Below, one piece after another: positions 1-64,000 of a DNA stretch of 64,000 nt (positions are counted from its first letter, which is position 1; every line of letters begins with the position of its first letter). Under the pieces are notes generated by a model. It saw nothing but the letters and a program-made list of their open reading frames with translations. It did no database searches and was not told the origin of the DNA. The DNA lies in NCBI GenBank assembly GCA_002269645.1, contig NIVC01000875.1, positions 1-64,000 on the forward strand. The letters run 5' to 3'. Made by a program: the position numbers and the translations under genes. The stretch comes from Macrostomum lignano. Taxonomy: Eukaryota.

Positions 1-379
1 CTCGAGTGTCAAAAGAACCGAGCCGTGCCTGAGACACTAAAAATGTACTGTTAAAGCACAACACTTGGTATAATAGTAATTATTATTAACCAGGTAACAA
101 AACTACACATAAACTACAGCGCTAAGCAAAATCACAATTTTTATATCTGTCAACATGTTAATAAACTTATGAATACACGCGAAGACCTACTTACAACACA
201 TGAGAGTAGTAGTAATAATAGCATTTGTCGACCTTTCTTTGCATTATTCTTGAATAAAAATCCATACTTAAACAACGGGGTGAAGGGGGAAGACGACTCT
301 AGTCTAAAGCACTGCTCAGCGGGGTTCGCGACATCTTCATTCATAAAGCAATATTGCCCCACAAACTTTTGAATTCTGA

Positions 380-628
380 CAATTAACCTGACGCCTTCTG
401 ACCTTTTTAAACTTGGCTCTATCTGACAAATCTAAATTGGCGCCATCTGACAAATCTGACTTGGCGCCATCTGACAAATCTGACTTGGCGCCATCTGACA
501 AATCCAACTTGTCGCCATCTGACAAATCGACTTGGCGCCATCTGACAAATCCAACTTGACGCCATTTCAAAAATAATTTAGCGCCATTAGACAAATCTGA
601 CAAATCTGATTTGGCGCCATCTGACAAC
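380..628. repeat. Minisatellite, ~21-bp unit (TTGGCGCCATCTGACAAATC.AC-like)
   Basis: About 10 degenerate copies visible; they explain ORF 337..627. Confidence 0.9.
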
Positions 629-817
629 CAGTTGAACTCTCAAACCGCGAACCCCGCTGAGACAGGCGTAAAACAAGCAGCTGAAGAGAACAGGTTAAAA
701 TGGCGGCAGAGGCGACTCACTCAGGCGTAGAGTACTGAGCCTGCTGAGAGTGATGAAGCCTAGGCGGAGGCTGCGGCAGCTGCTGGTGCTGCTGACAGCC
801 AGCCGGTTTCGGAGGCG

Positions 818-3800
818 CTAGGCGACCGGCTCTGCAGGAGGACGGCGAGCTGTTGTCCACGCCGAGCCGTAGCCCGAGCTCGAGCCCTGCGACCCGGCAG
901 ACAGCTGACGATGGCGACGGAAAGCCGCGCTGCTGGAGGCCGAACTCCCGGCCGCTGTAGCCGCCGCCGCCGCCGCCGCCGGGGCAGCCGCAGCCGCACC
1001 TCCAGCCGCCGCTACTCCGGCGGCACTTCCGGCTCCGCTACTTCCGGAACTGCTTCCACCCGCCGTGCTTCCGCTTGGCGAGGCCAGGCCCGGACAGCGG
1101 ATTCGAACCTCGGCCAGCCAGTCGGCCAGATCCGTCTGAGTCTGCTCGTGATATTTGATGAAGTCGTGGCCGAGAAGCCGCTGGTACTTCGGCCGCAGAC
1201 TCACGTCCTTGTTAGGCTGTGAAGGATTATTTTTTTGCGAATGGGAAAATATACCGAATATGTATCGAAAAAATTATAACCTAGCATAAAAAAATGAACG
1301 AAATACTTGTACAAAATAAATGAAAAATTAAAATCGCTTGGGTAACAAAAGCCCCATTGATGGAAAATCTTAGCGATGCGGATGATAATTTGGCGCCAAT
1401 TTAGCGCCGAGGATGAGACTTTGGCGCCAATTTCAGACTTTAGGGCCAATTTAGCACAGCAGATGATATTTTGGCGACAATTTATGGCTTTAGCGCCGCA
1501 GATTTTTTGGCGCTAATTTAGCGCCAAGGATGAGATTTTAGCGCCAATTTCAGACTTTATGGCTAATTTAGGGCCGCAAATAATATTTTGGCGCCAATTT
1601 TGCGCTGCGGAGGAGACTTTGGCGCCAATTTAGCGCCGAAGATGATATTCTGGCGTCAATTTAGCGCCACTGATTATACTTTCGCGCCAATTTAACAGGA
1701 GTCGCTAAAAAGTCGTTGCAAACAACTTGCTACTGACTCTACGCAACGGAGAGGCGACCGTTAAGTCGCAAAAAAGTCGTCCCAAGAGACGTTGTGTTAT
1801 CTGTCAACTTTCTACCAACTCCAGTAGACTAAATAGAGGTGTTATAGATGCAAAATATGCGATTCAAATTCAGTGATTCTTCAGTGTCTCTACGATCCCA
1901 GAGTCGTTTCGAGTCGCAGACAATCGAAACGCCTCAAATTGATTCTTAGGCAACTCTTTGACGATTTTAGAGCCGTCTAGAAGAAAATAAAGTCAGGGCC
2001 GTCCTCGACAAGCACTTGAGGACTAATAAGAGCAATTACTGTTCACACAGGAAGCAAAAAAAAGAGAGCCAAAAAGAGAAGCTGGTCGACTTTGTGCTTA
2101 AAAAAACGGCAGTGCAAGTCAAAGGGCTGAAAATTGAGGTTTGAGATTCGCGAACGGACAGGAAAGTCAGGAATGTTCCTCATGGTTTGCTCCGGGGAAA
2201 TTCCAAATCAAAACTGCAGTGCAGCAGAACAGGCAGAAGGTTTAGACAGGCTAAAAATAGACTGACTCGAGTATCCTGCGATTTTGATAGAGACAAAAAA
2301 TGCTTCTGTTTTTTCTATTCGAGCCTAAGAAGCTTAAGAATTAGCGGGGCGGGAGCTCTGGATTAGCTGTGCGAGTATCCGCAATATTAATGGGAAACAA
2401 GACCCGACCGAGGAGAAAAATTACAATCGTTTAGAAAGTACACGCGTACTCAATAGAGTGCTAAGAAGTACTTGATTAAAATAAGCCTTGTATATTTTTT
2501 AGAGGTACACGCGTACTGCAAATTCGCAATCCTACTTAGGTAAATGGCTTATGTACTAAACGTAATTGGTACTCAGGTACCTGTGTACTAAGAAGTACAG
2601 GCGCATTTGAAGAGACAATGCGTACTTAGGCAGTGATTACTAAGGTACATACTTAGGTGCATGCGTACCTAGGTACATGCGTACTTAGGTACATGCTTAC
2701 TTAGGTCCACGCGTACTTGAATTGATGCATACTTAGGTACATGCGTACTTAGGTACATGCGTACTTAGGTACATGCGTACTTAGGTACATGCGTACTTAG
2801 GTACATGCGTACTTAGGTATATGAGTACTTAGGTTCATGCGTACTTAGGTTCATGCGTACTTAGGTACATGCGTACTTAGGTACATGCGTACTTAGGTAC
2901 ATGAGTACTTAGGTTCCTGCGTACTTGTCGCGTATTCAAGATGTAAGCAGGGAAACGCGCACTCACCAGCGAGCTACAAACTCTCGAAAATGATCGGTAA
3001 ATCCGGTCAGAGGCAGCTGCGGCGGCGGCTCGTCAACAATCCTTGTGAGCATCTCCATCTCGGTGGCGCAGTCGGCCAGCGGGTGCCGGCCGGTGGCCAG
3101 CTCCACCAGGCTGATGCCCAGGGACCAAACGTCCGACCGGATATCGTAGGGCGCGGCCAGAGTGATCCGCTCGGGCGACAGGTAGGCCGTGCAGCCGGCG
3201 GTTCGAGTCTTGGCCCGCGAGTCCTCCAGCAGGCCGGAGATGCCAAAGTCGCAGAGTTTCACTCGGCCAGATTCGCTTAGCAGCATGTTGGACGGCTTCA
3301 CGTCGCGGTGGATGATATTGTGCCGCTCCTTCAGGTAGTGCAGAGCCTGCAGGCGGTGAGAAAATAGCTTAATCATGTGAGAGGATTTCTACAGCTTCTA
3401 GGGATATCTGGAGATCTGGGAAATGCATTAGCTAGTAGATAAAAACACATGAAGGCTTCCCTAAAAGCTCATTGAGTTGCTTGTGTGAGCTGAAGGAGCA
3501 ACGGGTTAAAATTAGTAGGTCTAAATAGTACAGTACTGGCTACCATATCGCTGAAAGTATTAAGTCAGTTATCCTAAATCCCAAATAACAGTCCCTGAAA
3601 AAATCCCATCTCATCTCATCTCATTATCCCAAAGCCCACCTCAGTTGCCACAAATCCCAAACGACAGTCACAGAAAAATCTCATATCAGTTATCCTCAAA
3701 TCCCATCTCAATTATCGCCAAATCCCAAATAACAGCCACTGAAAAATCCCATCTCAGTTATCCCAAATCCCAAACGACAGTCACTGAAAAATCCCATCTC

Positions 3801-6800
3801 AGTTATCCCAAATCCCAAATGATAGTCACAGAAAAATCCCATCTCAGTTATCCCAAATCCAAAAGACAGTTACAGAAAAATCCCATCTCAGTTACCCAAA
3901 TCCCAAATGGCAGTCACAGAAAAATCCCATCTCAGTTATCTCAAATCCCAAACGACAGTCACAGAAAAATCCCATCTCAGTTATCCCAAATCCCAAACGA
4001 CAGCCACAGAAAAATCCCATCTCAGTTACCCAAATCCCAAACGACAGCCACAGAAAAATCCCATCTCAGTTATCCCAAATCCCAAACGGCAGTCACAGAA
4101 AAATCCTATCTCAATTATCCCACAGAACCGCAGCTCACCTTGAGAATTGGCACCACAATTTTGCCCAGAATCCTCTCAGGCAGCGCTCCGGCATGCCGCA
4201 TCAGCCGGTCTAAGCAGGTGGCCATCAGCTCCATGCAGACCCACACCTCCGACGGGAATATGAACACGCCGAAGCAGCGAACAATGTGCCGGCAATCGTG
4301 ACACTTGGTCACCACCTCCAGGTCCATGATCACTCGCTTGTTCTCCTCTGCATTATTGCCCGTCCGCCGCATCACCTTCACGGCCATCTGGCGGCCGCAC
4401 TGCTTCAGCCTGGCCCGCGACACCACGCCGCAGATGCCCTGGCCAAGCTCGCATTCCAGCTGGATGTCCTCACGCTGGCAGCTGATGGTGGGCCCGCCGG
4501 GGTCAAGGGTCAGCTGGCCGCTCTTCTTCAGCATCTCCTCGTAGCGCCGGTGCACCTGGTCCTCTCTGCAGGTTGAGCGTGGGTTGGCGGCGATAGATGC
4601 GAAATTAATAACAAAGACATGGAGAGAGAGTTAGTAGCTTAATAAAGACTGTTTGTTGAACGACGACCCAGTGAAGCTGAGCAGAACAAAGACCCAATGG
4701 TGATAGCAATGGTAGCTGAATAAAGACTCGATGATAGCAATGGTACCTGAACAAAGACCCAGTGGTGATAGCAATAGTAGCTGAACAAAGACCCGGTGGT
4801 GATAGCAATGGTAGCTGAACAAAGACCCAGTGGTGATAGCAATAGTAGCTGAACAAAGACCCGGTGGTGATAGCAATAGTAGCTGAACAAAGACCCGGTG
4901 GTGATAGCAATGGTACCTGAACAAAGACCCGGTGGTGATAGCAATGGTAGCTGAACAAGACCCAGTGGTGATAGCAATGGTAGCTGAACAAAGACCCGGT
5001 GGTGATAGCAATGGTAGCTGAACAAGACCCAGTGGTCAAAGCAATGGTAGCTGAACAAAGACCCGAAGATTAGCAGTGGTAGCTGAACAAAGACCCGGTG
5101 GTGATAGCAATGGTAGCTGAACAAAGACCCGGTGGTGATAGCAATGGTAGCTGAACAAGACCCAGTGGTGATAGCAATGGTAGCTGAACAAAGACCCGGT
5201 GGTGATAGCAATGGTAGCTGAACAAGACCCAGTGGTCAAAGCAATGGTAGCTGAACAAAGACCCGAAGATTAGCAGTGGTAGCTGAACAAAGACCCGGTG
5301 GTGATAGCAATGGTAGCTGAACAAAGACCCGGTGGTGATAGCAATGGTAGCTGAACAAGACCCAGTGGTGATAGCAATGGTAGCTGAACAAAGACCCGGT
5401 GGTGATAGCAATGGTAGCTGAACAAGACCCAGTGGTCAAAGCAATGGTAGCTGAACAAAGACCCGAAGATTAGCAATGGTAGCTGAACAAAGACCCGGTG
5501 GTGATAGGAATGGTAGCTGAACAAAGACCCGGTGGTAATAGCAATGGTAGCTGAACAAAGACCCGAAGATTAGCAATGGTAGCTGAACAAAGACCCGGTG
5601 GTAATAGCAATGGTAGCTGAACAAAGACCTGAACACAAAAATCAGAATTGAAGATTTTAAACCAATACAAAGCCAGTTAGAATGCACTATACAATACGCG
5701 AGGCATGAGACACGGAGAGAGGCGAGGCGTCATTCAGAGAAAGTGCATCTCAACAGGAGCCGTGGCAGCATCGATACTGACTCGAAGGCAAGAGACCCTG
5801 AGGCACCGTAATCAGTCGCGCACTAAGAGCCTGGCTCTCGTCACGCGCTATGCAACTCGGGAGGATAAACGCACTAGCAGGGTATTAATTTCTCCCCCCC
5901 ACGTACCCCTCCTGCAGCTGCCTAATTGCAAACCTAGCTGAGAGGGGGGGCGTGACCGAGGCTTCAGCCTTGAGGCCTAATCGCAAAGTCTCACCCCCTT
6001 TTCCATCTCTCACGGCAACCCCTACCGAGCAGGGATGCCTTACTGTTTTATCATCATCATCGTGGAATCTAATTATTGCGAGGCCGTACTAAGACTTTCC
6101 TGATTGAGACTATTTTTATATTCTCAAGTTAAGTACTAGCGACGCTTGAATAAGTCAGCTTCTCAACTGTTGCCTGAGACTTCATGCAAGCCAGATGAGT
6201 TCAGTACACTCGATTATCTCTCTTCATCGCTCTTATCTCACTCTCAGCGTCACTTTTATCTCACTCTCTGCATCGATCTTATCTCACTCTCTGCATCGAT
6301 CTTATCTCACTCTCAGCGTCGTTCTTATCTCACCCTCTGCATCGCTCTTATCTCACTCTCAGCGTCACTCTTATCTCACTCTCTGCATCGCTCTTATCTC
6401 ACTCTCTGCATCGTTCTTATCTCACTCTCTGCATCGCTCTTATCTCTCTCTCTGCATCGCTCTTATCTCACTCTCTGCATCGCTCTTATCTCTCTCTCTG
6501 CATCGCTCTTATCTCACTCTCTGCATCGCTCTTATCTCTCTCTCTGCATCGCTCTTATCTCACTCTCTGCATCGATCTTATCTCACTCTCTGCATCGCTC
6601 TTATCTCACTCTCTGCATCGCTCTTATCTCACTCTCTGCATCGCTCTTATCTCACTCTCAGCGTCAATCTTATCTCACTCTCTGCATCGCTCTTATCTCA
6701 CTCTCTGCATCGCTCTTATCTCACTCTCTGCATCGCTCTTATCTCACTCTCTGCATCGCTCTTATCTCACTCTCTGCGTCAATCTTATCTCACTCTCTGC

Positions 6801-9509
6801 ATCGATCTTATCTCACTCTCAGCGTCACTCTTATCTCACTCTCTGCATCGCTCTTATCTCACTCTCTGCATCGCTCTTATCTCACTCTCTCATTCACTCC
6901 CTTTAATCTAATTTATCACTTAGAAAAGGAAATAGTGAAAGTAACTCACGGACTAAATTGTACAGAATGAGCAGATGAGGGCGACGGCGTGTACTGCTGC
7001 TGCGGCAGGTCGATGGACACTGGCACGGGAAGCATGCGGCGTCGACCAAGTGGTGGTTCAGATCCAGTGCGCAGTGGCAGAGCTGTTTAAAAATTAATTA
7101 TAGCCATTTTTTAGAAATTTTGTAGCAAAATAGAAATTTGATGACATATAGGAAAGTAAGTATTTTGATACCTGACATTCATTTCTTAATTGTCAAAAAA
7201 GAACAAGAAATCATATTTTGTTTCTTTTTTCTTGTTTAAAACAATTTTATTTAAAGCAATCACTTTAATCAGTTATCTGTAATGTTTTGTCATTGTAAAA
7301 GAAGCCAACAAATATTTACCCAAATGAAAAATACCCAAAACTACCTAACATTGCTACTACTCTTGTCTTAAAAGCTGTTAAATGACCTTATAATTGATAT
7401 ACATGCCCTAAGAAAATGACAAGAAGTTTTCATACTCATTTGAATTCTAAAAAGAGCAAAAAATTAAGAATAACAAACTTTTCTCTATAAAATTGAAAAT
7501 TGTGTGAAACAATCATATTGAACTACTTAGAATGCCAACACCACTCACTATCAGTTTTAGATTATAATCTTATTGAATTTAAAGACAATATAAAAATTAT
7601 TATGAAAAATAAATACTTCTTGCATAGTTTAATAAGAGGAATGCAATGCTTAGTTATCTATTAGATAAGTTTTAGGAAATGCACTAGCAAAAAATAACAA
7701 AGAAAAAAATAGGAATTAAAAAATTTTACAAGGAAAAAACTTTAGCTTTATTTAACAAACTTCATAGTACTTAGAATATATAAATTTGGGTTTTAAGATT
7801 ATCATACTTATTCAAAATTAATTTAGGCCTATGGTCATAAAATTAAGGATTAGCTTTATTGTTTGTTAAAAATATTTCACAATATAAAAAACTTGCTAAT
7901 GACATATTAAAAATATTTATTATCTATGTTATTTTTAAAAAAGCAATAATTTTGCACCCAAATATGCACACCAATGAATTATGTAGGGCTAATGCATCAT
8001 ACATGCCCAACCTCAAAATTTCACCTATCCAGTGTGACTTAGTTCCTCCTGATTGCGACTTAGTTCTTCCTGATTGCAACTTAGTTCCTCCCGATTGCGA
8101 CTTAGTTCTTCTTGATTGCAACTTAGTTCCTCTTGATTGCGATTTGTAGTTCCTCCTGATTGCAACTTAGTTCTTCCTGATTGCGACTTAGTTCCTCCTG
8201 ATTGCGACTTAGTTCTTCCTGATTGCGACTTAGTTCCTCCCGATTGCAACTTAGTTCTTCTTGATTGCGACTTAGTTCCTCCTGATTGCAACTTAGTTCC
8301 TTCTGATTGCGACTTAGTTCCTTCTGATTGCGACTTAGTTCTTCCTGATTGCGACTTAGTTCTTCCTGATTGCGACTTAGTTCTTCCTGATTGCGACTTA
8401 GTTCCTCCCAATTGCGACTTAGTTCCTCCTGATTGCGACTTAGTTCTTCCTAATTGCAACTTAGTTCCTCCTGATTGCGACTTAGTTCTTCCTAATTGCA
8501 ACTTAGTTCCTCCTGATTGCGACTTAGTTCTTCTTGATTGCAACTTAGTTCTTCTTGATTGAGACTTAGTTCCTCCTGATTGCGACTTAGTTCCTCCTGA
8601 TTGCGACTTAGTTCTTCTTGATTGCAACTTAGTTCTTCTTGATTGAGACTTAGTTCCTCCTGATTGCGACTTAGTTCCTCCTGATTGCGACTTAGTTCCT
8701 CCTGATTGCGACTTAGTTCTTCTTGATTGCAACTTAGTTCTTCCTGATTGCAACTTAGTTCCTCCTGATTGCGACTTAGTTCTTCTTGATTGCGACTTAG
8801 TTCTTCTTGATTGCAACTTAATTTTCACTTTGTATATCACTTTTCTTGCCTGTTTCTCTTCTTTACTTTCTCTTGCTCTCTCCTCTTTTCCCTCTCTCTT
8901 TCTTTCCTCCTTCCTTTCTTTTTTTTTCTTCTTTTCCTTTCTTTCTTTCCCCAATTTTTTGGTTTTTGCATTTTTGATTTTGCGACTTACCTTGGCCAGT
9001 GGCCATTTCACCCATCTGGTTCGGATGGGTGTTGGGCATATATGTAATGCATGCTAGAAAATTCAGGCATTTAAGACACCTTCCTGATTATAAATAATAT
9101 AGTCATTTAAAATATTGTAAAAAAACAATTAAAAATAAGTACTAGGCTTTGCCTTTAATATTGTTTTATTAAAAATAATATAAAAAAATAAAATGATCTT
9201 ACATAGCTTTGCTGTTGGTCTTCGTGGGCCATCCTTCATTGCAGTAGATTGGGTAGAGCAATGACTAGTAGATGCATGACCATAACTAGGGAGAGGTAGT
9301 GCTCCTGGAGACAATGGACTACTTGTTTCTGTTTTTTGACCTTGATCAAACTTAAAATTTGATGATACAGAAACATGACGAGTGAATGTAGGAATGCCAG
9401 GTGAACTTCGTTGTCCAGCTTGTGGTGATTGTGAGAAATTTGGAGCTTTCTGATGACTTGATGCACCAAATATACCACCAAAAATAAAGTTATACTTGGC
9501 TGGCTCCAT
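818..9509 (-). CDS. MAP2K7: Dual-specificity MAP kinase kinase 7 (MKK7/hemipterous-like), 5 coding exons: 9509-9203, 7082-6950, 4565-4139, 3346-2967, 1216-818; apparent 1-nt frameshift at the start of the last exon
   Basis: Kinase motifs [21 protein letters not shown], activation loop DSRAKT (MKK7-type SxAKT), [13 protein letters not shown] and [13 protein letters not shown]. All introns are GT-AG with matching phases for exons 1-4. The exon1/2 junction creates a D-site-like RRPTAKLSLPL. Exon lengths sum to 1646 nt, one short of a multiple of 3. Confidence 0.9.
1385..1700. repeat. Degenerate tandem repeat rich in TTTGGCGCCAATTTAGCGCC in the last MKK7 intron
   Basis: Repeated ttggcgccaattt motifs seen directly. 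Confidence 0.8.
1745..1865 (+). repeat. Dispersed repeat fragment, similar to 46665-46820
   Basis: Shared blocks cggagaggcga, aaaaagtcgtcc and aactttctac.aactc.agtagactaaatagag..tata.atgca at both loci. Confidence 0.65.
2640..2925. repeat. Minisatellite, 16-bp unit ACTTAGGTACATGCGT
   Basis: About 17 near-perfect copies. Confidence 0.95.
3570..4125. repeat. Minisatellite, ~45-bp unit (CAGTCACAGAAAAATCCCATCTCAGTTATCCCAAATCCCAAACGA)
   Basis: About 12 copies filling MKK7 intron 3. Confidence 0.95.
4680..5630. repeat. Minisatellite, ~34-bp unit (GAACAAAGACCCGGTGGTGATAGCAATGGTAGCT) with 200-bp higher-order period
   Basis: Direct inspection; identical translated ORFs at 5036..5239 and 5236..5439. 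Confidence 0.95.
6205..6890. repeat. Minisatellite, 23-bp unit TCTCTGCATCGCTCTTATCTCAC
   Basis: About 29 copies. Confidence 0.95.
8030..8820. repeat. Minisatellite, 21-bp unit CTTAGTTCCTCCTGATTGCGA, followed by a pyrimidine-rich tract (8830-8960)
   Basis: About 37 copies; explains ORFs 8025..9011 and 8137..8562. Confidence 0.95.
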
Positions 9510-10197
9510 TTATGTTATGCAGAAGCTCTGCAAAGCGAAAAATAAATAACTGGCTTGCTTAAATGATGTTTTAATTAGGAACAGTGGTGAGTGGTTTCGT
9601 AGAGCTAATGCCGGCCTAGTAGAATTTTATCGGTTTTTTAATTAAAGGTTGGGATCAGTGGAGACAGTACGAAATAAAATGAACCATATTAGCAAAAATA
9701 GTAATAGTAACCTATGCTATTAAATGAAACCATAATAAAGAGATATTGCTCCGTTTTTCGCCTTTCTTTGAAACTTAAATCTTTGGCCGTATCAGGTCAT
9801 TTAGGTTAATATTAAAGCGCAGCCTTAATAAGTTTGGTATAAAGATCAGAGCAGGTTCTTAGAAAGAACTAAATATCCAAATCAAATAATCATTTTACGT
9901 ATACAAACAAAGTTTTCCAATAAAATAAAAAAGGTAACTTTTAAATTCTTCTCTTAAAAGTATTACAAGAAAAGCACTTTGTAATAACTAAAAAATAATT
10001 ATTGGCTTTAAAAAAATTAAAAAATAACCCTCACTTCAAAAGCTGCCCTTTCTAGAAATTGCATGGCTTTTTAAATGTATCTTGTATCGTCAAATCAACT
10101 GGATTTGCAGCCAAAATTTTGTGATCGTTAAGGTCATAACGACTCTAGCTTTAAATAATTCTGCAGTTTTTGTGATCGATAATTCTTTTTAGTGGAA

Positions 10198-11186
10198 ATG
10201 AAACTATATCAGCAGGTTTCAATTAAGTTATTTAATGCATCCTTTCAAACTGTGTTGGAATCGTTTGCTTCTCATGAAGGTAAGTTAGTAATTGGTAAAC
10301 TGACTTAACCAATTTTAAGACTCACAAAATTCCAAAAAATCTATTTAATTACAATTTAAAGTTGCTGAGTTTATTTACACATTTTCTGCCAAAGCTTTTA
10401 TATAAAATAAAACATCAATTTGAATTTGAAATAAAGACCATCATTTTAATTATTTTTTCATTTTAGTAATTGAAGAGCTGTGCACCATGGCAGAGTCAAC
10501 ATTTTCATCAAAACTCAATCCAAAATTGATTGCAAATGCAGCAAGTGAGTGATTTTGCTGGTTTGAAAGAAAAAAAAACATTTTAGAAGTTATTTTACAT
10601 AGAAATTCTGAATCAATTAAAGATAGTTCTTATATTAATATAATAAAAATTTTCAGGCAAATGCCAAGTTGACAAGGCTGAGATGCAGCGCCTCATTGAC
10701 TGCCTGTCACTGCTGCTCGAGACCTCAGCCAGGCTTTCCTGTGAGACCAAAGAGGTCGAAGAGTGCCTCTTGCTGTGTGGGGCGCCTGCAGGTGTAGCCT
10801 CAGGAATTGCTGCTCACACAGCAGCCAATCAAGCTGCTCTGCGAGATCACTTGGCTCACCTGGATTCGGCTGCTCTAGCCCTGTCACCATGCCAACCAAC
10901 AGCACCTTCAATGAGATCGTCTAGGCCCACCAGCCAACAGTCTCTGCCAGCATTTCACTCCCTTCGCTGGCGATTCGATGTTGAAATTGCGTCTCGTTGT
11001 CTGGGCGATCAAATTGTCCCCCTGCTGAAACTGCACCTGGTCACGCAATCAGCTGACGGCCGCCGCACCAGCCACTGGCTGCAGACTGACCCCAACAATC
11101 TGCGACATCTTGTTGAGAGTCTGGAGGCTGCTCTAACTGCTGGACAGACGAATCACGCTCAGCGAATCGTGCGCTACGTGAAGTAG
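10198..11186 (+). CDS. COMMD2: COMM domain-containing protein 2; exons 10198-10279, 10467-10544, 10657-11186 (229 aa)
   Basis: COMM domain WRFDVEIASR...LQTDPNNLRHLVESLEAAL...TNHAQRIVRYVK matches the COMMD2 C-terminus. Two upstream GT-AG exons are in phase (VIEELC...LNPKLIANAASK). Confidence 0.88.
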
Positions 11187-11369
11187 TCACTGTACAGGCC
11201 TACAATAAAACCAAGCCTTCAAAACATTCGCATGATTCCTTATCACGCTATTTCTAGTTATCCAGCAATAATTGACTGTTATTGATTCGTTATAGTCTGC
11301 GGATTTTAATAGCTTATTCTGTGGCTCTGTGGAGGGTAGGAATAATTGGTGAAAAGACAGAGGGTCCAC

Positions 11370-12022
11370 TACTCAGATCAATTTGGGTATCTGAGGACCC
11401 GATGCCCATTGCACAGATCAATTTGGGTATCTGGGGACCCCATGTCCATTGCACAGATCAATATGGGTAGCTGAGGACCCGATGCCCATTGCACAGATCA
11501 ATTTGGGTATCTGGGGACCCGATGTCCATTGCACAGATCAAAATGGGTAGCTGAGGACCCGGTGTCCATTGCACAGATCAAAATGGGTAGCTGGGGACCC
11601 GATGTCCATTGCACAGATCAAGTTGGGTATATGGGGACCCGATGTCCATTGCACAGATCAAAATTGGTAGCTGAGGACCCGATGTCCATTGCACAGATCA
11701 AAATGGGTAGCTGAGGACCCGATGTCCATTGTACAGATCAATTTGGGTATCTGGGGACCCGATGTCCATTGCACAGATCAATTTGGGTATCTGGGGACCC
11801 GATGTCCATTGCACAGATCAATTTGGGTATCTAGGGACCCGATGTCCATTGCACGGATCAATTTGGGTATCTGGGGACCCGATGTCCATTGCACAGATCA
11901 ATTTGGGTATCTGGGGACCCGATGCCCATTGCACAGATCAATTTGGGTATCTGAGGACCCGATGTCCATTGCACAGATCAATTTGGGTATCTGGGGACCC
12001 GATGTCCATTGCACAGATCAAT
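11370..12022. repeat. Minisatellite, 40-bp unit GATGTCCATTGCACAGATCAATTTGGGTATCTGGGGACCC
   Basis: About 16 copies between the convergent COMMD2 and LSM14 genes. Confidence 0.95.
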
Positions 12023-12945
12023 TAATGGTGCCACCATTACTAATATTTTGTATTACAATTAATACATTTCCTTAATCATTATTGTTTTTTCAGAGATTGT
12101 TTATCGCATTAAAATTGCTTTAATTCTGTCTAATGCGACTGTATAATTCTCATATTATGATAGCACTAGTTGACTCAAATAAAAATAACACCAACAGAAT
12201 GCAATTACAGCACGGACGCAGATTTGAACAGGAAAGTTTTTTATCCTTTTCTGGTATGAAACTTCAAAGCCCCCTTCTAGTTTATTTGGATATTTTAATT
12301 GGATTTAAATCAAAATTCGCTGGTACAAAAACCGACCATTACCGCTTCTGTTGAAACTTGAAACATTTCCCAAGCATTGGAGACGCGCCAAGAGCTGAGA
12401 GAGGCGGGGATGTGGAATTATGTATGATAAACAGTAATTATAATTAATAGTAATATAACAATAGCACAGGAAATGCAGCAAAACAAACAGGCCAAAAATT
12501 AATGAGTAAACAGATAACTTTGAGTTGGGAAGGGGAGGGGGGAATTGCAGCTCAGCTCAGATGGACAGCAGAGGAACCGGGCAGACTAACATTATACTCA
12601 TCATCACGCAATCGAATGCTGATTACGTATGAAATAGTCAATAAAAGTACAGTACGGACTTGTATAAAAAACCGGGGCAATCTCACACAGTGTAGACGCG
12701 CGAACTCAAATTATTTAGCAAGCGACCAAGTCTAAATGTACATGACAAACAATAATAGTGTGGTTATATAATAAATTAACAATTGTCTAACGAAAAAGAG
12801 TTGTTTAACTCTTATTTAATTAAATTACTTGAATATTTAATACTCCATACGAGAACTATTTGGTCAGACAATAGGAAAACAAGCAGGGCTTCAAAGTTAT
12901 GATTTTTTCACTCGCTAATTATCGATATCTGATAGCTGCTGATTT

Positions 12946-13612
12946 TTATACGACTGAATTCTCCATTTGTTGCAATAGCCAACGAGTCTCTGCTTTTAAA
13001 TAAGTTATCTCTTCTTTCATTCCAATGTCAGTCTGTCTGTGAGAGCAAGAGAGCACCGATGTTCTTCTGCCAACTCTGAGCTGCCGGTTGCCCCTTTTAC
13101 CAGCCGCCGCCCCCGCGTCCGCCCCGCGATTGAAGCCGCCGCCCCCGCCGTATCCGCCCCTGCCGCCGAAGCTGTTATTGTAGCCACCAATGCGGCCAGG
13201 CGGGCCCGAGTAGCCCCTGGCAAAGCCGCGACCTCCGCCTCGGCCGCCGCGGAAGTTGCCATGGTGATGGTTACGGGGCACGTGCCCGAAAGTCTCCGTG
13301 TTGAGCTTGCGCTCCTCTCGCCAATTCGGCCTGCCACCTCCGCTGCCTCCGCCGCTGCCCCTGTCCACAGCCTCCGAGCTGATGTTGTCGAAGAACGACT
13401 TGGACTTGTTGTAGCCGCCAGCCTCGTCGCCTTCATTCGACGCGGCGTCGCCGGCTGCGTTGCCGCCGCCGCTGTCGTTGCCGCCGTCCTCGCCGGCGTC
13501 GGAATCGGCGCCAGACACGGAGATTTTCTGCAACTCCTTAGCCAGGTCTTCGTTCGCCGATTCGAAATCGTAGTCGCCTTCGAACTTCACGCCGCTGCCT
13601 GAGCGGGGCGGC

Positions 13613-13643
<31 letters not shown>

Positions 13644-15240
13644 CAAAGCTCTGCGGAGGCATCGGCCGTCCGATTCCGCCGCCGTGGCCGCCGCGATAGC
13701 CGATGGGCCGACGGAAGCCGCCGCCTATTGGCATCGGGCCGCCGCCACCGCGGAAGCCACCGCCTCCACCGCCGCGGAAGCCTCCGCCACCGCCGCCGCC
13801 GCCACGGAAGCCACCGCCGCCACGGAAGCCACTGCCGCCGCCGTCACGGAAGCCACCGCCGCCGCCGTCACGGAAGCCACCGCCGCTGCCGCCGTCACGG
13901 AAGCCGCCACCGCCTCCGCGGCCTCGACGAAACTCGACTGAGCCCATCAAATGCTGCTGCTGCTGCTGCTGGTGCTGATTCTGGTAGCGAGTTGGGCCAG
14001 TGTCAGGCCGGCGATTCTCAAAGTTGCCACCGCCGCTGTATTCGCCGCGCTGATGCTGCTGAGGCTGGCGTTGCTGCTGCTGCTGCTGCTGCTGGTCCTG
14101 ACGTCCCCGCTGATGTCCACCTGGTGGCGCACTTGATGGCTGCTGCTGCTGGTGCTGCTGCTGGTGCATCATCTGCTGATTGTTCATTGGCGGAGGCGGG
14201 CCTTGGTTAGACCGGGCATTTTGCTGCTGCTGCTGGCGGGGCATCGGCTGCGGAGGCGGCGGTTGGCTTACAATGCTAGCCATTGACGGTGGCGGCAGCT
14301 GCGGTGGACCGCCCGAGCTGCCGAACTGCTCGAAATCAGATTTATAAAAATAGGTTGCTTTAGTTCGAAGATGGAATTTGGAACTTTAGAAATTCAAAGT
14401 TTGTTGAAGAGTTTTAGCAATTAGCCCAAGGGAACATTGGGGCCGGACTATTCGAGGATATCATGGGGCTTTAAGACTTAACAATATTTATTTAGAAACT
14501 TTGGAGAGCTTTGTTGTAAGCTTGGTGATATTGCGATTGCGATATAAGCTTGGGGATTAAATTAAGGATTTTGGGGAGCTGAGGTATCAGCTTGGGGACA
14601 TGGGGAGCTGGGGGATTGACTTGGGGATATTGGGGACCTGGGGGATTAACTTAGAATTTGTTTAAAGTGGTTTAGCTCCTCAGCGACAACTCACCATTTT
14701 GCTGATGCCTAACGGTCCACCCGAGCCCATAGGCGGCTGCGACATTGGGGGCGGCCTTCGGGCCGATGCCATCGGTCCAGCAGCATTGGAGAACTGCTGC
14801 TGCTGCTGCTGATGCTGATGCTGAGGCGGCAGCGGCGGCGGAGGCATGGAAGTCTGCGGTGGCACACCCGGGGAGGTGACATTCGGCGGCTGTGTGGGCA
14901 TCCGCGGGTAGCCGGGCGGCGGCGGTGGCGTGCTGGGCTTGGTGTCAATTTTCACAATTGCCGGGTCCTGCTGCACCAGACCGCCGCTGGGCTTGGGCGG
15001 CTCGCACACGTGCAAGTCGCTGATGTCGCTGCCACGAAAGATGATGTACTCGTACACCTCGTCCCGGGGCGGCACCGGCCTATCGCACGGCCGGTCCTCG
15101 GTGCCAAATGACTTCACTTTCGACAGGGCCACAGTGGACTCCACCGTGTCGATGGTGTACAGGGTACCCTCGTATCGGATTGCCGCCTTGGAGATTAGGC
15201 TAATCCGGCTGCCCAGGTAAGGCATGGCTCCCTGAGACAT
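12946..15240 (-). CDS. LSM14: LSM14/RAP55/Trailer hitch P-body protein; exons 15240-14695 and ~14325(14328)-12946; 3' end uncertain
   Basis: N-terminal Lsm14 domain ([24 protein letters not shown]...VKSFGTEDR...[14 protein letters not shown]), DFDF-like box ([12 protein letters not shown]), FFD box ([12 protein letters not shown]), TFG box ([11 protein letters not shown]) and RGG repeats. Donor ATG|GTGAGT at 14695/14694. Confidence 0.92.
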
Positions 15241-15399
15241 CTTTGCGTTAATTTGATTATCTACACCACAAGATAATAACCCCTAAATAATTGACGGTCA
15301 AAGAAATTGTCCCTGGTCCTCGACAATGCCTGTCTCAGCAGGCCTGGCCAACTGGCATGAATAAGTAAATGTTAATAGCGAAAATAAATAAATAGCAAG

Positions 15400-15935
15400 C
15401 TAGAATGGTATTAGACTGGAGCTAGAATGGCACTAGACTGGAGCTAGAATGGCACTAGACTGGAGCTAGAATGGCACTAGACTGGAGCTAGAATGGCACT
15501 AGACTGGAGCTAGAATGGCACTAGACTGGAGCTAGAATGGCATTAGACTAGAGCTAGAATGGCACTGGACTGGAGCTAGAATGGCACTAGACTGGAGCTA
15601 GAATGGCATTAGACTAGAGCTAGAATGGCACTGGACTGTAGCTAGAAAAACACTAGGCTGGAGCTAGAATGGCACTGGACTGTAGCTAGAAAAACACTAG
15701 GCTGGAGCTAGAATGGCACTGGACTGTAGCTAGAAAAACACTAGGCTGGAGCCTGGAGCTAGAATTGCACTGGACTGTAGCTAGAAAAACACTAGGCTGG
15801 AGCTAGAATTGCACTGGACTGTAGCTAGAACAACACTAGGCTGGAGCTAGAATTGCACTGGACTGTAGCTAGAAAAACACTAGGCTGGAGCTAGAATGGC
15901 ACTGGACTGTAGCTAGAAAAACACTAGGCTGGAGC
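15400..15935. repeat. Minisatellite, ~22-bp unit GGAGCTAGAATGGCACTAGACT with a two-variant higher-order pattern
   Basis: Direct inspection. Confidence 0.95.
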
Positions 15936-16029
15936 AATTAAATTGGCTATTAAGTTTCTTGCAGCGCACAGGCTGATAAAAAGGCACTGAAGGCACTATA
16001 CACTAAAAAGGCCATTTAAAACAGTTTTT

Positions 16030-16205
16030 CGAATATTTAGTCCCTTTAGCAATGAGCTAGAGCTTAATAAAAATGCATGTACCATCCTGGGCACATTTGA
16101 CATCTTTTGGTGAAGAAATGGCAAAAATCGGTTAAGCCGTTCTGGAGATAATTGATTGCCCATATACAAGCAAGCAAGATTTTCATTTTTAGTATATTAG
16201 AAGAA
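16030..16205 (+). mobile_element. Possible 3' remnant of a non-autonomous Helitron/Helentron-like (HINE/DINE-like) element
   Basis: Motif caaaaatcggttaagccgttctggaga, then a short caag microsatellite and ttttagtatattag, resembles the typical 3' ends of such elements. Pattern recognition only. Confidence 0.35.
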
Positions 16206-17891
16206 GTTCCTATACAATATAGGTAGGTAGGTATATAGTCTTAATTTTTAGTATATTGGATTAGATAAACAAAAACAATATAACAGATTTCAATAGCTGT
16301 AAGGACCCCAATATTACTATATTCCTACAGTTCTTGTAACCATTTTTGACAAAAAGTATAGGAAATAAATTAATTTGAATCGGTAAGATAACCTAAAACT
16401 TAAGACTGTAAATTAAGGTATAAACTTAAATAAATACTTGATTGCCCTTGTAAAATTTCATTTCTATTTATCTTACAAAGAGTAACAATACTAAATCACT
16501 ACTTAAAGTATTACTACTAAACTTTTTACATTAATGTAAGTTAGAATTTAGTATTGTTTTATTGACTTTATTAGGTATAATTTATAAGTTTTTAAATCTA
16601 TGATACAGTTTACCTAAGTATCTTTGTTTTACTCTACTTGTTTTTATTTTTTATTCATAACTATGGCTATAAGATCAACAGAATGTGACTGCAATTACTA
16701 TAAATCTGCAGTTATAGCCATAAGAGCAGCTATTTACTATGTAGCTGCCATAGGCACTTATTTTACCATATTTGCTATAGGATCCCATTGCTATAACTGT
16801 AACTATAGCAAAACTATTTTGCAAGTTTACTTTTAGTCTAAGTTTAAATTGTAGTTGATATATAAATATATATTTAAAAATGTTTAAAAAATTATAAATA
16901 CAACTTGCAAGATAAATAATAAAGCTAAAACAAAAAATGATGAAATTTATATACTTCATTTTCTTAAAAATTGCAAATAATAAAATCCATTCATAAGATT
17001 TGCAACCCAGTCAGATAAAATAATTGCAAATTGCAATCTAGTCTTATAGCAACTATAAGCAACTGATATTTTTATAACTAAATGGTACATATAATATAGA
17101 CTTTTAAATATGGTAAGGGTTGGACAAAATCTGAATCTTGATTGTCAAGTTCTTGGCATTTTTAAAAATCTCAATCTTGGTTTCAAAATCTCAAAAAAGT
17201 CAATATTTGCAATTGACTATTTGTAATCATGATATTGTGGTTATACCAATCTTCCAATATGTTTCCTAATATTATTTCAAATTTGAATCAGTGTTGCAAT
17301 ATAATGCCATGGTAGAAAATGATATCTATGGCCAAAAATGATAGGAAATAATATTCGAAAATCTTCTAGCCTTTAGCTCTAATCTACTGCTCTATCTATT
17401 ACCCTATCTATTGCTTTATTTATCTATTTACCATTCTAGCCATTGCTCTATTTACTTATCTATAAAGTGCTATACCTAGTGCTTAGAGGTAAAGGTACTA
17501 TGTTGTGGCAGCAATTCAAACTTGAAAATAAAATCACAAAACAAACAGGAAACTTGCTAATTTTATCATACTTATATTTGATTTATATCAAGTTATTAAC
17601 AAGCTCAATATCAATGAATCATTGTTTTTCATTATCATTGCATTTACAAATAATATTATTAATATTTAAAAAATAATAGTGTAAATAGGCCTACTAGATG
17701 CAAATTAGGCTTAATCTAAAACCTCAATGATCTTCAAGTGTAGATCTTATGTCTAAAAAACTTTAAAAAATTGATATTGTTTAACCCTTAAAATATAGCA
17801 TACTAATATATTCTAATAAAAAAATTGCAAGGCTATTTATTTGCTGTCTTTGGATATGAGAAATAAATAAATAAATTAGTAATGAACACAA

Positions 17892-18135
17892 AGTTTATTT
17901 AGACTATATTAGACCTTCTTTAATGATTTAAAATATAATTCTAATAGGGTAAGGGTTCTATTAGAATTTCCCATAGACAAATGGGTGCCCTTGAATTTAG
18001 TAATCGAAATTTAGTAACCGTGAATTTAGTACCGCTTGAATTTAGTACCGCTCGAATTTAGTACCGCTTGATTGAATTTAGTACCGCTTGAATTTAGTAC
18101 CGCTTGAATTTAGTAATGCCTGAATTTAGTAACGC
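17892..18135. repeat. Left direct repeat (A1): palindrome plus 17-bp GAATTTAGTACCGCTT(G) iterations
   Basis: Near-identical to 20295-20555. Confidence 0.92.
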
Positions 18136-18541
18136 AACAAATTGTGCAGCTGAGATATTCCTTATGTATTTGTATAATATGAAGGAAAGGAAGTGAATAT
18201 GAAGTGAAGGAAAGTTCTATTGTTCTGCAACTTCACTATATATATATTACTATTCATTGTAATATTATGACTTGTATTATTAACATTGCCCGAAATATTT
18301 GTTCATGGCAATGACCTCCGGACAATGACCGGCCATTTTCTGGAGGTAAAAAAACAAGACTGGACAACAATACCATAGGCGAAAAAAGTAACACGAAGCG
18401 TGAAATTCTTATATTTATTGAAGTCCAACAAAAATGTTCCAACAATAACACTGCTTAGTCAATTGAGTGCAAGTCTAACCTATGGTCATGTTCTCATCAC
18501 GACAGCAGGAGAAAGTCCAGAAAATACGACGGTTGAGTCCA

Positions 18542-19998
18542 TTACTCAAATTTGCAACCATTGAATGAACAGTTGTGGAAACTGTACCTGACCGACGGAT
18601 TGTCATGACTGATGCCGGTGATCTGCACGGAAGACGACACAGGTACTGGCACCGGTGAACTCTCACGCAATGGAGTCGCAACAGCTTGTGAAGAACCATT
18701 CAAATCAAGTGCCATAGAAACAGCCTCACTGGTAGACTGCAGCGAGCGATCACGGCGCTTGGACAGGTAACGGCGAGTTGTCCTCTCAGAAACCTGACCG
18801 GTTATCGACATGATGTCAGCCAGGTTGTACCCAGCAGCCTCTAGATCAGCAATCCTGCTCACTCTACAACAGAAATAAAGTATTGCATAGAAAATATGCA
18901 ACTGGTTTAAAGCAATATGAAGAAAAAGGCTTACCGAATGCAATGATTCGTGTACATCTTGGACAAACCGGCCTTCTCGCTCAAGTTTCGCATGAAACGC
19001 AGGAAGTAGTTCTCCCCGCGATTCTGCTTTGTTGAGAACATAGGCTGTCCATTGGAATCCGTGTTGGATAGTGGACGCGGGAACAGATGGTTGTCCTTGG
19101 TTGTTGGAGGTAGCAGTTGTAGATATCTCCTCACTTTGGCCGTGTCGTAGATCCGAGCTTGTTTGTTGTCCGGCCTGGCCTTCGCCTTCACAGGATCGGC
19201 TGACTTATTCTTCGTTGGCAGAGCAGGAAGACAGTAGTACTCCTTGCCGTCAGAATCCGTGTGCAATTCAAGCGAGTCCCTTTGTCTCAGGAACTTCAGA
19301 TGCTCCTGGCCACGCTCTCCAAAGGAGTAAAGAACATAGAACAGAAATTTAGCCTGCTCGATTTCAGCCGTAGTCCCTTCAAAGTAGCACCGCAACTTCT
19401 GCATGTCGCCTTCTTCAATTGGTTCATACTGCCTGGTGCAGCCACCATCTCGATGGAAATCACGAACCTTGACACGCAGCATCTCGTTGCAGGAATTGAA
19501 TTCCTCACCACCGATTATATCGACAGGCAGCTTCAGAACCATGCGTAGGAAACGCTGAATTCCAGCCCGGATACAGATGAGAGAGGCCGGCGAGTAGAAC
19601 GAGCCATTCTGTTTCTTCAGCTTGAAGTAGAAGTACCGAAGATATTGGTTCAATGTAGGATTGTTGACATGCTGAATGTTGCGCAGATTCTCCCCTTCCA
19701 GGAAGTCTCGAAAACGTTGGCCATGCTGGTACATCTGCTTCCGAGTATCCTCAGGCAGACTCTGGATCTCGATTCTGTCCATCTCGGAAACGTCTATCTT
19801 TTCATCTCCATCGATCATTGGCAGCCCAGTATCAGCTGGACCATTTTGGACATACTTTAGGAACGCATCGAAATCTTCGTCGTGCCGATCAACGGCAGAG
19901 GATTCCGAGAGGAAGTTCAGTTCATCCTGCGTGATGTTGCCGAGGTCCTCACACGGGAGGTTACCCCAATTAATATAATGTATTATCGGGTCGCTCAT
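18542..19998 (-). CDS. Tyrosine recombinase, Crypton/DUF3504-like; exons 19998-18935 and 18863-18542 (461 aa), 71-nt intron
   Basis: Motifs YFYFKLKKQNGSFYSPASLICIRAGIQRFL, FGERGQEH (catalytic R), TKN, YTNHCIR (HxxR) and, after splicing, ITGQVSERTTRRY (catalytic Y). Intron CG|GTAAG...TGTAG|A keeps the frame. Confidence 0.88.
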
Positions 19999-20294
19999 GA
20001 TGGACAGAAAACTCTTGAATCAACAGGTTTGGACAGACTACTTACTGCCTGGGAATCCCTCACACAAACCCCTTCACCCCCACTGAAAGTTTTGCCATAG
20101 ACATTTCAACCCTCCATTCAATCAATAGGATTGTCATTGCCATGAACTCTCCACGCCTTTTGGCTTTCGTGCCATAGACGTTTGTGCCTCCTCCTTCTGG
20201 GCCACTTCGATTCGTGCCATAGATATTTCCTGCAATGAAGTTAACTGGAAGAGAGAACTCCAGGCAACGGCCAAAGCCACGAGCGGCGCTAGCT

Positions 20295-20555
20295 AGTTTA
20301 TTTAGACTATATTAGACCTTCTTTAATGATTTAAAATATAATTCTAATAGGGTTCTATTAGAATTTCCCATAGACAAATGGGTGCCCTTGAATTTAGTAA
20401 TCGAAATTTAGTAACCGTGAATTTACTACCGCTTGAATTTAGTACCGCTCGAATTTAGTACCGCTCGAATTTAGTACCGCTTGATTGAATTTAGTACCGC
20501 TTGAATTTAGTACCGCTTGAATTTAGTACCGCTTGAATTTAGTACCGCTTGAATT
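20295..20555. repeat. Right direct repeat (A2)
   Basis: Near-identical to 17892-18135; lacks 6 bp in the palindrome spacer and differs in iteration number. Confidence 0.92.
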
Positions 20556-20825
20556 TTGAAATTTGAAAGCAAAGAAAATTAAGCAAATGTAGGTCCCATA
20601 TATTGAAATTAAAAATTTGAAGTAATTAATGAAGGGAAAAATTAGATTCTATAGTTTTAAGTCATTAACTTAGATAATCCAATGTATCATATTTAATCAG
20701 TTTTAGGATGTCTTGGTACACATGCACATACATGTGCAACAGTTGGCCAAGTCGGCCAATTTGGCCAACCAAGGAAGTGGCAAAAATGCCCACCCAAAAA
20801 AATACCCTAAGTAATAGTACTAAGT

Positions 20826-20892
20826 AGCATTTTGACTTAATAAGACAGTCATAGTTACTCCAGCTGTTTCCCAAAGTTGCGTTAATTTTGCC
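20826..20892 (-). other. Degenerate 28S rRNA-like segment (second, more diverged copy)
   Basis: Reverse complement reads GGGAAACAGCTGGAGTAACTATGACTGTCTTATTAAGTCAAAATGC. Confidence 0.6.
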
Positions 20893-21437
20893 TCAGGTTT
20901 TTTATATGTAAATCACATTCTTGGCCACAAACTACATTGCATTTTTGTTAAAACTAAGTTGCATGGCTGACCAAATTTTGGAGGTTGCGCATGTATATTG
21001 GTGCATATATCTGAGGTATTTAGAAATTAAAATATATTGATAAAAACACTTTTAAACAAGTTAAACATATTAACAGTTTTCTGCATCAATTAAAATCTTT
21101 TGAACTATGCAAGAATGTATTTTAAATATTTTAATGCTCTTTTTTAAGTTCATTGGTATATTCTTTTGGAGCATATCAATTAATCTTCTATATTATTATT
21201 CTCATTTGTTACCAAAGTGGCTATTATAGAAATGGCTGTTACTGAAGTGGTTGTTACTAAACTGGACTTTTACCAAAAATATTGATTTTTTTCCAATAAT
21301 GAATAAGCTTTGCATGCTTGTTATATCCCCCTATTGCAGCACATGGCTTAAGTACGCCAGACGCCTACACAACCTGCGCCACGCTGTGAAATGACTTACC
21401 TGTGAAAGAAACCCTAAAGCAAAATTAATGCAGTTTT

Positions 21438-21501
21438 GGGTAAACGGCAGGAGTAACTATGACTGTCTTATCAAGCCTAAATGCCTCGGCATCTAATTAG
21501 T
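21438..21501 (+). other. Degenerate 28S rRNA-like segment (helices 69-71; R2/I-PpoI target region); not a functional rRNA gene
   Basis: GGGTAAACGGCAGGAGTAACTATGACTGTCTTATCAAGCCTAAATGCCTCGGCATCTAATTAGT versus the conserved eukaryotic GGGTAAACGGCGGGAGTAACTATGACTCTCTTAAGGTAGCCAAATGCCTCGTCATCTAATTAGT. Confidence 0.8.
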
Positions 21502-21556
21502 ACTATGCCCATATTCTATGGGGTGGCATTTTTGCAACTTACCCCTGGTCCACCAC

Positions 21557-23321
21557 CAGTGTGACCACCAAAAATTACAAGAAATAATTAGCGCAGCACG
21601 AAAAAAATAGCGCAGGCAAAATCAAACAACGAACACCATTTATACATCGTAAAATTAAGTAAAAAGTTTGAATTTATACAACCATAAAGATGTTGAGTTA
21701 TTCATAGTTAATTTGGAGTTTAAAACTTAAAATAGGGCCTATTTCGATTTAATGAGACAGAAGCAGACAGGCTGCTTTAGCGAAGAAAAATGTACATGTA
21801 AAACACTCCCGGCGATGAAGTAAAAAATATTGCAATGGTCACTGCGATGGGAAGTAGTAAATTGATTCTCGACTCTATTCTTCTACTTGCGCTTTTTGGG
21901 AGTGGGTGCGTTTAAGCCACTGCCGCCGGTCTTGCTGTTGCTGCTGGAACTCATCCGCTTGCGAAGCTGAGCCTCGGACTTTTCTGCTTCCAGAAGGATT
22001 TCCCAGGCTTTTCTACGCGCCTCGTCAATTTTGCGCTGCTCAGCCTGCACCTGTTCCGCATTCCTTCGCCGCTCTCGCTCCTCCTCGTCAGCCTTTTCGC
22101 GTTCAGCCTGGGCACGCTGCATAGAATCGAACTGCTCTTGGATTCGTGCCATTGCTGCTTCGTTTCTTTTTGCACGAGCTCGTGCATCGGCCTTTGCTTT
22201 AGCTTCGAAGCCGTCAGCTACGAGGGCTGGCCCAATCGCAACTGTTGATGATCGCCAGCTGTTGGCCTTAAGCCACACTTTGATAGCCAGAAGCGAGTCG
22301 AGTGTAAAATCAGACAGTTTATTCCTTTGCTTCGTAAGAAGCGTGCCGATCCACTTGATGACGCGCTCGCTGTCCGCATTTCCGTGAGGGATACAGCAAG
22401 CAGCGCGACCAAGCGCCGTTAGATGTGGAAAGATGTCGGTGGACAAAGTGGCCCAGAATTCTTCGGGTGTCATGTCTGCAGATACATTAAAGTCATCAGG
22501 GCAGCAGGCGCGAAGCTTTGCTACCTCCAAACGAAGATCGTCAAGTCGTTCAGTAGGAACCACTGTCGTGAGGGCCCTAGCAACGCGCAAAACGCTTGTG
22601 TCGATGTTAAATTCTTCAGACACTGACAGCAAATACTTAGGATCGACAAACTGCAGAGCACGAAGCAGTTTGTTGTGCAGTGGCAAATAGGAAACAAGAC
22701 GACTGGTCAACTCGACGTAAAACTTTCGAGCAGCCACGAAAAAGCTTAGCTTGTTCATTTCGGTTAACGTAGTCAGTGTCTTGCGTGTATTATTTCCGAT
22801 TACCAACTCTTTATTCGAAACTTGATTTGCCCGGTCCTTGGCCTTTTCGGCAATCTCGCCAACAGTTGAGCAGTCCTGCACCACCTCGCCGCGAAGAAAG
22901 CTCAGCAAAATATCGCTGAGAAGTTCATCAAGACTTGCAGCAAGATGATGGACTTGGGTCGACTCAAGCTGAAACATCTTCTCAAACTTGTCGCAACGCG
23001 GCAAGACTTGCTCTAGGAATTGTAGGCGAGCAAGCACGTTGTTGTTCAGGGCCTGCTTGATTCGCCGTGCTCTTACGTTTTCCAAGAAGTCAGGCGTAGC
23101 ATTTAAAATTTGAAGCATTTAAAAGAAATGGGGGGGAGACAAACTCAATGTTTTGAAGCATTTTTTGGATACTTCATTTTGTGTATTTCATTTAAAACGA
23201 CAAAATTACAATGTAGAGCAAAATAGCGCAGATACATCAAATAGCGCAGAAAATAGAGCAATAGCGCAGGCAAGCAAAAATAGCGCAGCTGCGCTAAAAT
23301 AGCGCAGTGGTGGTCACACTG
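21557..23321 (-). mobile_element. Internally deleted hAT DNA transposon (1765 bp)
   Basis: Perfect 14-bp TIRs CAGTGTGACCACCA (21557-21570 and 23308-23321), perfect 8-bp TSD TCCACCAC (21549-21556 and 23322-23329), and subterminal TAGCGCAG repeats at both ends. Confidence 0.95.
21883..23118 (-). CDS. Truncated hAT transposase (C-terminal part with dimerization domain, charged tail and NLS-like PKKRK)
   Basis: Uninterrupted 411-aa ORF with FWATL...FPHL...CCIPHGNADSERV...KQRNKLSDFTLDSLLAIK, typical of the hAT C-terminal dimerization domain. Confidence 0.85.
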   Translation of the reverse strand: MLQILNATPDFLENVRARRIKQALNNNVLARLQFLEQVLPRCDKFEKMFQLESTQVHHLAASLDELLSDILLSFLRGEVVQDCSTVGEIAEKAKDRANQVSNKELVIGNNTRKTLTTLTEMNKLSFFVAARKFYVELTSRLVSYLPLHNKLLRALQFVDPKYLLSVSEEFNIDTSVLRVARALTTVVPTERLDDLRLEVAKLRACCPDDFNVSADMTPEEFWATLSTDIFPHLTALGRAACCIPHGNADSERVIKWIGTLLTKQRNKLSDFTLDSLLAIKVWLKANSWRSSTVAIGPALVADGFEAKAKADARARAKRNEAAMARIQEQFDSMQRAQAEREKADEEERERRRNAEQVQAEQRKIDEARRKAWEILLEAEKSEAQLRKRMSSSSNSKTGGSGLNAPTPKKRK

Positions 23322-24172
23322 TCCACCACCAATGCTGCGCCACGCAGGCTGATCCGCGCCGGACGCCGTCCACCAAAATGCCCATGCGCTGCATTCAGGT
23401 TATATCCTTTATAACAAGGATAGCAAAAGCATTATTATCATTGGATAGAGCTCATTACAAAGCTCATAATAGCCAGCCAATTATATATTTACCTAAAAAC
23501 TCTACCTTCAATATTTGTAACCATAGTAGCCTATAACTTTTTTCTCATTAATTAAAATATATAAAATATTGCAATAAACAAATTTATATTTACAAAAATG
23601 ACATCTTATAATAATTTCTTTTATTAAGTAACTTTAAATATCTCATTATGAAAAATTAGCTTTATAAGCTATATAGCTATACTTTCATTTTTTCTTCAAA
23701 AAGTCATTTTATCTGATAGTAAACAAAATGACTATGTACCCTAGCTCTAGCGATAGTGCTTTTTAGAAGCTTAATAGCCTTGCTTTTGAATTTTACTTAG
23801 GTCTATTGAATCTATAGGCTTAGTATATTTTAATTTATCATTCTAGTTCAGTTTTATAGGTAGAGATTTTTCTATTATAATTCCAATGTGGATTTTTTTT
23901 ATTAATTGTCTCTAAAATGCAAATTATATGATAGCATTGAAATTGTACTATAATCTAAATTATGCTGAGTGCACGCCTGGACATAAATTGAATAATTATA
24001 AATGCACGCCAAAAAATTGAGTGCACACCCATTCTCAAAACTATGCTGCCATTGTGACAATAAATGACCTTTTTGAATTGCATAATAGATCCTTTGTTGG
24101 CACACAATTTGGTTAATTTTTCAATTCTCTTTGTCTTTGGCAATACTAAAGGGGGCCTACTCATTATAAAAA

Positions 24173-24466
24173 ATGGCAATGGCTAGAGTTCCGGCACCGG
24201 AACCCATTTTTTAATGGCTATGCATCTGGCAGTGCCATTATAATATAGATAGAACATTATATTTTTCTTTCTACATGTGGCTGATATTGAGATTTTGTTC
24301 TAGATTAAAATTTAAGACAATATGATAAGATTCAAGATGAGATGCTTCTAATATCGAGACTTCTTAAGATATGTTCTTAGCAGTCTTTATATGCTTCTAT
24401 ACTGCACTGCCGGATCCCTAGCTATTAGAAAACAGGTTCCAGTGCCGGAACTCTAGCCATTACCAT
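24173..24466. mobile_element. MITE, 294 bp, ~32-bp TIRs
   Basis: ATGGCAATGGCTAGAGTTCCGGCACCGGAACC and GGTTCCAGTGCCGGAACTCTAGCCATTACCAT (2 mismatches). Confidence 0.8.
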
Positions 24467-24751
24467 AAAAAAATGATGCATGTAAAAATTTGTTTAATGA
24501 TTTGTTTAAAAAACTAGCATTTTTTGCTTAAAAATGAACTTTTTATATCCTTTTTTTACTTTACAATAACCTTTACTCTTTCATGTGATTCTATAAAGTG
24601 TATGCCAGATGTGCATGCACATTATTTTCTTAGGAGTGTTGCATGCCAATTGTGCATGCCTACTTTTGGTATATGAGGCCAATGTACACCCAAATTTTTG
24701 GGTGCATATTGCATGATTCAGAGTGTCTATTATATCATGTAAATCATGTCT

Positions 24752-25540
24752 AGGCTCATTCCATATAAGCATGGTCGTAACATGACAGGTTATTTTTACT
24801 TATAAAATGAAATTTAAAAATAGAATATACTAAACCAATATTTTAAATGAAAGATTATTTTGTCTAGAATATATTTATAGAGTTTCATATAGATATCATC
24901 ATTAGTATAGATGCTATTAAACCTTAAATGACACTTATGGTCGTAACGACAGGATTTTTGACATATAGAAACTAAAAGGTAAAAGTCTTATAACATTTTT
25001 CATTTTCGATATTTTGCAATACATTTTTAAAATTTGACTAAGAACATCTTTAGAAATCATACTCTTTTATTAGAATATATAAACTCAAAAGGCAACAAAG
25101 ATACAAAAGAAAAGGCAGCCTTATGGTCGTAACATTATGGTCGTAACATATTTTTTTCTGTCAATTCAGTAACTTTGAGGTACTAATACATTAAAAATAT
25201 AATAGATTATTTGGTCACCAATGCTTTTATCTGATGATGCAAGTACTATACTTTTATCTATAGTTTGTTTCAACCTTCAAAAGCTTTCTATTTGTTTTTA
25301 AAAGGTACAAAATCTTAATGATGTCTTTTGCTTCGAAAAAATGTCCAAATTTTTACAAAAATGACTTTTTGCCAATTGATAACATACTAATCCAACATTT
25401 TACCATTCCTTTATTCTTAGATTGTATATATTGCACAATATAAACATTTGGTAAAAAAATAGGCTAATTAGGCAATGGCAAGCAAAAATATTGACTTTTT
25501 TCTATTTTCCAAATATGTCCATCTTATATGGAATGAGCCT
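24752..25540. mobile_element. MITE-like element, 789 bp, 18-22-bp TIRs (AGGCTCATTCCATATAAG)
   Basis: Inverted repeats at 24752-24769 and 25523-25540; internal repeated ATGGTCGTAAC motifs; no clean TSD. Confidence 0.65.
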
Positions 25541-25611
25541 CTATTATATTGAACAAAGTCAAAAGTCTTAGCCTAGGCCTAGATAAAAATATCGAATTTT
25601 AGAGGCCTAGG

Positions 25612-26548
25612 CCCATAGTCAGGATGCCACACTTAGGAATGTTACATGTAAGCCGGAATTTTCCGGCATACCATTGAAAAGTTTGGCTATTTTGGCGTAC
25701 CACTTTGGTGTACCACTTTGAGCTTGAGAAATTTTTGGCGTACCAATTTTGGTGAATAAATTGATTTGTGTAAAAAATTGTCAAAAGCCATTGCCATACG
25801 TGTAAATTAACCCTTTTTAGTTTTTACATAAAATGAAAGAAAATTTATATAGTCTAGAAAGTCAGTGATAAACTTTTTGCTTTTTTACAATTAACAATGA
25901 ATAAAACTTGTGTAGGCCTAAATTATTGCTAAGAATGTAAATTTTGAATTCTTTTTTTCTGTAGGTTTAATTTAAGTTTGTTTAAAATGAAAATATTTGT
26001 AATGTTTGAAAGAATTTTTGTATAAATTGAACGAATTTTCGTACAAAAAACCTTTCTTAGAAAACTCTACTCGTGAAAACCGAATGACCTTTTTTTAGGA
26101 GGAATTTTTGGCGTACATTTTAGGGAATTTTTTTGTTTTTGGCATACACTGGCATACATTTAGCTGAGATAGGATTCTTGTTCCGGCGTACACTACTACA
26201 CGATCCAAACTGTGGTCAGGATGATGTATATAATGCCAGAAATTTCTGGCATACAATTGAAAATTTTACTTTTTTGTGGCATACAATTGGCATAAAAAAT
26301 GAGGCAAAATATATTTGGCATACCTTTTGCGTGATGCTGTGGTGTAAATAAATTGTTGGCATAACGCCGTAACCTCAGAATCTTACTATAAAATCATAAA
26401 AACCATAAAACTCATAAGATGAAAGTTCATAACTATTCGCCTGGCGTAAGTTCCTAGGACCTTGGCGTACATTTCAGTATGAAGTGGCGTAGATTTTTTA
26501 GGAGACTTTTTATTCTGGCATATACCATAACATGATCCTGACTATGGG
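25612..26548. mobile_element. Non-autonomous TIR element, 937 bp, TIR CCCATAGTCAGGAT, many subterminal GGC(A/G)TAC motifs (CACTA/EnSpm-like)
   Basis: 14-bp inverted repeats at both ends and more than 15 GGCRTAC-like motifs; TSD not conserved. Confidence 0.65.
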
Positions 26549-27326
26549 TTCGGCCTATGCCGCCTATTAAAATATTTCATATTTAAATTATTAACTAAGA
26601 ACACTAAAAGTTATGATTCAGAAAGACTAACTGAAGAAATAAAAAAGAAATATAAAAAATTATATTTGAAGAGTAACAAGAAGACAAGCTAGCCTAGCTA
26701 GGCACTAGCCTAGAAGAAAATATTTCAGACCTCAAGGCTCAAGCTAGTAAAATAATTTAGCAAAGGAAAATATAGAATTCACATGCTAAGAGGAGGGAAT
26801 CAGCAATCAGGAGAGAAAAACAAAAACAAAAAGAATAATACAAACTGGAACTAATAAGTGATACTGATGCAAAACAACAGTGATATAGGCCTACTTTTCT
26901 TTCTGAATGTAAACAAACGTTCAATTATCGAAGATAGTTAGGCGTGTAGTCGTAGAAATGTGCCAACTTAACACTAATCATGAATGAAGTCCTATGGCCA
27001 ATTGCAAAAACGGTTACAAAAACTGCTGAATAATGCTGATTGCTTAGTAGGGAGGTTAAATATCTATTTAGTTTGACAAACGGTCGTGTTTTCGACGAAA
27101 CAAGCAATTTCATAGCGTGTCATCTTTTCGTTTTGAATTTGCGCCGGTAGATTGTTCAAAAACAGTTTTGTTATAAACATAAAAAAATTGTTTAACTGAT
27201 TGGCTAAATGCAAATTGAAGCTGTTGTCATAGTAGGCGCGTCGATTTGAAAATTTCTTCCAACTACATTTTATTGCTCTTCGAATCTCTCTCTTCAAGCG
27301 TAGCGAGTTAAATCTTCGCCACTGCA

Positions 27327-28492
27327 ATGAAACCCAAGACAGTAGATCGGGCTGAGGCTGCGCGACAGAAGGCTTTCACGACTCAGGCACTACAGCGTAA
27401 TGTCAATGTTGGCGCTCCACCAAGATCTGGTGCTTTTCAGGAAAAATGTCGGTCCCAGCCAACACAGTTTAGGAAGTTTTATGAGCGTGGTGATTTTCCG
27501 ATCGCTCTAGAGTTTGACACAAAGGGCAACAAGATTGCGTGGAAGGTTGAAATTGAAAAGCTTGATTATCACCACTATCTTCCCCTCTTCTTCGAGGGAC
27601 TGGCAGAGACGGAGCATCCATATGAATTCTTTGCCAGACAAGGTAATTATTGATTCCATAATCAAGGCTCTTTCTAGTTATTTACTTTCAGCACACAAAT
27701 TTAAAAATCTGTTTCAAGAGATCGTTTTCAGTTTCTTTTTAACATGAAATTTACCCACAAATACTTTATTTGGCATTGATTAATTCTTGATTGAATCCAC
27801 AAAGTTAAAAGTTATTCATTATATGCTTTATATTTGTATTTGAGTGTCTAAAACTTTGAAAAGCGGTCATAAATTGAATTCACAGAAAGGCCATTAATAT
27901 ATTCCATTAATAATATATTAGTATTTCAAAACAACAAGTAGACAATTTTAGAAATATTCAAAAAACAAATTTTTCACACAAAGACATTACTCAGCAAATT
28001 GATTCGTTTTCAACCAGGCGTGCACGACATGCTGGAGCACGGCGGATCGAAGATTCTCCCCGTAATCCCTCAGCTGATCATCCCGATCAAGAACGCTCTG
28101 AACACAAGGAATCAAAAGGTGCGGTTTTCTAATTATATCATGCGATAAATTGGTTGCCATGACGACAAGTTTTAATAATTCAATTGCCCACCTAAATTAT
28201 CGTCCAGGTGTGCTGCACCGTGCTGAAGGCTCTGCAACACCTGGTTGTGTCAGCCGACATGATTGGTGAGGCGCTGGTGCCCTACTACCGCCAGATACTG
28301 CCCATCCTCAACGCCTTCATCAACAAGAACGAGAACCTGGGCGACGGCATTGACTACAGCCAGCAGAAGCGCGAGAACCTCGGCGACCTGATCCACGAGA
28401 CGCTCAACGCCTTCGAGATTCACGGCGGCGAGGACGCCTTCATCAACATCAAGTACATGGTGCCCACCTATGAGTCCTGCATGCTGCAGTAA
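27327..28492 (+). CDS. PACRG: Parkin coregulated gene protein; exons 27327-27642, 28018-28118, 28208-28492 (233 aa)
   Basis: Highly conserved [45 protein letters not shown]...PYYRQILP...[19 protein letters not shown]; in-phase GT-AG introns. Confidence 0.97.
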
Positions 28493-29384
28493 TTTCTGAA
28501 ACAATTCTAAAGAAATGATTGTGTCTGTCCCCTCTTGTCTTAATAATCCTTGTTCTCTGAGCGGTTCGGGATTTCCCCGCCCGAAATCGAACCACCGACC
28601 CCTGCCCTCCACGTTCTTATAACTTTATAACTTTTGTATCTCCGCGTCAACGGATGACAATGTTCGATATTTAACGTAAAAACATTTGAAAAAGCTTACG
28701 GTTCTGGCCTCTAGTGCCTTCGTGTTCGTGCATAACCATGTAATTATTTAGCGTAGGTAACTATGAATTTTCCCTGATGAAGAAGTTTTTCGTCCTTTGA
28801 AACCGAATTCGCATGGAAAGTCAATATATAATACTCTTATACTACTATAAGTAGCGCAGACAGTTAGAGATTTCTGTAAATTCTTTCCAATAGAAATGTT
28901 TATTGGTTCTGGATTTATCGATCTTTGATAGCAAAGTTTGAGGAATGTTAATCAGTTTATAATTCTTCGAATTTTCATATGGACGCACTGATTCAACTGA
29001 GGCTCCTTAATAAAATTATATTGTTATAATTAATCGTTCCTAATTTTTAGACTCGGCTTACATTCACTTCGTTCCAGAACTACAGGCAGTTGCTAATTTG
29101 CAGAATTCTGTATTTTCCTGTACTCTTTCTCTTAAAATAACTTTTTTTTATTTTAGCATGCTGAATTTATCTTTATGGTAAAATTTATAGCTAACATTAT
29201 GTTCAACTAATACACGATAAGCCTGTGGGAGCAGCGGTTTAAGTTTACCCCAACAAAATATTTGCTGCGAGATTGTTTAAGTTCTAATTTTGAACAAGAA
29301 ATGCATGGAAACGCAATGGCCAAGTGCTTTGTTAAAGATTTTGTTTTGTCTTTTTGCGTTCCTTTTGATGTCGCAATAAGTAGA

Positions 29385-29698
29385 AATTTGCGATACTGTA
29401 CATCAGGGTGAATCAGATATACTGTACATCAGGGTGAATCAGATACACTGTACATCAGGGTGAATCAGATATACTTTACATCAGGGGGAATCAGATATAC
29501 TGTACATCAGGGTGAATCAGATATACTGTACATCAGGGGGAATCAGATATACTGTACATCAGGGGGAATCAGATGTACTGTACATCAGGGGGAATCAGAT
29601 ATACATGTACTGTACATCAAGGGGAATCAGATATGCTGTACATCAGGGGGAATCAGATATACTGTACATCAGGAGGCATCAGATACTGTACATCAGGG
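29385..29698. repeat. Minisatellite, 26-bp unit ATACTGTACATCAGGG(T/G)GAATCAGAT
   Basis: About 12 copies. Confidence 0.93.
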
Positions 29699-29929
29699 AC
29701 CCCTTTTTCCGTGATGTACGAGCTATCTATCAAATATTTTTACTAATTTTCAAGTATAACCATTTTAATATTAATGTATTAATTATTGAACTATTGTGAA
29801 CCTCATTTCTTCCACATCTGCACTCTACTATCGCAGCTAGAGCTCACGCATACTTGTATTTGAGCACGTCAAGAGGAGCGTAATGCGTGAACAAAGTGGT
29901 CTTGACCTGTCCTAGCAGCTACATGTAAG

Positions 29930-29996
29930 TGACGTCACCTGCCTAGGCGCGCTGTGATTGGCTAAAAATATAAACTTGGGCGACGTCCTATATAAG
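29930..29996 (+). promoter_or_regulatory. Promoter-like cluster: CRE (TGACGTCA, 29930-29937), reverse CCAAT (ATTGG, 29957-29961), TATA-like (TATATAAG, ~29989-29996)
   Basis: Consensus motifs in promoter-like order and spacing; no downstream coding exon found. Confidence 0.35.
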
Positions 29997-30119
29997 ACCT
30001 ATATGTAAGGAAGGGTTTGTTGCACAACGCGTGATGTAACCAAACAGGAAAAATCAGGAAAAAACAGGAAACAAAATAAGGGACGACTCGCGCGGGCTTA
30101 AAAGTATTGAGATGGGTAT

Positions 30120-30417
30120 TAATAACAATAATTGACTACACCTGCCCTAATGGGTAGATATGCAACCGGCAGCTCAGCCGCAGCTATTGCGCGGCGCATC
30201 TGAAGGCTGCGTACGGCTGTTCAGTCCAAGGACTGGGGGGTCACCACACACCCTCAATTACCCCAACCAATTCTCTGGCACCCATTTTACAGCTGGGTGA
30301 ACTGAAGTAATGCAGAGTTGTGTTATCTTGCTTAAGTGGATGGGTCGAGTGGGTCGAGAATCGAACCTCTCATCTTTCAGTCGTGGGACCGACGCTCTAG
30401 CCACTAGGCTGAAACCA
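30120..30417 (-). mobile_element. tRNA-derived SINE with CORE-like body, copy 1
   Basis: Minus strand has A box (TAGTGGCTAGAG), B box (GGTTCGATTC) and body TTCAGTTCACCCAGCTGTAAAATGGGTGCC; homologous to the 37.3 kb and 47.4 kb copies. Confidence 0.85.
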
Positions 30418-30986
30418 TCGAAGTGGTTATAAGGGGTGAGTCATCTTGGCCCCAACCCAAGCCCCAAATAGTGATATAACTGCATGCCCCATATCTAACT
30501 TGTGACTTTTCCTTTATCCAAATAATATTGATTAATATTCATGGATCAATAATTTGTTGTTTATAGTTACCAATAACAAACAGGCACTGGTACACATCAT
30601 TATAGCTAATTTCACTACAGTAATGAATTATTTAACCCAAGTATTGTACTGTGTGTTCAGCTTCTCCGATGAAGTCGTGTCTACCGATCGACATTGGTTA
30701 TTAACACATTTACTGACATAAATTAAAATCGAAATACCTCAAACGTGCAAATTTAAATATATTTGCTGTGTTTTTCATATTTTGCGATTTTCTAAAAATT
30801 AGCGTCAATATCACGTAGCGAAATGACTGGAATGGTTCTCCAGTAAAATACCGATCCCCATCACTGCGTAGTTCGAAATGAAACTGCGAAGTAGCTTCTA
30901 CCTAGCTTTGAAAAATTCTATATTTAAAAAATGAAATTCTTGCCAATCAAGCTGGAAAACTGCCTCTTTGGAATTCACATTAATTC

Positions 30987-31527
30987 ACTGACTCCAACTG
31001 GACCCACCGCTGTGCTAAATTCTGAGATTCCAGCTGTGCTAAATGCTGAGATTCCAGCTGTGCTAAATGCTGAGATTCCAGCTGTGCTAAATGCTGAGAT
31101 TCCAGCTGCGCTAAATGCTGAGATTCCAGCTGTGCTAAATGCTGAGATTCCAGCTGCGCTAAATGCTGAGATTCCAGCTGTGCTAAATGCTGAGATTCCA
31201 GCTGTGCTAAATGCTGAGATTCCAGCTGCGCTAAATGCTGAGATTCCAGCTGTGCTAAATGCTGAGATTCCAGCTGTGCTAAATGCTGAGATTCCAGCTG
31301 TGCTAAATGCTGAGATTCCAGCTGTGCTAAATGCTGAGATTCCAGCTGTGCTAAATTCTGAGATTCCAGCTGTGCTAAATTCTGAGATTCCAGCTGTGCT
31401 AAATGCTGAGATTCCAGCTGTGCTAAATGCTGAGATTCCAGCTGTGCTAAATGCTGAGATTCCAGCTGTGCTAAATTCTGAGATTCCAGCTGTGCTAAAT
31501 TCTGAGATTCCAGCCGTGCTAAATGTC
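30987..31527. repeat. Minisatellite, 24-bp unit GCTGTGCTAAATGCTGAGATTCCA
   Basis: About 21 copies (AVLNAEIP in ORF 30931..31530). Confidence 0.95.
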
Positions 31528-31674
31528 TAAAGAGGATGCGAAGAACTTAAGAGTCAAAATAAAGCCCGAAAATATTTTGGAGCCAAATATCTCCCGTTAT
31601 GTCTAAAACCGACCACTTTACCATTTGGGGATCGATCTCTACGGGGAAGAAGGGATAAATAGGAATAAGACGGT

Positions 31675-34295
31675 AAGACAGTAAGACACTAAGACAGTAA
31701 GACATTAAGACACTAAGACAGTAAGACATTAAGACAGTAAGACATTAAGACACTAAGACAGTAAGACATTAAGACACTAAGACACTAAGACACCAAAACA
31801 GAGGACACTAAGACAGTAAGACAGTAAGACAGTAAGACAGTAAGACAGTAAGACACTAAGACAGTAAGACATTAAGACACTAAGACAGTAAGACATTAAG
31901 ACACTAAGACACTAAGACACCAAAACAATAAGACCCTAAGACACTAAGACACCAAAACAGTAAGACACTAAGACACTAAGACACCAAAACAGTAAGACCC
32001 TAAGACACTAAGACACTAAGACACTAAGACACTAAGACACTAAGACACTAAGACACTAAGACACTAAGACACTAAGACACTAAGACAGTAAGACACTAAG
32101 ACACTAAGACACTAAGACACCAAAACAGCAAGACACCAAGACACTAAGACAGTAAGACAAGACACAAAGACACTAAGACACTAAGAAACTAAGACACTAG
32201 GACAATAAGACACTAAGACAGTAAGACACTAAGAAACTAAGACACTAAGACACTAAGAAACTAAGACACTAGGACACTAAGACAGTAAGACAGTAAGACA
32301 CTAAGACACTAAGAAACTAAGACACTAAGAAACTAAGAAACTAAGACACTAAGACACTAGGACACTAAGACAGTAAGACAGTAAGACAGTAAGACAGTAA
32401 GACACTAAGACACTAAGACACCAAAACAATAAGACCCTAAGACACTAAGACACCAAAACAGTAAGACCCTAAGACACTAAGACAGTAAAACACTAAGACA
32501 GTAAGACACTAAGACACTAAGACACTAAGACACTAAGACACTAAGACACTAAGACACCAAAACAGCAAGACACCAAGACACTAAGACAGTAAGACAAGAC
32601 ACAAAGACACTAAGACACTAAGAAACTAAGACACTAGGACAATAAGACACTAAGACAGTAAGACACTAAGACACTAAGACACTAAGACACTAAGACACTA
32701 AGACACTAAGACACTAAGAAACTAAGACACTAGGACACTAAGACAGTAAGACACTAAGACACTAAGACACTAAGACACTAGGACAATAAGACACTAAGAC
32801 ACTAAGACACTAAGAAACTAAGAAACTAAGACACTAGGACACTAAGACACTAGGACACTAAGACAGTAAGTCAGTAAGACACTAAGACAGTAAGACACTA
32901 AGACACTAAGACACTAAGACACCAAAACAGCAAGACACCAAGACACTAAGACAGTAAGACAAGACACAAAGACACTAAGACACTAAGAAACTAAGACACT
33001 AGGACAATAAGACACTAAGACAGTAAGACACTAAGAAACTAAGACACTAAGACACTAAGAAACTAAGACACTAGGACACTAAGACAGTAAGACAGTAAGA
33101 CACTAAGACACTAAGAAACTAAGACACTAAGAAACTAAGAAACTAAGACACTAAGACACTAGGACACTAAGACAGTAAGACAGTAAGACAGTAAGACAGT
33201 AAGACACTAAGACACTAAGACACCAAAACAATAAGACCCTAAGACACTAAGACACCAAAACAGTAAGACCCTAAGACACTAAGACAGTAAAACACTAAGA
33301 CAGTAAGACACTAAGACACTAAGACACTAAGACACTAAGACACTAAGACACTAAGACACCAAAACAGCAAGACACCAAGACACTAAGACAGTAAGACAAG
33401 ACACAAAGACACTAAGACACTAAGAAACTAAGACACTAGGACAATAAGACACTAAGACAGTAAGACACTAAGACACTAAGACACTAAGACACTAAGACAC
33501 TAAGACACTAAGACACTAAGAAACTAAGACACTAGGACACTAAGACAGTAAGACACTAAGACACTAAGACACTAAGACACTAGGACAATAAGACACTAAG
33601 ACACTAAGACACTAAGAAACTAAGAAACTAAGACACTAGGACACTAAGACACTAGGACACTAAGACAGTAAGTCAGTAAGACAGTAAGACAGTAAGACAC
33701 TAAGACACTAAGACACCAAAACAATAAGACCCTAAGACACTAAGACACCAAAACAGTAAGACCCTAAGACACTAAGACAGTAAAACACTAAGACAGTAAG
33801 ACACTAAGACACTAAGACACTAAGACACTAAGACACTAAGACACTAAGACACTAAGAAACTAAGACACTAGGAACTAAGACAGTAAGACAGTAAGACACT
33901 AAGACACTAAGACACTAAGACACTAAGACACTAAGACACTAAGAAACTAAGACACTAGGACACTAAGACAGTAAGACAGTAAGACACTAAGACACTAAGA
34001 CACTAGGACAATAAGACACTAAGACAGTAAGACAGTAAGACAGTAAGACAGTAAGACACTAAGACACTAAGACACTAAGACACTAAGACAGTAAGACACG
34101 ACACAAAGACACTAAGACACTAAAACACCAAATTAGTAAGACCCTAAGACACTAAGACAGTAAGACAGTAAGACACTAAGACACTAAGACAGTAAGACAG
34201 TAAGACACTAAGACACTAAGACAGTAAGACAGTAAGACACTAAGACACTAAGACACTAAGACACTAAGACACTAAGACACTAAGGCACTAAGACA
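31675..34295. repeat. 2.6-kb 8-bp satellite (TAAGACAC/TAAGACAG)n with an internal 802-bp duplication
   Basis: Direct inspection; diagnostic variant CAAAACAGCAAGACACC at 32121/32923 and 32558/33360. Confidence 0.97.
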
Positions 34296-34659
34296 CAACG
34301 CATTTTTACAGTTTAAAAGGTGATGCATCGATGCAGAAGCAATGAAGTCAAGGATTGTTTACAAAAACATGCAATACTATGATTCAGGCCATGTGACACG
34401 CAAAACACTTGATGCAACGCAAATCGCCACAACACCAAACAGGGGAGAATGTTGAAATGACAAAACGAATTTCCGTTCTGAGTGCTGCAAGCCTTCAAAA
34501 GATTTAGCGCACTTGTTTATTTAGCTGCCGATCTCGTGCCAGAGACGCTGGGGTCAAAGTGTCAGGACTGCAATAAATGGCTGAATTTCTCATTTTAGAA
34601 TTGGACTGTACAATATAGCAGAGCTGCAGCTTGAAGGGCTGGAAGCCTAGCTGGCATGG

Positions 34660-36285
34660 TGTCCAGCTGGAGTCAGCATTTAGCACAGTGGGGGGTCCAG
34701 CTGGAGTCAGCATTTAGCACAGCGGGGGGGGGGGTCCAGCTGGAGTCAGCATTTAGCACAGCGGGGGGTCCAGTTGGAGTCAGCATTTAGCACAGCAGGG
34801 TCCAGCTGGAGTCAGCATTTAGCACAGCAGGGTCCAGCTGGAGTCAGCATTTAGCACAGCAGGGTCCAGCTGGAGTCAGCATTTAGCACAGCGGGGGGTC
34901 CAGCTGGAGTCAGCATTTAGCACAGCAGGGTCCAGCTGGAGTCAGCATTTAGCACAGCGGGGGGGGGTCCAGCTGGAGTCAGCATTTAGCACAGCGGGGG
35001 GTCCAGTTGGAGTCAACATTTAGCACAGCAGGGTCCAGCTGGAGTCAGCATTTAGCACAGCGGGGGGTCCAGTTGGAGTCAGCATTTAGCACAGCAGGGT
35101 CCAGCTGGAGTCAGCATTTAGCACAGCGGGGGTCCAGCTGGAGTCAGCATTTAGCACAGCGGGGGGGGTCCAGCTGGAGTCAGCATTTAGCACAGCGGGG
35201 GGTCCAGTTGGAGTCAGCATTTAGCACAGCAGGGTCCAGCTGGAGTCAGCATTTAGCACAGCGGGGGGGGGTCCAGCTGGAGTCAGCATTTAGCACAGCG
35301 GGGGGGGTCCAGCTGGAGTCAGCATTTAGCACAGCGGGGGGTCCAGTTGGAGTCAGCATTTAGCACAGCAGGGTCCAGCTGGAGTCAGCATTTAGCACAG
35401 CGGGGGGGGTCCAGCTGGAGTCAGCATTTAGCACAGCGGGGGGTCCAGTTGGAGTCAGCATTTAGCACAGCAGGGTCCAGCTGGAGTCAGCATTTAGCAC
35501 AGCGGGGGGTCCAGTTGGAGTCAGCATTTAGCACAGCAGGGTCCAGCTGGAGTCAGCATTTAGCACAGCGGGGGTCCAGCTGGAGTCAGCATTTAGCACA
35601 GCAGGGTCCAGCTGGAGTCAGCATTTAGCACAGCGGGGGTCCAGCTGGAGTCAGCATTTAGCACAGCAGGGTCCAGCTGGAGTCAGCATTTAGCACAGCA
35701 GGGTCCAGCTGGAGTCAGCATTTAGCACAGCGGGGGTCCAGCTGGAGTCAGCATTTAGCACAGCAGGGTCCAGCTGGAGTCAGCATTTAGCACAGCAGGG
35801 TCCAGCTGGAGTCAGCATTTAGCACAGCGGGGGGGGGGTCCAGCTGGAGTCAGCATTTAGCACAGCGGGGGGTCCAGTTGGAGTCAGCATTTAGCACAGC
35901 AGGGTCCAGCTGGAGTCAGCATTTAGCACAGCGGGGGGTCCAGTTGGAGTCAGCATTTAGCACAGCAGGGTCCAGCTGGAGTCAGCATTTAGCACAGCGG
36001 GGGTCCAGCTGGAGTCAGCATTTAGCACAGCAGGGTCCAGCTGGAGTCAGCATTTAGTACAGCGGGGGGTCCAGTTGGAGTCAGCATTTAGCACAGCAGG
36101 GTCCAGCTGGAGTCAGCATTTAGCACAGCAGGGTCCAGCTGGAGTCAGCATTTAGCACAGCGGGGGTCCAGCTGGAGTCAGCATTTAGCACAGCAGGGTC
36201 CAGCTGGAGTCAGCATTTAGCACAGCAGGGTCCAGCTGGAGTCAGCATTTAGTACAGCGGGGTCTAGCTGGGGTCAGCCAGTTAC
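34660..36285. repeat. Minisatellite, ~32-38-bp unit GGGTCCAGCTGGAGTCAGCATTTAGCACAGC plus a variable G-run
   Basis: About 48 copies; the reverse complement is related to the 30987 array. Confidence 0.97.
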
Positions 36286-36834
36286 AGTAAGCTAAATTCT
36301 CTACCCAGGGACTGTTTACACGAGCTACATACATATCAAATACATAGCTTCGGTATTCAATTCGGCCTGGCACGGTATAACAAATGCTGGAATTCGCTAC
36401 ACGCGAATGCTTTTACTGGGACCAACCATAGTCAGAAAACGCTGAATAAAAAACCACTCGATCCTAGACATGCAAGAGCCAAGCGTAGTTTAGCATTCTG
36501 CATAGCCAATTAAATGCCGCTCTCTGGCTTCCTGCGTGCGTGCGCGAGATTCGATCGTTTTACCACCAGCAAAGCCGAATGACGCACAGAAAACGACTTG
36601 CGCGTAGGTCCTATACCTGCGCACAGGTCAGGCCCTCCGTAGAAACAGAATTCTAATAAGCCAATCAGCCAGTGGAATTCTCTCTCCTGTGCTGCAAGGC
36701 TGCAAGTATAAAAACCATTGGTTTTTACTGCCTAAAACCTTTCCATCCATCGCTGGTATTGAAGTTAGGTTCTGCGCTTCTGTACTTTTAAATCGCTCCT
36801 CTCGGTCCCAGTCCTACAGTCAAGCAGTGCAGAC

Positions 36835-39310
36835 ATGTGTCGATCAATCAGCAAAATCGTCCTGGTCATTGTTAACGCGGTCTTTGCCGTGTTCAGTCTA
36901 GCGGTCCTTGGCATCGGCATCTGGGTAGCTGTTTATCGAGGTCGAGCGATCAGCAAGATGGAATCCGCGCCTGAGGACAGCGAGCTGAAGACTCTGGCCA
37001 ACAGGCTGCAGCTGATGTCTGCCGCGATCATCATCATAGTGATCAGCGTCTTCTGCCTGCTGCTCACCATCAGCGGATGCTTCGGTGCCATGAAGGAGAA
37101 CGTCTGCATGCTGAAGTTTGTGAGTATAGAGCCAGATCTGACATGGATCTGACATTTTGTTCCAGTTGTAAAAAGTTTCAGTGTACACGAGCAAAACTAG
37201 CTAAGTAAAAAGTTTCTACTCACTTGAAAGAATCGAATTTCACATGTACTGTACATGGTCATGGTTAATAATAATAATAACTGATTACACCTGCCAGCTA
37301 ATGAGCAGATGTGCAACCGACAGCTCAGCCACAGCTATGCGCGGTGCATCTGAAAGCTGCGTACGGCTGTTCAGTCCAAGGACTGGGGGGTCACCACACA
37401 CAGCCTCAATTACCCCAGCTAATGCTGGCACCCATTTTACAGCTGGTTGAACTGAATTAAGCAATGCAGAAATAAGTGTCTTGCTCAAGGAAACAAATTG
37501 TTTTAAGTGGGTCGAGAATCGAACCTCCAACCTTCTAGTCGGAAGTCCGACGCTCTGACCACTAGGCTACAGCCCCCAAAAACTCATACTTGCCTCATCT
37601 CAGTCACCACCGCAACCCCCTGAATTTCAGTACATGGTGGTCATGACGATCCTCCTACTCGCCCAGCTCATTGTCATCGGACTCGCGGCTGTCTTCAAAG
37701 GCCGCCTGCAAGACGAGGTGACTCGCGTTCTAAGAAAGACTGACAGAGACCTATTTAAACCCTACAACGAGCTGGGTCCTGTAAACCAGACTGACAACAA
37801 AGATATTGTCTCGCGGATTATGAACAGCATTCACGTTTCGGTAAGAAGATTATTCAAAATAGTTAATACTTTCCTTCGGGGCGCACGAGAAGCATGGGAA
37901 GTAAATTATTTATAAGAATCCTTTAAACTTAAAGCACGCTAACTAAAAAGCATTATTTTTCAGTTTAATAAACACTTTATTCAAGTAAAATTGTTCAAAG
38001 AATGCAATACACTTAAAAAAATAAACTACATGTAGTTTCTGAACCCTCAGCCTTGATATCTTAGCAATGCCCCCAGTAAGCCTTGACATCTCAGCAATTC
38101 CCACAGAAGTCTTGACGTCTCAGAAATTCCCCCAGTAAGCCTTGGCATCTCAGCAATTCCCCCAGTAAGTCTTGACGTCAGCTCACATAGGGTGTACAGC
38201 GGCTCTTGACGTTCTATTCGTCAAGCATGTGCACTTTCAGTTGTCTTGAGGGGTTGTTAGCCCTCAAGGGTGTCAAATCGCAATTGGTTTATCGTACCTT
38301 TATACAATAGCTATATAAAATAGCAAAATATAATCAGTTTATAACCCATTTTAACCAACTTTCGAAATGTAGCTTCGCTGTTGCGGAGTCACCAACTACA
38401 CTGACATTACCGTGAACAGCACCTGGAGCCGGGCCAATCCAAAATTCGACAGCCGACCGATGCTGATCCCAGCCTCCTGCTGCCAACTCACCGATGATGG
38501 CGCTAAATACCTGGCCGAACATGACGACTGGAGTGACTTCAAGAAGTACCTCATCAATGGTAGCCAGTGCCCTACTAAGCTGGCCAACTTTCACCAGCAG
38601 GTAAGCTGGGCACTCCATCTGATAGTGACTGGGCACTCCATCCGATACAGACTGGGCACTCCAGCTGACTGTGACTGGGCACTCCATTTGATACATACTG
38701 TCATGCTGGGCACTCCATCTGATACAGACCTGGGCACTCCATCCGATACAGACTGGGCACTCCATCCGATACAGACTGGGCACTCCAGCTGATCCAGACT
38801 GGGCACTCCATCCGATACAGACTGGGCACTCCATCCGATACAGACTGGGCACTCCAGCTGACTGTGACTGGGCACTCCATTCGATACATACTGTCATGCT
38901 GGGCACTCCATCTGATACAGACTGGGCACTTCATCCGATACAGACTGAGCACTCCAGCTGATACAGACTGGGCACAATTCATGCAGCCTACAAAGACTAT
39001 AGGTCCATCACTAGATTCCAAAATTCACCAGAAGGTCGACTACTCTCCTTCATAATTTCAGGGCTGCCTATCAAAAATTGTGGACAGCTGGAAAGCTCAC
39101 GTGACCTCAATCATCGTAGCGGCGGTACTTTACATTGGCTTCAATGTGAGTTCTGCAATAGTTTTCTAGCTAGCTAACTTTGTTCCGCAAAACCAAACAA
39201 TATAAAAATTTAACCACAACCAAAACTTCAACTTTGAATTCGTACAGGTTGTCTGCATCGTGATGGCGTACTGTTTGATGAAGGAGTACAGTCAGCAGCG
39301 TAATCTCTAA
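36835..39310 (+). CDS. Tetraspanin; exons 36835-37119, 37631-37840, 38373-38600, 39062-39145, 39248-39310 (289 aa)
   Basis: Four hydrophobic segments, GCFGAMKEN intracellular loop, large extracellular loop with CCG, PASCC and GC motifs; all introns phase 0 GT-AG. Confidence 0.93.
37265..37577 (-). mobile_element. tRNA-derived CORE-like SINE, copy 2 (tetraspanin intron 1)
   Basis: Minus strand begins GGGGGCTGTAGCCTAGTGG...GGTTCGATTCTCGACCC; (TTA)n tail. Confidence 0.88.
38603..38980. repeat. Minisatellite, ~23-bp unit GACTGGGCACTCCATCCGATACA, filling tetraspanin intron 3
   Basis: Direct inspection; begins immediately after the splice donor. Confidence 0.92.
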
Positions 39311-40649
39311 GCAAATCAAGAGTGTGTGTATTCAATACATTTCGAGTTTGGAGTTTTTAATTTTTGATAGTTTTGCAATATAAATTAGGTACGGAAAAGC
39401 ATGATTACTTTTATTGTTTCTATTCAGGCTTGAACTGATCGCACTAGAGTTATAATTTATAGCTTATCGCAGCAGCTCCTGAGAAAGTTCGACAGTAAGA
39501 TCATATCGTATGAGCAGCTGGCCTAAATTCTTATCACACATTGCTATAGTTATCTGCAAAAATATTTAGCCTTGTTATCTTTTCTGACACAGCTTTGCAA
39601 GTAACGTAGAAAGTGTCACACTAGCTATTTGTACATTTTTAATTATTGCTTTAATCTTTTATTTTTACTATATTACTCTGCACTTCACTTATCCCGCACT
39701 ATTACTAACAAGTCACAAAAGCTAATTATTAAAAACTTAGGGCTGCAAAAACATTCATTTGAAATATACTGTACTACTGCTGGCTGCCAGCAAAAAATAT
39801 TGCAATAATAAAAAGTAATAAAATGAGTCAAGAGAATAGAATACTTTAGCTAGAAGATCCACGCGATAAAGTTTTAATTGTATTCATATTTGTAGTTTTG
39901 ATCACAGCGCTGATCAAGTTACAATAATAAAATAATACGAATAATCATCCTAATGCTATCAAAATATATATGTACGCATGAACTTATTTTGTGTTGGGGT
40001 CTTGGTGTTGTTAGTTTGACACCAGGCCGATCAAAATTTTGTTTGATATGTGGCTTTATCCAATTCTGTGAAGATTTACTTTTTCCAGGAAATTAAATAG
40101 TAAAATTACATTTTATTTCTACTGTTTTAATTCGACAATTCAAAGCATATACTTTCTTTTCTTGTCTGACCTACTCATCGTGGGCGCAATGTCAGTAGGG
40201 AAAAAATCCGCCATTTTAATATTTATTTTAATAAATAAATATTCAAGCAGCTTCAAAAGGACATTACATTTTTTAAATTATTTTTCTGAGCTTATAGAGC
40301 TCTGTTCAAACATATTTTTCAAAATATAAGGTCATTGGCACTGTGTATTTGTTTCAAAACAGACACGGAAATTAATAATTTTGACAGATTTTAAGCTCAG
40401 AGTTTCCAAGAACAATGACAAATTAATTCACATTAGTAGTGACATGACATGACACAACTGTGAAACGAGGTATCAGTCATCATTCGCCTTTATCCTAAAA
40501 ATAAAATGTTTCTAGATATGTGTCTGTTGTAATAAAAAAACTGATAGCAACTTTGTAAAAAAATTCATTCCAATTTACTAAAACTGAATTTAAAATGTCC
40601 ATCTGATTGATTTCAGAAAAATTGCTCAAACTTAAACTGTAGATTATAT

Positions 40650-41438
40650 TGTAGAGTGTCTGAAAAATAAATGAGGCTTGAAAGCGGCGGTTCAATTATT
40701 TATTATCGATAGTCGAGATTACCGGAAAAACACTTGCTTATTAGCTGGGTTTGCCTGGTGTATATTTATAGCAAAATTAACGGTGTTCTGGAAATTCGCG
40801 GCTGAAACAGGCTGGGTTGCCCCTCGGGATGTCGATCACCTCGTGGAAGGTGTCATATAAAGACGATCGCCGAAGGTTTCAGCCGCGCGTTCCTTGGTCA
40901 ATAGCAGCTTGGTTGACTGATGATATTTCGGCTTATTTTGGCGTAGAATTTGGTGGGGCTCACGGAAGACTCTATCGAACGGCCTGGTAATAACCCGTGT
41001 AGGCATTTTCTGGCGGTCGTCGATTGAGATCCGTGCCAACTTCGGTACAGCGTTTGCAGAATTAGGTTTCGTATATGATGACTTCGGCAGAGACAGTAGT
41101 TGGACGACGGCCGCGTGCAGACGACGATGATGAAGCATGGCGTTGATGGCGATGTCGATGATGGCGTTATGCTACTTACAGGCAGTATTTACAGCGGTAT
41201 TTACACACACGTACGCGCTTCATCCATGCTTCGCCAGCGTAGCCCCCTTACTGGGGACTCAGATGAATGTTGGACGCCTCACCGGACCAGTTGTAGCGTG
41301 CCTGAAAAATAAATGAGGCTTGAAAGCGGCGGTTCAATTATTTATTATCGATAGTCGAGATTACCGGAAAAACACTTGCTTATTAGCTGGGTTTGCCTGG
41401 TGTATATTTATAGCAAAATTAACGGTGTTCTGGAAATT
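40650..41438. repeat. Direct repeat pair (137 bp identical core, 40660-40796 and 41302-41438; period 642 bp) flanking a GC-richer ~500-bp segment; TRIM/LTR-like
   Basis: Exact sequence identity seen; both copies start TGTAG; PBS-like sequence next to the right copy. Confidence 0.8.
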
Positions 41439-43028
41439 TCTTTAGAATTATAACAAAGACACAACGTTATAATGTAAACTGTAGCTAATACGGATAAATG
41501 CGTTGAATAAGAATATGACTAATAATTAAACTATAAGATATGTAAAGGTTCCGCGTAGAAATATTTTGTTATGGAAATTCGAAGAAAAATGCAGAAATTT
41601 CTTTTACTTAATTTGGAAATTTTACTCGTATAGAATGCGCGAAGGGGAAAGGAAACTTCTAGAAACTAGGTACATTGGAATAACATCGTTACAATATATT
41701 CTGGATACGATTTTCACTAGAAAAAAACTATTTTTTACATGAGAGTTATTTTGGTGGAAACCTTGCATTCGGTTGTATATTTTATCAATCTTTGTGGTAG
41801 ATATTGAGTAAATATTTTCTTTTTAACAAATAAATATAAAATTATAATCAAGAATGTAATAGTGTTTTCTAATAGTGTATTCATGTTGTAAATGGTCCTT
41901 CAGTAGTTAGCTATCATAGTAATCTTCTGTCAATATATATATATTCAATGAATAAAGTAAATTTTATGCTCATATTTGTAAATTAATTTCATCCAAGGAT
42001 GTTGTACTTTGTTTAAATCCAATATATCCCAATATAAATGTATAGTAAAAATATTCCTCGCTAATAAAATGCTACAGCATAGAAGAATACTAAAATTATT
42101 AAAAACAGTGTTAAAATGGGAAAATTAATACTTAATTTGCTTAAAATTTGATTTAAATAATTTTTTGGGTATTAAATTCCTAGACAAATATTTAGTCTAG
42201 ATAAAACTATTGTATTTATGTATTACTTTATCTAGATTGTTAATATAAATTTTTAGTATATAGGATTTCTTTATTAACACTATAAAAATCTAAAGATAGG
42301 TGTTTCAAGTTTCTAACTCCAAGTTTTTTTTAGAAAGTTCTAATTTTTGCTTTTTAGTTTAAGAATTATTGAATTACTAGAGTGATAAATAAAAAAGATT
42401 GAGAAGTCATCCATTGAAAATATGATAATTGGTGTGATAAGAATTTTACAACTAGTATCAAGCCATGTAAATAGATAGGTTTTTTATAAACCAATTCTCA
42501 TATATTTACATAGACTAAGAGTGATAAAAAGAAGAGAAGCTTCAATTTAATTGTCATGACCTTATAGCCTTTCAAATGCCTAGGGATTGGAAATTGTAAT
42601 AATATTTGATCCCCCATAAATTTATATACTTAGAATATTGAGTAGTTCTTCAATGCAGCTATAGGTATGGCTTTGGGGAGTTATAGATAGTGAAGGTTTT
42701 ATACAGAATATATGGATATAGACATGTTTAAAAGACATATATTTCCAAATCGATTAATATTGGCCATTCAACAACTAAGGTTTAAAAGATCATTGAGACA
42801 TTCTTAATAAGTGACAGATAAAGGCTATTGCTATCATTATTTATTTCCTGATGGAAGAGCTTTTAGGAATGGGATTTGCTTTGGATTTAGTTTTATTTAT
42901 CGGCCATTAGTTTTATTCCTATCACATTTTGTTGACATCTGATGACACTTGTTATTTAAGCTATGTTCAATTGTTTATTACCTGTGAAAATTTCTCTGAT
43001 CAAATTGTTAAATACTTAATTTCAGAAA

Positions 43029-44807
43029 ATGACAACCAAAAGCTACTTGAGCAGTGCAGCAGACATTGCCCGCCTGATGTCAACAAAGCGAGTATTTTTA
43101 TTCGACTGCGATGGCGTCATCTGGAATGAGAACACCCTGGTGCCAGGTGCCAAGGACCTGCTAACTCGCCTGAAGCAACTCGGCAGGCAGGTGTTTCTTG
43201 TCACCAACAACAGCTCCAAGTCAAGGGCGCAATATGTGGCAAAGTGTCGCAAGCTGGAGCTGCCGATTGAAGAGGCCGACATCGTGTGCACCGCCGCCGT
43301 GGCTGCTGGGTACATCAGCAAGCTGAAGCTGCCCGGGGTTACCTATGTTATTGGAAGTCAAGGATTGCAGGTAGGTGAATTTTCGTTTAAACTATAAGCA
43401 CTTTATATGCTTATAGTTTTCCAATCATAACGTTATCATAGCACAAATAGTTGATTTTACAATTTTACAACCCACAACCCATGCTTTGTTCATTCAGGAT
43501 GAATTGGAATTGCACGGCATCAACTGCTGCGGATTTCGCGAGGATGACGACACCGCGGTGCACGATCAGGTGAGTTAGTTAAGTAATCTGTATATTGGTA
43601 GTGTAAGTTCTGTAATAATCCCAAATATTGGGATTATTTATCCTCTGATCCTCTAATTATCCTCTGATCGATGGAGGTCCAAACAATTTAAACTCAGCAA
43701 CCGCCCGTCATTGACTCATCCACCACCCGTCATTGACTCATCAACCGTCCATCATTGACTCATCAACCGTCCGTCTTGACTCATCAACCACCCGTCATTG
43801 ACTCATCAAACGCCCGTCATTGATTCATCAACCACCCGTCATTGACTCATCAAACGCCCGTCATTGACTCATCAACCACCCGTCATTGACTCATCAACCA
43901 CCCGTCATTGACTCATCAACCGCCCGTCATTGACTCATCGACCGTCCGTCATTGACTCATCAACCGTCCGTCATTGACTCATCAACCACCCGTCATTGAC
44001 TCATCAGCCACCCGTCATTGACTCATCAACCGCCCGTCATTGACTCATCAGCCACCCGTCATTGACTCATCAACCGCCCGTCATTGACTCATCAGCCACC
44101 CGTCATTGACTCATCAACCGCCCGTCATTGACTCATCAACCGCCCGTCATTGACTCATCAACCGTCCGTCATTGACTCATCAACCACCCGTCATTGACTC
44201 ATCAACCGCCCGTCATTGACTCATCAACCGCCCGTCATTGACTCATCAACCGTCCGTCACCCAGGGCGTTGAGCAATTCGGCGACGCCCCGCTTCGCAAC
44301 GACGTCTCCTGCGTTCTGCTGGCCCTGGACACCAGATTCAACTACCTGAAGCTGCTCAAAGCCTGCAGCTACGTCTCAGCCGGCGCCCTGTTCCTCGGCA
44401 GTAACGAGGACGCCTTCCTGCCATCTGGACAGCCGTCGCCAACTGTGCCAGTGCGCCTGCCGGGCACCGGAGCCATGCTCTCGGCTCTGTGCGTTGCCAC
44501 CCAGCAGCAGCCGGCAGCCGTGATGGGGAAGCCGCACCGGCCCATGCTGGACTATGCCGTGCAGCTCATGACGGAGGCCCGACAGGACCAGCAGCCGCCC
44601 CCGCTGTCCCAGTGGCTTATGGTCGGGGATCGTCTCGACACGGACATCGCATTCGGTCGTCGGCACGGCATGGACACAGTATGTGTGATGACCGGCTGCA
44701 CCAAACCGGAGGATCTGCTAGACTTAAGCGAAGCAGACTCAGAGCTCAAGCCTAACTGTGCGGCCGAGTCGGTGGCCGACTTGTTGCCTCATCTGGCCGA
44801 GAATTGA
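43029..44807 (+). CDS. PGP: HAD-family phosphoglycolate/pyridoxal phosphatase (PGP/PDXP-like); exons 43029-43370, 43498-43569, 44265-44807 (318 aa)
   Basis: Motif I FDCDGV, FLVTNNSSKSR, PGTGAM, GKP and MVGDRLDTDI..G; phase-0 introns. Confidence 0.9.
43700..44260. repeat. Minisatellite, 22-bp unit ACCCGTCATTGACTCATCAACC (PGP intron 2)
   Basis: About 25 copies ending at the splice acceptor. Confidence 0.96.
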
Positions 44808-45067
44808 GTCAAAATTGAGTTAATCGCACACCAATCTATGATTTTTATTTCAATAGCTTTCTATTTCTGATATTTGACCATAGGAGTGAATTTTGTCTTT
44901 CTTTATATAAGAACGAACATTTTTCTGTTTGTTATTACAATGCACGCTTTGTTAGTTTAGCGCCAAATTTTAAATAAATTAATCATATCATTATTTAATT
45001 TGAAATGCTAGATTATATCTAAAATGCTCGTAGCACTTGAAAATGTAGCTGAAAATGTTCTATCTTT

Positions 45068-46507
45068 CCCGTGTGGCCATCTGATCAGGTTTTTCGCCCG
45101 GTAGGCGATCGGGATTTTTGCCCGGTTTGTAATACATTTTTTCCTATCTAAAAACCCGAAAATCCTCGGGAAAGTGGTCTCGAAAACGGACGAAGACGGC
45201 AGTTTCGTCTGGTTGTTCGTCAGGAATTTCGTAGAGGACATCAGGTATTTTCTCGGGTTTCTCTTCGGCTACTCAAACTGATGAGTACCCTGAATAAAAC
45301 CCGACAAATGACCGGATGAAAGTGCAATAGCAGAACCCGGCAAATAACCGGGGCAAAATCAGACTAAAACCTAACGAAAGCGACACGACGACCCAACCGG
45401 ACGAATACCCGGAGCAAAATCAGACTAAAACCTAACGAAAGCGACACGACGACCCAACCGGACGAATATCTGGAGCAAAATCAGACTAAAACCTAACGAA
45501 AGCGACACGACGACCCAACCGGACGAATACCCGGAGCAAAATCAGACTAAAACCTAACGAAAGCGACACGACGATCAAACCGGACGAAAAACCCTGCATC
45601 CCTATCAAATTGTGTCTACTCTCGGAAATATGTAGTGCCGACTTAGTAAAACATCTACAGTGCGCTTCTGTCAACGGATACCGTGAAGAGTGAAGAAGTA
45701 AGACAATTGTCAGTTAGTGTTAATACAAAATATGTAACGTTCCATCTTGCAATTCATCAAACTGTTCCAAATCACCTACAAGATCAATATACTCCTCTGT
45801 TTTTTTTATTCGAAAGATGTTGTAGAATACAGTCAGTAGGCGCATAGTCGCTAGTCATCTAGGCGCATAAATGCGGGAATTTAAAATCACTTCTGACTGG
45901 CCAAAAGTATGTTGGAATCCCACAGTAGCATGCAGCCTTCAGAAATGTGTGCGATGACAGCATTAAAATGACATATTTTTATTCTCAGTTTACGTGAACT
46001 ACGCTCGTAATGTAACATACGAAGACGCTCATATGGTATATATAAAGATGAGCGGAAAAAATACTGCAAGAGAACAAAACAGGAGCACATTACAGGACAT
46101 GCAATTACAAGAAAATCTTCATGTCAATTGTCAATTATACACTGTGTCTCCCATACCATTTTCAACCCAATCCTGAATTAAAGGCTTTCATCAGCTCTTT
46201 TCTCCGGCTCTTGTCCGGTCGAAGAACCAGAGAAAGAACCGGGCAAAATTCCAGGCGGAATTGTTATTTCATCCGCTTTTACTCCGGATTTGCCTGCGTT
46301 ACTAAACTGGTTCCAAACCTGGCGAAGGACCGGGTAAAAAACCAGAGCACTCGTACGGTTTTTCCTCCGGAATTTCGCCTGGTTTAGAAAGGCAGAGAAA
46401 AACCGGATAAATTCGCCTGGTTTATGTTCTTCGCCTGGAAATGGGGCAAAAAACATAGCAAGCCAGAGCAAAACCGGGCGAAAAACCTGATCGGATGGCC
46501 ACACGGG
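45068..46507. mobile_element. Non-autonomous DNA transposon, 1440 bp, 35-bp TIRs, probably CMC/EnSpm-like; internal 61-bp repeat (about 4 copies, 45355-45590)
   Basis: CCCGTGTGGCCATCTGATCAGGTTTTTCGCCCGGT and ACCGGGCGAAAAACCTGATCGGATGGCCACACGGG (1 mismatch); flanks TT|...|TT are compatible with a 2-bp TSD. Confidence 0.88.
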
Positions 46508-46664
46508 TTAATGTGTGATGGGTGTTGCAATTAGAAGCATTTGTCATACCCGGTGGAAAACGTTACCGTGACAAGAATCGCTGATAAGTCATTGCAAAAA
46601 ACTCACCAGTGACTCTGGCGACTCTGGGGCCGATTTTGTGCCTTTTTAACAACTTAAACGACTG

Positions 46665-46820
46665 TAATGCGACGGAGAGGCGAATCACGTGAGTGAATCA
46701 TGTGAATAGCAAAATCTTAAAAAATCGCGAAAAAGTCGTCCAAGTGTCGATCTGTTTGCGCTTAACTTTCTACTAACTCAAGTAGACTAAATAGAGTTGC
46801 TATAAATGCAGAATGCGACT
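46665..46820 (+). repeat. Dispersed repeat fragment related to 1745-1865
   Basis: Shared blocks as listed for the first copy. Confidence 0.6.
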
Positions 46821-47029
46821 CGGCAATAGTAACAGGGATAGCATGTTGACAACGATAAAACACTGGCATGTTTTAAGCAGAAAAAATACAGCGAGTATAT
46901 ATATATATATTCGATTTATTGACTGGGAGCCACGCCCCAGTTGCAGTTTTAGCTCATTGGCAAAAGGCTTTGCTCATTGGGCCGCTGCTCCCAAGTATTA
47001 ATGGATGAAAGCCGCTCAATTACGGGACG

Positions 47030-47145
47030 CCCCTTGGTGCTGGCGCCCCTTGGTGCTGGCGCCCCTTGGTGCTAGCGCCCCTTGGTGCTGGCGCCCCTTG
47101 GTGCTGGCGCCCCTTGGTGCTGGCGCCCCTTGGTGCTGGCGCCTA
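47030..47145. repeat. 16-bp tandem repeat CCCCTTGGTGCTGGCG
   Basis: About 7 copies. Confidence 0.9.
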
Positions 47146-47420
47146 TTTTGGTACCCCAATCGCTATCGCCCCGCGCTAGTACCCCTCTAATACAAAATCC
47201 TGGCTACACCCCTATTCGAGTACATGAACTTCTGTCCAAGCGGCTCTAGCCGCTCAAAAATCACTCATTCAATGAGTTTTGTTGACAGTTACAGTAAAAT
47301 GATTCTTCCAGTTGCCAATCTGTCCCTTTTAGACAGATAAAGTTAAAGTCTGGGCTTAGACAGGAGCGCTTTGAAGTGAACTTGGATTCACGTTTTTGTT
47401 GTTTTGCACTGCGTCGATAT

Positions 47421-47748
47421 GGGGGTTGTAGCCCAGTGGTGAAAGCGTCCGACTAATGGCTTGTAGGTTGGGGGTTCGATTCTCGACCCACTCGGGACAA
47501 TTTGTGTCCTTGAGCAAGACACTTAACTCTGCATTTCTTCAGTTCACCCAGCTGCAAAATGGGTGCCAGCATTAGCTGAGGTAATTGAGGGTGTATGTGG
47601 AGACCCAACAGTCCTTGGACTGAACAGCCGTACGCAGCCTTCAGAGGCGCCGCGCAATAGCTGCAGCTGAGCTGTCGGTTGCCCATCTGCCCATTAGGCT
47701 GGAGTTGTTATTATTATTAATATTATAATTATGATTGTTATTATTATT
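47421..47748 (+). mobile_element. tRNA-derived CORE-like SINE, copy 3 (apparently full length)
   Basis: GGGGGTTGTAGCCCAGTGGTGAAAGCG (A box), GGTTCGATTC (B box), CCTTGAGCAAGACACTTAAC...TTCAGTTCACCCAGCTGCAAAATGGGTGCC, and a TTA-rich tail. Confidence 0.9.
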
Positions 47749-47778
47749 GCATGCGTGCTGTGCTAAAAATGGATGGAT

Positions 47779-48096
47779 TTAAGCCTCAGTTGCATTTGTC
47801 GCTATAGCTCTTATTTCCTTGTAAAAGTACATTCGCACTTTCAGAATCTGCTCGACCCCAATCAAGGAATGGCATACGCTATACAGCAGGCTGGAGTTCT
47901 TTGTGGTGTCTACACTGTGCATAGGCAGTAGACAATTGCTTTTGTGTGAGGGTGATGGCAGACTGAAGTGTGTGTTAATCAGAACGTCATCGTTGAAGTA
48001 CTCGAAGTGTACCGCCAAGTTTTCGACCGTTTGCAGCAGCGTTGAGTACCGTGGGAGTTGCGTGTATCTTTCGATTTTTGTTCGGGGGCCAGTCAA
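47779..48096 (-). pseudogene. Degenerate Stealth-family (hexose-1-phosphate transferase, CR2-like) fragment
   Basis: LPRYST..LQTVENLAVHFEYFNDDVLI resembles Stealth CR2 (LPTFNS..LHRIPGLSEHFLYFNDDVF); no intact gene model found. Confidence 0.45.
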
Positions 48097-49639
48097 GTAT
48101 GTCGAATTGAAGATTGACTTTGAGCTTGATAAACAATTTCCTAGCTGACTTCTTTAGCTTGTGCGGTTGGTCTCTTTTTTTAACGAGCAAAATGCACTTT
48201 AATATCTAAGGTTTGAGTTTTAAGTACACATAGGGAAGTTAATGGCTGGTACATCTATAGTAGGCACAGTTTATGGTCTCGTATGTTTTTCTCCAATATT
48301 CATTCGTATATTAGGCCCGATTCAAGTTGTAAGCATACTGTCAAGGTTTTCTTACTTGTTTTTCACAAGACCTGCATGAAACTTTACGGCGGATTTACAT
48401 CAAACTCTGCTGATGTAATTTTTAGATTATAAAGCTTTTTTAAAGACAGAAAAAAACTGACCGTTATTTTACTAATTAGGTTAAAGAATCTCTCTTAATT
48501 ATGAGTGTTTGATTATATGATTGTTCCTATACGTTTTTATTATTACAGAATGTACTTTAAATCACACGCATTATAGTTTGCTACACACATGCTACAGTAG
48601 TATTTTTGTAAAGCACATTAGCTGCATCGCTGCATCTTCATAAATCTATGTAATGCTGCTGCATCGGATGACCGCATGAGTTTCCGGCTTGTAAATCTCC
48701 TCAGGATTTAGGCAGGAGCGATCGCAGCTCAGCACTTCTGCAGGGAAAAAAATCCAAAGAGAGATCATCCTCATCTCAAAGCTACTCGTGTACGAGCGTA
48801 TTCTATGCTCGGAGAGCTGTATCTGTAGTAGTCGCGGGATCTCACAGAGATTTTTGATCTTCTGCATCACGAGTCGCCTCAACATTTAGCAGCGATCTCT
48901 CTTTTGATCTACATCACCATAGTCAGGCTGAAGCACGCATCTACGCGTAGCTTTTGATCGATTTGCTGCTTTTTTAGAAATCTTCTTTTGAGCTAATTTT
49001 ATGCCGAGGATGGACGATTGAAGTGTGTGTAGAATGTTGCTGCTATAATAAATTGTATTATGCCTAATACAACTTTTAATCAATAAATTCCTAATGTTTC
49101 ACAATCTGGATTATCTAATTGCATTTTTTGTTCGGTCAATAAAGTTTGGAAAAAGTATCATTAGCTTATGGAAACGCTCAGTATAAAGTTGCGTTTCTAA
49201 ATAGATTTCGCTAGGGTTTGCTTTTGACACATTCATATTGTTGAATAATGTTGATTATTGACCATGCATTCAAAGCAGAGCTTGAATTGGAATCAGCAAT
49301 GTTTGCACTTTTAACAGATAATATGCTGTACGTCATACGAACGTGCATAGCAACGCTGATCACAGAATCGCCCCCAGATAGTTAGAATTGTCTTTGAAGA
49401 CAGGTCGATCTACTGAATTTTACTTGTTAAACTGTACAGCAATCACATACGAGCGTAGCTGGCCAATCTAGTCCGTACACAATGTACAGTATACTGTACA
49501 GCCAAGTCTTTTGTATAGCTTCATTCTTTGGTTGGAAAGGCTTCGCTTAGCAGAGTGTTGAAATGGCAGCGATAGTCCATGGCTGAGTTCGACAAGATTT
49601 CCTAACTTAAAAGGCAGATTTAGAATCTAGCTCGTGGCT

Positions 49640-49835
49640 GCGAGGTAGACGAGTGAGGAGAGAGGAGAGGAGAGAGAGAGAAGGGAGAGAAGAGATTAGA
49701 GAATGGAGAAGAGAGGAGAGGAGAAAGAAGAGAGGAGAAAGAGGAGAGAGAAGAGACGTTTCAAAGGACCCGAGGCCCGGATAGAGAGGCTTCGCGGGCC
49801 GCATGTGGCCCATGGGTTGGAGTTTTCCGACCCCT
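49640..49835. repeat. GA-rich low-complexity tract followed by a hAT/Charlie-like terminal remnant
   Basis: (GA)-rich at 49650-49755; GCGGGCCGCATGTGGCCC...TTTTCCGACCCCT resembles hAT MITE 3' ends; no partner end found. Confidence 0.45.
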
Positions 49836-50042
49836 ATAGTCTATGCAGGCCATCCCTGCTGACTGGGGGCCAGCAGAAACTGATCCTTTAATGTCTTTTC
49901 AGACATCGGCTTGATGAGGTTAAAAACTTTAGCCTAGACTTAAGCCTTGAAGAGGTTAGGCAATTTCATATAGACACGATTTAATTTTCCAGCTTCGATC
50001 AAATCACTTTTTTTGCGGCAATCGCATCATCTTGAACTCCCT

Positions 50043-51806
50043 CTAGTTCGCGCATCCGATCCGCACCAAGATGCTGGAAATCTCATCGTCCAGATATTTC
50101 TCGTCCATGAACTCCACCGCCTGACGCAGCCGACGTTTCAGCGGCAATCGAGCCACCGACCCGGCAAAGTTGCCTGTCGACTTCGACAGAGCGGCTAGGC
50201 AGTCCAGAAGCCGCTTGCGCACGGCATTCCTGGCTAGAATTGCCAAACGGATCGGCTGCTTGTTGCAGAACCGTTTGAAACGTCGATGAGCTGACGACAA
50301 AGCGTTGAAATCGGCCCAGTCAATAGCCGGGGCATCGGGCCTGCCCTTGATGACAGCGTAGTAGCGCCAGAACAATCGCGTACAGCTCGTTGCCGAGTCG
50401 GCCAACTCGAAGACACTGTCTGGCAGGCTCACGCCGTCGCCGTAGATGGCGTTCAACAGTAGGCAGAGCAGCAGACGAAGCCGACGACTGGAGCGAAGCT
50501 CGCGTACACTGGCGGAGTCAGTGAGGTAGCAGAGCAGCAAGTGGTACATGGACAGCTGCCTACCAATCAGACTGGGACAGCAGGCTCTGTGCAGTGATGG
50601 CAGTTCGCTTGGTGCCTGGGTGGGTTAATTTGATTTGCTGGTGTTAATTGCGCCCTCTAGCGTACGGACGACAGAATAAAAATGAAATAAAAACTTGAGG
50701 ATGCGGGCGATTTAATTGGTGCAGGTTAAGAAGGATATGCCGCATATTATTTACGTGTACGAGTTACCATCTTAAGTCTACAACCCTGCTAACCATGAAC
50801 CATCCTCTGTAATTGATGATAAATGAAGATAAAAACTGGGAATTTCATGTTGAATGTCTGCAATCTCTCAAGCGGAGGTTGGTGGTGGATTAAGCTGGCT
50901 TTGACCGATGTCTAAACTGTATCCAGTCAAGAAACGGTATAGGAAATGAAGCTTACCTGCCAGCAGTCTCGGTACCGCATCGACATGCCGTGCTGTGCCA
51001 GGCATTTCAGCGCTGCCAATGCGCACCTGTGCAGCGCCGTGCTCGCCTCGATTCGATGCACTGCGGCGCCGTTCCGGTAGACCAGATCGAGCATGGCGGC
51101 GTGGCACAGGCGCTGGAGCAACTGCTGGGGCAGACGGATCTGGTTGGCTCCGCTATGTCGCACGGTGAGCCGCAACAGCTCAAGCAGCTCGCACTCGGTC
51201 AGGTGACTCGGACAGTACTGCGCCTGGGTCAGCGACCAGACCAGCAGCTCCAGCGCGTTGCCAAAATCTCGCGTACTGCAGCGTCGAGTACCGCTGAGCC
51301 TGGCCGAGAACGATGAAGCCACCAGCATCCGTTGTTGAGCCTCGGGATGCGACGCGGCGCTCTGGACAAGCCGTTTAAAAGTGTCCCACTGGTGAAACTG
51401 GACCGCCAAGGCTAGAGGAGTCTGCGAGTAGCTGATCTGAATGCCGAACGTGGTCCGACCCCGGTAGTCCAGGTACAGCTGCGACCGGACAAGTTGCTCT
51501 GTTTGTTGCTGCCCAGTTAGACTTGACTCGTTTAGCAACTCGGGACTGCATGCAGATGAAGAATCAATTACTCAACCGCAAACATATTAAAAAATATGAT
51601 TCAATCTTAAGGGTCTTTTAATTGCCAACATACCCATCGTACGAGTTGATTCTCGATATATCAGGCCGCGCTCTCGATTTTCGTTCCAACAGTCGCTGGG
51701 CGACTTCGCTCTCGCCAACAACGATGGCCCAGTGCAGGGCTGACAGCCTGACATGCTGCTCGCTGCCCGAGCTCTCCTGGGACACAGCCGGATGTCTCTG
51801 TCCCAT
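50043..51806 (-). CDS. Ankyrin-repeat and SOCS-box-like protein; exons 51806-51634, 51545-50957, 50615-50043 (444 aa)
   Basis: Ankyrin-like LSALHWAIVVGESEVAQRLL, QTPLALAV and STALHRCAL; C-terminal RLAILARNAVRKRL...VARLPLKRRLRQAV fits a SOCS box; in-phase GT-AG introns. Confidence 0.72.
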
Positions 51807-52329
51807 GCCGCTCTCAGACTAGACTCTAAGCTCACTCGTTATGCTCTAGCTGCATGTATCCAATATTATCTTTTTCCTCTCCCTATATTTATGGCTTGGA
51901 CAAATCTGCAAGTAAACAGGGAGTGGCCACACCCAATCAGGTTACGAGGCTCATGCTGACAAACCCCAGCCCCACAGACTGACTGACAGTGTAGCTTAGA
52001 AAGTACAGAATTACTGCAGTCAAGCTTATGAATTCTCTTTTGTAGGTTCCCTCTTAATCCAGCTTAAATCGGTTCCTGACTAAAAAAATCTAAATGAATT
52101 CGTTAAATAAATTCTTTGCTGCACGGTCGGAGCAACAGAAGAGTAGCGCATAGGTTGATTGATGCCTCAACTGAATTTTTACACTGCAGCACAGAGCGAG
52201 ACATGCCCTGAAGACCGAATCGTTTGCTTGATTCTGCTTGATTCTGTTTGAACTACGAGCGTAATCCTGCCATTTGATTTTGACCATGGTAAGGGTGTTA
52301 CTAGTTCGCTAGAGAATAAAATTAATTGC

Positions 52330-53455
52330 CAGACACAATCTGGAGACACAGTCTGGAGACACAATCTGGAGACACAATTTGGAGACAAAACTTGAAGACA
52401 CAAGCTATTGAAACAATCTGAAGACGCCATCTGGAGACACAGTATAGAGACGCCGTTTGAAGACACAATCTGGAGACACAATCTAGAGGCACAATCTGGA
52501 GACACAATCTGAAGACACACCCTGAAGATATATAATCTATAGACAGAATCTGGAGACACAATCTGGGAGCACAAACTGAAGATAAAATCTGGGAACACAA
52601 ACTGAAGACACAATCTGAAGACACAATCTGAAGACACAATCTGAAGACATAATCTGAAGACACACTTTGAAGATACAATCTATAGACACAATCTGGAGAC
52701 ACAATCTGGGAACACAAACTGAAGACACAATCTGAAGACACAATCTGAAGACATAATCTGAAGACACACTCTGAAGATACAATCTATAGACACAATCTGG
52801 AGACACAATCTGGGAACACAATCTGAAGACACAATCTGAAGACACACTCTGTAGACACAATCTGAAGACATAATCTGAAGACACAATCTGAAGATATATA
52901 ATCTATAGACAGAATCTGGAGACACAATCTAGGAGCACAAACTGAAGATAAAATCTGGGAACACAAACTGAAGACACAATCTGAAGACACAATCTGAAGA
53001 CACACTCTGTAGACACAATCTGGGAACACAATCTGAAGATACAATCTATAGACACAATCTGGAGACACAATCTGGGAACACAATCTGAAGATAAAATCTG
53101 GGAACACAATCTGAAGATACAATCTATAGACACAATCTGGAGACACAATCTGGGAACACAATCTGAAGACACAATCTGAAGACACACTCTGTAGATACAA
53201 TCTGAAGACACAATCTGAAGACACAATCTGAAGACACAATCTGGAGACACAATCTGAAGACACAATCTCTGAAGACACAATCTGGAGACACAATCTGGGA
53301 ACACAATCTGAAGACACAATCTGAAGACACACTCTGTAGATACAATCTGAAGACACAATCTGGAGACACAATCTGGAGACACAATCTGGGAACACAATCT
53401 GAAGACAAAATCTGAAGACACAATCTGAAGACACAATCTGGGAACACAATCTGGG
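52330..53455. repeat. Degenerate ~13-bp satellite GACACAATCTG(A/G)A
   Basis: Direct inspection. Confidence 0.95.
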
Positions 53456-53679
53456 AACTAAAGTCGCGGAATTGATAATGCGCGATGAGAAACCAATGTA
53501 CTGGGCTGGGACAGCGACCCTGGCATCAACATGAAATGAGAGAGAGAGACGAAAAAATTCAAATATAGACCAGACGGTTGTTTATGAATGAAGCTTGGAA
53601 ATTTTCCAGATAATGGTTAATATCAGTCTGAAATATCGTTGAAGCAGCTTCTTCCGTTTTTTGTTTTTTATCTGCCTCT

Positions 53680-54220
53680 CCGCTCTACCAGATCCTCAAA
53701 TCTGCATCTCCGCTCTGCCAGATCCTCAAATCTGCCTCTCCGCTCTGCCAGATCCTCAAATCTGCCTCTCCGCTCTGCCAGACCCTCAAATCTGCCTCTC
53801 CGCTCTGCTAGATCCTCAAATCTGCCTCTCCGCTCTACCAGATCCTCAGATCTGCCTCTCCGCTCTACCAGATCCTCAAATCTGCCTCTCCGCTCTACCA
53901 GATCCTCAGATCTGCCTCTCCGCTCTACCAGATCCTCAAATCTCCCTCTCCGCTCTACCAGATCCTCAGATCTGCCTCTCCGCTCTACCAGATCCTCAAA
54001 TCTGCCTCTCCGCTCTACCAGATCCTCAGATCTGCCTCTCCGCTCTACCAGATCCTCAAATCTGCCTCTCCGCTCTACCAGATCCTCAGATCTGCCTCTC
54101 CGCTCTACCAGATCCTCAGATCTGCCTCTCCGCTCTACCAGATCCTCAAATCTCCCTCTCCGCTCTACCAGATCCTCAGATTTGCCTCTCCGCTCTACCA
54201 GATCCTCAGATCTGCCTCTC
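53680..54220. repeat. Minisatellite, 30-bp unit CTGCCTCTCCGCTCTACCAGATCCTCA(A/G)AT
   Basis: About 18 copies. Confidence 0.96.
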
Positions 54221-54667
54221 CATTCCCTAAAGTACGGAATGTGTTTAAACTTGCACTGTGAGCAAGTTTCCCAATCCATTATGGTTTCTCACAAATCAGA
54301 TCTTAGATCTATGAACTTTTTATGCAAACAAGACGGCTCCAATTAGAATTTAGGCTCTGTTCTCTATGCGTTTCATGAAGCCTTTCAGATAAGTACAGAA
54401 ATTGCTAGGCTTCGTTCGAGCACCATGGGAAGACGGCATGTGCTCATCCATGGATTTAGAGGGGACAATTTGTAAAAGTTTGAGTGGCCTAGTAACAAAT
54501 TTTCTCGCAACAATGGGAACTCAACTTCTGCAAGATCTGTATTCACTGCATGCATGGTCCTGAGCATTCTTGCTTCTATAAATTAGCTGCAAAAAACGAG
54601 TTCATGTTACTCTGGTAAACTTGCTGCCCTGACAGAAATTGAGACACACGAGGTCACCCACTCGAAC

Positions 54668-57600
54668 ATGATCCACTGCTTTGCGCTCGGTTTGGTGTGG
54701 CTCACAGCTGCAGCCTCTGGTGCTGCCGCCTTCAATACGCCAGTGATTCTGGGTGAGTCAGGTTCAAATGCACGTGAGACATGACATCATGTCTGTTAGA
54801 CGAGATATAGAGCGTCTCGTCTATTGGTCAAATCCTTGTTTACCTGTTAAACATATCCTTGTTACCTGTTAGACATGTCCTTTTTACCTGTTAGACGTAG
54901 CTATCCTTGTTACCTTTTAGACATACATATCGTTGTTACCTAGCTGTTAGACGTATCCTTGTCACCAGTCAGACGTAGCTATCCTTGTTACCTGTGAGAC
55001 ATACAGATCGTTGATACCTGTTAGACATATTCTTGTTACCTGTTAGACATATCCTTGTCACCTGTTAGACACATCCTTGTTACCTGTTAGACACATCCTT
55101 GCCACCTGTTAGACATATCCTTGTCACCTGTTAGACACATCCTTGTTACATGTTAGACACATCCTTGTTACCTGTTAGACACATCCTTGTAACCTGTTAG
55201 ACACATCCTTGTTACATGTTAGACACATCCTTGTTACCTGTTAGACACATCCTTGTAACCTGTTAGACACATCCTTGTTACCTGTTAGACACATCCTTGT
55301 TACCTGTTAGACACATCCTTGTAACCTGTTAGACACATCCTTGTTACATGTTAGACACATCCTTGTTACCTGTTAGACACATCCTTGTAACCTGCTAGAC
55401 ATATCCTTGTTATCCCTCTCACAGTGCCAGGCGATGGCGGCAACCAGCTGTGGGCGAACCTGAACGGTGCCAACAACCACTGGTACTGCGAGAGGAACAC
55501 GGACAAACCGGTGATGGCTTGGCTCGACCTAATTAACCTGGCCTACCCTGCGGTGCACTGTCTGGCTTACAAACTGGAGTGAGTCAATTTTTATTTCAAT
55601 CGCAGGTTCTCGGAGTTCGGAGTTTATTTCTCGGAGTTCATGAAACTTTTTCTTGCTTTTCTCTCTCCAGTAGCTTTTCATGAAATCATAGCTTGATAAC
55701 ATTGAGTGCGTCTCCATCAAACAAGCACATATACTTGTGTTTCATTTGGAAACTGGAAGCATGTCCAATCGCACCTTATGACAATGCATGCAAATATCCA
55801 ACACACATCTTGAGCAGAATGAAGTTCGACCCCAACACTGGTCGGTCACGTGACAATGACGGAGTGAGCATCGTGGTCCCGGGCTTCGGCGAGACCGAGA
55901 CGGTCGAATGGCTATCGGACGTTAAGATTGAGCAGAGTAAAACTATTCTTGTTTAGCGATCTGGTTTATTTAAATAATTCTCTATAGAACTGTAGTTGAT
56001 TCATACCTGCATGTACTTACCTTAATCATTTAGCCGGCTATTACAACAAGCTGGTGGATCACCTGGTCAATAAGCTAGGCTACCGTCGCGGCGTCGACAT
56101 TGTCGGTGCTCCGTTCGACTTCCGGAGGGCTCCCAGTGAGGCTTTAGAATTGTTTTTTGCTAGCTCGCATTTTATGACAATTTAGTGATTAATAAAGGAA
56201 ATGATCGGCCCACAGAATCCAATGATCGGTACACATAATCCAACGATCGGTACACAGAATCCAACGATCGGTACACAGGATCAAATGATCGGTACACAGA
56301 ATCCAATGATCTGTACACATAATCCGGCCAATGCTATGTACACATAATCCAATGATCTGTACACAAAATCCAATGACCTGTACACAGAATGGGGTCATCT
56401 GTACTCATAATTCAATGTTTTTACCTACGCCACAAGTTACGTGCACCGGACCCGATCGATAACCCGCAGACGAGATGTCCGAGTACTTCGTACAGCTGGG
56501 CGCCCTAATCGAGCGCTCCTACGCAGCCAACGGCAACAAGCCCGTCGTGATTGTCGGTCACAGCCTTGGCTGCAAGGTCATCCTGCACTTTTTGCACAGC
56601 CGCAGCCAGGCATGGAAGGACAAGTACGTCAAGGACTTTGTCGCAGCCGCTGGTCCGTTTGGCGGCTCGGCCTCATCTGTGCTCGCCTCAGTGTCTGGTG
56701 AGACTCTGCTCTCTAGGGCTCTGCTGCTTAATGCCATCCAAATTCAAGACTAGAACACTGCACGAAAATTGGCTAAGGGGTTGTCCTCTGAATCACACCC
56801 ATGAAGGCCAACCCCCAAGGCACTGAGTGTGTACATCAACTGACGATAAGAAAGTCAGAGCCGCTGTACACCCTGTGGGAGCGTGGGAGCGGGAGCGTGG
56901 GAGTACAGTATTGGAGCGCTTGTAGTCAGCGGAATGGGTAGAATTGCCGTCAGTTCCAGGAAACTTGGAAAATTTCAGTCGTTAGTGACCTGGAGCTTCT
57001 ACACATGCGTCTAAAAAGTGAAATCGGAATTTTAAAAACGTCATGGCCGGCTTCTCAGTCTTCAATCTTCGTTAGCTGGTCTTTACCACTGAGCTAGTTA
57101 TCGCATTTTACACATAAAAGTCTCGATTTTACATTCCATTTACGTTACTCGTTAGTAGACCATCGCTTATTCTCTGGAACACTTGTGACACTTGGGAATT
57201 GGATGACGCAACTAACGAAGTAACTGCCAAGTTTAAGATCAGAGCGCCCTGGTGCTGGCGTCCCTGGATGGTCCTGGCGCCTCCCTCAAGTGCAAGGCAT
57301 CCTTACTTCTGATTTGACACGTGCAGCTCAAACTAATGATCCTAATTGTACGAGTAAGATCAGACACACTGATTAACAGACTAGTCTGAAACCTGCTTTA
57401 AACTCCCTTCGAATTCAGGCTACAACCTTGGCCTGGGCTTCATCCGGCCTCTGTGGTTCCGTGACGCGCAGCGCAGCTGGCCCAGCACCTACTACCTCTA
57501 CCCGTCCGGCCTCGTGTTCGAGGAATCCCTGGCCATCGTTGAGACCAAGCAGCGCAAGTACACCCTGGCCGAGGAAGACATCCGCGACCTGTACCAGGAC

Positions 57601-57948
57601 ATCGGCTATCCCCATGGCTACCGGCACTTCAAGGCTCTGGGAAACCTCACCGATCAGACCCTGCCACCGGGCGTGCGCACCCACTGTGTGTTCGGCCACG
57701 GCTTGAAGACGGCGCACCAGTTCCGCTGGACCAACGGGCGTCAGTTTCCTGACCAGCAGCCGGATATTGTCTACAGCGACGGCGACGGAACGGTGAACAT
57801 CCGCAGTCTGGATGTCTGCGTCAACTGGTCCGGCAAGCAAGCGCAGCCGGTTGCCTCGGTGCCAGTCGCTGGAGCCGAGCACGTGAAGCTGCTGACCTAC
57901 TCCGAGTTCATCGACGTGGTCGAGCGGGCGGCCTCCGGCAGTGACTGA
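54668..57948 (+). CDS. PLA2G15: Lysosomal phospholipase A2 (group XV)/LCAT-family; exons 54668-54752, 55425-55578, 55818-55936, 56034-56135, 56470-56697, 57419-57948 (405 aa)
   Basis: Signal peptide, PVILVPGDGGNQL, VVPGFGET, GAPFDFRRAP, nucleophile GHSLG, DGDGTV and EH catalytic triad; all exon phases are consistent. Confidence 0.92.
54790..55410. repeat. Minisatellite, 22-bp unit ACACATCCTTGTTACCTGTTAG (PLA2G15 intron 1)
   Basis: About 26 copies. Confidence 0.95.
56200..56390. repeat. Short minisatellite, ~22-bp unit GATCGGTACACAGAATCCAAT (PLA2G15 intron 4)
   Basis: About 8 copies. Confidence 0.85.
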
Positions 57949-58234
57949 GCAGCTGAGTGGCTCACATGTCAAACATTTTGTGCAGTATTGAATTGGAGTG
58001 CAGCGAAAATTAAATAGATAAGTAAACAATGAATGGCTCTAAATATTCAAAGAGCATCGCCCAGGAGTTCATCACAGATGCCTTTCTTTGGTTGTCACTT
58101 CAATCACATCCTTTGAGCTTCGACACTGATGGTGAAACCACACAGCAGCTTACGCGTGCTTTATAAGTTTAGAAAAAATATTTTGCAAGTTCTTTTTCGG
58201 TTAAATGTCAATTAAACGCTTGGTAAAGACTGCT

Positions 58235-61200
58235 CTTAGGCAACTGCTCTAGGCAACTGCTCTAGGCAACTGCTCTAGGCAAATGCTCTAGGCATCTGCT
58301 CTAGGCAACTGCAACTGCTCTAGGCAACTGCAACTGCTCTAGGCAACTGCAACTGCTCTAGGCAACTGCAACTGCTCTAGGCAACTGCAACTGCTCTAGG
58401 CAACTGCAACTGCTCTAGGCAACTGCAACTGCTCTAGGCAACTGCAACTGCTCTAGGCAACTGCAACTGCTCTAGGCAACTGCAACTGCTCTAGGCAACT
58501 GCAACTGCTCTAGGCAACTGCAACTGCTCTAGGCAACTGCTCTAGGCAACTGCTCTAGGCAACTGCTCTAGGCAACTGCTCTAGGCAAATGCTCTAGGCA
58601 ACTGCTCTAGGCAAATGCTCTAGGCAACTGCTCTAGGCAACTGCTCTAGGCAACTGCAACTGCTCTAGGCATCTGCTCTAGGCAACTGCTCTAGGCAACT
58701 GCAACTGCTCTAGGCATCTGCTCTAGGCAACTGCAACTGCTCTAGGCAACTGCTCTAGGCAACTGCAACTGCTCTAGGCATCTGCTCTAGGCAACTGCAA
58801 CTGCTCTAGGCAACTGCAACTGCTCTAGGCAACTGCTCTAGGCAACTGCTCTAGGCAACTGCTCTAGGCAACTGCTCTAGACAACTGCTCTAGACAACTG
58901 CTCTAGACAACTGCTCTAGGAAACTGCAACTGCTCTAGACAACTGCTCTAGGCAACTGCTCTAGGCAACTGCAACTGCTCTAGGCATCTGCTCTAGGCAA
59001 CTGCAACTGCTCTAGGCAACTGCAACTGCTCTAGGCATCTGCTCTAGGCAACTGCAACTGCTCTAGGAAACTGCAACTGCTCTAGACAACTGCTCTAGGC
59101 AACTGCTCTAGGCAACTGCTCTAGGAAACTGCAACTGCTCTAGGCATCTGCTCTAGGCAACTGCAACTGCTCTAGGCAACTGCAACTGCTCTAGGCAACT
59201 GCTCTAGGCAACTGCTCTAGGCAACTGCTCTAGACAACTGCTCTAGGCAACTGCTCTAGACAACTGCTCTAGGCAAATGCTCTAGGCAACTGCTCTAGGC
59301 AACTGCAACTGCTCTAGGCATCTGCTCTAGGCAACTGCAACTGCTCTAGGCAACTGCAACTGCTCTAGGCAACTTCTCTAGGCATCTGCTCTAGGCAACT
59401 GCAACTGCTCTAGGCAACTGCAACTGCTCTAGGCAACTGCTCTAGGCAACTGCAACTGCTCTAGGCAACTGCTCTAGGCAACTGCTCTAGGCAACTGCTC
59501 TAGACAACTGCTCTAGGCATCTGCTCTAGACAACTGCTCTAGACAACTGCTCTAGACAACTGCTCTAGACAACTGCTCTAGACAACTGCTCTAGACAACT
59601 GCTCTAGACAACTGCTCTAGACAACTGCTCTAGGCAACTGCTCTAGACAACTGCTCTAGACAACTGCTCTAGACAACTGCTCTAGGCAACTGCTCTAGAC
59701 AACTGCTCTAGACAACTGCTCTAGGCAACTGCTCTAGACAACTGCTCTAGGCAACTGCTCTAGGCATCTGCTTTAGGCAACTGCTCTAGGCAACTGCTCT
59801 AGGCATCTGCTTTAGGCAACTGCTCTAGGCAACTGCTCTAGCCAACTGCTCTAGGCATCTGCTTTAGGCAACTGCTCTAGGCAACTGCTCTAGGCATCTG
59901 CTTTAGGCAACTGCTCTAGGCAACTGCTCTAGGCATCTGCTTTAGGCAACTGCAACTGCTCTAGGCAACTGCTCTAGGCAACTGCAACTGCTCTAGGCAA
60001 CTGCAAATGCTCTAGGAAACTGCAAATGCTCTAGGCAACTGCAACTGCTCTAGGCAACTGCTCTAGGCAACTGCTCTAGGCAACTGCTCTAGGCAACTGC
60101 AACTGCTCTAGGCAACTGCAAATGCTCTAGGAAACTGCAAATGCTCTAGGCAACTGCAACTGCTCTAGGCAACTGCTCTAGGCAACTGCTCTAGGCAACT
60201 GCTCTAGGCAACTGCTCTAGGCAAATGCTCTAGGCAACTGCTCTAGGCAAATGCTCTAGGCAACTGCTCTAGGCAACTGCTCTAGGCAACTGCAACTGCT
60301 CTAGGCATCTGCTCTAGGCAACTGCTCTAGGCAACTGCAACTGCTCTAGGCATCTGCTCTAGGCAACTGCAACTGCTCTAGGCAACTGCTCTAGGCAACT
60401 GCAACTGCTCTAGGCATCTGCTCTAGGCAACTGCAACTGCTCTAGGCAACTGCAACTGCTCTAGGCAACTGCTCTAGGCAACTGCTCTAGGCAACTGCTC
60501 TAGGCAACTGCTCTAGACAACTGCTCTAGACAACTGCTCTAGACAACTGCTCTAGGAAACTGCAACTGCTCTAGACAACTGCTCTAGGCAACTGCTCTAG
60601 GCAACTGCAACTGCTCTAGGCATCTGCTCTAGGCAACTGCAACTGCTCTAGGCATCTGCAACTGCTCTAGGCATCTGCTCTAGGCAACTGCAACTGCTCT
60701 AGGAAACTGCAACTGCTCTAGACAACTGCTCTAGGCAACTGCTCTAGGCAACTGCTCTAGGCAACTGCAACTGCTCTAGGCATCTGCTCTAGGCAACTGC
60801 AACTGCTCTAGGCAACTGCAACTGCTCTAGGCAACTGCTCTAGGCAACTGCTCTAGGCAACTGCTCTAGGCAACTGCTCTAGACAACTGCTCTAGACAAC
60901 TGCTCTAGACAACTGCTCTAGGCAACTGCTCTAGACAACTGCTCTAGGCAACTGCTCTAGAAAACTGCTCTAGGCAAATGCTCTAGGCAACTGCTCTAGG
61001 CAACTGCAACTGCTCTAGGCATCTGCTCTAGGCATCTGCTCTAGGCAACTGCAACTGCTCTAGGCAACTGCAACTGCTCTAGGCAACTGCTCTAGGCAAC
61101 TGCTCTAGGCAACTGCTCTAGGCAACTGCTCTAGGCAACTGCTCTAGACAACTGCTCTAGGCATCTGCTCTAGACAACTGCTCTAGACAATTGCTCTAGA

Positions 61201-61690
61201 CAACTGCTCTAGGCAACTGCTCTAGACAACTGCTCTAGACAACTGCTCTAGACAACTGCTCTAGACAACTGCTCTAGGCAACTGCTCTAGACAACTGCTC
61301 TAGACAACTGCTCTAGGCAACTGCTCTAGGCATCTGCTTTAGGCAACTGCTCTAGGCAACTGCTCTAGGCATCTGCTCTAGGCAACTGCTCTAGGCAACT
61401 GCTCTAGGCATCTGCTTTAGGCAACTGCTCTAGGCAACTGCTCTAGGCATCTGCTTTAGGCAACTGCTCTAGGCAACTGCTCTAGGCATCTGCTTTAGGC
61501 AACTGCTCTAGGCAACTGCTCTAGGCATCTGCTTTAGGCAACTGCAACTGCTCTAGGCAACTGCTCTAGGCAACTGCAACTGCTCTAGGCAACTGCAAAT
61601 GCTCTAGGAAACTGCAAATGCTCTCGGAAACTGCAACTGCTTTAGGAAACTGCAACTGCTCTAGGAAACTGCTCTAGGAAACTGCTCAGA
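58235..61690. repeat. 3.4-kb satellite, 13-bp unit GGCAACTGCTCTA with 19-bp (+GCAACT) variants
   Basis: Direct inspection. Confidence 0.98.
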
Positions 61691-62289
61691 GCTGCACAGT
61701 GCAACTGTTTTAAGCAAAATTATTTCCGAGTTTCGTAAAAAATTATTGCGCTTTTCCATCTATCTCTAGGCTTTTGATTTTAGAGGCCGAATACCAACCG
61801 TGTTCGTCATCAACTTTAACGAGATCGATGCATTCTGATCGAAGCGGTACAGCTTGCAGGACAGCATACCTTTTTTCTGGCTTGACCATCTCCCATTAGA
61901 CTGGAAATGGGAGTTCGCACTCTAGAGACAGATAAATGTCGCTCTCTTTGTAAACATACGTCGTGCATGCACATTTTATGGTATCATATCTTATTAAACA
62001 AACAGAAGCAACACCGTAGCACTGATCTCGCATATACTCACTTTAAAGTCCTCATATTCATCTCTAGAAAAACGACAATTAACAAACGTTAAACATAAAA
62101 CTTTGTAGAACATACCGAATTCCTATAAAATGTTATATCTTTGAACACATTTTCCTACTTTTAAGTAGAATATTGTGTACCAAACACGAATTTAGCTATG
62201 AGTCACATGCGAAAGTATTAAAAAAACTTCACCTATAAAAAGAGGTGAAGCAACTCTGCGATTCTTGGGCTTCGCCAAAAAGTATAGCA

Positions 62290-63166
62290 ATGCCTTGTCT
62301 GAGCACTCGCTACTCCCTGCTCATCGCCTGCTCTGCTCTCCTGCTGACCTGTGCGGTCCGTGGCAGAGAGTTCCAAGTTTCCTACATTGGCTGCTTTGTT
62401 GACGAGTCTGACAGGGACCTGAATGGGCTGACGGGAATCGACAGAGTCGGTGTTTTTGCCGTTGGCAATCAGCGCACAGAAAACTCGAACATGACTGTCG
62501 AGTTCTGCGGTGGCTTCTGCTCTCTGGGAGGCTTCCCGTACTTTGGAGTGCAGGACAAGATGCAGTGCTTTTGCGGCAGTTCCTACGGTCGTTTCGGAAT
62601 ATCTAATGAAGCCGATTGCAATTATCCTTGCTCGGGAAACTCGAGTCAGGTGTGCGGAGGCCGTTGGCGCAACTCGGTGTTCTCTCTGACCTATCCTAGT
62701 GAGTGTCCAATGGATGTCATCTAGGGTTGATAAAGGTTGACTGTAAACCAATGTTTCATGTTCCTTTTTAAATGATCTAACATTAAATTGGACAAAAAAC
62801 TGCCTCTTGTGTAAAATTTAAAACTGCCTCTGCATTCAGAAAAATTATTCTCTTTAGAAAGGTAGATCTATGCATTGACATAAATACTTTGTTGTCACGT
62901 GTCCTGCTGTCAACATTCATTTTATTCCAGAGCGGCGCTGCTTCAAGCAGTCGCAGATGCCCAGCCTCAACGTTTCGTCGACTCTACCGACCTCCTGGAG
63001 CATCGCCGCCCAAACAGCTCTGGACTGCCTGATCCCGTGCGAGGCTTCAGCTGACTGCCAGGCTGTGATTTTCTCTGGCCAGCAGCGCCTGTGCCACCTG
63101 TTGAGGTTCGCCTACCCGCCTGCCAGTCTGAGTATCACCGATGGAGACTACTTCGTGCGTGGATGA
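62290..63166 (+). CDS. Secreted WSC-domain protein with a C-terminal PAN/apple-like module; exons 62290-62698 and 62931-63166 (214 aa)
   Basis: Signal peptide; YIGCFVD...MTVEFCGGFC...YFGVQDKMQCFCG...CNYPCSGNSSQVCGGRWRNSVF (WSC); CLIPCEASADCQAVIF...LCHLL (PAN-like); in-phase intron. Confidence 0.88.
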
Positions 63167-64000
63167 AGTGCTGACTGATTGACCGATTGACATCACTTAT
63201 CAAAACCGGATTTTCTTAGACAAGCTTTAAACATATTTTAAACTATACGAGCGTAGAAATTTAGTGGCTTTGCTTGTTGTGGCTAACTGTTCTGCAATCA
63301 AGTAGAATAAATAGATTATAAAATTAAAGAGAAATAAAAAATTAATTCAGAAAACAATTTGGTGATTATTAGAAATGTAAGAACTTCATAGCTGTATGTT
63401 AAGCCTAATTGGCGTGTAGAGTATACTTCATTTCGCGATTTTCAGCCTAAAATATACTGAGTGACAGTTCGTCAGCCGTCATAAGTTCCTTTGGATGGAA
63501 AGGGCATTCGCAGAGTGAGATTGTGTGTGACTGGCTCAACCGATACACCAGGATACTAAGTGCTGGAAGTTGCGCTATTTACACGCAAAATCGGTACAGT
63601 AGGTTGAGAAGCCGTCTCCCTATAGAGCGCGAGCAGGTGCTTTGTGCAGCTTGTCTGTCTGCATTAAATTTGCCAGTGCTGAAGAGAATCAGAAGCATCT
63701 GTGTTCGCGCGGCTCATGCTAGAATGCTAATTGCCAGTGGGAATATCCAAGTCTATGCAATTGTTTTTAGTCCCAACAGTGGTTGCCATCCAACACTAGG
63801 AAACTATTGAGAATCAGGCCTTTGTTTTTCCTGATAAGCATTCATTTTTAGACACGTTGAGGAGAAACTTAAGTGGAAGATGTGCAAGTTCATATTTTAA
63901 CTACCTCTCATTTGGGAAGCTATTCAGCTGAGCACAGTATACTTAACACGTCTTCTTTTCTGCCAATCCGGATTCTCAATTTAGAAATTTTGCGCTTTGG

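What the first reader, a model, noticed from the sequence alone, without database searches (positions are those of the whole stretch)
17892..20555. Tyrosine-recombinase gene boxed between two long direct repeats: candidate excisable or circle-derived eukaryotic YR element
A 461-aa Crypton/DUF3504-type recombinase sits between two near-identical ~240-260 bp repeats (17892-18135 and 20295-20555; period 2403 bp). Each repeat has a palindrome, a CCATAGAC motif and a run of 17-bp GAATTTAGTACCGCTTG iterations. Described Cryptons usually have only short terminal direct repeats. An A-YR-A layout is what integration of a circular [A+YR] molecule into a resident A site would leave, or a 1.1-copy concatemer. 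The iterations resemble iteron or arm-site arrays of prokaryotic YR systems. The structure is seen directly; the mechanism is inferred.
Basis: partly seen in the sequence, partly recalled or inferred. Interest (0 to 1): 0.85.

Follow-up and report, generated by a model that had tools for sequence, protein, structure and literature searches.

The report
Crypton recombinase boxed by site repeats
A small mobile-DNA gene for a Cre-like recombinase lies between two copies of a 250-bp sequence that looks like its own docking site; relatives suggest this layout arises when such elements insert next to each other's sites, which would give animal Crypton transposons recombination sites that can be tested.

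Summary
Two direct repeats, A-left (17892-18135) and A-right (20295-20555), flank one intact two-exon gene on the minus strand. It encodes a 461-aa Cre-like tyrosine recombinase with R229, H352, R355 and Y387 intact.

Corrections: the iteration period is 16 bp, not 17. Pfam DUF3504 is passed only by relatives, not by this protein.

A is not a random repeat. It holds a 10-6-10 core-like palindrome, a GTCTATGG box that recurs three times upstream of the gene and in relatives, and a half-site. That half-site matches the palindromic sites upstream of recombinase genes in distant relatives (rank 4 of 127,972 window positions).

In those relatives I could resolve the unit ends. Each unit reads ACAATG, palindromic site, gene, ACAATG. 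The same unit occurs in several flanking contexts, and units are stacked head-to-tail, so a gene can look boxed by two sites (L006).

Best reading (0.55): one Crypton-type unit next to a second copy of its site, excisable as a 2.4-kb circle. No circle, empty site or crossover point has been shown for the window. An LTR-like reading is disfavoured, and domestication is not excluded.

Verdict: a new variant of a known kind; interest 0.6.

The parts
20295..20555 (-). A-right: 261-bp structured repeat lying upstream of the recombinase gene (which is on the minus strand). By analogy with the relatives, this is the unit's own site.
   Evidence: site position relative to the gene as in relatives
17892..18135 (-). 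A-left: 244-bp second copy, downstream of the gene. Read as a resident/solo site or as the start of a neighbouring unit.
   Evidence: no recombinase-like sequence follows it
20340..20365 (.). Core-like palindrome AATTCTAATA-GGGTTC-TATTAGAATT (10-6-10) in A-right.
17937..17968 (.). The same palindrome in A-left, with the spacer doubled to 12 bp (GGGTAAGGGTTC).
20367..20375 (-). GTCTATGGG box (CCCATAGAC on the + strand) in A-right; the twin in A-left is at 17970-17978. It resembles the inner edge CATTGTCTAT of the relatives' sites.
20382..20396 (-). Half-site TAAATTCAAGGGCAC on the gene strand; the twin is at 17985-17999. It matches the arm next to the centre of the relatives' palindromic sites.
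   Evidence: A PWM built only from relatives ranks it 4th of 127,972 window positions
20405..20556 (.). 16-bp tandem array, 9.3 copies (AATTTAGTACCGCTTG); the units are iterated derivatives of the half-site.
18008..18135 (.). 16-bp tandem array, 7.8 copies, in A-left.
18935..19998 (-). Recombinase exon 1 (aa 1-354 plus 2 nt); holds R229, K263, H352 and the first two bases of the R355 codon.
18864..18934 (-). 71-nt GT..AG intron, phase 2, splitting the R355 codon. L001 has an intron at the same position.
18542..18863 (-). Recombinase exon 2 including the stop codon; holds Q378 (at the His-II position), Y387 and the C-terminal FHNCSFNGCKFE tail.
20095..20223 (-). Three further (G)TCTATGGC boxes upstream of the ATG (20095-20101, 20172-20178, 20217-20223). 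The box / inverted repeat / box / ATG arrangement is conserved in L001.
   Evidence: (D4)
20133..20147 (.). GTCATTGCCATGAAC, the upstream arm of an inverted repeat that brackets the gene.
   Evidence: the L001 equivalent is at 101-116 / 1948-1963
18301..18347 (.). Downstream conserved block: the inverted-repeat arm GTTCATGGCAATGAC (18301-18315) plus the palindrome 18314-18347 with two GGTCATTG boxes. It is about 77% conserved with the 3' end of the L001 contig.
18414..18419 (-). AATAAA polyadenylation-type signal, 123 nt after the stop codon.
   Evidence: read from the sequence

Best explanation
The locus is one compact Crypton-type DNA transposon unit. It consists of a structured attachment site (A-right), a short promoter region and a single two-exon gene for a Cre-like tyrosine recombinase. 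It lies directly next to a second copy of the same site (A-left).

The second A is either the resident site into which a circular [A + gene] molecule integrated, or the 5' site of a neighbouring unit that is now missing. Either way, two sites in direct orientation make the 2.40-kb segment excisable by the recombinase as a circle that carries one A and leaves one A behind. Re-integration would be the reverse reaction, at an A or at a short crossover sequence.

Shown:
- the repeats and their fine structure;
- the intact gene and its catalytic residues;
- the Cre-like fold of the predicted model;
- a sequence match between A and the sites of relatives;
- in relatives, unit ends at ACAATG, several flanking contexts, and head-to-tail stacking.

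Inferred:
- that this copy is active;
- that a circle forms;
- which sub-site is the crossover point;
- that the 16-bp iterations are binding sites.
For: Gene and protein:
- One intact 461-aa ORF after splicing.
- A profile alignment to XerA lines up HxxR and G(Q)..Y.
- R229, H352, R355 and Y387 are present.
- The AlphaFold model matches Cre/Tre over both domains, Foldseek E 6.5e-9.
- Against the 69%-identical L001 gene, pS is 0.80 (saturated) and pN is 0.19, so the protein is under purifying selection.

A is tied to the gene:
- A PWM built only from the palindrome centres of relatives ranks A's TAAATTCAAGGGCAC 4th of 127,972 positions.
- The GTCTATGG box in A recurs three times upstream of the ATG. 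It also occurs in L001 and L003, upstream of the gene.
- The A copies are almost identical.

Family trait: 10 of 13 metagenomic relatives carry a large palindrome 100-300 nt upstream of the gene, with a conserved centre (GAGGGCGC-GTTA-GCGCCCGAG type).

Unit ends in relatives:
- L022 and L006 share a 97%-identical block that starts and ends at ACAATG, with unrelated flanks.
- The L017-L020 unit ends at ACAATG and is followed by at least three different sequences.
- The L012, L021 and L006 unit-2 units are also bounded by ACAATG.

Stacking in relatives:
- L006 reads unit 0 | unit 1 | unit 2. Sites S1 and S2 are 91% identical and box YR1, while YR1 and YR2 are only 64% identical at nucleotide level.
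- L010 runs into an L006-type site, and L017 into an L012-type site.
Against: - There is only one copy in the window. No solo-A allele, empty site or circle junction is available.
- The crossover oligonucleotide of this clade was not found. The relatives' ACAATG is absent upstream of the gene.
- The informative relatives are only 30-35% identical and come from unidentified organisms.
- 160 nt (18136-18300) between the conserved 3' block and A-left is unassigned.
- The 12-bp spacer in A-left may have inactivated that copy.
- The His-II position is Gln in the whole close clade.
- The conserved intron and the purifying selection also fit a domesticated gene.
- The closest relatives L023 and L004 show ordinary TATA and CCAAT promoters, with no boxes in the upstream sequence available.
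- 16-bp arrays are unremarkable in a window that is about 26% minisatellite.
Confidence: 0.55

Rival explanations
1. LTR-like element: both A copies are integral terminal direct repeats of one 2.66-kb element and move together with it.
For: The inserted-looking block starts exactly at the beginning of one A and ends at the end of the other. The copies are nearly identical, as LTRs are at insertion.
Against: No reverse transcriptase or other replication function is present; the recombinase is the only ORF of the unit. In relatives the same unit seen in a second context has the site only at its 5' end and stops at ACAATG (L022 against L006). The apparent flanking pair in L006 belongs to two different units.
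Confidence: 0.1
2. An immobile or domesticated recombinase-derived host gene. Its old site, or a regulatory repeat, was duplicated by host processes such as unequal crossing-over or slippage in a minisatellite-prone genome. The recombinase played no part in the duplication.
For: - The intron position is conserved across the clade, and purifying selection is strong.
- His-II is replaced by Gln throughout the clade.
- There is a single copy in the window.
- The window is about 26% tandem arrays.
- L004 and L023 have ordinary-looking promoters.
Against: - The catalytic R-H-R-Y tetrad is intact, unlike the domesticated DUF3504 genes described in PMC3212892.
- No host domains are fused to it.
- The neighbourhood is transposon-rich, with a hAT fragment and a MITE-like inverted repeat.
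- A carries the family's half-site.
- The duplicated segment contains 102 bp of unique, non-tandem sequence and is almost identical between copies.
Confidence: 0.25
3. Assembly artefact: a circular or tandemly repeated 2.4-kb molecule was laid out as 1.1 copies, or an overlap was duplicated.
For: The period and the layout are what a 1.1-copy read-through would give.
Against: The two A copies differ by a 6-bp indel, a 16-bp unit and about six substitutions. The block is embedded in 64 kb of unrelated unique sequence on both sides. The same layout is seen independently in L006.
Confidence: 0.05

Closest known systems
Animal Cryptons (CryptonA group; Kojima & Jurka 2011, PMC3212892)
   Same: A YR-only DNA element with no RT or DDE gene. 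The protein has a QRICH1/DUF3504-type N-terminal part plus a tyrosine-recombinase catalytic domain. Relatives at 30-35% identity pass Pfam DUF3504.
   Different: That paper reports no terminal repeats of any kind in animal Cryptons and no C-terminal domain. Here a 244-261-bp structured repeat lies on both sides. Relatives carry ~100-bp palindromic sites, and the family shares a C-terminal F-x-N-C-x-F tail. The window protein itself is below all Pfam thresholds.
Classical Crypton integration model (Goodwin 2003; active CryptonF-1_cRei in Chlamydomonas, PMC9977147)
   Same: A short direct repeat at both unit ends acts as the crossover sequence. The ACAATG at both ends of the relatives' units fits this exactly. 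Circle excision and integration is the inferred cycle.
   Different: The crossover hexamer of the window clade is not identified. In the relatives the target is often the edge of another unit's site, which gives head-to-tail stacks. This is not described for CryptonF in the passages I read.
Integron integrase / attC cassette arrays
   Same: This is a resemblance in how it works only. A tyrosine recombinase, imperfect palindromic sites, and serial insertion of heterologous units at a site boundary produce arrays.
   Different: Here every unit carries its own recombinase gene. The hosts are eukaryotic. No attI/attC homology or single-strand folded-site evidence was tested. It is not a member.
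Cre/loxP and Flp/FRT
   Same: The predicted fold matches Cre over both domains. A contains an inverted-arm/6-bp-spacer element of the loxP/FRT kind (10-6-10).
   Different: Sequence identity is only 12-16%. The His-II/Trp position is Gln. It has not been shown that the 10-6-10 element is the crossover site.
DIRS / Ngaro / PAT tyrosine-recombinase retrotransposons
   Same: A YR gene associated with direct repeats.
   Different: There is no RT, RNase H or methyltransferase, the unit is only 2.4 kb, and there is no split A1-B1A2B2 repeat pattern.
Domesticated Crypton-derived genes (ZMYM2-4, QRICH1, KCTD1, KIAA1958)
   Same: A weak QRICH1-domain match, introns, and purifying selection.
   Different: Those genes lack the complete catalytic tetrad and carry host domains (PMC3212892). 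Here the tetrad is intact and no other domain is present.

Membership tests
Tyrosine recombinase superfamily (Cre/Int/Xer) | Catalytic R...HxxR...Y residues in order | tested here: met
   R229, H352, R355 and Y387. The profile alignment to XerA (5hxy) lines up HxxR and G(H/Q)..Y. The His-II position is Gln378.
Tyrosine recombinase superfamily (Cre/Int/Xer) | Two-domain fold: core-binding domain plus catalytic domain | tested here: met
   The model has mean pLDDT 64.5, with the core (residues 70-390) mostly above 70. Foldseek top hits are Tre/Cre, E 6.5e-9, over 337-377 aligned columns.
Tyrosine recombinase superfamily (Cre/Int/Xer) | Pfam PF00589 at its gathering score | tested here: not met
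   19.2 bits against a cut-off of 27.1. Relatives P0010, P0011 and P0014 pass.
Crypton (YR-only DNA transposon) | Encodes a tyrosine recombinase and no reverse transcriptase or DDE transposase | tested here: met
   Between the repeats there is one gene only. The other ORFs are short and overlap it. No RT or DDE hit.
Crypton (YR-only DNA transposon) | Short (4-6 bp) direct repeat at both termini, serving as crossover sequence | tested here: inconclusive
   Met in relatives: ACAATG at both ends of five units. Not identified in the window.
Crypton (YR-only DNA transposon) | Multiple copies in different genomic contexts (mobility) | not testable with these tools
   Only this window of the host genome is available, and it holds one copy. 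Relatives occur in several contexts.
CryptonA / DUF3504 clade | DUF3504-type (PF12012) recombinase domain | tested here: inconclusive
   No PF12012 hit for the window protein. Full-length homologues (E 1e-43 to 3e-61) pass PF12012.
CryptonA / DUF3504 clade | No terminal repeats, as described for animal Cryptons | tested here: not met
   244/261-bp direct repeats flank the gene. This is the point of difference from the description.
DIRS/Ngaro/PAT retrotransposons | RT/RNase H gene and split or inverted terminal repeats with an internal complementary region | tested here: not met
   No RT, and a 2.4-kb unit.
Domesticated DUF3504 genes (ZMYM/QRICH1/KCTD1/KIAA1958) | Loss of the catalytic tetrad and fusion to host domains | tested here: not met
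   The tetrad is intact, and there is no MYM or BTB domain.

The most novel reading that the evidence does not exclude
Cryptons of this DUF3504-related clade behave like self-encoding cassettes. Each ~2-kb unit carries a structured site that can be more conserved than its own recombinase gene. Units integrate at the crossover hexamer on the edge of a resident site. This builds arrays of heterologous recombinase units, a eukaryotic analogue of integron-style stacking. The window's A, with its iterated half-sites, would be a derived form of that site. Together with its 461-aa enzyme it would be a complete, animal-native site-specific recombination system.
Probability: 0.3. Interest if true: 0.8.

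Novelty: new variant of a known kind. Interest (0 to 1): 0.6.

Why it matters
Cryptons are among the least understood eukaryotic transposon classes. Their ends are described as hard to define, and no terminal repeats were found in the animal groups (PMC3212892).

Here the window and about a dozen relatives give concrete candidate cis-sites:
- a palindromic site with a conserved centre;
- a 6-bp crossover sequence at both unit ends in the relatives;
- in the window, a 250-bp site with a loxP-like core element and iterated half-sites.

This turns the Crypton mechanism into something testable with a reporter assay. It also suggests that these elements target each other's sites, and it offers small animal-derived recombinase/site pairs as possible tools.

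Tried and rejected
- Circular contigs: none of the 16 related contigs tested (L001-L016) has a terminal overlap.
- Other copies in the window: none of A, of the flanks or of the recombinase gene, so no paralogous empty site.
- Viral contigs: no relative.
- Bacterial and archaeal genomes: only one contaminant contig, L022, which proved useful.
- A second profile search of the 5.8-billion-protein set added one protein only.
- UniRef Macrostomum proteins have no contig on record. The P0010 contig had no DNA available.
- The relatives' ACAATG as the window's crossover site: two hits on the gene strand, none upstream of the gene, not above chance (24 per 128 kb).
- tRNA target: none.
- The bacterial promoter/terminator scan is irrelevant for a eukaryote.
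- Host identity: the LSM14 search shows only that the host is a metazoan with no close named relative. The closest named recombinase relatives are from Macrostomum lignano, at about 50% identity.
- DIRS-like and LTR-like readings were rejected; see the rival explanations.
- Literature searches found no description of Cryptons with long direct repeats or palindromic sites in the held library.
Full report
OBSERVATION

The two repeats are real. The repeat finder gives a 59-nt block at 100% identity (17892 and 20295, spacing 2403) and a 120-nt block at 98% (spacing 2397). The pairwise alignment shows about 102 nt of unique sequence that is identical except for a 6-bp indel. A tandem array follows, with period 16 bp rather than 17: 7.8 copies on the left and 9.3 on the right. 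The right array has one extra unit. The two distal units of the left array carry about six substitutions. A motifs occur nowhere else in the window, where 0 matches are expected.

Between the repeats, on the minus strand, lies one gene:
- exon 1, 19998..18935;
- a 71-nt GT..AG intron;
- exon 2, 18863..18542.

This gives 461 aa. tblastn finds no second copy in the 64 kb.

THE PROTEIN

Pfam gives only sub-threshold hits: Phage_integrase 19.2 bits, QRICH1 domain 19.2 bits, and no DUF3504. Three further results show that it is nevertheless a tyrosine recombinase:
- A profile of the protein and its ten homologues aligns to the archaeal XerA structure across HxxR and G(H/Q)..Y.
- R229, K263, H352, R355 and Y387 are in place. 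Gln378 sits at the second-His/Trp position.
- An AlphaFold model has mean pLDDT 64.5, with the core mostly above 70. It matches Tre/Cre over both domains, Foldseek E 6.5e-9.

The family is very large. A profile search finds 9,398 clusters (50% identity) at E <= 1e-3 and 630 at E <= 1e-30. Relatives at 30-35% identity pass Pfam DUF3504, QRICH1 and Phage_integrase. That is the signature of animal CryptonA elements and of their domesticated derivatives (PMC3212892).

The closest named relatives are Macrostomum lignano 'Tyr recombinase domain-containing' proteins, at about 50% identity. The best hit, at 71% over exon 1, is an unnamed Logan contig, L001. L001 has an intron at the same codon. Over the whole protein it is 69% identical, with pS 0.80 (saturated) and pN 0.19, so the protein is under purifying selection.

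THE SITE A

Reading the + strand, each A contains in order:
- an AT-rich leader;
- a palindrome AATTCTAATA-GGGTTC-TATTAGAATT (10-6-10) in the right copy, with the spacer doubled to GGGTAAGGGTTC in the left copy;
- CCCATAGAC;
- GTGCCCTTGAATTTA;
- the 16-mers, which are iterated derivatives of that last motif.

The box (GTCTATGG on the gene strand) recurs three more times between A-right and the ATG. It is also found upstream of the gene in L001 (twice) and in L003. An inverted repeat, GTCATTGCCATGAAC (20133-20147 and 18301-18315), brackets the gene. It is conserved in L001, as is a downstream palindrome with two GGTCATTG boxes. Synonymous sites between the window and L001 are saturated. These conserved non-coding blocks are therefore likely to be functional cis-elements.

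RELATIVES SHOW WHAT SUCH SITES ARE

A scan of metagenome contigs returned 12 loci with 30-35% identical, full-length, intronless homologues. One more came from a contaminant contig in a bacterial MAG (L022). Others came from Logan and ENA (L017-L021).

Ten of the thirteen metagenomic loci examined carry a large palindrome 100-300 nt upstream of the gene. Its centre is conserved, of the type GAGGGCGC-GTTA-GCGCCCGAG, and its arms contain CAATG/CATTG. Most loci have a smaller palindrome downstream.

I built a 15-nt weight matrix from 16 half-sites of these relatives only. It ranks A's TAAATTCAAGGGCAC, on the gene strand, 4th of 127,972 positions in the window. The chance that a given 250-bp segment holds a hit that good is roughly 1-2%. 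A therefore carries the family's half-site, and the 16-mers are copies of it.

UNIT ENDS IN THE RELATIVES

L022 and L006 share a 97%-identical block (L022 519-2462, L006 56-2154) with unrelated DNA outside it. The block begins and ends with ACAATG.

The unit of L017-L020 is identical in four sequencing runs. It begins ACAATG|palindrome and ends ...GATAACAATG|. It is then followed by at least three different sequences. The L012, L021 and L006 unit-2 units are bounded in the same way. The inner edge of the palindrome usually carries the inverted hexamer CATTGT.

These are therefore classical Crypton units with a 6-bp crossover repeat, as in the Goodwin model and the active Chlamydomonas CryptonF (PMC9977147). 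They additionally carry a structured site immediately inside the 5' end.

Units are stacked head-to-tail:
- L006 reads unit 0 | unit 1 | unit 2.
- L010 runs into an L006-type site.
- L017 runs into an L012-type site.

In L006 the two sites that box YR1 are 91% identical, while YR1 and YR2 are 56% identical in protein and 64% in DNA. L017 and L021 share a site at 92.6% identity against 69% for the coding sequence. So 'repeat - recombinase gene - repeat' recurs in a distant relative. There it results from two adjacent units, not from terminal repeats of one unit: in L022 the same unit ends at ACAATG with no site after it.

INTERPRETATION FOR THE WINDOW

By analogy, A-right (upstream of the gene) is the unit's own site. 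A-left is a second site, either the resident site used for integration or the start of a lost neighbour. Two direct sites make the 2.40-kb segment excisable as a circle.

Several things remain open:
- I could not identify the crossover sequence of this clade. ACAATG is not found upstream of the gene.
- There are candidates: the CATTTGTCTATGG box (compare GCATTGTCTATCTATG in L012), the 6-bp spacer of the palindrome, and ACAATT (18145->18140) directly before the A-left array. None has been tested.
- The 6-bp doubling of the spacer in A-left is unexplained.
- 160 nt (18136-18300) is unassigned.
- The 16-bp iterations may be binding sites. But 19 minisatellite arrays cover about 26% of this window, so expansion alone may explain them.

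RIVALS

Domestication or an immobile relic (0.25) fits the conserved intron, the purifying selection, Gln378 and the ordinary promoters of L004 and L023. It does not fit the intact tetrad, the lack of host domains, the nearly identical site copies or the transposon-rich surroundings (hAT fragment 21883-23118, MITE-like inverted repeat).

An LTR-like element (0.10) is disfavoured by L022 against L006 and by the lack of any replication gene.

An assembly artefact (0.05) is unlikely, because the copies differ by indels and substitutions.

COMPARISON AND NOVELTY

Kojima and Jurka state that no terminal repeats were found in animal Cryptons and that these have no C-terminal domain. [quoted passage not shown] Searches of the held library found no description of palindromic sites, long direct repeats or stacking for Cryptons.

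I therefore rate this a new variant of a known kind. The host is a metazoan with no close named relative. If it is a flatworm, as the Macrostomum hits suggest, that phylum is outside the six listed for animal Cryptons in 2011.

Noticed in passing
window, whole (e.g. 4680-5629, 31666-34296, 34661-36278, 58229-61577): 19 minisatellite arrays with periods of 8-117 bp cover about 16.4 kb, or 26% of the window. Several create long spurious ORFs.
   Followed up: partly
window 21883-23118 (-): A 411-aa ORF with a hAT-family C-terminal dimerisation domain (E 1.8e-6). It is a transposase fragment 1.3 kb from A-right.
   Followed up: partly
window 20775-20901 / 21409-21540: A MITE-like pair of inverted repeats (about 127 nt, 74-86% complementary) immediately beyond A-right.
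   Followed up: no
window 16484-16558: An isolated palindrome, AACAATACTAAAT...ATTTAGTATTGTT, that contains the iteration core GAATTTAGTA. This is the only exact copy outside A (0.19 expected). It may be a decayed solo site.
   Followed up: partly
window 18542-18577 (aa 450-461); also L006, P0004, P0010: A conserved C-terminal F-x-N-C-x-F-x-x-C-x-F tail across the recombinase family, although animal Cryptons are described as lacking a C-terminal domain.
   Followed up: no
window 18864-18934; L001 1312-1409: The intron splits the codon of the catalytic Arg of HxxR (phase 2). It is at the same position in L001, and this is implied in P0007 and P0008, whose called ORFs stop at HCIR.
   Followed up: partly
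L022 (CALGXJ010000114.1): A eukaryotic Crypton unit sits on a 2.6-kb contig binned into a 'Candidatus Kapabacteria' MAG. This is probably bin contamination.
   Followed up: no
L022 109-127 and 186-204: The left flank of the L022 unit holds two direct copies of CTCAAAATTCAAGGG, the same AAATTCAAGGG half-site as in the window's A.
   Followed up: no
window 12946-15240 (-), 10683-11186 (+), 44238-44807 (+): Host genes near the element: LSM14 (Sm domain plus an RGG/FDF-type region), a COMM-domain protein and a HAD-like hydrolase.
   Followed up: partly
L002 1449-1575: This relative has a different, C-terminal intron: the called ORF stops before a ...RFFENCNFQNCTFQF exon. Intron content therefore varies within the clade.
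   Followed up: no
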